Source: an uncultured Candidatus Saccharibacteria bacterium (GTDB lineage Bacteria > Patescibacteriota > WWE3 > UBA101185 > UBA10185). Taken from it: DNA of 36,002 nucleotides. The notes beneath the pieces were generated by a model. It was not told the DNA's origin. It made no database searches and saw only the letters and a list, made by a program, of their open reading frames with translations. Made by a program: the position numbers and the translations under genes. The DNA lies in contig CAZMKN010000003.1 in assembly GCA_964567095.1 (NCBI GenBank), positions 3,996 to 39,997 of the forward strand, read 5' to 3'. Shown here in pieces: positions 1 to 36,002 of this stretch (the stretch's first letter is position 1; each line of letters opens with the position of its first letter).

Positions 1-301
1 GCAGGCTTCCAAAACTATTTATTGCGATATCTAAGTACTGAAAAGCTCTGCCAGGGACAACTTTTTGGTACAGTTCCATTAAGATTCCATATAAAACACT
101 CCCAAAAAAAGAGGCCCACGGGCTTTTTAAACCTCTATAAAGCGTGAAGCAAAAGAAGAAGTACATAACAAAATGCACGTTTATGTTATAAGATTCTTTA
201 GTCAGTCCCACAGCGTTAATAGTTTTTCCGGGAATGGACGCAAGTATAAGAATTATAAGAGCGGTGGTTAAGGATGGTAAGTATTTATTAAATCTTTTCA
301 C
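1..301 (-). CDS. VanZ-like membrane protein; its 3' end is cut by the window edge
   Basis: Absent from the ORF track because it runs off the window. The minus-strand frame from GTG (301-299) reads VKRFNKYLPSLTTALIILILASIPGKTINAVGLTKESYNINVHFVMYFFFCFTLYRGLKSPWASFFGSVLYGILMELYQKVVPGRAFQYLDIAINSFGSL. The H-F..Y and E..Q...PGR.....D...N..G pattern is typical of the VanZ family. A GTGA start/stop overlap links it to the upstream gene. Confidence 0.5.
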   Translation of the reverse strand, partial: MKRFNKYLPSLTTALIILILASIPGKTINAVGLTKESYNINVHFVMYFFFCFTLYRGLKSPWASFFGSVLYGILMELYQKVVPGRAFQYLDIAINSFGSL

Positions 302-1005
302 GTTGGAATTTTATCACTTTTCTTTATGAATCCCACGATTCCTGCTAAAAAGGAAGCCCCCAAGAGGACAGCCGAAAGGTTACTCGTATTTCTTAAGTCC
401 TTTAGCGTTTTCGTCTGATTTTTTGGTACAGTTATTTCCTCCTTTTGGCCAATAGATTGATTTGGCCGTTTCTTTTGCCTCCATGTTTTTGCACTTTCAT
501 TTATTTTTTCAAAATAGCCTTTGTAAGCTTTGGTTGTGAAAAGTTCTTTTGTGGGTGTTTCATAAACTTTATTTGTTTCTAGATCTTTTATTAGAAGTTT
601 CAACAGTACATTTTCTTGGTTGGAAGTTCCCTTTATATATAATTTCCCTTTTGCGTTGGGCATTTCCAGCCAAGAATTATTTGGAAATATCCACCCTTGG
701 GTTTCGGGATTGTAAATTTTTATAGTTGCTTCTTCAGAGTTAGGTTTTACTTTCCACCGCGATTGGTCAAAGTCCGTGATTTTATGCTCTATGTTTATTT
801 CTATTTCCTTTCCATTTTGCAGTTCGTAAGTATTTGGGAAAAAATCGAAATAGTATTCTTGTTCTTCCAGTGAGTTCAGATCCTCTGATGGGTCCAGGTC
901 CTCCGCATAAACATCTCCAATGTAATTGTTGGCGGTGTAAAAAGTGAATCCCACAACTAGAGAGATTAAAATGGGCTTTTTCCATATTGAGGTCACCGAA
1001 ATCAT
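298..1005 (-). CDS. Hypothetical secreted protein with a C-terminal membrane anchor
   Basis: ORF 298..1131 was trimmed to the internal ATG at 1005, because the first 42 codons overlap the M23 gene. The N-terminus MISVTSIWKKPILISLVVGFTFYTANNYIGDVYA|ED looks like a signal peptide. The C-terminus LSAVLLGASFLAGIVGFIKKSDK is a hydrophobic helix plus a basic tail, and there is no LPXTG motif. Confidence 0.55.
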   Translation of the reverse strand: MISVTSIWKKPILISLVVGFTFYTANNYIGDVYAEDLDPSEDLNSLEEQEYYFDFFPNTYELQNGKEIEINIEHKITDFDQSRWKVKPNSEEATIKIYNPETQGWIFPNNSWLEMPNAKGKLYIKGTSNQENVLLKLLIKDLETNKVYETPTKELFTTKAYKGYFEKINESAKTWRQKKRPNQSIGQKEEITVPKNQTKTLKDLRNTSNLSAVLLGASFLAGIVGFIKKSDKIPT

Positions 1006-1058
1006 TCTAATTTGTATTTGTGGAAAGTAAAGGGGGAATGTTCCAGTTAAACTAGAAT

Positions 1059-2396
1059 TTAATAGTTTACATGTAGATAGTAAGATTGCAACCCCCCGGA
1101 ATGATCTAATCGTATATACTGTAATCTGCATTGTCCTGTATCGTAATACCCTCGATAATATATCCCGTCCTCAACGGCATAAAGAGCTAGTTGAGGGCTA
1201 CTAATGTCAATTCCATCGTGGAAGGAATAGATATTTCTTAACCAAGGAATGTTCCTTGTTGCCCAGGTATTGCCATATCCTTGGTGCATAGTAATATGCC
1301 CTTTTAAAGGCCATTGCCAATCACCGGAGGGGTTAAAGGAATCACTTGCAGAACAACTACCAGAACCACTACAATTAGAATAACTGGAAATACCTTTTAG
1401 GTATTTAAATGGGTCTTTTGTTGCCCCATTTTTCCTCACGGTAAAGTGCAGATGCACCCCATTGGAGTTACACGAAGCTCCCGCTATAACGCTTCCTATT
1501 GTCTGCCCCGCAGAAATGTTTACACCGGAACCCTCAATACCACTACCCGCCAAAATAGCTTGCAAAGACAGATACTCCTGCCGTGCCTGTTCCAACAGCT
1601 CTTGGTATTTAGCGTTATCATTTTCCGTGTCTTTCAACAGTCTTTCCTTGCTAGCCTTTTGATCATCCAATTGCCTTTTATATGCCTCCTGGTTTGCTTT
1701 CTGGACGACAATTTCTGCCTTTAGCTCCTCTTCTTCCTGTTTCTTGTCCTCAAAAATGTTTTTTTGATTCGCATAAGCAGTTTTCGTTTTATTCATTTCT
1801 TTCAAAAGTTTAGCATCGTGTTCCTGCATAATTTCCGAGTAGGTAGTCTTGTCGATTTTTTGCTCTAATTTCTCAGGATCCAGTAAAAATAGAATGAACT
1901 CAAAGCTGCTCGGCGTGGACTCCTCCATTTTGTAGTAAGACCTTTTCCTTTGGGCGAGAATATTTTCTTGATAAGTAATGGATTCTGTCATTCTTTCAAT
2001 TCTGTTGCCCAAATCGACGATATCCTGCCCCAATTTAGCTATTTTTTCGGTTTTAACGGCAATTTGATTGATAGTGTTTTGAATTCTTAACTGTGTTAAC
2101 TGGATCTGGTTGTTTGCGTACTCTATCTCCTTTTGTAGTGAATCTATCTTGTTGCCCGAGTCTAAAACTGCCTTTTCCAGTTCCGCTATTTTTTCCAGCA
2201 ACTCCTCCGTGTCTATAGTATTAGTAGGATCATCTTCTGCCATGTCGCTGTCATCCTCCTCTTCTTCAGCACGTACCTCACTTAGGACATTTCCAGGAGT
2301 TACTCCCATTGCAAAAGGAATAGCTATGAAAACAGTAAGAAAAAATCCCAGTAGAGCCAGATTCAGGTTTTTCAACAGGGGATCCCTTTTTAGCAT
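1059..2396 (-). CDS. Coiled-coil M23 (LytM-type) peptidoglycan metalloendopeptidase, a candidate FtsEX-regulated hydrolase (EnvC/PcsB analogue)
   Basis: It has an N-terminal TM/signal and about 230 aa of heptad-like, E/K/Q-rich coiled coil. M23 motifs are present: GVHLHFTVRKNG (HxH) and FHDGIDI (HxxxD). It starts 6 nt downstream of ftsX on the same strand. Confidence 0.8.
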   Translation of the reverse strand: MLKRDPLLKNLNLALLGFFLTVFIAIPFAMGVTPGNVLSEVRAEEEEDDSDMAEDDPTNTIDTEELLEKIAELEKAVLDSGNKIDSLQKEIEYANNQIQLTQLRIQNTINQIAVKTEKIAKLGQDIVDLGNRIERMTESITYQENILAQRKRSYYKMEESTPSSFEFILFLLDPEKLEQKIDKTTYSEIMQEHDAKLLKEMNKTKTAYANQKNIFEDKKQEEEELKAEIVVQKANQEAYKRQLDDQKASKERLLKDTENDNAKYQELLEQARQEYLSLQAILAGSGIEGSGVNISAGQTIGSVIAGASCNSNGVHLHFTVRKNGATKDPFKYLKGISSYSNCSGSGSCSASDSFNPSGDWQWPLKGHITMHQGYGNTWATRNIPWLRNIYSFHDGIDISSPQLALYAVEDGIYYRGYYDTGQCRLQYIRLDHSGGLQSYYLHVNY

Positions 2397-2402
2397 AGAA
2401 GT

Positions 2403-3287
2403 TTAATACTCCAAGTATTTTTTAACAGTATTTTTGCTTCCTAAATACCCTAACAAAAGCCCCGATAGGAGCAGAACTATTCCCAGGATAGCAGTTACAA
2501 GTATCAAACTAACCTTAATTTCCGGCAAAAAAGGCATTGCAAGACCTGAGCGAAAAATTCTCAGAGCACTCGCAATCAAGGCCCCGCTTACAAGTAGTAC
2601 AGTTGCAATTACAGACGATGTAAAACTAAAGAATATTCCTTGCGTAATTATGGGTCTTTGAACATAATCATTAGAGGCTCCCACCAACTTAAGAATTTCC
2701 AATTCAGTACCCTTTTTATTTATATATGTTCTTAAGGTTATTACTATTGCCGAGTAAGAGACAAATAGAAACATTGCTGTGAGAGTAAATCCCACTATAT
2801 AAACAATATTCGCAATTTTTTGGAACTTTACAACCACGTCCTCAAAGAACTTAACACCCTCTACTCCCTCGTTTGGAGAAAGTTCTTCAGCAATGATTTT
2901 TAAGTTCTCTAATTTTTTCGTTCGAATTTTTAAACTTGCTGGTAATATATTTGCTGAAATTGATTCCAAAAGCAGAGGCTCGTCAGCGTTTATCTCGCTA
3001 AAGATTTTTAGCGCGTCTTCTTTTGAGATGTATTCCACTTCCGCAATTCTGTCATCCTGCTCCAACGTTCCCTTTAACGCTAAAATACTTTCTTCCGAAA
3101 AATCATCTTTAAAAAATGCAGTAACCTGAGTTTGTTGTTCTAAGTAACTAAGTGTTGATTGTGAGATGAATACTATTAACATAAAAATACCCAAAACCAA
3201 GAACGTAATTGTCATAGTTAAGATATTTGCAAAGGATAAAACTTTTTCTTTTTGGAACGTTTCTTTTATTCTTTCAAAACTACTCAT
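2403..3287 (-). CDS. ftsX: Cell-division ABC transporter permease-like protein FtsX
   Basis: Topology is one TM, an extracellular domain of about 100 aa, then three TMs. The motif ELEILKLVGASNDYVQRPIITQG matches the FtsX signature E.ei.kLvGA...fi..PF. It overlaps ftsE by 8 nt. Confidence 0.85.
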   Translation of the reverse strand: MSSFERIKETFQKEKVLSFANILTMTITFLVLGIFMLIVFISQSTLSYLEQQTQVTAFFKDDFSEESILALKGTLEQDDRIAEVEYISKEDALKIFSEINADEPLLLESISANILPASLKIRTKKLENLKIIAEELSPNEGVEGVKFFEDVVVKFQKIANIVYIVGFTLTAMFLFVSYSAIVITLRTYINKKGTELEILKLVGASNDYVQRPIITQGIFFSFTSSVIATVLLVSGALIASALRIFRSGLAMPFLPEIKVSLILVTAILGIVLLLSGLLLGYLGSKNTVKKYLEY

Positions 3288-4020
3288 GGTAATGTCCCTT
3301 CTCTTTGTCTGAGATTATCTCTCCTTTATGAATTCTTATAACTCTTTTCTGCATCTTGTTTACGATATCCTGATCATGTGTTGCCATTAGTACTGTTGTG
3401 CCTCGTTCCGCTATATTTTCTAAAATTTCCATAATCTGATCCCCAGATTCCGGATCTATCATTCCTGTCGGTTCATCAGCAACTAATATATCGGGCTCAT
3501 GCGCTAAAGCCCTTGCAATCGCCGTCTTTTGCTCTTCTCCTCCCGAAAGTTGGTGCGGATAATTATCCTTTTTATCTAAAAGTCCTACCATATTCAAGAC
3601 GTTTGGCACAATCTCATTTATTTCCTCCTCAGGAGCATCCACAACCTTCAAGGCTATAGCAACATTTTCAAAAACCGTTTTCGACTCCAGCAACTTAAAA
3701 TCCTGAAATACCACGCCGATTTTTCTTCGTATTAAATGGATTTCTTGTTTAGGGATTTCTAGGATATTTGTATCCCCGAAATAAATTTCCCCTTCGGACG
3801 GTTCCTCTTCACGGATTAAAATTTTTACCAATGTAGATTTCCCTGCCCCGGATTCCCCAACTAAGAAGGCAAACTCTCCTTGATATATGTCCAAACCAAC
3901 TCCCTTTAAAACTTCTATTACAGGAATGTCTTCAGCCCTGCCCTTTCTATTTTTAGGTACGCTGTTAAGCACATACGATTTTCTGATATTTTTAAACACT
4001 AGTTGCTTGTTTTGAGTCAT
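3280..4020 (-). CDS. ftsE: Cell-division ABC transporter ATP-binding protein FtsE
   Basis: Motifs found: Walker A GESGAGKST, ABC signature LSGGEEQKTAIARAL, Walker B ILVADEPTG, and an H-loop (ATHD). It lies directly upstream of ftsX. Confidence 0.9.
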   Translation of the reverse strand: MTQNKQLVFKNIRKSYVLNSVPKNRKGRAEDIPVIEVLKGVGLDIYQGEFAFLVGESGAGKSTLVKILIREEEPSEGEIYFGDTNILEIPKQEIHLIRRKIGVVFQDFKLLESKTVFENVAIALKVVDAPEEEINEIVPNVLNMVGLLDKKDNYPHQLSGGEEQKTAIARALAHEPDILVADEPTGMIDPESGDQIMEILENIAERGTTVLMATHDQDIVNKMQKRVIRIHKGEIISDKEKGHYHE

Positions 4021-4023
4021 TTT

Positions 4024-4449
4024 TTAATTTGAGATTATAATTTTTTCCACAATTAAAACACGTTCCCCCGCTTTAGTTTTCGTTTGTAATCCTTGCACTT
4101 CGACGCGAAGATTCTCGGCCATTTCTAACTTTGCATCCTCACTTTTCAATAAAATTACATCTTTTCCATCCTTGTCCACTAATTTATAGCTAATGTTTTC
4201 CCCAGGATAGTTTGCGGGACTCGTATATTTTATTGTTCCTTTCAAGGAGCTTTTTGTGACCTCGGCGGTTATCGGTTCCACGGCATTGATGGGGGAAGAT
4301 GAGTCAAAGTCAGTAAAGAATCTATCTATAACGAAAACAATTGAACCCAAAAGTATTATCGCTACGCCAACTAACTTGATTAAGTAAGCTTTGTTTTTGG
4401 GTTTCACTTTAAACGGAGTATCTTTTCTAGGCAGGTTTTCTTCATTCAT
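4024..4449 (-). CDS. Hypothetical N-terminally anchored membrane protein
   Basis: It has a basic N-terminus, a single TM (LIKLVGVAIILLGSIVFVI) and a beta-rich ectodomain of about 90 aa. It is packed between murJ and ftsE with 24 nt and 3 nt gaps. Confidence 0.5.
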   Translation of the reverse strand: MNEENLPRKDTPFKVKPKNKAYLIKLVGVAIILLGSIVFVIDRFFTDFDSSSPINAVEPITAEVTKSSLKGTIKYTSPANYPGENISYKLVDKDGKDVILLKSEDAKLEMAENLRVEVQGLQTKTKAGERVLIVEKIIISN

Positions 4450-4473
4450 AAATCTATTTAAGTATACAATATT

Positions 4474-6141
4474 TCAATACTCGATTTCGGTTATCTCGCT
4501 GGTTACATTCGATTTTTTAATAATTTTTTTGAGATTTATTTTCTGGATTAACTCTCCGAAAAGCTCCATTTCTTTTACCTTAAATATTTTATTGAACAGT
4601 AGATAAGTACCCATGCCTACAAGAGATGTAACCATTGTTATTAGTAGTAGCTGGGGGGTTCTTGTACTATCAAAGACAAACCTGTCCAGAAGTTTTAAGG
4701 GAGCATATATGCTTATTCCCATTATGGTTGCCGCCCAACTCATTTTTATAAAAGGCACCACCGTTCGCTTCAGATCAAAACCACCAAGCTTTTTTGCCAA
4801 TAGATAAAGTAGGGCGAGCATATCAATTATCGAAGTAATGGAGTAGGAGAGAGCTATAGACCACACCCCAAGATTAAGTTTTCTGGTGAAGAGAACAGAA
4901 AGTCCTACGTTTAGAATAACAGTTACTAGGCTTACTTTTACGGGTGTTTTCGTATCTTTTAGGGCGTAATAAGCTCTGTTGAGTAGGTATATTGTCCCTT
5001 GTGCAAATATAGAAATGCTGTAAAAAGCCAGAGTATAAGATGTTTTGACAGTAGCTTCCCACGGGAATTTTGAGGTTCCATATGCTAGGCGGATCAGGGG
5101 TATTCTTAGTACCATTAAAATTACTGAGCAGGGGATTACTAGAAATAACATTTGGTGCAATGAGGTTATAAGTATTTTCTTGAAACGATCTTTATTTTTG
5201 ATAGTTGCCTGTCTTGATAGGGTAGGTAGTGCTGCAGATGCTATAGAAATAGCGAACAGATTTATCGGGAAAAATTGTAATTGGTCGGCAAACTTTAAAT
5301 AAATTGCAGCCGGTTTAGAAATTAGTATTGCTAAAGAGTTGTTAATCATGTTCAATCCGTTGGCAATTAGAATGCTAAGTATCCTCGGAGGGACAAGTTT
5401 AAAAAACCTTCTGAGATATTCGTCTTTTAATTTAAGTAGAAAGGTGTATTTGTACTTTATGCTTACTACTCCGGGAAGCTGTATTGCAAGATGTGCTAAG
5501 GCCCCGATCATTATTCCGTATGTGGGTCCGAGTATTCCGTGTTTGTTGGAGAACACAATTATTCCGGCGATTAGACCCAGATTATAAAGTAATGGGGCTA
5601 AACTGGTTAGTAAAAAACATCTGTGTGATTGCAATAGTCCTGTTAGAAAGCTGCTCACAAGTAGTATTATTTGGGCTCCTAGCATCAGCTTGAGTAAAAG
5701 AGCCCCTCTCTGTATTTCTGCTGGTGTGAATTGTGATACGGAAAGAATTTTTATTAAGTTGTCAGCGAATATAAAGGCGCACGATCCTATTACTATAAAA
5801 AGCAAAGTGCTAACTGTTATTATCACTGAGGCTATGTCTTGTGATTTTTCGTCACTTTCTTTTTTTGCCTCGGTGTAAATTGGAATGAATACTGTAGATA
5901 GTGCTCCTACAACAAAGAGTGAGTAAAGCAAGCTAGGAATTTTATCAGCTGTGAAAAATATCGTTAGGTCAGAAGATGTCCCGAAGTAAGCACTTAACAG
6001 TCGGCTTTTTATTATTCCAAGAACAGCGTTTATACCGCTTGCTGAGGCTATTATTGTCGCGGCCGAGAGGATTGTGTTTTGGGTACGTGTCAAAAATCCG
6101 AACTTACATTTTATTGCGTCTACGATTTTCTGCTTGACCAT
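4474..6141 (-). CDS. murJ: Lipid II flippase MurJ (MviN family)
   Basis: It is a 555-aa polytopic protein. The N-terminal region SRLLSAYFGTSSDLTIFFTADKIPSLLYSLFVVGALSTVFIPIY matches the conserved MurJ start (sR.lg...fG.s...DAf..A..iP......gal...fiP.). Confidence 0.85.
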   Translation of the reverse strand: MVKQKIVDAIKCKFGFLTRTQNTILSAATIIASASGINAVLGIIKSRLLSAYFGTSSDLTIFFTADKIPSLLYSLFVVGALSTVFIPIYTEAKKESDEKSQDIASVIITVSTLLFIVIGSCAFIFADNLIKILSVSQFTPAEIQRGALLLKLMLGAQIILLVSSFLTGLLQSHRCFLLTSLAPLLYNLGLIAGIIVFSNKHGILGPTYGIMIGALAHLAIQLPGVVSIKYKYTFLLKLKDEYLRRFFKLVPPRILSILIANGLNMINNSLAILISKPAAIYLKFADQLQFFPINLFAISIASAALPTLSRQATIKNKDRFKKILITSLHQMLFLVIPCSVILMVLRIPLIRLAYGTSKFPWEATVKTSYTLAFYSISIFAQGTIYLLNRAYYALKDTKTPVKVSLVTVILNVGLSVLFTRKLNLGVWSIALSYSITSIIDMLALLYLLAKKLGGFDLKRTVVPFIKMSWAATIMGISIYAPLKLLDRFVFDSTRTPQLLLITMVTSLVGMGTYLLFNKIFKVKEMELFGELIQKINLKKIIKKSNVTSEITEIEY

Positions 6142-6173
6142 ATCAATAGTTATGTTATCATTGCAGGCATATT

Positions 6174-6488
6174 ATGCCTAATACTATGTCGTCAAAAAAA
6201 GCTCTAAGGCAGTCCCGCCGCAAGAGGTCTCATAATTTATTTTGGAAGAATCGTGTGAAAATCGTTGTAAAGGATCTGAAAGATTCCTTGCAGACTAAGG
6301 GCGCGACTCTTGATATACTGAAGAAGAAGGAAAGCCTTCTTCAGAAGTATTTGGACAAAGCAGCTAAAGAAAAAGTAATAGCCAAAAATAAAGCTAATCG
6401 TTTAAAATCAAAATATGCCAAAAGAATTACTGCCTATCTCGCAACTTCGAAAAAAACTAGGAAACCTGTTCCGAAAGCTAAAAAGTAA
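6174..6488 (+). CDS. rpsT: 30S ribosomal protein S20 with a short basic C-terminal tail
   Basis: The start SSKKALRQSRRKRSHNLFWKNRVK and the end NKANRLKSKYAKRITAYL match the S20 start and end. An extra tail, ATSKKTRKPVPKAKK, follows. Confidence 0.85.
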   Translation: MPNTMSSKKALRQSRRKRSHNLFWKNRVKIVVKDLKDSLQTKGATLDILKKKESLLQKYLDKAAKEKVIAKNKANRLKSKYAKRITAYLATSKKTRKPVPKAKK

Positions 6489-7080
6489 AACGCTTCCGAA
6501 AGACACCAACCCCGAATTTGAAATTTCTGGAGCCAGCCTTTTACCTAGTTATAAACTTGAACCTACACTGTCGTTTGGTAAAGAACTTAATTTCAAAACC
6601 GTAAGTAATTATTATAAATCTTCCAATTTTATTCCATTTGCTCAGGCCGCTATTATTTTACTCACGTCTGTTTTTATAGTTGTTTCCTTGCTGAACGTGC
6701 TTATTAATTCGAAAATTAAAAAACAAGGGATTTTGCAGTCCGAGAATATTTCTTATCTAGAGAATGAACTAAAATCTTTGGAGAATCTAACAAAAATTTC
6801 AAAAAAAATAGAGCTTTTTAAAAGGTACAAAGCAGATTCCAAGAAATTAACTCCTTACGCTAATTTGCTTACGAATTCCGAGGGTCTTAGTTTCGAAAAC
6901 TTCAGTTTAAATCCCACCGAAGCTTCCTTTGCCGGGACTACAGCTTCTCCAACTACATTTTCATTACTAGTTGCAAAGTACCTTCAGAGTGACCTGGTTG
7001 ACAGTGTAGTTTTGCAAGCGGCTTCTCTAAATACTAATAAAAATATTTATGAACTTCAGGTAAACTTAAAACTAAAATGA
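6415..7080 (+). CDS. PilN-like bitopic membrane protein (pilus or secretion assembly-platform component, tentative)
   Basis: The cytoplasmic N-terminus contains SLLPSYK (compare the PilN INLLP motif). A single TM (AAIILLTSVFIVVSLLNVLI) and a coiled coil follow. The C-terminal alpha/beta region (FENFSLNPTEASFAGTTASP..VLQAASL....YELQVNLKL) resembles PilN. The only in-frame ATG/GTG/TTG start overlaps rpsT by 74 nt. Confidence 0.4.
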   Translation: MPKELLPISQLRKKLGNLFRKLKSKTLPKDTNPEFEISGASLLPSYKLEPTLSFGKELNFKTVSNYYKSSNFIPFAQAAIILLTSVFIVVSLLNVLINSKIKKQGILQSENISYLENELKSLENLTKISKKIELFKRYKADSKKLTPYANLLTNSEGLSFENFSLNPTEASFAGTTASPTTFSLLVAKYLQSDLVDSVVLQAASLNTNKNIYELQVNLKLK

Positions 7081-7631
7081 GAAAAAAGTTAGTTACATAT
7101 AACGCGTTTCACGACTTTTACGCCCTAATTCTCTTTTTAAATATTTTTGGTCTAGGTGTTTTTGGTATATATCCTGCAACAATCTCTTTAGTAAAAAAAC
7201 CGAATTTTTTGGCCGAGTTTAAGACAAAGAACGAGGAACTCTCATCTTTGCTGGTTAAAGCTCAGGAGGAGGCTCAAATTCAAGAACAGCTTCAGCCCTA
7301 TCTACCGGCCCTGAACGCCATAATACCCGATGATATTTATGGAGATCGGGTTGTCGCTGAGTTGTTGGTGCTTACGGCCAAAGAGGGTTACACATTGGAG
7401 GACGTTTCTTTTTCACTAGGGGGCGAAAATTTTTCGATCGTTCACTTTTCTGCGGAAGGATCGTTCGAAGAGTTAGGAAAACTTTTGGTAGCGATTGAAG
7501 ACTCAAAATTAAGTATGGAAATAACCGAGATTAGTATGAGTTTCTCGAAGCAAGATACAAAACACTTACCGAGAATTTCCGTTGACCTGAATGTATATAG
7601 TTTGAGGGAGCCCATCAATGAAGAAGAGTAA
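7077..7631 (+). CDS. PilO-like bitopic membrane protein (tentative; a VirB8/PrgL-like role is not excluded)
   Basis: It overlaps the previous gene through an ATGA start/stop. It has an N-terminal TM (YALILFLNIFGLGVFGIY), a coiled coil (NEELSSLLVKAQEEAQIQEQLQ) and an alpha/beta domain of about 90 aa. Confidence 0.35.
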   Translation: MRKKLVTYNAFHDFYALILFLNIFGLGVFGIYPATISLVKKPNFLAEFKTKNEELSSLLVKAQEEAQIQEQLQPYLPALNAIIPDDIYGDRVVAELLVLTAKEGYTLEDVSFSLGGENFSIVHFSAEGSFEELGKLLVAIEDSKLSMEITEISMSFSKQDTKHLPRISVDLNVYSLREPINEEE

Positions 7632-7821
7632 ATTTATAATACTTGGTATTTTTACGTTTATAACTTTAGCAAATCTTTTTCTGATTTTTTCCCTTAGGGA
7701 TGCTAATTCCGCAAATAATCTCACTTTTTCTCGAAAAACACTTGATTTTAATAGGGAATTTAGTGTTACAATAGATTTAGATTTTTTAAGGAATAATTTA
7801 AAACCTGCCTATGAACAATAG
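7618..7821 (+). CDS. Small single-pass membrane protein (hypothetical)
   Basis: A Shine-Dalgarno-like GAGGGA lies 8 nt upstream of the ATG. The N-terminal TM is FIILGIFTFITLANLFLIF. It overlaps both neighbouring genes. Confidence 0.4.
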   Translation: MKKSKFIILGIFTFITLANLFLIFSLRDANSANNLTFSRKTLDFNREFSVTIDLDFLRNNLKPAYEQ

Positions 7822-8305
7822 CTATCAAGCACAAAAAGGCTTCAAGACTTTCCTAGTTACCTTGGTTATCTCACTCGGAATCTTTATTGCGGTTTACTAT
7901 GTAACTTCTTATCCCTCTTACAAAATTAATATCGAAGAGTCTACTGGTGGAGAGCTGTTGGGTCGAACGGCTGTTGGGGAAACTGAGTTGGCTATTTCCC
8001 CTGTTAGCGAAGAGAAAAGCCCATTTCGACAGTTGAACGATACAGAGATGGCTGTTTCTAAGAGAGTGGTGTTGGCCGGTTCTGACGAGAATATTGTGCC
8101 TGAGGTGCCTACCGTGCCTGCTGAAACCGCGCCGATAGGTATACCTTCAGATATCCCCGAGAGTACTGTTCCGGATACCGGCTCGTTTGCTGTGACCGTT
8201 TCCTTATTTTCTTCTCTTTGTATGTTGGGTGCTGGCCTGTACTACGTGTATTTAGGCCCCCGTAAATTGGCTTTGAAGTCTTTTGAAGATCGCTTTCTTA
8301 GTTAA
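7811..8305 (+). CDS. Putative sortase substrate, a surface protein with a VPDTG sorting-signal-like C-terminus
   Basis: The C-terminus has VPDTG (nt 8168-8182), then a 25-aa hydrophobic segment (SFAVTVSLFSSLCMLGAGLYYVYLG), then a basic tail (PRKLALK). The N-terminus QKGFKTFLVTLVISLGIFIAV loosely resembles a prepilin leader plus hydrophobic helix. The central region is Pro/Glu/Thr-rich. Confidence 0.55.
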   Translation: MNNSYQAQKGFKTFLVTLVISLGIFIAVYYVTSYPSYKINIEESTGGELLGRTAVGETELAISPVSEEKSPFRQLNDTEMAVSKRVVLAGSDENIVPEVPTVPAETAPIGIPSDIPESTVPDTGSFAVTVSLFSSLCMLGAGLYYVYLGPRKLALKSFEDRFLS

Positions 8306-9014
8306 TTTTGACAGCATGGACTAATAGTCTTTTCAACTTTGTTCCAGGAGGTATACAGGTCATTAGCGTTACTGTTGACTCATTTAGAAATGTTGGTTTA
8401 GTTTCTTCTAGGGGATTTACCTCCGCCGGGTATAATGTTTCTTTATTTTCCACTAGATAAGTGAATTTATGATTTTTGGACTCTACAATAATCTCATCTC
8501 CTATTTCTAGTTTTTCAAGTGTGGAAAAGATTGTCTTATAATTCTTAGGGTTGAAGAACCACGGTAATACTGAATGCCCGTATATAAAACTATTTCCCGG
8601 CTGTCCTGGAAGCGCTGATCCCGCATAATGCCCCAGTGAATTTTTCGGATCCATTGAAGTGGAATTTACTTCTACTACTGCCTTTTCAATGTCAAGCTTG
8701 GGTATTGTGAGATAAAATCTGTCTATATTTTCGGCTACTTTTGTTTCTCCATTTTCGCTTGATAACTCTTCAAACTCAAAGTCCTTAAATCCGCTCATTA
8801 CACCCAAAACACTAGACTCCATAATAGTAGCACTCGACTTTTTGGTCGATTTAAAAAAGGCCAGTGGTAATATAACCTGTGTTCCTAAGATTAAAGTCCC
8901 ACCCAAGATCAATGTTAAAGGTAATATCCGGCTTTTCACCAAGAACTTTCCGCTTCTCACTCTATATATAGGATCGTGAGATTCATCTTTTATGTATATC
9001 TTTTTGGAGTCCAT
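8298..9014 (-). CDS. Sortase family transpeptidase
   Basis: It has an N-terminal TM anchor. Catalytic-triad contexts are present: FIYGHS (His), TLMTCIPPG (TLxTC Cys) and KRLLVHA (Arg). It converges on the VPDTG gene with an 8-nt overlap. Confidence 0.8.
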   Translation of the reverse strand: MDSKKIYIKDESHDPIYRVRSGKFLVKSRILPLTLILGGTLILGTQVILPLAFFKSTKKSSATIMESSVLGVMSGFKDFEFEELSSENGETKVAENIDRFYLTIPKLDIEKAVVEVNSTSMDPKNSLGHYAGSALPGQPGNSFIYGHSVLPWFFNPKNYKTIFSTLEKLEIGDEIIVESKNHKFTYLVENKETLYPAEVNPLEETKPTFLNESTVTLMTCIPPGTKLKRLLVHAVKIN

Positions 9015-9015
9015 T

Positions 9016-9720
9016 TTAATCTCTTTTTTTGGTTATTTTTTCTATAGTCAATACATTTATTATGTTTTCGGATATCAGCCCCAATTTTAGGTCTCTATCC
9101 GTTTTATAAAAGTGCTCATAGAGTTCCACGATTTGTTTTCCGGTAAATTCCTTTGCCTGGAGTCTGGCCTTATTTTTGACGAAAGGGGAGGCTGAGAAAT
9201 TTGCCCCAAATTTAATTTTAGCTATATTTCTTAGTTGGTATAAAAGCATCGAGTGTATTTTAAAGGCCGGTTCCCCCTTTTCTTCCAGTTTTTTAAGTGA
9301 TTGATAGGCCTTTTTCTTATTTTTAGTATAAACTGTATCCAAAAAGTTAAATACCATAAAATCCTTTTTCTCTCTCAGCTTTATCAGTTCAGCATCTTTT
9401 ATTGTCGCAATATTTTTAAGGATTTTACTGTTTGCTCGATACGTTTTGCTCGTCTTGAAAACTAAATGGGTATCTTTTGGTAACCCGCCGATATTTTCTA
9501 AAATCTTAATAAGAGTTTTATCTGTGGTAGAGCCGACTTCGACAAGGAATAAGTTTTTAAACCCAAATATGCTTGGCGTTGTGACTTTGCTCGCAAATTC
9601 TGCCAACGTTAACTCGGTTAAATTTATTTCTATTTTTTCTTGTGGGTTTATTTTTTTAACGATCTCCGCAACCTTCCTTTGTTCCGAAAGGTCGTTTTGC
9701 CCGTATATGAAATAAATCAT
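9016..9720 (-). CDS. holA: DNA polymerase III delta subunit-like protein (short form)
   Basis: Matching features: the start MIYFIYGQNDLSEQ, the loop TPSIFGFKNLFLVEV (compare pSlF...rlv.v), and a helical C-half with FNFLDTVYTKNKKKAYQSLKKLEEKGEPAFKIHSMLLYQLRNI. At 234 aa it is shorter than typical HolA. Confidence 0.55.
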   Translation of the reverse strand: MIYFIYGQNDLSEQRKVAEIVKKINPQEKIEINLTELTLAEFASKVTTPSIFGFKNLFLVEVGSTTDKTLIKILENIGGLPKDTHLVFKTSKTYRANSKILKNIATIKDAELIKLREKKDFMVFNFLDTVYTKNKKKAYQSLKKLEEKGEPAFKIHSMLLYQLRNIAKIKFGANFSASPFVKNKARLQAKEFTGKQIVELYEHFYKTDRDLKLGLISENIINVLTIEKITKKRD

Positions 9721-11912
9721 TGGTTTTCCGGGATTTTATTAAGGTCTATACTTCCTGAGGACTCATCTCTTTGTGGCTGTATTGTATTCATCTGGTCAAT
9801 AATAGTTGTCTCTATTTGTTTTGGTACCCAGGTTTTAGGTTTCTGTGCGTTGGTTTCTTCCCCCCGGTTTACCACGTGTGTTTTTGATTTTTCGATTTGG
9901 GCTAATCGCTCCTCATTCTCAGATGGTTTCTCCTCTCTTTGGGGCGGCATAGGTTCCTTTTGTTCTGCAGCGTTTTGAGTTTTAGGCGCATGTCCCTCCT
10001 TTACGTTTCCTTCCTTGTCGAAGGTGCTATATTTGTCGGGCTCGACGTGTTTGAAGGGCTCATATTTAGGTTTCGCCATAGGCTTTTCTTTTTCTTGGAT
10101 GATCCCTTCTTTTCTAAGTTTCAATAATTCCTTAGGATCTGTGGTTATTAGTTTATGCTCCTCAGAAGAGGCCTTAATCCTTATAGCTACATGATTAGTT
10201 CCCGCAAAAAAGAGCCCCTCCCCTATTCCGGCACCTAGTAGTAATCTTTTCTCTCCCTCGGATAGATAGAAGGTTTCCGCAACAAGCTCAATCGCGGCAG
10301 GATGTTGTTTTAATAGTATTTGTATGGATGAATTTGTGACTATGGCCTTTCCATATTCTGATTTCAAAAAGTCATCTACATCCTGCGAAATTGTGGTTAA
10401 TCCTAGATAGTACTTTCTGGCCCTTTTCGCAATCCCATAAATAAATCTTGCACTGTCTTCGTTTTCCATGAGATACCAAGCTTCTTCGACTATAAGTACC
10501 CTTTTTTTTAGGTCTCTTCGAATGGTTGTCCAAACGAAATCTAATATTATGTAAAAAGCTATTGGTCTGAGAAGATCTTCCAAGTTTTTGGTAGAGAAAA
10601 CGGTCATATTGTTATTTATATCTACTGTCGTTTGTGAATCAAAAATCCCCGCCAAGGATCCTCTCACATACTTTTCCAATCTTCCAGCCATATTGTGCGC
10701 CTCTTGCTCAGCCGCTCCTAGCAGGACTTTGTATAAATCTTCCATTACAGGCGGTTCCTTAGCCATTTGCGTGTCAGGATCTGTTGTAATTCCTTTTAAT
10801 CTGTACGTTTCGATCAGAGCTCTGTCTAAAACAGCTTCTTCTGTTGGAGACAATTCTCCCATCATCAGTTTTAGAAGCGTATGAAGTGAAAGTACCTTCT
10901 GCCCAAGCTCATTCGCACCCTCCATAGCTATTCCGGATAGATCGAATGGGTTAATTTTACCTGTTGAGCTTGCTGAAAAGTCTATGTAATTTCCGCCTAC
11001 CGCATCACATAATGTCCTGTATTCCTCTTCAGGATCGATTATCATCACTTGGGCTCCGAATATCATTAATCGTAAGGCCTCAAGTTTTACGAAGTAGGAT
11101 TTACCGGCACCTGATTTAGCAAAGACCACTGAATTAGCGTTTTCTAGTGAAAACCTATCGAAAATTATAAGGGAGCCGTTATGGCGATTGATCCCATACA
11201 TTATTCCCTCGTCCATTGTTAATTCAGACGAAGTGAATGGAAACGTTGTGGCTAGGCTGGTAGTGTCCATGTTTCTCGTAATGAGAAGTTTGTCCATTCC
11301 CGTGGGTACAGTGGATTGAAAGGCTTCTTCCATCTGAAGAGTTGCTGTCTTAGATATTAGTAGCAAAGAGCCTAAGGTCGACTCCAGTTTGGAAGTTACA
11401 TTATTCAGTTCTTCCAAGGAATTTGCAGGAATCGTTATGTAAAAAGAAAATTGAAAGTATTTTTCCACACCCTTTACGAGTTGTTCCTGTAATGTGTTGG
11501 CATCCTCCAGAGCTACTTTAACTGCTGGATCTGTTATTTTTCCTTTTTCCCTGTCTGACATTGTTGTTGCCTCTAGCTCGGTAATTTTTCTGCGCAAATC
11601 GTCCAAAATCATTTTTGCTTTTACCGGGTAGTAAAACATAGACATGTCAATTGTGTGCTCGAAGTTGATTACCGGCGCTAACCAATTAGCGCCTACAAAT
11701 CGCGGGTACCCCGATATGAAAAGAGTTCTGTAGTATGAGTTTCCAATTTTTATATGATTAAAATCTACTTCCAGAGCAGAGGGTGCGATGATATCTTTTA
11801 TGTCTATCATTCCTTTGGACAAAGTTTCCGCGGGATTATTGACCGACTCTTGCGTTGGGTTTTTCTGATTTTCCTCTTTTCCTGTTTTTTTCGTGATAAA
11901 TGGTAGGTTCAT
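9717..11912 (-). CDS. VirB4/TrbE/PrgJ-like type IV secretion ATPase (AAA_10/DUF87-type) with a disordered C-terminal tail
   Basis: Motifs found: Walker A FAKSGAGKSYFVK, Walker B RVLIVEEAWYLM (the DEAW-type box of VirB4), and TTISQDVDDF. The N-terminal domain (IDIKDIIAPSALEVDFNHIKIGNSYYRTLFISGYP) is typical of Gram-positive VirB4 homologues. GAGGAG lies 8 nt upstream of the ATG. Confidence 0.8.
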   Translation of the reverse strand: MNLPFITKKTGKEENQKNPTQESVNNPAETLSKGMIDIKDIIAPSALEVDFNHIKIGNSYYRTLFISGYPRFVGANWLAPVINFEHTIDMSMFYYPVKAKMILDDLRRKITELEATTMSDREKGKITDPAVKVALEDANTLQEQLVKGVEKYFQFSFYITIPANSLEELNNVTSKLESTLGSLLLISKTATLQMEEAFQSTVPTGMDKLLITRNMDTTSLATTFPFTSSELTMDEGIMYGINRHNGSLIIFDRFSLENANSVVFAKSGAGKSYFVKLEALRLMIFGAQVMIIDPEEEYRTLCDAVGGNYIDFSASSTGKINPFDLSGIAMEGANELGQKVLSLHTLLKLMMGELSPTEEAVLDRALIETYRLKGITTDPDTQMAKEPPVMEDLYKVLLGAAEQEAHNMAGRLEKYVRGSLAGIFDSQTTVDINNNMTVFSTKNLEDLLRPIAFYIILDFVWTTIRRDLKKRVLIVEEAWYLMENEDSARFIYGIAKRARKYYLGLTTISQDVDDFLKSEYGKAIVTNSSIQILLKQHPAAIELVAETFYLSEGEKRLLLGAGIGEGLFFAGTNHVAIRIKASSEEHKLITTDPKELLKLRKEGIIQEKEKPMAKPKYEPFKHVEPDKYSTFDKEGNVKEGHAPKTQNAAEQKEPMPPQREEKPSENEERLAQIEKSKTHVVNRGEETNAQKPKTWVPKQIETTIIDQMNTIQPQRDESSGSIDLNKIPENQ

Positions 11913-11917
11913 TTGCG

Positions 11918-12616
11918 TTACTCCTCAAAAATGGCTGGATTTACTATGGCCGTTTGATAATCTTCCACTTTAGTCTGAATCCTTTGTCCGTGCACGGCGC
12001 TCGGGTTATAAATATCGAAATACAACTCCACAAGTTCTTGCGTATTTAATTGTTCAGCTTTTATTCCCAATCGTCTAAATTCCTTTTTAATATGAGCTGT
12101 TTTTGGTTCCAGCTCTATTTTTGCATTTTTAAGTGCTTTTTGTACATTTACGTTTACCCTTTTGGTATTGGTTCCTAGTAAACGCGTAAGAAACTCAAAG
12201 GGATTGGATATAGATTCTTTACTGATAGCCGTATTTGTGGATAGTATGACGTAAAATTTTTTGTCTAGAACTTCATTTGTTGTAATGGTTTCCTGGACGA
12301 ATTTTCTATAAGCTTCCGCTTGATGTTTGAGAAGTGGGTCCTCTATCTTATTTTCCACTTGAATTACTTTTTGCAGGTAGCTGGAAATATCTAGTTTTTT
12401 GGAGCGTAGAACTATTTGAAGTGGAAACGTTATTGAATTGATTAACATTGAAAACGCCGCAATAATAGCATCTTGCTCAATCTCTGAAAGTAGATCAAAA
12501 TTAACCGCAGTTGTTTTTAACACAGCAGCAGCAGCGCCATTTTTTAGGATAACCAGGTTTTCCTTTATGTCCTCGATGTCTAAATGTTGTTGTGTTGTGG
12601 CAGTAATTCTTGACAT
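11918..12616 (-). CDS. Hypothetical soluble protein of the VirB4 module (resembles a stand-alone VirB4 N-terminal domain)
   Basis: It lies 3 nt downstream of the PrgI-like gene and 5 nt upstream of the VirB4-like gene. The pattern HLDIEDIKENLVILKNGAAAAVLKTTAVNFDLLSEIEQDAIIAAFSMLINSITFPLQIVLRS parallels the N-terminal region of VirB4-family ATPases. There is no Walker motif and no TM. Confidence 0.5.
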   Translation of the reverse strand: MSRITATTQQHLDIEDIKENLVILKNGAAAAVLKTTAVNFDLLSEIEQDAIIAAFSMLINSITFPLQIVLRSKKLDISSYLQKVIQVENKIEDPLLKHQAEAYRKFVQETITTNEVLDKKFYVILSTNTAISKESISNPFEFLTRLLGTNTKRVNVNVQKALKNAKIELEPKTAHIKKEFRRLGIKAEQLNTQELVELYFDIYNPSAVHGQRIQTKVEDYQTAIVNPAIFEE

Positions 12617-12619
12617 TTT

Positions 12620-13966
12620 TTAACGACCTATAATCTCAAATGAGGGCAAAAGCCCGCCCTTTATTTCAAGAGGAATTATATCAAAGGCTAGGTTCGTTTG
12701 TTTAGCTCCATCTACCTCTAATTTATATTTTCCGTTTGCTAAAGGTGTCGAAACGAGAAATCTCCCGACTTTATCTGTTTTTAAGGCTCTTATAGGCTCT
12801 CCTTTCTCATTTTTTATTACAATTACCACTCCTTGGATATGTTCGCCCCTACGGTTTTTTATCATCCCCGATACTATATTTGGTCTTTTCACCATGGAAG
12901 GTATTTGCCGCACGCTTAATTTCTTTTCCATTTCTTTTTCTCTCTGAGTTTGACTCAGAAGTTTTCGCATCTTCTTGTTTTTTTCCTCGATGGTTCTGTC
13001 ATCCTCTCTCGAGATCTGTATCACTTTTTCACCTCTTATGGGCAGCACGATCCGTCCTTGGTTTAGAGTTAAGTTAACGAACTTACGCCCTGAGTGTTGC
13101 ATTAGAGGTCGTAGAGGAATTATTCCTCGCGATTTTCCCTCATCTAAGGGTTTCATTTTCGATTTTTTTATTTTGGCTTCGACGATTTTATTTATTTTCG
13201 TTTGCCTAGCAATTGCTGCCGTTTCCCTCTCACTTTTTTCTAGCTCCTTTTTCTTTGCTTTCTTGTGTTGTTCTTCAGAGGTTGTATCTTGTGTTTGTAT
13301 TGGTTTTTTCCCCCCGACCATGTCTTCTTTCTTTCCCGCTTCCTTTGTTGGTCTTGTCAATTTTTCCCGGGTTTCCAAAGAGGGTTGCGCACTTTGAATT
13401 GCGGTGCCTTTCGCGGGTGTTACAGTAGTAGGTTGGGCTCTTTGGGCTACCGTTCTTTCCTCCGTTTTAAATGCTTCTCGTACCATAGCTATATAGGCTT
13501 CTTCGGGAATATCCAAAGGGTCTTTTTTTTCTGTACGTCCTCGTTGATCCAGATACTCTTCTAATTTCCTTCTGCTAGCTGTTGGTGCAAGTGTTATCAA
13601 TTCCTGTTGTACAAAATGTAGACTTTGTTCGTAAGCCAGCCCTACAGGAATTCTCCACTCCTTTTTCCAGATTCTTTCTGTGGGTATATTTATGGCCTTA
13701 AGGAAGTTTATGACCCACTCATCTAACCCTCTATCTTCATAAGGAACGAATGCAAAACCGAGTCCTGTTAGTCCTAGCCCTATAACAAAGAACCACGTGA
13801 AGGGTTGTGGAACTGAGAGCTTAGCCATGTATGCTGCTATTGCAAAAACTAGGACGTACACGAATTGTCTCATCGTAAGTTCTCCTATGAGTTTGAATTC
13901 CACATCCATTATGTTTTGAGGGACGGCATGTTGCTTGTTGGTTAGCGGTTGATTTTGGGCGGGCAT
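12620..13966 (-). CDS. PrgI/VirB3-like membrane protein with a long charged extension and a C-terminal beta-sandwich domain
   Basis: The N-terminus VPQNIMDVEFKLIGELTMRQFVYVLVFAIAAYM plus a second TM (FTWFFVIGLGLTGLGFAFV) matches the PrgI-family pattern (vP.di...e.k..g.lT.RQ). About 250 aa of K/E/T-rich low-complexity sequence follows. The end, IVSGMIKNRRGEHIQGVVIVIKNEKGEPIRALKTDKVGRFLVSTPLANGKYKLEV, looks like a carboxypeptidase-regulatory-like domain. Confidence 0.6.
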   Translation of the reverse strand: MPAQNQPLTNKQHAVPQNIMDVEFKLIGELTMRQFVYVLVFAIAAYMAKLSVPQPFTWFFVIGLGLTGLGFAFVPYEDRGLDEWVINFLKAINIPTERIWKKEWRIPVGLAYEQSLHFVQQELITLAPTASRRKLEEYLDQRGRTEKKDPLDIPEEAYIAMVREAFKTEERTVAQRAQPTTVTPAKGTAIQSAQPSLETREKLTRPTKEAGKKEDMVGGKKPIQTQDTTSEEQHKKAKKKELEKSERETAAIARQTKINKIVEAKIKKSKMKPLDEGKSRGIIPLRPLMQHSGRKFVNLTLNQGRIVLPIRGEKVIQISREDDRTIEEKNKKMRKLLSQTQREKEMEKKLSVRQIPSMVKRPNIVSGMIKNRRGEHIQGVVIVIKNEKGEPIRALKTDKVGRFLVSTPLANGKYKLEVDGAKQTNLAFDIIPLEIKGGLLPSFEIIGR

Positions 13967-13973
13967 TGTTTAA

Positions 13974-13979
13974 ATTATA
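13974..13979 (-). promoter_or_regulatory. Candidate -10 box (TATAAT) immediately upstream of the PrgI-like gene
   Basis: The minus strand reads TTGCGTATAATTTAAACA-ATG. A perfect TATAAT ends 7 nt before the A of the ATG (13966). No convincing -35 is present, and the genome is AT-rich, so a chance match is possible. Confidence 0.3.
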
Positions 13980-13988
13980 CGCAAGTTT

Positions 13989-15236
13989 TTATTTTATTTC
14001 TTCGATTATCTCACTCATCTTTTTTAAGGTAGTTTCGTTTTCGCTTCGTAATTTAAGTTCTATCTTATCTCCAGTTTTTTTCGAGATCACGAGCCTATAT
14101 GGAATTCCTATTAAATCTGTATCTGCAAATTTTTCCCCCGCTCCCACGTCGGTTCTATTGTCAAATAAAACCTCTATGTTTTCCCTTTCAAGTCGTTCAT
14201 AAACTTTTTTTGCCTTTTCTTCAACAACTGGATCTTCCAGATTTAATCCCACTAAATGTGCACGGAATGGCGCTATGTTTTTTGGCCAAATAATGCCGTT
14301 TTTGTCCGAGTTAATTTCCACAACCGTGCCCAAGCACCTTCCAAGTCCTATGCCGTAACTGCCCATTATAACAGGTTTTTGCTCACCAGTTTTATCTGTA
14401 TATAGTAATTCTAAAGGTTCTGAAAATCTTGTTTTTAACTTAAAAATGTTTCCAACCTCTATTGCCCTTACTATTTCCAACTTGCTCTCTTCCAACCCCA
14501 AATCCCTTAATACCTCCTCGGTACGAACATCCTCGTTGACAGCTAGCCTTTTCTCCCTGTCTAAATAAATAACGTCTTCTCCTGTCTCACAGATTGTTTG
14601 AAACTCATGACTATATTTCGAAAAGGCGCCCCCACTCGAGAAAGTAAGAAAAGTTTTCTCTCCCAGACCCAATCTGTTAAAAATATTAAAGTACGCTTGT
14701 TTTACCTTTTCATAAAAGATATTTAGAGCTTCCTCATCTTTATTAAATGAGTAAAGGTCTTTCATCACAAATTCTCTGGTTCTGAGTATCCCTCCTTTTG
14801 ATCGTAGTTCGTTCCTGAATTTTGTTTGAAATTGGAACAAATACTTAGGTAGATCTTTATATGAATGGATGAATTGTTTCGCCAATTTTGTTAGCGGTTC
14901 TTCATGAGTCGTTGCTAAACCTACTTCCGTTTCATTTTTAAGTTTAGTTTTAAACCACACGTCTAATACCTCGTCATTCCACCTATCGGTTTTTTTCCAT
15001 ACCTCCGGATTTTGCAAGCTTCCCATAAGTAACTCTTGTCCACCAATTGCTTCCATTTCCTTTCTTATAATCTGGAGTATTTTGTCTAGGACACGTTTCC
15101 CCAAAGGGAGATATGTATAAACTCCCGCCATTTCTTTGTGTATAAACCCCGCTTGAATTAAGAGTTGTGCGCTCTTACATATTTCATCCGCGGGAGGCTC
15201 TCTTCTAGTTTTTAGTAAAAGTTTGGTATAAAGCAT
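13989..15236 (-). CDS. proS: Prolyl-tRNA synthetase, a short bacterial-type form without the INS editing domain
   Basis: The start is MLYTKLLLKTRREPPADEICKSAQLLIQAGFIHKEMAGVYTYLPLG. Class II motif 2 is FRNELRSKGGILRTREFVMKDLYSF. SHEF..GEDVIY and EVGNIFKLKTRFSE are also present. Motif 3 is GSYGIGLGRCLG. A C-terminal anticodon-binding domain follows. Confidence 0.9.
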   Translation of the reverse strand: MLYTKLLLKTRREPPADEICKSAQLLIQAGFIHKEMAGVYTYLPLGKRVLDKILQIIRKEMEAIGGQELLMGSLQNPEVWKKTDRWNDEVLDVWFKTKLKNETEVGLATTHEEPLTKLAKQFIHSYKDLPKYLFQFQTKFRNELRSKGGILRTREFVMKDLYSFNKDEEALNIFYEKVKQAYFNIFNRLGLGEKTFLTFSSGGAFSKYSHEFQTICETGEDVIYLDREKRLAVNEDVRTEEVLRDLGLEESKLEIVRAIEVGNIFKLKTRFSEPLELLYTDKTGEQKPVIMGSYGIGLGRCLGTVVEINSDKNGIIWPKNIAPFRAHLVGLNLEDPVVEEKAKKVYERLERENIEVLFDNRTDVGAGEKFADTDLIGIPYRLVISKKTGDKIELKLRSENETTLKKMSEIIEEIK

Positions 15237-15365
15237 TGTTTCTCTACTAAGTAAAATAACAAGAAATAGTTACAACAACAAGTAATACTCATTACACTGA
15301 ATGCCCGAATTTTAATTATCAGATAGTTAAGAGGTTCGCAAGGAAGTCTTGCGAAAAAATAAGAA

Positions 15366-15824
15366 TCACCCTTCCTCTTCATGTTCTTTGTCACTTTCGC
15401 CAATATATTCTAGCACTAGTGGTTCCCCTCCCATAATTTCCGGATTCTCAAAGACGTTCCCGACTACTGTTATACTTCTAAGTGAGCGTTTGTCCGCAAA
15501 GTCTATGGTTTTCTTGTTACCCAAGAATTTAAGTCCAAACTTAGCACTTTCCGTGTTCCAATAAACCAAGCCAAGTTTCCCTTGAGCCCCAACCTTTAAT
15601 ATGTCCCCATCCCATATATCTATATCCTCATCGTCTTTTAGACCGATAAATTGCATCACTATAATATTTTCATCGCACTCTTCGCTCACATACCAGTCTC
15701 GGCCCTTCTTTTTAGGCGTACCTCTAGAGTACAAAACCTTCCCACTTAACCCTATAGCAACGTTTTTGTACATATAGTTTTTTACTTTGTGCCACGCTCT
15801 AAATTTATATTGATGATTTACCAT
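15366..15824 (-). CDS. YopX family protein (phage/prophage-associated family)
   Basis: Three stretches match the characteristic YopX blocks: YKFRAWHKVKNYMY, MQFIGLKDDEDIDIWDGDIL and VVGNVFENPEIMGG. An acidic tail follows. Confidence 0.75.
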   Translation of the reverse strand: MVNHQYKFRAWHKVKNYMYKNVAIGLSGKVLYSRGTPKKKGRDWYVSEECDENIIVMQFIGLKDDEDIDIWDGDILKVGAQGKLGLVYWNTESAKFGLKFLGNKKTIDFADKRSLRSITVVGNVFENPEIMGGEPLVLEYIGESDKEHEEEG

Positions 15825-15876
15825 TTTATATATTAAACCTTTCTTTTAACTCTTAAACCCCTTCATTCTAGCAGAT

Positions 15877-16242
15877 TTAGTTTTTATTTGAAATCCTAAT
15901 CAACAGAACAAAAATAAGAAGTAGTGAGAGCAACGTGCCCGTAAATAAGTTTAAAATATTATAAACTTTGAGTGTAAGCAAACCAACGATTATCAAACTC
16001 ACTATAAAGCTCGTTCCCAATCCCTTTTTGTATATGAGGTTTGGGTTGTAGTAATGCGATCCGCGTTTTTTATTGGCGAAAAATAAAATTAATGATGTCG
16101 TTGTTCCTATACAAATGAAAAAAAGACCTAGAACTATTACTATAATGAGGTTCGTGTCCGGCGCCTTAGTCATTACAACCCACCCAACTCCCGCTAACGA
16201 GAGAATTTCTAATAAAATAATAGTGTATAGGAATTTAGGCAT
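15877..16242 (-). CDS. Hypothetical small polytopic membrane protein (about 4 TM)
   Basis: Four hydrophobic segments are separated by short loops, with the basic loop NKKRGSHYYNPNLIYKKG. I recognise no family. Confidence 0.45.
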   Translation of the reverse strand: MPKFLYTIILLEILSLAGVGWVVMTKAPDTNLIIVIVLGLFFICIGTTTSLILFFANKKRGSHYYNPNLIYKKGLGTSFIVSLIIVGLLTLKVYNILNLFTGTLLSLLLIFVLLIRISNKN

Positions 16243-16309
16243 CTATGGGAATTTTAACATTAAGTTCTGATGATTTATTTCCCGGACTTAATAATTTCTT
16301 AATCTTTTT

Positions 16310-16343
16310 ATGCTAAAGATAGAAAGGTTGTTGTTTTTAGCAT
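16310..16343. promoter_or_regulatory. Inverted repeat ATGCTAAA-N18-TTTAGCAT just upstream of the response-regulator start
   Basis: Perfect 8-bp arms lie at 16310-16317 and 16336-16343, and the repeat ends 6 nt before the ATG at 16350. A purine-rich GAAAGG sits in the spacer. It could be an operator or an RBS-occluding hairpin. Confidence 0.2.
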
Positions 16344-16349
16344 CCATCT

Positions 16350-17042
16350 ATGAGAATTTTAATGCTTACAGACGATTTGGAACTTGCTCAAGAACTTGAG
16401 AATTGTTTGAATTCTGACTTTGTTATAGATACGGAAACAACATCTTCTCAAGGCGTTTATGCCTCTCAAGAAGACTTTTATTCACTAATTTTACTTGCTG
16501 ATTCCATCGAAAATGTCCGAGGCTCCCAAATATGTTCTTTAATAAGGAGAAGTAACGTGAGTATACCTATATTGATGTTTACTGATGATTCTCAAGCGTC
16601 TTCAAGAGTACGTTGCTTACGTTCGGGGGCAGATGATTGTTTGGCGCGTCCTTTTGATGGAGAAGAATTAAAAGCTCGTATTAAAGCGCTGATTAGACGC
16701 TTTTCAAAAAGTATTCCAAAAGATAATGTTTACAGGATCGGGGATTTTTCCGTAGACTTTTGGAATAGGATCGTTAAATATGGGAATCGCACTCTATCTA
16801 TTTGCCGTAAGGAATTTGAACTTTTGGAATTGCTTATCAAAAATAGGAACCATACCCTTACTCGCGATTTTATTCTTGAGTCTCTTTGGGATGAGAGTTC
16901 TACTAATTATTCTAATTCGGTAGATGTTTACATTTGCTATTTAAGAAAGAAGCTGAAAGATTTAACAGGTAAGGATCCAATCCGCACTATTTATGGTATT
17001 GGTTATGTTTTTGACGATTCTGAGTTGCAGAAAGACTCCTAA
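16350..17042 (+). CDS. OmpR/PhoB-family response regulator with a non-canonical receiver domain
   Basis: Receiver motifs are LTDD, LILLAD and ILMFT. GADDCLARPF carries Arg where the invariant Lys is expected. The C-terminal winged helix is CRKEFELLELLIKNRNHTLTRDFILESLW...VDVYICYLRKKL...IRTIYGIGYVF. Confidence 0.8.
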   Translation: MRILMLTDDLELAQELENCLNSDFVIDTETTSSQGVYASQEDFYSLILLADSIENVRGSQICSLIRRSNVSIPILMFTDDSQASSRVRCLRSGADDCLARPFDGEELKARIKALIRRFSKSIPKDNVYRIGDFSVDFWNRIVKYGNRTLSICRKEFELLELLIKNRNHTLTRDFILESLWDESSTNYSNSVDVYICYLRKKLKDLTGKDPIRTIYGIGYVFDDSELQKDS

Positions 17043-17060
17043 ACCCCTATTATTAAGCCA

Positions 17061-18014
17061 ATGGTTGGAACTATTATTAACATTTTTTATCAGCTTCTTA
17101 GGACCGCCCGTCCCAGGCAATGGCTAAAAAATCTTAGTGTTTTTGCGGCCCCGATATTTTCAGGGTTGTTGTTTGATGACGCCGTTTTTTTTCTAGCAAT
17201 TAAGTGTTTCGTTGCTTTTTGTGTCGTTTCCTCCGGAGCTTACTTTATAAACGATCTTAGTGATGTGGAAAAGGATAAAAAACATCCTATAAAGAAAAAT
17301 AGACCAATTGCCTCAGGGAAATTACCCGCCAAGCTCGCCTGGTTTGTTGCCGTGGTTCTGGTTTTGTTTTCTGTAGCTTTTTCTTATTTCTTTGTCGGGA
17401 CGTTTTTTACGTTAAGTGTTTTGGTTTATATTGCTGTTCAATTTTGTTATTCATTTCATTTTAGGAACATTATTATTTTGGATTCCTTGGTTGTTGCTTT
17501 TGGCTTTGTTTTGAGGGTTTTCGCTGGGGGCTTCGGAACGAATACATCGCTATCTTCTTGGTTGGCCTTGACAACAATAGGACTTTCTCTTCTCTTGGCT
17601 TTTGGCAAGAGGCGCTCGGAAAAGACCCTTCTTAGGAAGTTTGTTGATGAAAAGAATCTTGGTACTAGAAAGACACTTAGACACTACCCCGATGCCATGC
17701 TGGATAGTATGATTTCAATGTCTTCATCGATTTGTGTAGTAACGTATGCACTATTCACATTTGAGGTATCTCCACAAGGTGCCGGAAGTACTCTGGTAAA
17801 CTTTCTCCCATCAACTCTACGTTCCCCCAAATGGATGATGCTAACAATACCCATTGTTATTTATGGTGTGGCTCGTTATCTATATGTAATTTATGAAAAG
17901 GAAGAGGGAGAGTCGCCGGAGAGAGTTTTATTATCGGACAGGTCTCTACTTTATACTATTCTTATTTGGGGGATCTTGGTAATAGGTATAATTTATGCTT
18001 TACCAGTGGCTTGA
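17061..18014 (+). CDS. UbiA-family prenyl/phosphoribosyl transferase (decaprenyl-phosphate phosphoribosyltransferase-like)
   Basis: LRTARPRQWLKNLSVFAAPIFSG and NDLSDVEKDKKHPIKKNRPIASG match the Rv3806c-type subfamily signature (RP.QW.KN ... ND..D.e.D..HP.K..RPiAsG). It has about 8 TM segments. Confidence 0.8.
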   Translation: MVGTIINIFYQLLRTARPRQWLKNLSVFAAPIFSGLLFDDAVFFLAIKCFVAFCVVSSGAYFINDLSDVEKDKKHPIKKNRPIASGKLPAKLAWFVAVVLVLFSVAFSYFFVGTFFTLSVLVYIAVQFCYSFHFRNIIILDSLVVAFGFVLRVFAGGFGTNTSLSSWLALTTIGLSLLLAFGKRRSEKTLLRKFVDEKNLGTRKTLRHYPDAMLDSMISMSSSICVVTYALFTFEVSPQGAGSTLVNFLPSTLRSPKWMMLTIPIVIYGVARYLYVIYEKEEGESPERVLLSDRSLLYTILIWGILVIGIIYALPVA

Positions 18015-18015
18015 T

Positions 18016-18300
18016 TTATTCCAATTCCTCAAGAGCTGTACTCTCGGTGGATTCTAGGACTTTCATCACATTATCGTAATAATAAGTCTCTTGCTCTACC
18101 CACCTTTCCAACTCTTCGGTTTCTTGCTCTTTTAAAGATCTTTCATCCTGTGCCGAGAGAACCTCATTTTTATCTTGGATAGGTTTATAGCTCGTTAAAC
18201 CCAACGAAGTCATTGGCATTAACATTATGGCTAGAAACAAAACAACAAGGAGCGAATTAATAATCACTGTATGAACGTGTTTAAGCATAATCATCTCCAA
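18016..18300 (-). CDS. Hypothetical small membrane protein with an acidic tail
   Basis: It has one TM (VIINSLLVVLFLAIMLMPM) and then an E-rich helical tail. The start is uncertain: Met codons at 18300, 18294 and 18288 all overlap the upstream gene. Confidence 0.4.
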   Translation of the reverse strand: MEMIMLKHVHTVIINSLLVVLFLAIMLMPMTSLGLTSYKPIQDKNEVLSAQDERSLKEQETEELERWVEQETYYYDNVMKVLESTESTALEELE

Positions 18301-18862
18301 ATTCTAAAACGATTTGTTCCTCATCTTCATAGTAGTCAAGATCGCTTTTATTCAGTTTGTTAATATTTATTTCCTTTTCTATATCCATTATTAATGCTAT
18401 AGACGCCAGAACGCAAGCGGCTAAAGTTACGTAAAGTACCCACGCAAAAATCAAATTAAACAAAGACATTATTCCGGTAGCCAACAAAAGAAGATAAAGA
18501 TAGGAAAGCCACACTGCCCCCTTGGAATAAATTTCTAACGAGCTTTGTACTAGAGAGGTTATTTTTAGGGAAAACACTTTGGCCATTCCTTTTGGGGTTA
18601 TGTGAGAGTCGTGGAAAAAAAGAGCTTTGCTGATAGCTGTAATTAGCCCAATCGATAAGGCTAAGACCATTGCAATCATGGAGTAAGAATTTACTTTTAC
18701 GTAATCTTCTGGAGAGCTAAATACAAATCCTGAATTAGAGACCGTAAACGGGATCCCAAGTTGTCTGCTTATAAGTACTACAGAAACTAGCCTAACCGTT
18801 AAGAGTAAGATTGCAGGAACTATCGCTTTGTCTATGAGTTTTATCAGTATCTTTGAAATCAT
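18281..18862 (-). CDS. Hypothetical polytopic membrane protein with an acidic C-terminus
   Basis: It has four hydrophobic segments and the C-terminal sequence DLDYYEDEEQIVLEFGDDYA. I recognise no family. Confidence 0.45.
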   Translation of the reverse strand: MISKILIKLIDKAIVPAILLLTVRLVSVVLISRQLGIPFTVSNSGFVFSSPEDYVKVNSYSMIAMVLALSIGLITAISKALFFHDSHITPKGMAKVFSLKITSLVQSSLEIYSKGAVWLSYLYLLLLATGIMSLFNLIFAWVLYVTLAACVLASIALIMDIEKEININKLNKSDLDYYEDEEQIVLEFGDDYA

Positions 18863-18887
18863 GGCAGACTAATGAAATAATAGCAGT

Positions 18888-20138
18888 ATGTCTTTGCTAA
18901 AGTCAACGATTAAAAATGCGATAAAGTTCCTGTTTTGGATGTTGGCTTTTTTAACCCCCTTATTATTTGTTTCCAATACTAAGGAAGTTTATGAGTTCCC
19001 AAAAGTATTTTTCATTTATTTTTTGGGTTCCACAGTAATTTTGCTCTTTCTTATTGGATTGATTTTTAGGTTTTTTAAAATAAAGAAACCTCCTTTACCG
19101 ATCATTTTATTTTTGTTGGTAACGATTATCTCTACGCTTTTTTCTTCGCACCCTTACACTTCCCTTTGGGGATATTATTCTCGTTTCAGCGGAGGTTTAA
19201 TTTTATTGCTCGTTTATTTTGGTTTGTTTGTTGTTCTCTTTTCACTTTTCGATAGAACTTTTATCTTTTCATTGATAACCTTTTCTTTAATTTTTACGTC
19301 TATCCCGATAAGTTTATTAGGTTTATCTCAGTTTTTTGGATGGTCTGGTACGCCAATTGAAAGGGTTTACTCTACTTTTGGACAGGCCAATTGGTTAGCT
19401 TCCTATTTAAGTCTGGTAGTGCTATTAGCAGTTCACAGGTTCTTAAAGACAGGCTTTACCAAAAAGTTACTTTTTTGGCTAGGACTGTTTTTACTTTCAT
19501 TTAGTTGTTTTTGGTTCACCTTTTCTATTTCAGGATCTTTAGGCTTGGTTACCGGATTAATTTTGTTGTTTTTGCTTAACCGTAAGGATTATTGTTTGAA
19601 ACGTTCTTTTATTCTGGTCTTTTTAGCTCTTTTTATAGCAATTTCTTTTCCAGGTGTGTTTTTTCTAAAAATCCAAGACGCTTTTTTGGATCTCCCGAAA
19701 TTTTTAACGTCCCTTTTTTCTGTTTATGCTCAGGAAACCTCTCATAAAGTCGCAGATCCGGGGTTTATTCGGTTAGGTTTATGGAAAAGTACCATAAAAA
19801 TGATTTTTTCTTCTCCGAAAGCTTTTCTGTTAGGGTACGGTCCTGAAACTTTCCCTTACAATTTTCCTTTTTTCAGACTCCCGATTTTAAATTATTCTTC
19901 TGAATGGAGTTTCATTTTAAATAAGCCACATAATTATTATTTGGAACTTATTGTGGAAACGGGGATTTTTAGCTTCATTTTCTATGTATGGATTTTAACA
20001 AAAGCCTTTTTGAAAAAGCACTTATGGATTACACCAATGTTAGGATCTTTTTTGGTAAGCAATTTTTTTGGGTGGCCTGCTGTAACGATCTCTCTTTATT
20101 TTTGGTTTTTTCTAGCAGGAGTTTTTAAAGATGAATAG
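18888..20138 (+). CDS. O-antigen ligase/polymerase-like (Wzy_C family) membrane protein
   Basis: It has at least 10 TM segments. The block KPHNYYLELIVETGIFSFIFYVWIL matches the Wzy_C/O-antigen-ligase motif (HN.yL..l.e.Gi.g). Confidence 0.65.
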   Translation: MSLLKSTIKNAIKFLFWMLAFLTPLLFVSNTKEVYEFPKVFFIYFLGSTVILLFLIGLIFRFFKIKKPPLPIILFLLVTIISTLFSSHPYTSLWGYYSRFSGGLILLLVYFGLFVVLFSLFDRTFIFSLITFSLIFTSIPISLLGLSQFFGWSGTPIERVYSTFGQANWLASYLSLVVLLAVHRFLKTGFTKKLLFWLGLFLLSFSCFWFTFSISGSLGLVTGLILLFLLNRKDYCLKRSFILVFLALFIAISFPGVFFLKIQDAFLDLPKFLTSLFSVYAQETSHKVADPGFIRLGLWKSTIKMIFSSPKAFLLGYGPETFPYNFPFFRLPILNYSSEWSFILNKPHNYYLELIVETGIFSFIFYVWILTKAFLKKHLWITPMLGSFLVSNFFGWPAVTISLYFWFFLAGVFKDE

Positions 20139-20745
20139 AAGATCGGATTCTGTTATAAGGTTTTTGTTAATAGTTTTGGTTCTTGGACTTTACTTTAAAT
20201 TTACAAGAACAATTTTTGATTTTTATTTATCTGATATTAAAGCCGGTCAATCAAAGAAGCTTTTATTAGCCGCGGACTATGTGAATTCTTTACAATTGGC
20301 GAAAGAAGCGGTTAGTTTAAATCCTAATGAGCCCTATTATTATAGATTGCGAGCCCAAAGTTACTTGATGAATTCGCTGTTCCTTGAGGAGGACTCAAAA
20401 GATAATCTTAAGAAGCTGGCTCTTGCGGATTTGAAGTATTCCGAGAAATTAAATCCAAAGAATTTAGCCACTCTAAGAAATAATCTTCCTTTTTATTATT
20501 ATTTGGCATTGGATAACTTTACTCAATCAACTGAAAACTCCGTTTTTGATGAATTTTATAGAAGTGAATCGGAGAGATATCTGAATTATTTGAAGATTAC
20601 CTATCCAACTGATGCGGGCGTTTTGGTTTCGATTTCTCATTATGAGAAACTTTTGAATCTAGTTCCGGCTTATGAAGAAACTCTTTCTATTGTAAAAGAA
20701 CTTCGTCCTGATTTACTTGATTGGCATCCTTTGATTGTGGAGTAG
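20131..20745 (+). CDS. Membrane-anchored TPR-like repeat protein
   Basis: It overlaps the ligase-like gene by 8 nt. It has an N-terminal TM and helical repeats with a TPR flavour (LQLAKEAVSLNPNEPYYYRLRAQSYL; ALADLKYSEKLNPKN). Confidence 0.5.
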   Translation: MNRRSDSVIRFLLIVLVLGLYFKFTRTIFDFYLSDIKAGQSKKLLLAADYVNSLQLAKEAVSLNPNEPYYYRLRAQSYLMNSLFLEEDSKDNLKKLALADLKYSEKLNPKNLATLRNNLPFYYYLALDNFTQSTENSVFDEFYRSESERYLNYLKITYPTDAGVLVSISHYEKLLNLVPAYEETLSIVKELRPDLLDWHPLIVE

Positions 20746-20749
20746 GTTT

Positions 20750-21919
20750 CTACTGGCTTACCTTAATGTAGGTGTCTGAAACCCATCCCGTTTTTCCATC
20801 TGTTAGCTTAATTTTAACCCAATTGGCTTGAATCTCTAAAACTGAGAAGGTTTCGCCTACATTAACTTTGGCCAACTCCTCCCCGCCTAAGCTTGGGGTT
20901 TTTCGTACCCTCAGCCACCCAACACCTGTAGGTAAAATCGTTCCGGTTTGTTTTCCTTCGGTTAAACTAAGGTACGTTTCCTTAGCGGCTTCAGTTAACC
21001 CTGGGGTAGAAGTTCCGGAGCCCAAATAAGCTCCGCTTTCTTCTGCATCCTTCAAAGTTTCAAGTTCCTCCAGCGTTGTAATGAGCTCACCTAAGCCGTT
21101 GTAAGCGTTTCCCCCCTGGTCTATGTAATATTCAATTTCGTCAGAGATTCCAAGGCCTCTTGTAGAGTTCCAGTATACAACCGCTCTAGCCCTGTCCGGG
21201 GAATTAGTAATGCTCTCATTGTTTATTGTCAAATCATATAAGTTTTTGGAATCCGCGAATTTTTGGATGTTACCGGGCACTGGTATGGGAAAAAGTTTTG
21301 TTGAAACAGTCAGCTTGTATCCGTTCTCTATCTTAATTTGTGCTTCTTGGCTTTCATACCCTGTTTTTCTCACGCTGAGAACATAATTTCCCTCGGTTAT
21401 TTTAGTTAATGTCGTCGGTGTCTTGCCCATCTCAGTACCATCTAAAAGGATCGTTGCGCCGGAAGGCTGTGATATCACTGTTGGTCCTGTTTCCCCCCTT
21501 TCCATGGAAAAGGTTTTACCAGATGAGAAAAGATCTGATACTCCCAAATCTCTATGGATAGTGGTTTCCACGCCGGGATTAAATTCTATTTTGCTTGAGT
21601 AACTTATACTTATGTCATCTAAATCTTGAATCCTTACATCGTAAGTCCCTGGCTTAATTTTATTTTGGCTCATTGGTGTTTCCCCAATCTCCTCGTTATC
21701 AACAAAAACTTTAGCTGTACCGTTTTGAACCTGCACTGTCAGAGCAGATTCCCGTTTCATTCCAGGAATGTACTGCATACCTATAGTTACTCCATACGCA
21801 ATTCCTCCTAGAATTATAAAGAGAGCCAGGTAGTTTAATACGGGTTTAATTTTAGAGATGAAGGAATGCTCTTCTTGAGCTATAGTATATGCCATAAGTA
21901 CTCTAACGTTATCACGCAT
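20750..21919 (-). CDS. PEGA-domain / SH3b-domain surface protein
   Basis: It has an N-terminal TM and two PEGA-like units (AKVFVDNEEIGETPMSQNKIKPGTYDVRI; ATILLDGTEMGKTPTTLTKITEGNYVLSVRKTGYE). The C-terminal sequence GWLRVRKTPSLGGEELAKVNVGETFSVLEIQANWVKIKLTDGKTGWVSDTYI looks like a bacterial SH3 domain. Confidence 0.7.
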   Translation of the reverse strand: MRDNVRVLMAYTIAQEEHSFISKIKPVLNYLALFIILGGIAYGVTIGMQYIPGMKRESALTVQVQNGTAKVFVDNEEIGETPMSQNKIKPGTYDVRIQDLDDISISYSSKIEFNPGVETTIHRDLGVSDLFSSGKTFSMERGETGPTVISQPSGATILLDGTEMGKTPTTLTKITEGNYVLSVRKTGYESQEAQIKIENGYKLTVSTKLFPIPVPGNIQKFADSKNLYDLTINNESITNSPDRARAVVYWNSTRGLGISDEIEYYIDQGGNAYNGLGELITTLEELETLKDAEESGAYLGSGTSTPGLTEAAKETYLSLTEGKQTGTILPTGVGWLRVRKTPSLGGEELAKVNVGETFSVLEIQANWVKIKLTDGKTGWVSDTYIKVSQ

Positions 21920-21976
21920 CTACCGAAAATACAACACTGTACATTCTCGCTTTTTTCCTTTAACATGGGATAAGAT

Positions 21977-23809
21977 ATGCTTTTAAGCTCCAAGGAAATC
22001 ATTCAAAAGTTTGTAGATTTTTACAAAGATAAGGGTCACGCTGAAATCCCAAATGTTTCTTTAGTGCCGGAAAATGATTCTACCCTACTTTTTGTTAACG
22101 CCGGAATGTTTCCAATGGTTCCTTATTTGATGGGGGAACCTCATCCAATGGGCACCAGACTTGTAAATGTTCAACGGTGTCTTCGGCTTGAGGATATTGA
22201 GGAAGTGGGCGACAACCGCCACACTACAGCTTTTCACATGCTGGGAAATTGGAGTTTAGATGATTATTTTAAGAAGGATCAGCTGAGTTGGATCTATGAA
22301 TTTTTGTTTGACATTTTGAAATTGGATCCGCGAAGAATTTATTCTACAGTTTTTGGAGGTAGTAAGGATGTTCCTAGGGATGAAGTTTCAGCTGAAATCT
22401 TAGAGTCTCTGTTTTCTGCGAGAGGGATTAAATCTAAATTGGGAGAACGAGTTTTTTACTGTTCTGACAATTGGTGGATGCGTGGTGACGGCGTTGGTGA
22501 GTTAGGGGGCCCTGATAGCGAGATTTTCTACTACATAGGCGACGATTTGGAAAACTTCGGTTTGGGACAGAGCTTAGAAGAAAATGAGGACGCTTTTATT
22601 GAAATAGGTAACTCGGTCTTTATGCAGTATGTTCGGACAGAGAGTGGGTGGGAACAGATGGACAAGAAGAACGTTGATTTTGGAGGAGGACTAGAGAGAC
22701 TGGCGCTGGCTGTACAATCCAAGCCGGATATTTTTGAGACAGACAATTTTTGGCCCATTATTCAAAAGCTGGAAGTTTTAACGGGTTTAAAATACGGCCA
22801 GGTTAAGGAAGCAACAAGAAACATGCGAATCATAGCCGATCACATTCGTTCAGGCGTGTTTTTGGCCATGGATGGTGTCGTTCCATCCAATAAGGACCAA
22901 GGGTATGTACTGCGTCGCTTGTTGCGCAGAATAGTAAGAGCTGGAAAGAGTTTGGGGTTAAAAGGAGATATTTCATCTGAGCTCGTTTCCGTTGTTGCGG
23001 AGCTATTTAATTGGCTGTATCCGGATTTGGCGGAGAAGCGAGCTGGTATCGAGAAGATTTTTTCTGAAGAGGAATCAGTGTTTAGAAAAACTTTGATAAA
23101 GTCCTCGAAAGAAGTTGAAAAGTTTTTGAAAACTCTAGATCCGGAAGAAGTAAATGCTAAGGATTTGTCTGAAAAAGCTTTTAATTTCTATCAATCCTTA
23201 GGTTATCCGGAGGAGATTTTCCTCGAAGATTTGAGGGAGTTTGGGTTTGATATCCATACTTCCGCTTTTGCCGAAGAATTTAAAAAGCTACAGTCCGAGC
23301 ATAAAGAAAAATCTCGTCAGGGAGCCGATAAAAAATTTAAGGGAGGTTTATCTTCTCAAGATGAAATTAACACCAAGTATCATACTGCTACACATCTTTT
23401 ACACTCAGCTCTAAGAAAAGTTCTGGGAGCAGGTGTTTATCAGCAGGGGAGTAACGTCACTAAAGAGAGATTGCGTTTTGATTTCTCTTTCAATAGAGTG
23501 CTGACTGATGAAGAAGTTGAAGAGGTTGAAGATTTTATTAATGCCCAAATAGAGAAAGATTTCCCTGTTAAGTTTGAAATTTTGGATAGGGAAGATGCCC
23601 TAAAAATCGACGCTTTGCATTTTTTTGATGAGAAATATGATGAGAAAGTAAAGATTTATTATGTGGGCGATAGTTTGGACTCTGCTTTTAGCAAAGAGTT
23701 TTGCGGCGGGCCTCATGTTGGAAATACTTCGGAGCTGAGCCCGCTAGAGATTTATAGACAGAAAAAGATTGGACAGAAAACCGTGAGAATTTACGCCAGG
23801 TTTATCTAA
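21977..23809 (+). CDS. alaS: Alanyl-tRNA synthetase, a short form lacking the C-Ala domain
   Basis: The N-terminal catalytic core is FVNAGMFPMVPYLMG and VNVQRCLR..D...VG...HTTAFHMLGNWS. The editing-domain motifs HTATHLLHSAL and CGGPHV are present. The protein ends about 35 aa after CGGPHV. Confidence 0.9.
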   Translation: MLLSSKEIIQKFVDFYKDKGHAEIPNVSLVPENDSTLLFVNAGMFPMVPYLMGEPHPMGTRLVNVQRCLRLEDIEEVGDNRHTTAFHMLGNWSLDDYFKKDQLSWIYEFLFDILKLDPRRIYSTVFGGSKDVPRDEVSAEILESLFSARGIKSKLGERVFYCSDNWWMRGDGVGELGGPDSEIFYYIGDDLENFGLGQSLEENEDAFIEIGNSVFMQYVRTESGWEQMDKKNVDFGGGLERLALAVQSKPDIFETDNFWPIIQKLEVLTGLKYGQVKEATRNMRIIADHIRSGVFLAMDGVVPSNKDQGYVLRRLLRRIVRAGKSLGLKGDISSELVSVVAELFNWLYPDLAEKRAGIEKIFSEEESVFRKTLIKSSKEVEKFLKTLDPEEVNAKDLSEKAFNFYQSLGYPEEIFLEDLREFGFDIHTSAFAEEFKKLQSEHKEKSRQGADKKFKGGLSSQDEINTKYHTATHLLHSALRKVLGAGVYQQGSNVTKERLRFDFSFNRVLTDEEVEEVEDFINAQIEKDFPVKFEILDREDALKIDALHFFDEKYDEKVKIYYVGDSLDSAFSKEFCGGPHVGNTSELSPLEIYRQKKIGQKTVRIYARFI

Positions 23810-23840
23810 GGTCACTCTGGTATGCAACCTACACATCGGC

Positions 23841-23867
23841 TTGACACTCGTTCGTATAGAGTGCTAT
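23841..23867. promoter_or_regulatory. CIRCE operator (HrcA binding site)
   Basis: TTGACACTC-GTTCGTATA-GAGTGCTAT compares well with the consensus TTAGCACTC-N9-GAGTGCTAA. The N9 spacing is correct, the CACTC/GAGTG core is perfect, and the position in front of groES is canonical. Confidence 0.7.
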
Positions 23868-23870
23868 AAA
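23841..23870 (+). promoter_or_regulatory. Sigma-70-type promoter of groES-groEL
   Basis: TTGACA (23841-23846) and TATAAA (23865-23870) are separated by an 18-nt spacer. The promoter lies about 48 nt upstream of the groES ATG. The groES RBS AAGGAGG is at 23906-23912. Confidence 0.5.
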
Positions 23871-23917
23871 TTTACTCGCATTAGTAATTATTTTTTGAGT
23901 TCCCAAAGGAGGAGAAA

Positions 23918-24211
23918 ATGAAAAAAATTAAACCTTTATTTGACTATTTGCTTATAGAGCCGTTGGAGAAAGAAACCACACTTCCATCCGGTATAGTTAT
24001 TCCTGATTCCGCAAAGGAAAAACCACAAGAAGGAAAAATTGTAGCTTCCGGTCCCGGCGTGAAGGACAAAAACGGAAAGCTTATTCCCATGGAAGTATCC
24101 GTTGACGACGTAGTTGTGTATAAAAAGTGGGGAGGCACAGAAATCAAAGTAGATGGAAAAGATTACATATTAGTTAAGCAAGAGGACTTGCTAGCTGTAG
24201 TTAAGGAATAA
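23918..24211 (+). CDS. groES: Co-chaperonin GroES
   Basis: It is 97 aa. IKPLFDYLLIEPLE...LPSGIVIPDSAKEKPQEGKIVASGPG...VVYKKWGGTEIKVDGKDYILVKQEDLLAVV is a textbook Cpn10 sequence. Confidence 0.95.
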   Translation: MKKIKPLFDYLLIEPLEKETTLPSGIVIPDSAKEKPQEGKIVASGPGVKDKNGKLIPMEVSVDDVVVYKKWGGTEIKVDGKDYILVKQEDLLAVVKE

Positions 24212-24232
24212 TTATTTTAAAAGGAGATTATT

Positions 24233-25891
24233 ATGGCAAAGAATATTATTTATGATGAAGAAGCACGAAAAAAGCTCAAAAGCGGTATCGATAAGTTAGC
24301 GAAAGCTGTTGTTACTACTCTTGGCCCAAAAGGACGAAATGTATCTATGGCGAAAAGCTGGGGCACTCCTCAAGTAGTTCATGATGGCGTCACTGTGGCG
24401 AAAGAAATAGAGCTCGCAGACCCATTTGAAAACATGGGAGCCCAATTAGTGAAAGAGGCTGCTACTAAAACCAATGATGTGGCAGGAGACGGTACTACTA
24501 CAGCTATTTTGTTGGCTCAGGCTATAGTTGAGGAAGGTCTGAAGAATGTATCGGCAGGTGCTAATCCCATGATTTTAAGAAAAGGTCTAGAGATGGCCGC
24601 AGAAAAAACTGTGGCGGAGATAAAGAAATTATCCGCAGAAATTTCTACAAAGGAAGAAAGGGCTCAGGTAGCAACAATTTCTGCACAAAGTGAGGAAATT
24701 GGGAGCATCATTTCCGAGGCAATGGAAAAAGTTGGTGAGAATGGCGTTCTAACTGTTGGTGAGTCTAAAGGATTGGAAATGGAGTTAGAGTATAAGGAAG
24801 GTATGCAGTTTGATAAGGGGTATTCCTCACCTTACTTTGTAACTGATCCAGAAAAGATGGTTGCAGAAATAGAGGATCCATATATTTTGGTTACAGACTC
24901 AAAAATATCCAGTATTCAGGAGCTACTTCCAATGTTGGAAAACTTGGTTAAGGTATCGAAAAATTTGGTAATAATAAGTCAAGGCATTGACGGCGAGGCT
25001 TTAGCCACTTTGGTTGTAAACAAGCTAAGAGGTACATTTAATGCTCTGGCGTTGGAAGTTCCCGGGTTTGGTGATCGCAAAAAAGCTATTTTAGAAGACA
25101 TAGCGGTTTTGACCAGCGCCACTTTAATTAGTGGGGATACAGGGAGAGAGTTGGCTTCTGTAACAGTGGATGATTTAGGAAAGGCCGAAAAGGTTATCTC
25201 AACGAAAGATAATTCCACAATAGTTGGAGGACAGGGGGCTAAGGAAAAGATTGACGCCCGTGTGGATCAGATTAAAGCTCAAATGGAGCAATCCACTTCC
25301 GACTATGACAAAGATAAATTAAAAGAGAGAATGGCCAAATTGTCAGGCGGTGTAGCCGTTATTAATGTTGGTGCAGCCACAGAAACAGAGCTTAAAGAGA
25401 AGAAATTACGTGTGGAGGACGCTGTAAATGCTACTAAAGCCGCTGTAGAGGAGGGTATCGTTCCAGGAGGTGGTGTGGCATTTTACAGGGCTCGCGAAGT
25501 TATAAAGGATCTCAAGCTTGAGGGAGATGCCTCAACCGGTACTAGTATTTTATATTCTGCTTTAGATCGTCCGATTAGGCGTTTAATTGAGAATGCAGGT
25601 AAAGATGCGGGAGAGGTTCTCGCCGGAATGACACACTTTGCGAAGAGCTCGGATTATAAGGGTAAGAAGGGAAATGTTGGATTTAATGTAATGTCTTTAG
25701 AATATAGTGACATGATTAAAGACGGCATTATAGATCCTACAAAAGTGGTAAGGGTAGCCCTCCAGAACGCTGTTTCCGTAGCTATTATGGTTCTTACAAC
25801 TGACTGTTTGATCGCGGATGAGCCAAAGAAGGACGCTCCTGCTGGTGGAATGCCGGCTGGGGGAATGGGCGGAATGCCGGGAATGATGTAA
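24233..25891 (+). CDS. groEL: Chaperonin GroEL
   Basis: [35 protein letters not shown] and a C-terminal GGM repeat are all present. The RBS AAGGAG is at 24221-24226. Confidence 0.97.
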
Positions 25892-25924
25892 AAGGTTTTC
25901 GTTCCACTAACTTGGTTAAATATG

Positions 25925-25950
25925 AAAGGCCCTGAATTCTCAGGGCCTTT
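25925..25950 (+). terminator. Stem-loop terminator after groEL, possibly bidirectional
   Basis: AAAGGCCCTGA-attc-TCAGGGCCTTT forms an 11-bp perfect stem that ends in TTT. It sits in the convergent gap between groEL and the 26056..26904 gene. Confidence 0.6.
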
Positions 25951-26055
25951 ATGGTTCGTTATATTTCACAGATAATCCTTATTATTTTTTAGATTTGACT
26001 GTAATTTTCTTATCCTCTATTATCCCAGCGGTGTAAGTGCCAATTGTCAATAGTT

Positions 26056-26904
26056 TCATGTTCTTTTAGTCAAGTTTTCTTTGTACTTTATTAAGATTTC
26101 CTCGGTTTTATCATTCTTGTTAAAGTGTATAAGTTTAGGTGTAACTTTTTCGCTGACAATTTTCTTCCCCATATACTTTTTTTGTGCCCAATACACAGCT
26201 TTTTCTAATAGATCTAAAACCTTTGGATTAGACCCCTGAAAATTTTCTATTTTTTCGAACTCAAAATTTGGAAAGAAATTTTCGCACCATTTATTTGCAG
26301 TCAAAAATCTCCAGTAAGTTTTTTCACGGTTAATTATTGGTTGCATCCGCACAATTTCTGAGGCAATGTAAAGGTTTTGTTTTTTCCTTTCCCACAACAT
26401 ATTATCCTCAGCTATGAGCAGGTTTGGACAGACTTTATCTACGGAGTTTTTATCTGTGCGATATTTCCCCAAAGACTTTAAGTACAGGACGATGAATAGT
26501 CGCGTTAGCCAAAGCCGTTTTTTCTGGGCCACAACAAAAACATCTACATCTCCTTTTTCCTGTGGATTAGAGGCTGCTAAGGGCCCTGTTAAAGCCAGTA
26601 ACTTTATCCACGGGATTTTCTCCAAACGTTTTATAATATCTCTAGCTTGTTCTGTTTTTCTTGCCGTTTCTTTGAGCTTTTCGGGCCAATTCTCCGCGTA
26701 TTTTTGTGCGACGCAATATTTCCCCGCCTTTTGTGAAATTATCCTGCGTTTCTCCAATTCCCTTAAAGCTTTAACTAAATCCTTATATGAGCACCTACAT
26801 CCTAAGTAGGTACCTAGCTGATAAAAACTTAGCGGATATTTGAAGACCTCGGAATAAGCTAGAGTCTTAAGGACCTCGTTTTTTAGCTTTTTTGGTGAAG
26901 ACAT
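26056..26904 (-). CDS. Hypothetical protein with an N-terminal winged-helix-like region and a nucleotidyltransferase-fold-like core
   Basis: LLALTGPLAASNPQEKGDVDVFVV resembles the minimal-NTase G[SP]..(n)..D.D motif. The N-terminal sequence YKDLVKALRELEKRRIISQKAGKYCV looks like a wHTH. The assignment is weak. Confidence 0.4.
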   Translation of the reverse strand: MSSPKKLKNEVLKTLAYSEVFKYPLSFYQLGTYLGCRCSYKDLVKALRELEKRRIISQKAGKYCVAQKYAENWPEKLKETARKTEQARDIIKRLEKIPWIKLLALTGPLAASNPQEKGDVDVFVVAQKKRLWLTRLFIVLYLKSLGKYRTDKNSVDKVCPNLLIAEDNMLWERKKQNLYIASEIVRMQPIINREKTYWRFLTANKWCENFFPNFEFEKIENFQGSNPKVLDLLEKAVYWAQKKYMGKKIVSEKVTPKLIHFNKNDKTEEILIKYKENLTKRT

Positions 26905-26909
26905 ACCTT

Positions 26910-27335
26910 TTATGAATTGCAGTTGTCTAATACCTCGTTTACTAAACTATCTGCCTTTTTATTTTTCTCTCTAGGAACGTGCCTGTAATTTACCATTTCA
27001 AATTCCTTTTCCAACACTTTAATTTCCTCAAAAAATACCTTTAGACGCTCATTTTTCACTTTATACACGCCGTTTAATTGTTTAACAATTAATTCGCTGT
27101 CTAAAAAGCACATTAGGTTTTTTGCTCCAGACTTTATTGCCGTTTTTAAACCGATCGTTAAAGCTCTATATTCCGCTTCGTTATTAGTTCCTTTTCCTAG
27201 ATAAACTCCAATTTCTTTTATGAATGATTTATCCGACGTGTACAAAAATATTCCGGCAGCCGAAGGTCCAGGATTACCTCTAGCCCCGCCGTCCGTAAAA
27301 AGCACGAAATTTGTATCTAAATCTTTTTTATCCAT
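26910..27335 (-). CDS. rnhA: Ribonuclease HI
   Basis: The DEDD residues sit in canonical contexts: LFTDGGARGNPGPSAAG, NNEAEYRAL, LDSELIVKQ and NKKADSLVN. Confidence 0.8.
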   Translation of the reverse strand: MDKKDLDTNFVLFTDGGARGNPGPSAAGIFLYTSDKSFIKEIGVYLGKGTNNEAEYRALTIGLKTAIKSGAKNLMCFLDSELIVKQLNGVYKVKNERLKVFFEEIKVLEKEFEMVNYRHVPREKNKKADSLVNEVLDNCNS

Positions 27336-27948
27336 TTTTTTCTTCCTCCAAACAACTTTTTAATGCCAAGTATACCGTACCACCCCCCGAAGCTAGAAGA
27401 GCCCCAACTAATCCAAAAACATAACCATTTCTATATGATTTTTGAACAACCGGATTTTCACTCAGTTTTTTCAGATATAGATTTGAATCGCCGTTTTTAT
27501 TTATTTCAATTGAAATCTCCCTCAAGTTCTCGGCCACTGTTTCCCAAATTTCTAGAGCCGCCTCCTGAGAGTTGTCTTTAATTTCAACCGCAACGAGCTG
27601 CGGTCCCTCATCTTTAATGCGTGTTTTGTTCTTTAGTTTCCTCAAGTCCTTGTCAGTAAAAGGGATTTTAAGTTGCTCCAGTACCTTTGCTCGAAATGAT
27701 GTATCTTCTAAAATCCCTCGGATGGTTTTTGAGTACATTATGGATGTTTGTTGTCCGTAATATCCCGAATAGGTATACTCCATTTCTTTTTCTTCAGGAG
27801 TTCTGGAGATGTAAAAAGTTCCTTTGGCAACGAATTTGTCAGGTATTAAGAAGAATACCCCAACCCCTAAAATACCCCCTATCAAAAAAGTAATTAACAA
27901 CTTAATTTTCTCCCTGCCAAAGAATTTAAAGATTTCTTTTAGTTCCAT
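27328..27948 (-). CDS. Wzz-like (polysaccharide co-polymerase) short membrane protein
   Basis: An N-terminal TM is followed by PDKFVAKGTFYISR (compare the Wzz p.Y.a...l.v pattern). A helical periplasmic-type region follows, then a C-terminal TM (YVFGLVGALLASGGGTVYLAL). It overlaps rnhA by 8 nt. Confidence 0.45.
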   Translation of the reverse strand: MELKEIFKFFGREKIKLLITFLIGGILGVGVFFLIPDKFVAKGTFYISRTPEEKEMEYTYSGYYGQQTSIMYSKTIRGILEDTSFRAKVLEQLKIPFTDKDLRKLKNKTRIKDEGPQLVAVEIKDNSQEAALEIWETVAENLREISIEINKNGDSNLYLKKLSENPVVQKSYRNGYVFGLVGALLASGGGTVYLALKSCLEEEKNG

Positions 27949-28008
27949 AAAGGCATTATATCGAATAATTTTTTGTTATATACTGATAACAGTTTAGAAA
28001 CTGCCCAT

Positions 28009-31000
28009 ATGTCAAAAGAACTAGTTATAAAAAAGACGCCTTCAATTCCTACTATTCTTATATCTAAAGGAATTACTTTCTTAGGTTTAAATCTATGCGC
28101 GAAACTTTTGGAGAAAGGTGCGCGTGTTGTTGTTTTGGATACAGTAACCGATGAAGTTAGTGCTCGTGCGAAAAAGCTTTTGAGTCACCCAAACTTTGCG
28201 TTATTCAACTTTGATCCAGACGAGGGTCTTCCGAAAAAGATTCAGTCTGTCGATTATGTTCTGTCTTTAAACTATCCGGATGACCTTTTAAGCGATAATT
28301 TTAATTTGGTCTCAGAGGCCTTTTTTACAAAAAATCTTTTAGATTTAGCCATTAGCTCAAAGGCCAAATTTGCGCTTGTAGAACCTTGTTTTCATAAAAA
28401 ATCCGAAGGTGTAAATAATATGGAGACTTATTCACATGGAAAAAACAGCTCTTTTCTCCGTTCTTTAATCTGGGATTATGTGAAAAAGAAAAGACTTGAT
28501 GGACGCATAATTCGCGTTTGCCAGGTTTATGGTGCCGGAATGTCTTTGGACTCTATGTATGGTTTGGCATGCCTTGTTTCCTCTACACTGAACGGAAGAG
28601 ACTTAAAAATTTTAGGCGATGGTGTTGCTAAAGGTTTTTACCTACATGTTGACGATGCTGTTTCGGGAATTATTAAAGCGTTGTTTTACAAGAGGACATC
28701 AGGAAGGATCTTTAAACTTTTGAGCAGAGATTCCCACGCTGATTTGGAACTAGCCTTTATTTTGAGAGGCCTGTCTAACACGGAATTAAACTTGCAATAC
28801 TCTGATATTCCTCAACAAGAGTTTATTTTCGACAGTTCGTTGGGCGAAACCGTCCCTCGCTGGGAGCAGACAAAAACTTTAAAACAGGGTTTAACAGAGA
28901 CTTTACAAGGCTTCGGATATGAAGTAAACAACCACTCATTTAAACCAAACAAAGTAATCGAAGCAAAACTTAATGAATCACAAAAGGTGCGGGAAATAAC
29001 TTCTTTAGTGGATTTGAAGAAAGAAACTTTTGGCAAAACATATTCTACGGTTTTCCCAAAACCAAAAGCTGTTTTTAAGTTTCCCAAATTGAAAATTTCT
29101 CTTCCCAAATTGCCTCGTTTAAATAAGTTCTCGAATCTGCCCAAATTTCCCAAGATTGGTAGTAAGAAACTTGACTTACAGAAAAGTGTATCGGCGTTTC
29201 CTCAGTCAATTAGCGCAAAAACAGTAAGAGCTCTTTATTTGGTTTCTTTTGTCATCTTGACTTTGCTTTTTACCTTAATTATTCCGGCAACTCAGGCCTA
29301 TCTTCATTGTAAGAAGGCCTATAAAGCCATGGAAGACGTTTCCCTAAATATTTCTCGTTTGCAAACTGAGCCTTCTAAAATTGCAGCAAAAGAGGCTTTT
29401 GAAAATTTCCACATAGCCCGCCTAAACTTTAAAAAACTGAGTTGGATTTTCTCATTAGTGGGTCAAAAAGAAATGTATTCGTCAGTAAACAGTCTTTTAG
29501 GTTCAGCCACGAGTTTTACGGGTACTTTTTATAGAATGTCGAAAGCGTTGGATCCTTTTAGCTCTTCTTGGGAAGTTGTAAAGCCTAATTCCGAAGCGAG
29601 CTTGGAAACCCGGGATTTTGAAACAAGCCTGATTGAGCTCTCACAAGCTCGTGACACCTTGGATTTGGCTATAGCTGATCTTAAGCTTGTAGATAGGGCG
29701 AGGATTCCGCAAATTTTGCACGGTAAGTTGGAGAGGTACGAAGAGGCCGTTAAGTTTTCGGATTCATTATTAAATGATGCCTTGATTGTTATGCGAACGC
29801 TTCCGGAGGTAGTTGGATCTGAAGGGGAGAAGCATTATTTACTACTATTACAGAATTCTAATGAAATCCGCCCTACCGGAGGTTTTATAGGTTCTTATGC
29901 TACGTTGACATTAGAGAACGGGAAGATTAAGTCTCTAAATTTGGATGACATTTATAACCCGGACGGTCAAATAGATACAAGGGGGATTGTTTCCGCCATT
30001 CCCCCCCCACTTGCTGAGTTTTTGGATGAGGACATTATGCATATTCGAAATGCCAACTGGTCTCCGGACTTTCCTTCAAGCGCCGAATCTATCGAAGATC
30101 TCTTTTTCAGGTTGGATAGCACTACATTCGATGGTGTTATAGCTTTAGATTTGGATCTAATAAAGTCGGTTTTAGATGTTACAGGTCCTGTGTTTTTAGC
30201 AGCTTTTAATGAGGAGGTTAGTTCCGAGAACGTTTATGAGAGAACTCAGTATTACAGTGAGTTTGACTATCAGGAGGGTATAAGCGATAAGAGAAGTTTT
30301 TTAACGGTTCTTTCAGGTAAACTCTTGGAAAGCCTTTTCGCCCTACCTAACGAGAAACTCCCAGCTTTTGTTGACGCCATATCTATTGCCTTAAATCAGA
30401 AGCATTTACTAATAACAATGGATAATCCTTCTATGGCCTCATTTTTGGAAAAAAAAGGATGGGCGGGTTCTATGAAAAATCCTAGTGGGGATTTTCTAAT
30501 GGTTGTTAACTCGAACTTAGGAGGTACTAAAGCGAATTATTTTGTCGAAAATTCCTATGATTATTCTGTGACTTCAGATACCAGAGATGGCTTATTGCGC
30601 TCTCATCTAACATTGGATTACAAGCACAATGGTTTGGATAATGCTTGGCCCGGAGGACCGTACACGGATTATTTGCGAGTTTATGTTCCTTTGGGATCTA
30701 GGTTAACGGGGGTTACAAAGAGCCTAGAAAATTCGCTTCCAAAGGATATTTTTGAACAGGTGATTTCTTACGATGAGGGGAATTACACGGTTTTTGCAAC
30801 AAGTTTTGTTTTAGAGCCGCAGGAGAGTTTAAGGCTGTCATTAAGCTACGATTTGGCGGATAAGTTGCTACTTTCAAAGGAGGACAAAAAATATTTGCTA
30901 TATTGGCAAAAGCAAGCGGGGACGCAAGATGACGTATTTAGATTTTACTTTAAAGGCCCTTTTGGTACGGAAATAACGACATATAGTCCTTCTGAAATGA

Positions 31001-31074
31001 TTAAGGAGAAAAATATGGCTTCGTTTGAGGGCTTTTTGAACATGGATACAGAAATGAGTCTTGTTCTGAAGTGA
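28009..31074 (+). CDS. Fusion protein: degenerate NAD-epimerase/dehydratase (extended SDR)-like domain, basic FPK-repeat linker, TM helix, DUF4012 ectodomain
   Basis: The start is placed at ATG 28009; the ORF track begins at a TTG at 27973. The SDR-like N-domain has ILISKGITFLGLNLCAKLLEKGARVVVLD and YSHGK. The TM is LYLVSFVILTLLFTLIIPA. LLLLQNSNEIRPTGGFIGSYATLTLENGKI...LDDIYNPDGQ is the DUF4012 hallmark. Confidence 0.75.
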   Translation: MSKELVIKKTPSIPTILISKGITFLGLNLCAKLLEKGARVVVLDTVTDEVSARAKKLLSHPNFALFNFDPDEGLPKKIQSVDYVLSLNYPDDLLSDNFNLVSEAFFTKNLLDLAISSKAKFALVEPCFHKKSEGVNNMETYSHGKNSSFLRSLIWDYVKKKRLDGRIIRVCQVYGAGMSLDSMYGLACLVSSTLNGRDLKILGDGVAKGFYLHVDDAVSGIIKALFYKRTSGRIFKLLSRDSHADLELAFILRGLSNTELNLQYSDIPQQEFIFDSSLGETVPRWEQTKTLKQGLTETLQGFGYEVNNHSFKPNKVIEAKLNESQKVREITSLVDLKKETFGKTYSTVFPKPKAVFKFPKLKISLPKLPRLNKFSNLPKFPKIGSKKLDLQKSVSAFPQSISAKTVRALYLVSFVILTLLFTLIIPATQAYLHCKKAYKAMEDVSLNISRLQTEPSKIAAKEAFENFHIARLNFKKLSWIFSLVGQKEMYSSVNSLLGSATSFTGTFYRMSKALDPFSSSWEVVKPNSEASLETRDFETSLIELSQARDTLDLAIADLKLVDRARIPQILHGKLERYEEAVKFSDSLLNDALIVMRTLPEVVGSEGEKHYLLLLQNSNEIRPTGGFIGSYATLTLENGKIKSLNLDDIYNPDGQIDTRGIVSAIPPPLAEFLDEDIMHIRNANWSPDFPSSAESIEDLFFRLDSTTFDGVIALDLDLIKSVLDVTGPVFLAAFNEEVSSENVYERTQYYSEFDYQEGISDKRSFLTVLSGKLLESLFALPNEKLPAFVDAISIALNQKHLLITMDNPSMASFLEKKGWAGSMKNPSGDFLMVVNSNLGGTKANYFVENSYDYSVTSDTRDGLLRSHLTLDYKHNGLDNAWPGGPYTDYLRVYVPLGSRLTGVTKSLENSLPKDIFEQVISYDEGNYTVFATSFVLEPQESLRLSLSYDLADKLLLSKEDKKYLLYWQKQAGTQDDVFRFYFKGPFGTEITTYSPSEMIKEKNMASFEGFLNMDTEMSLVLK
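29050..29154 (+). repeat. In-frame imperfect tandem repeat encoding [F/L]PK units
   Basis: The DNA motif (T)TCCCAAA(TT) recurs five times and encodes VFPKPKAVFKFPKLKISLPKLPRLNKFSNLPKFPK, just upstream of the TM helix. Confidence 0.6.
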
Positions 31075-31095
31075 TATACTGTTACTGTGCATATA

Positions 31096-32028
31096 ATGCA
31101 ATCTCCGGAGTGGGAGAAATTTAAAAGTTCTTATGGTACGGAAACCGTTCGTGTAGGCGGGCTTTTGTATACTAAACATCGCATTCCTCTTACTAATAAT
31201 TATTATGGCTATAGCGCAAAGATGGATCCTTTTTCCCTAAATTTTGAAGCTATTCGAAAGTCGTTGGAGGAAAATAACTGTATTAACTTGAATTTTGATG
31301 TACCTAATGTTTTGGCAGATTCTGAAGATGCTGATGAGGCTCGAAAAGTGTACGCAGATGCTGACTGTGTGCTGTCTCCAAAGACCACATTCACCACCTA
31401 TAATCTATTATTGGATTTGACTCTTTCGGAGGAGGATCTGCTTAAAAATATGCACAATAAGCAAAGGTACAATATTCGATATGCAGAAAAGAAGGGTGTT
31501 GTTGTGAAAGAGGAAAAGGGTTCTGAGGCTTTTGATATTTTTTGCGACTTGGCGATGAAAACAGCTGATAGGCAAGGTTTTTATATGCATCCGAAGGAAT
31601 ATTATAAAAAGCTTTGGGAGATTTTAGGTCCCGCAGGCATCGCTCATATTTTAGTTGGTTATTACAAGGACGAACCATTGGCTGCCTGGATGTTTTTTGT
31701 TTACGACGGTGTTTTGTACTATCCGTATGGAGGATCTTCGGCCAAATACCGTAATTTGCAGGCCAGTACTTTGGTTGGTTGGAGAGGAATACTCTTGGGT
31801 AAGAGCCTGGGTTGTGAAATACTCGATCTGTGGGGGGCTTGCGAAGATCCAGATGATAGGACAGATCCCGAATGGGGATTTACCAATTTCAAGAAAAAAT
31901 TTGGGGCCGAACACGTGAAGTATATTCCCTCGTATGATTTGGTTTTGAATCCCGTTATGTACGAGACCTTTAATTTTGCTAACAAGGCGCGCTGGGCTTT
32001 CTTGAAATTAAAAAAGAAGGTTTTTTAG
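31096..32028 (+). CDS. FemAB-family peptidoglycan bridge-forming aminoacyltransferase (paralogue 1)
   Basis: Family-typical stretches are MQSPEWEKFKSSYG, KQRYNIRYAEKKGVVV, LYYPYGGSSAKYRNLQAS and FKKKFGAEHVKYIPSYDL. An alternative GTG start lies at 31087. Confidence 0.75.
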   Translation: MQSPEWEKFKSSYGTETVRVGGLLYTKHRIPLTNNYYGYSAKMDPFSLNFEAIRKSLEENNCINLNFDVPNVLADSEDADEARKVYADADCVLSPKTTFTTYNLLLDLTLSEEDLLKNMHNKQRYNIRYAEKKGVVVKEEKGSEAFDIFCDLAMKTADRQGFYMHPKEYYKKLWEILGPAGIAHILVGYYKDEPLAAWMFFVYDGVLYYPYGGSSAKYRNLQASTLVGWRGILLGKSLGCEILDLWGACEDPDDRTDPEWGFTNFKKKFGAEHVKYIPSYDLVLNPVMYETFNFANKARWAFLKLKKKVF

Positions 32029-32031
32029 CTC

Positions 32032-32931
32032 GTGGAATTTCCGTTGGATTTGAGACAGTCAGATGCGTGGGGAGAGTATTTGAAGTTTTTAGGATGGAAT
32101 ATTTTCAGTACTTCTGCCGGTGTTAATTTTGCGACCATGCAGAGTAAGTTTGGTAATGTTGTTAAGGTTCAGAGGCCCGCAAAGTTGTTGGAAGATGATC
32201 TAAAGGAGATTGAGAAGAAAGCTTTGGAAATTAATTCTGCCTTGATAAAAGTCGAGCCGAGTTTGAAGCAGGATTTGGATGTTTTGAGAAATCATGGGTA
32301 CATAAAAAATAAGTCTCCTTTATGCCCATCAGCTACTCTCTTTATTGATTTAACAAAGCCGGAAGATACGTTGGAGAAGTCTCTATCGAGGAGTTGCAAG
32401 TATTCGATAAGGCGCGCAAGAAGAGAGGGTGTTGAGATTGAGTTTCATAGAAAACCTTCTGGGGAAATTTTGGAAAGTTTTTATAAGATTCATAAATCTA
32501 CCGGGCGCCAAAAAAAATTCTATATTCAAAGTTTTGAGGATGTTTCGAAGAAGGTGGAGGTTTTTGGCGATAACGCTATTTTGGGAGTAGCTTTTTCTGA
32601 TGGGACGATTACTGGCGCGAATTTATTTCTAGGTTTTGGCGAGGCGGCTTGGTACATTCACGGAGGCACGACTCCGGAAGGTAGGAAAAATAAAAACGGA
32701 TATGAGCTTTATTGGCAGTCTATTCTATACTTGAAAATTTTAGGGTTTAAGTGGTTGGATTTGGAAGGTGTCGACGATAAAAGGTTTCCTAATTTCACAA
32801 GAAATTGGGGCGGCTTAAGTTATTTTAAGGAGAAATTTGGTGGTATTAGGGTGGAATTCCCATCTCCTTATGTAAAGCTTATAAATCCTTGGTTGAAAAG
32901 ACTATCGAAATTTATAGACCTACCCATTTAA
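32032..32931 (+). CDS. FemAB-family peptidoglycan bridge-forming aminoacyltransferase (paralogue 2)
   Basis: It has a GTG start 3 nt after paralogue 1. RQSDAWGEYLKFLGW, CKYSIRRARREGVEIEF, AWYIHGGTTPEGRKNKNGYELYW and FKEKFGGIRVEFPSPY show the same architecture as paralogue 1. Confidence 0.75.
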   Translation: MEFPLDLRQSDAWGEYLKFLGWNIFSTSAGVNFATMQSKFGNVVKVQRPAKLLEDDLKEIEKKALEINSALIKVEPSLKQDLDVLRNHGYIKNKSPLCPSATLFIDLTKPEDTLEKSLSRSCKYSIRRARREGVEIEFHRKPSGEILESFYKIHKSTGRQKKFYIQSFEDVSKKVEVFGDNAILGVAFSDGTITGANLFLGFGEAAWYIHGGTTPEGRKNKNGYELYWQSILYLKILGFKWLDLEGVDDKRFPNFTRNWGGLSYFKEKFGGIRVEFPSPYVKLINPWLKRLSKFIDLPI

Positions 32932-32944
32932 ATTAGAGCAGTTT

Positions 32945-35797
32945 TTAGCCTTTCCATGAAAAAGGGCAGATGTCTTTATAATCGCACCACCCACATAAAA
33001 ATCCGGATTTTGGTTCGAAGTTTCCTTCCTTAATATTTTCAATAACCTTCTTAATTTCCACAACAGTTTTCTGAATGTTTTCCTCAGTTCTCGTGGTGTT
33101 TATCTTCTCGTTTTTTTCCACGAAATAAAGCGTAAACTTTGTTGGGTTGAAACCTAATGCTTCTTTAGCTCCCAAAGCATACAGCGTAATTTGCTTATCT
33201 TTATCCACTTCTTTTTGTGTTTTAGTTTTCCCTGTCTTGTAGTCTATAATCTCCACTTTCCCGTTACCTAGGCTGTCAATGCGGTCAATTTTCCCATAAA
33301 AGCGGACCCCGTTGATTTGTATATTGAAAGATTTTTCCAGCCCAAGCGGTTTTATAGCTTTATCTAAACTTCTATAATACTCTTTTAACAACTTCCTCCC
33401 GTCGGCAAATCTCTCTTTTCTATGTTTTTCATCTAAATATCCCAAAGGTTCCCATTTTTCTTCATAAATTTTATAGAGTTCCACCAACGAAACGTCTTTG
33501 AACAATAATCTTTCGTGGAATAGCTTAAGAGTTTCATGTATTGTGTTTCCAAAACTTAATGCGTGGCTTGGTAGCGTAGGCACGTTTAGGACATATTTAT
33601 ATTTGTATTTAAGAGGACAGTTTTCATAAGTGGAAATTTGGGTGTAGCTTAAAAAGTTTGGGGTAAAATTGCTGATTTTTCTAAGTTCCGGTTCTCTATA
33701 GTTTGTGTTAACCCCCAAAAGACTTTCTTGTTCTTTTTTTCTATCTTTCTCCATTGTCACTTTTTGTGTCTTTATACCTGTTTCTTGCAAAAAACCACTT
33801 GGTTTTTTCGCGCGCTTTCCTCCGTAATCCTTTCCGTAGACCATAAACAAATATTTTCGCGTTCTTGTCATTCCAACATAAAAAAGTCGCCTTTCCTCTT
33901 GGATATGCGCATTTCCCTCGGGCAACTCCTCTTTTATTAAATCTTCCGGAATCTCAATTTGATCCCCTCTTTCTCTAGTAGGAAATCTGCTCGCCACAGT
34001 GTTTACAATGAATACAACGGGAAATTCCAATCCTTTTGAGCCATGTGTTGTCATTAAATTTATCGTATCTATATCTTCTATTTCTGCTTGTGCCGGATTG
34101 TCCCCAGCTTCTAGCATCATTTCCATATAATCAACAAAATCTATAAGTGTTGGTATTTCTTTAGTATCTTGATTGAATTCCACTTCGAATTTCTTAGCTT
34201 TATCCAAAAACAAGTCCAGATTTTTTATACATAACTGATTTTGAATATTTTCCTCCTCCAGAAATCGGCTCAAATATCCTGTTTCTTGCACGATGTTGTA
34301 CACGAGTTCTACCGGAGTATTTTTCGCAACCCTTTCTTGGTATTTTTTTACAAGTTCTACAAAACCAATAACCTTCTCGTCTTCGGAGTTTTTAACTGTT
34401 TCCCACAGGTTCTCTTTCTTGTGTTTCGATACAGCTAGAAGATTGGCAATAGCCTCTTTTTCTATTTTCAAGCTCTCAATATTTAAGACGCGATATAGGC
34501 TAATTGAATCCATAGGATTGATCAACACTTTGACTAACCCATAAATGTCCCTAATTTCATCTCGGTCATAAAGCCCTCTATTTCCTACAAGTTGGTAAGG
34601 TAAGCCATATTTTCTTAGTGCTAAAACAAAGGGCCCCAGATGATTGTTTGCTCTTGCTAGAACCGCAAAATCCTTGTAAGTGTATTGGGGTTCTTTTCCC
34701 AGTATTTCGATTATTTTGGTAATTACATAATCTACTTCATCTTCCGCAGTTTCGAGCTCCGCTATTTGTGGTTCTTGTTCCGTTTGTTTTATTTGACTAA
34801 CTAGTTCTTTTGATATTCCCAGCTTGCTTTCTAAAGAATCGGGATTGTTGTTTTGAATTAATTTGTATGCAGCATTTAGAATTGCCTGTCCGGATCGATA
34901 ATTTTCCAGTAGTGTAACCATTTCTGCCTTTGGATAATCCTCTTGAAATTGAAGGATATTAGAAATGGCTGCGCCTCTGAATTTGTAGATTGACTGTGAG
35001 TCATCTCCAACTACAGATAAGCTTCTTTCGTATTGTTTTTCTTGAGGGAATAGAAGCTTGATAAGCTCATATTGGGCGTAGTTGGTGTCCTGAAATTCAT
35101 CCACGAGAATATGCTGAAATTTTTCTTGATATTTTTTTAAGATATTAGGTCTTTTTTTGAAGAGTTTAATTGTCCAAGTTATTAGGTCTCCGAAGTCCAT
35201 TTTTGAGTTTTGGATTTTTAGCTCCTGGAATTTTTTGTAAAGTGTAGTTAGCTCCGCCCACCTTTCTTTTTCTTCAGGTTCCTCGAACTTTTTGTTTTGT
35301 ACATAGGTTTCCAATTCTTCTGGTAGTATATTCTCGTCCTGCAGTCTTGAGATGAATTTCAATATTGCGGCAATAAATTTTGTGGGATTTCCAAGAGGTA
35401 AGTAGTACTTAAGATCCATGGAAAACAAATTTTTTCTTAGAAGCATCCATTGTTTAGGGTATGAGATGATTTTATATGAAGGATCTAGCCCTATTTCTAA
35501 CCCTTCTTTTTTGAGCAATCGATCGCAGAAGGCGTGGAATGTATAAACCCAAGGCTCTTCGTATGCTAAGGGCATTTCTTCTTGAATTCTTGTTAGCATT
35601 TCTTCTGTAGCCTTGTCCGTGAAAGTTAGAGCCAGTATTTTCATTGGATCTATCCCCTCATTTTTTATTAGTTTTTTGATTTTTTCCGCGATTACTCTTG
35701 TTTTTCCTGTTCCAGCACCAGCTACTACTATTATGGGGCCCTTTGTATGGTTTACTGCTTTTCGCTGATTTTTGTTAAGGATTATTTTATCTGCCAT
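32945..35797 (-). CDS. UvrD/PcrA-type SF1 helicase fused to a C-terminal Cys-cluster PD-(D/E)XK (AddB/Cas4-type) nuclease
   Basis: Helicase motifs are VVAGAGTGKTRV (I), ILVDEFQDTN (II), VVGDDSQSIYKFRGA (III), THGSKGLEFPVVF (V) and FYVGMTRTRKYL (VI). Nuclease motifs are YENCPLKYKY, GKIDRID, VEIIDYKTGK, QITLYAL and CGWCDYKDICP. Confidence 0.85.
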   Translation of the reverse strand: MADKIILNKNQRKAVNHTKGPIIVVAGAGTGKTRVIAEKIKKLIKNEGIDPMKILALTFTDKATEEMLTRIQEEMPLAYEEPWVYTFHAFCDRLLKKEGLEIGLDPSYKIISYPKQWMLLRKNLFSMDLKYYLPLGNPTKFIAAILKFISRLQDENILPEELETYVQNKKFEEPEEKERWAELTTLYKKFQELKIQNSKMDFGDLITWTIKLFKKRPNILKKYQEKFQHILVDEFQDTNYAQYELIKLLFPQEKQYERSLSVVGDDSQSIYKFRGAAISNILQFQEDYPKAEMVTLLENYRSGQAILNAAYKLIQNNNPDSLESKLGISKELVSQIKQTEQEPQIAELETAEDEVDYVITKIIEILGKEPQYTYKDFAVLARANNHLGPFVLALRKYGLPYQLVGNRGLYDRDEIRDIYGLVKVLINPMDSISLYRVLNIESLKIEKEAIANLLAVSKHKKENLWETVKNSEDEKVIGFVELVKKYQERVAKNTPVELVYNIVQETGYLSRFLEEENIQNQLCIKNLDLFLDKAKKFEVEFNQDTKEIPTLIDFVDYMEMMLEAGDNPAQAEIEDIDTINLMTTHGSKGLEFPVVFIVNTVASRFPTRERGDQIEIPEDLIKEELPEGNAHIQEERRLFYVGMTRTRKYLFMVYGKDYGGKRAKKPSGFLQETGIKTQKVTMEKDRKKEQESLLGVNTNYREPELRKISNFTPNFLSYTQISTYENCPLKYKYKYVLNVPTLPSHALSFGNTIHETLKLFHERLLFKDVSLVELYKIYEEKWEPLGYLDEKHRKERFADGRKLLKEYYRSLDKAIKPLGLEKSFNIQINGVRFYGKIDRIDSLGNGKVEIIDYKTGKTKTQKEVDKDKQITLYALGAKEALGFNPTKFTLYFVEKNEKINTTRTEENIQKTVVEIKKVIENIKEGNFEPKSGFLCGWCDYKDICPFSWKG

Positions 35798-35805
35798 ATT
35801 GCATA

Positions 35806-35811
35806 ATTATA
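35806..35811 (-). promoter_or_regulatory. Candidate -10 box (TATAAT) immediately upstream of the helicase-nuclease gene
   Basis: The minus strand reads GGGTATAATTATGCAAT-ATG. A perfect TATAAT ends 8 nt before the ATG at 35797. Confidence 0.3.
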
Positions 35812-35880
35812 CCCGAGAGCCGGATAGTTCTTGATTAAGCTCCGTCCTTGCTGTGGATACCTCGTTCGCAGACTTGGTTT

Positions 35881-35902
35881 AGAGTACTTCCCGCAGTACT
35901 CT
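35881..35902. other. Perfect 8-bp stem-loop in non-coding DNA
   Basis: AGAGTACT-tcccgc-AGTACTCT lies in the G+C-richer non-coding stretch at the right edge of the window. Confidence 0.3.
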
Positions 35903-35954
35903 CTTATCCAATCACTCTCTTCTTACTCCTAAACGTTTTGTTGAAAGGACTTTG

Positions 35955-35977
35955 CGTTTGGATCTCGGGCGTTTTTT
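35955..35977 (+). terminator. Weak plus-strand-specific terminator-like hairpin with a U6 tract
   Basis: CGUUUGG-AUC-UCGGGCG is followed by UUUUUU. Four of the seven pairs are G-U, so the stem forms only in plus-strand RNA. TGCTAGAAT (an extended -10-like sequence) follows at about 35983-35991. Confidence 0.3.
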
Positions 35978-36002
35978 GTGCGTGCTAGAATATGTACGTG
36001 TC

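Follow-up and report, generated by a model that had tools for sequence, protein, structure and literature searches.

Three contiguous genes from a Patescibacteria genome of the class WWE3 very probably encode the inner-membrane energising core of a Patescibacteria-type T4SS, derived from the conjugation machinery of monoderms (MPF-FATA). In the 36,002-nucleotide stretch of DNA analysed here (the window), homologues of PrgI and TrsD are encoded beside virB4, on the chromosome and with no relaxase or coupling protein (T4CP) nearby. Such systems are not new in kind, as chromosomal, relaxase-less cores of VirB3/PrgI, TrsD and VirB4 from Patescibacteria were already described between 2023 and 2025. 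According to the survey of Quinonero-Coronel et al. (2025, PMC12102498), the VirB4 proteins of Patescibacteria form a monophyletic clade inside MPF-FATA, their commonest partners are VirB3/PrgI and TrsD, relaxases are almost absent, and the genes often lie near dnaA/dnaN. Southlakia epibionticum requires its T4SS genes (SEML1_0006-0019) to grow as an epibiont (Wang et al. 2023, PMC10633639), and Patescibacteria T4SSs have been reviewed (PMC12857230). A preliminary description of this locus called the composition of such modules poorly defined, and the system is better documented than that (PMC12102498, PMC10633639, PMC12857230). WWE3-labelled genomes are apparently outside the 2025 survey, with no 'WWE' string among the rows listed. 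In kind the locus offers little novelty; it carries the published picture into this class. Well-described examples are valuable because the T4SS is essential in one tested species and its function has been called unknown (PMC11665869).

The genes of interest and their neighbours are all read from the minus strand. The ORF coordinates, strand and spacing agree with the three co-directional genes and the 3-nt and 5-nt gaps first reported, as they do with the 22-nt gap to proS, the ATGA overlap to a holA-like gene and the sortase gene that follows after 1 nt. In window positions, the features are as follows.

13989-15236, minus strand: proS (identity by Pfam scan), 22 nt to prgI
13974-13979, minus strand: TATAAT, a -10-like box 7 nt 5' of the prgI ATG, within the 22-nt proS-prgI gap
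12620-13966, minus strand: prgI/virB3-like gene, 448 aa, 3 nt to the trsD-like gene
12629-12913, minus strand: C-terminal CnaB/transthyretin-like (CarboxypepD_reg-like) beta-sandwich of PrgI, aa 352-446
11918-12616, minus strand: trsD-like gene, 232 aa, 5 nt to virB4
9717-11912, minus strand: virB4, 731 aa, 4-nt ATGA overlap with holA
11097-11111, minus strand: Walker A of VirB4 (sequence motif GAGKS, aa 268-272)
10476-10490, minus strand: Walker B region of VirB4 (sequence motif VEEAW, aa 475-479)
9016-9720, minus strand: holA (DNA_pol3_delta_C, 1.2e-12), 1 nt to the sortase gene
8298-9014, minus strand: sortase gene (Pfam match, 9.3e-26)

The GC content of the locus is ordinary, without anomaly in the composition of the window. 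A terminator scan found no minus-strand terminator-like hairpins between 15236 and 8298, and the gaps of the gene run hold no pilin-like small ORFs.

The 731-aa protein is a member of the VirB4 family with intact Walker A and B motifs. It exceeds the cut-off of the curated model NF045971 ('VirB4-like conjugal transfer ATPase, CD1110 family'; 373.5 bits, cut-off 325; NCBIfam), matches P-loop_TraG (6.9e-27) and AAA_10 (8.6e-12) in the Pfam scan, and finds VirB4 among the solved structures (PDB 4ag5, E 1.6e-53). The earlier assignment to a VirB4-type ATPase with GAGKS and VEEAW is thus borne out by model, structure and motifs alike; AAA_10 had been named as a check on it, and membership of the CD1110 family above the curated cut-off sets the protein apart from HerA/FtsK. 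Its layout comprises the remainder of the VirB4 N-domain, a RecA-like ATPase domain and then a 140-aa tail rich in E, K, P and Q. Orthologues in WWE3 share 70-92% identity, and the best 120 database matches and the 80 genome loci were all from Patescibacteria/WWE3, some of them as mislabelled MAGs. These matches, read alongside the published phylogeny, are suggestive of a place for the WWE3 protein inside the monophyletic Patescibacteria VirB4 clade.

The 232-aa gene encodes TrsD, the N-terminal part of VirB4 split off as a separate gene, and the two genes tile one full-length profile: the 232-aa protein matches positions 104-280 of VirB4_plasma (E 9.4e-11) and the 731-aa protein positions 283-893 (NCBIfam), while the CD1110 profile is matched by the 731-aa protein from position 177 only. 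An AF2 model of the 232-aa protein returned TrwK/VirB4 of R388 as all of its top 14 Foldseek PDB matches (next E 0.49), with low TM-scores (0.44) and from a model with a mean pLDDT of only 67; a search of PDB sequences with the TrsD profile gave only noise. The TrsD model NF041427 is matched at E 2.6e-6 but with 27.4 bits against a cut-off of 200; the protein is homologous to the VirB4 N-segment and falls outside the curated staphylococcal TrsD subfamily. We considered whether TrsD might duplicate an N-terminus retained in the 731-aa protein and rejected this, as hhalign gave no profile similarity between the 232-aa protein and aa 1-260 of the 731-aa protein (probability 0.06%), and the two are therefore complementary and not duplicated. 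What had been listed as a 232-aa soluble protein keeps its size and position, but not its status as an unknown, since profile and fold searches identify it as the VirB4 N-terminal piece. TrsD and the ATPase gene together are one VirB4, which is here made explicit.

The 448-aa protein matches PrgI (PF12666) at aa 15-91 with 35.6 bits, above the cut-off of 27, in keeping with the PrgI/VirB3-like membrane protein proposed at the outset along with this profile as a check. Its AF2 model has transmembrane helices at 32-51 and 57-73, i.e., a two-helix membrane hairpin. The N-terminal PrgI domain is followed by a K/E-rich variable linker, in which HSGRKF...LPIRGE is an invariant motif (invariant alignment columns), and then by the C-terminal beta-sandwich; this architecture, C-terminal domain included, is common to WWE3, Microgenomatia and Dojkabacteria. 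The C-terminal domain is modelled with a pLDDT of 84-90, matches PF13620 below threshold (E 2e-5), and has UafA, CnaB2 (8bdw, TMt 0.71), FbaB, BcpA, SdrD-B and HIU hydrolase/transthyretin as its top Foldseek PDB matches. The text consulted on Patescibacteria T4SSs (PMC12102498, PMC10633639) makes no mention of it. The domain is probably cytoplasmic; with an unconventional topology the extension could be a surface-exposed stalk. It is conceivable, if rather doubtful, that the domain and the HSGRKF...LPIRGE motif, on their flexible tether, recruit a substrate or partner and so act as receptor in place of the missing coupling protein. VirB3/PrgI could then have gained a conserved domain in WWE3, Microgenomatia and Dojkabacteria as part of an unusually minimal three-gene core, the premise being that VirB6 and coupling proteins are scarce or unlinked to virB4 in these three groups. 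A conserved extra VirB3 domain is also a possible handle for finding the binding partners of the machine.

The order prgI-trsD-virB4 is contiguous in about 60 relatives of several classes, i.e., WWE3, Microgenomatia (Shapiro-/Woesebacteria) and Dojkabacteria/WS6, and at essentially every locus with enough flank, the gaps being mostly 0-15 nt or short overlaps. Intact copies of all three proteins occur across many WWE3 genomes, at 65-92% identity. Of the gene order first put forward, the triad is therefore kept in relatives, but its proS, holA and sortase context occurs in one WWE3 sub-lineage only (loci L001-L005, L056, L071 and L081, the last from the same strain). At about 27-30 other WWE3 loci the triad stands between an epimerase/DUF4012 gene and dnaN-jag-yidC, in the order alaS-groEL-h282-RNaseH-Wzz-Epi/DUF4012-[triad]-dnaN-jag-yidC, which is also that of the complete genome CP006914 (L073). 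The window retains alaS...Epi/DUF4012 (21977-31074), and the triad is absent there. Since dnaN also lies 3-5 kb downstream of the triad in Microgenomatia, the dnaN-proximal site is ancestral by parsimony, and as most WWE3 triads stand between the epimerase/DUF4012 gene and dnaN, the triad moved as a cassette. That the triad stands between housekeeping genes here reflects a local rearrangement, and not the hard-wiring to proS, holA and sortase that was first proposed. With proS as bait, 79 other proS loci on metagenome contigs contained none of the window's proS neighbours; because the neighbours differ completely, an ancestral proS|holA junction, i.e., the 'empty site', was not found in these loci. 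The 1033-aa upstream neighbour in other WWE3, considered as a VirB6, proved to be a fusion of epimerase and DUF4012.

The -10-like box in the proS-prgI gap recurs in relatives whichever gene stands upstream. In 43 of 57 related loci, prgI is preceded at 5-12 nt (mostly 6-8) by a TANAAT hexamer, compared with 3 of 68 for trsD, 1 of 77 for virB4 and 2% of random positions, a count that concerns a consensus hexamer in AT-rich DNA and related loci that are non-independent samples. A generic sigma-70 promoter scan of the region returned sites no more frequently than in shuffles. The conserved position suggests a putative separate promoter for the triad and a leaderless or near-leaderless mRNA. Given this box and a context limited to one sub-lineage, the six genes in one operon of the preliminary description are at best a derived read-through. 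The cassette prgI-trsD-virB4 behaves as self-contained and movable within the chromosome, apparently with its own promoter.

Pfam scans of all ORFs of at least 100 aa in the window detected no relaxase, T4CP, VirB6, integrase or VirB1-type hydrolase, and a tRNA scan of the window found no tRNA, in agreement with the absences, VirD4 among them, that had been reported. VirB6, VirB8, a VirB1-type hydrolase, a VirB2-like pilin and a T4CP were absent from the window and from the 10-kb flanks of the WWE3 relatives, flanks which also lacked the relaxase and integrase that had been suggested as a sign of an ordinary integrated element. On domains, tRNA and uniform GC, this is not an integrative conjugative element. 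The view of a chromosomally fixed core in a Patescibacteria-type genome likewise held, the genes being vertically conserved with closest relatives that are all WWE3/Patescibacteria.

Among the envelope neighbours, the protein encoded at 7077-7631 (p184) is PilO-like by transitive homology, as 8 of its 18 homologues match PF04350 PilO (best 1.5e-11) and its own profile matches PilO of PDB 3jc8 (E 4.7e-5). For p221 (6415-7080), no PilN match was obtained in NCBIfam, in the PDB profile search or by hhalign against the PilO-like family, and it is PilN-like by architecture and position only. The VPDTG protein, a sortase substrate, is conserved.

We weighed several other explanations of the locus. 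That the 731-aa protein is a HerA/FtsK-type or MADS mad8-like defence ATPase instead of a secretion motor is scarcely credible: a DUF87/HerA central domain scores 32.7 bits and PADLOC mad8 scores 81.5 bits across the P-loop domain, but the VirB4-specific scores are far higher (373.5 bits, above the curated cut-off; 1.6e-53 for the PDB VirB4), the partners PrgI and TrsD are T4SS-specific, and PADLOC found no other MADS or Dnd components. The defence-system reading was dropped because the mad8 match is confined to the P-loop domain. It is also highly improbable that the triad is what decay has left of a plasmid or an integrated conjugative element, and not a host-adapted system. VirB4, PrgI and TrsD are indeed conjugation-type families (pGO1, CD1110/CTn2) and a phage-associated YopX gene lies 1.4 kb upstream. 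However, that gene is itself syntenic within the sub-lineage, the three proteins are intact at the identities given above, GC content is ordinary, the triad occupies conserved chromosomal sites, and the locus lacks an integrase, relaxase, T4CP, tRNA and repeat boundary. It is very unlikely that the T4SS core is wired to holA and sortase in a six-gene operon and, with the PilN/O-like proteins and the VPDTG substrate, makes up one composite envelope apparatus, in which the ATPase would cooperate with a type IV pilus-like or sortase-anchored structure. Such an apparatus would suit the tight spacing, the hairpin-free minus strand between 15236 and 8298, the truly PilO-like neighbour, the conserved sortase substrate, and an arrangement kept in 7 relatives although the neighbours have diverged to 30-50% identity; cooperation of T4SS and T4P is known elsewhere, e.g., for R64 and Ced, as PMC12102498 relates. 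Against it, about 30 further WWE3 loci and every other class sampled lack the linkage, proS keeps these neighbours in no other lineage sampled, and sortase or PilO-like genes were not seen to co-occur independently beside virB4 in unrelated lineages. In addition, a -10 box of its own comes with the triad, the replication gene holA has no plausible part in secretion, and CPR genomes are generally dense, so that short gaps are weak evidence for shared function. The single envelope-apparatus neighbourhood proposed earlier accordingly found no support, as no functional link between the PilO-like gene and the T4SS was seen and the linkage is limited to the sub-lineage.

The same machine might instead be a VirB4-driven importer like ComB or Ced, bringing in macromolecules such as the nucleic acids of a host, and be neither an effector exporter nor an assembler of adhesive pili. 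We regard this as unlikely, though by no means far-fetched. The lack of nucleotide biosynthesis in Patescibacteria would fit such a role, as would the case of Southlakia, in which the competence machinery is dispensable and the T4SS essential (PMC11665869, PMC12857230), and a 2026 preprint describes a cultivated relative that feeds on host RNA and possibly has T4SS pili (10.64898/2026.06.21.733656). The nearby absence of a coupling protein and relaxase, and a weak general similarity of the ATPase to CedB (39.9 bits), point the same way. However, the scores against CedB and CedD fall far short of the cut-offs of those models and of the CD1110 score, the adjacent genes include no nuclease, DNA-binding or ComEC-like gene, and the content of the window is silent on the direction of transport.

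As an inner-membrane energising core, the three proteins may work as follows. By analogy with VirB3-VirB4 in solved T4SSs, the two-helix hairpin of PrgI/VirB3 would anchor the ATPase at the membrane. VirB4 is split over two genes, with TrsD as the N-terminal segment and the 731-aa protein as the remaining N-domain with the Walker A/B ATPase domain, and the two are predicted to form a membrane-docked VirB4 hexamer, which would power the building and operation of a conduit or pilus across the envelope. The triad would be transcribed from its own promoter, whose -10 box stands 7 nt ahead of the prgI start, as a leaderless-type transcript. In this sub-lineage it appears to have moved from the usual origin-proximal site near dnaN to between proS and holA, and following such a relocation the housekeeping, sortase and PilO-like neighbours would be accidental. 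The Saccharibacteria literature leads us to infer a non-conjugative role in host-cell interaction.

Compared with the Patescibacteria clade, the locus shares a VirB4 of MPF-FATA ancestry, adjacent PrgI/VirB3 and TrsD, a chromosomal location and the lack of a relaxase or coupling protein nearby, and most WWE3 loci lie beside dnaN in the origin region as in other classes. In contrast, the triad of the window's sub-lineage has left this site and is now between proS and holA. Saccharimonadia clusters include VirB6, a VirB2-like pilin array and a hydrolase, and in Microgenomatia virB4 is followed by a gene for an NlpC/P60-type hydrolase, whereas none of these is near the window triad. The staphylococcal MPF-FATA plasmids pGO1/pSK41 carry the same consecutive set, TrsC-TrsD-TrsE, i.e., a VirB3-like protein, a homologue of the VirB4 N-terminus and the VirB4 ATPase. 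However, they are conjugative plasmids with a relaxase, T4CP, VirB6-like protein and hydrolase, and their TrsD model matches the window protein only weakly (27.4 bits vs a cut-off of 200). The best family model for the window ATPase is the CD1110-family VirB4 of Clostridioides difficile CTn2 (373.5 bits) and its best-scoring solved structure is the Thermoanaerobacter VirB4 (4ag5); both are single full-length proteins, whereas the 731-aa protein lacks the first ~176 profile positions, which are supplied by the TrsD gene. TrwM/VirB3-TrwK/VirB4 of R388 (PDB 7o41, 8rtb, 8rtd) is a template for a VirB3 hairpin and a VirB4 N-domain docking the hexamer, and the window TrsD model matches TrwK chains only. 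The R388 system differs in being diderm and complete from VirB1 to VirB11, and its VirB3, of about 100 aa, lacks the long linker and the beta-sandwich of the window PrgI.

An M23 peptidase at 1059-2396 was considered as a substitute for VirB1. It adjoins ftsE/ftsX, and is therefore more likely a division-associated hydrolase.

The triad of prgI, trsD-like and virB4 genes (9717-13966, minus strand) is a member of the Patescibacteria T4SS. In these bacteria VirB4 was found in 2,417 of 3,035 genomes, nearly all in one clade nested in MPF-FATA, with TrsD and VirB3/PrgI as commonest neighbours, relaxases nearly absent and the locus often by dnaA/dnaN (Quinonero-Coronel et al. 2025; PMC12102498), a picture repeated in a 2025 review (PMC12857230). 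The function has been described as 'completely unknown' (PMC11665869), and Tn-seq in Southlakia epibionticum found an unusual T4SS, Gram-positive-like and with no recognisable coupling protein or relaxase, to be essential for epibiotic growth (Wang et al. 2023; PMC10633639). NCBI taxonomy places WWE3 outside the 'Patescibacteria group' and the string 'WWE' is absent among about 2,000 rows of the survey's genome table, so WWE3 was probably left out of that survey (PMC12102498) and its inclusion here is a modest addition. The system itself is already known; four small points are new, namely two genes that together explicitly tile one VirB4, the cassette-like move of the triad out of the origin region, a -10 box of leaderless type conserved before prgI and a conserved CnaB/transthyretin-like domain on VirB3.

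The order and spacing of genes given in the preliminary description were reproduced by the ORF list, and Pfam upheld its proS, holA-like and sortase identities:

13989-15236, minus strand: proS, class-II tRNA synthetase (Pfam); 22 nt to the 448-aa gene
12620-13966, minus strand: prgI, 448 aa, PrgI (Pfam); 3 nt to the 232-aa gene
11918-12616, minus strand: trsD-like gene, 232 aa (ORF list); 5 nt to the 731-aa gene
9717-11912, minus strand: virB4, 731 aa, P-loop_TraG, AAA_10 and DUF87 (Pfam); 4-nt ATGA overlap with holA
9016-9720, minus strand: holA, DNA_pol3_delta_C (Pfam); 1 nt to the sortase gene
8298-9014, minus strand: sortase gene, Sortase (Pfam)

That description had also judged, rightly, that this does not look like a conjugative element, and no relaxase, coupling protein (VirD4), VirB6-like protein, integrase or tRNA gene was detected in the window, nor any compositional island or, in its intergenic gaps, pilin-like small ORF. 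The other window genes are ordinary for a small-genome chromosome (ftsE/ftsX, M23 peptidase, murJ, rpsT, response regulator, UbiA, Wzy, alaS, groES/groEL, RNase H, an epimerase-DUF4012 fusion, two FemAB and addA).

Judged by its sequence, the 731-aa ATPase is a true VirB4, as first proposed. It scored 373.5 bits against the NCBIfam 'VirB4-like conjugal transfer ATPase, CD1110 family' (curated cut-off 325 bits), rival models being far weaker (DUF87, HerA-type, 32.7; CedB, 39.9; TcpF, 26.6 bits). Both motifs reported earlier are present, GAGKS (Walker A) at aa 268-272 and VEEAW (Walker B region) at aa 475-479, and the sole solved structure reached by sequence search was the C-terminal domain of Thermoanaerobacter VirB4 (4ag5, E 1.6e-53). 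A match to the defence ATPase mad8 (PADLOC, 81.5 bits) was rejected, being confined to the P-loop domain with partner genes absent. The protein ends in a 140-aa E/K/P/Q-rich low-complexity tail with no model match (aa 592-731; window 9717-10139, minus strand), which accounts for most of the variation in orthologue length (~600 to ~950 aa).

The 232-aa protein, previously described simply as soluble, is instead a VirB4 N-terminal piece by profile and fold match. On the full-length 'VirB4_plasma' profile it covers positions 104-280 (E 9.4e-11) and the 731-aa protein positions 283-893; the latter matches the CD1110 profile from position 177 onward only. The TrsD model matched the 232-aa protein weakly (E 2.6e-6). 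A PDB search with its AlphaFold2 model (mean pLDDT 67) returned 14 chains (E 3e-4 to 1.6e-2, probability 0.94-1.0), every one of them TrwK/VirB4 from the R388 T4SS; the match after these, at E 0.49, was noise. When the TrsD orthologue profile was aligned by hhalign with one built from residues 1-260 of the 731-aa protein, no similarity emerged (probability 0.06%). The two genes therefore encode complementary pieces of one VirB4 and not duplicates, in agreement with the published remote homology of TrsD to the VirB4 N-terminus (PMC12102498).

The description of the 448-aa protein as a PrgI/VirB3-like membrane protein is borne out by a Pfam PrgI match (35.6 bits, cut-off 27) and by an N-terminus combining the PrgI signature with a two-helix hairpin (helices 32-51 and 57-73, AF2 model). 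From the concentration of Lys/Arg ahead of helix 1 and behind helix 2, with no cluster in the short loop, and from the VirB3-VirB4 fusions known in other systems (PMC12102498), we infer that both termini are cytoplasmic. Classical VirB3 is far shorter, whereas this PrgI extends into a linker that is rich in K, E, R and T and variable in length, and ends in a ~90-aa beta-sandwich (pLDDT 84-90; window 12629-12913, minus strand), the nearest structures to which are CnaB-type and transthyretin-like (UafA, CnaB2 8bdw, FbaB, BcpA, SdrD-B, HIU hydrolase). Within the otherwise variable, disordered and K/E-rich linker lies an invariant motif, HSGRKF...LPIRGE (aa 291-313; window ~13030-13096, minus strand), with H291, G293, R294, F296, L308, P309, I310 and R311 invariant. 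This N-domain/linker/C-domain layout recurs in orthologues, which measure 430-650 aa in WWE3, ~300 aa in Microgenomatia and ~300-370 aa in Dojkabacteria, and both the motif and the beta-sandwich are conserved in these three groups; the PF12666 plus PF13620 layout already stands in database annotation ('PrgI family protein').

MAGs labelled 'candidate division WWE3' or unnamed Patescibacteria hold plentiful VirB4 orthologues at 70-92% identity, and a genome scan returned 80 loci. When window genes were mapped by tblastn, the prgI-trsD-virB4 order was contiguous in essentially all loci with sufficient flank, with gaps mostly of 0-15 nt or short overlaps, across WWE3, Shapiro-/Woesebacteria (Microgenomatia) and WS6/Dojkabacteria; in the more distant L075-L080, trsD and virB4 are likewise contiguous. 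The surroundings do not support the earlier claim that the triad is 'hard-wired' between proS, holA and sortase. The window's context (ubiA-RR-mem121-yopX-proS-triad-holA-srt-VPDTG-p67-p184-p221-rpsT-murJ) was seen only in L001-L005, L056, L071 and L081, the last being the same strain (99% identity), and is stable inside this sub-lineage despite neighbours down to 30-50% identity. With proS as bait, the window neighbours were absent beside it in 79 further metagenomic loci. The complete genome CP006914.1 (L073) and further WWE3 loci, some 27-30 in all, instead carry alaS-groEL-h282-RNaseH-Wzz-epimerase/DUF4012-triad-dnaN(-)-jag-yidC. The alaS to epimerase/DUF4012 block is retained in the window (21977-31074), followed by two FemAB-family genes and not by the triad. 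Its last gene (27973-31074, plus strand; TTG start), which encodes 1033 aa with an NAD-dependent epimerase domain fused to DUF4012, is the conserved upstream neighbour of the triad in most WWE3, and its junction with FemAB marks a rearrangement breakpoint. Since Microgenomatia also carry dnaN-yidC-jag, 3-5 kb downstream of virB4, the origin-proximal position is ancestral by parsimony, and the triad therefore shifted as a three-gene cassette in the window's sub-lineage.

Two further proteins accompany the triad elsewhere. Between virB4 and dnaN, Microgenomatia encode a membrane protein of 646 aa that ends in an NlpC/P60-type hydrolase; such ~650-aa proteins, directly 3' of virB4 (L043:12599-14539; also L047, L053, L066, L070, L072), are candidate VirB1-type cell-wall hydrolases because they combine a Gly/Ala-rich membrane segment with a C-terminal NlpC/P60-like end. 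The protein is absent from the WWE3 loci and the window, so at this locus WWE3 has been pared back further than its sister class. The product of h282 (282 aa; 26056-26904, minus strand) matches no family; it contains the motif GDVDVFVV and begins with a wHTH-like region. In most WWE3 loci the gene lies <=5 kb upstream of prgI, and a 25-35% identical homologue lies directly upstream of prgI in Dojkabacteria/WS6 (L060-L062, L064, L065, L068, ~7400-7600). It is a recurrent triad neighbour across classes. Several MAGs (L045-L047, L049-L052, L054, L055, L070, L072) are titled 'uncultured Gammaproteobacteria bacterium' or 'Candidatus Saccharibacteria'; their gene content is clearly Microgenomatia- or WWE3-like, so the taxonomic labels on these records look unreliable.

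No terminator-like hairpin was found on the minus strand from proS to the sortase gene, so read-through is possible. A TATAAT (13974-13979) lies inside the 22-nt proS-prgI gap, 7 nt ahead of the prgI ATG, and a TANAAT hexamer occurs 5-12 nt (mostly 6-8) upstream of prgI in 43 of 57 related loci, regardless of the preceding gene, compared with 3/68 for trsD, 1/77 for virB4 and 2% of random positions. A -10 box this near the start codon is an established leaderless-gene signature. We infer a separate transcription unit for the triad, behind which holA and sortase may be co-transcribed in the window's lineage. The run-leading Wzz-like gene, addA and mem121 also have TATAAT/TAAAAT 6-8 nt before their starts (upstream sites at 27949-27960, 35798-35811 and 16243-16256, respectively), unlike groES and groEL with their clear Shine-Dalgarno sequences, and these boxes suggest that leaderless transcripts are widespread in this genome.

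Of the PilN/O-like pair proposed beside the triad, only the PilO half stood. p184 (7077-7631, plus strand) is PilO/GspM-like via transitive homology: a search of 1.84 billion proteins gave 18 homologues, Pfam PilO is matched by 8 of them (best 1.5e-11) and T2SSM_b by 10, and their profile matches Myxococcus PilO (3jc8, E 4.7e-5). For p221 (6415-7080, plus strand) no match to PilN was demonstrable, the likeness being of architecture only; its annotated start overlaps rpsT by 74 nt, so the true start is uncertain. Together with p67 (7618-7821) these form three small single-pass membrane proteins after rpsT (6415-7821, plus strand), with no pilM, pilB or pilC nearby. A 164-aa protein (7811-8305, plus strand), whose gene is convergent with the sortase gene (8-nt overlap), ends in VPDTG, a hydrophobic helix and GPRK-LAL-SFED. 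As this sorting signal and tail are kept in five relatives (L001-L004, L056), this CPR bacterium has a sortase with a dedicated substrate. These neighbours are components of the type IV pilus and sortase worlds, and a functional link to the triad is not supported because the adjacency is limited to one sub-lineage; the joint envelope-apparatus neighbourhood once suggested is likewise not supported, and it is wrong to count the housekeeping genes, the sortase or the PilO-like gene as belonging to the system.

The YopX domain is usually phage-associated. A YopX-domain gene (15366-15824, minus strand; PF09643, 2.4e-18) is flanked by proS and the gene of a small 4-TM protein, and its synteny in L001, L002, L005 and L071 marks it as a stable part of the chromosome and not a recent prophage fragment.
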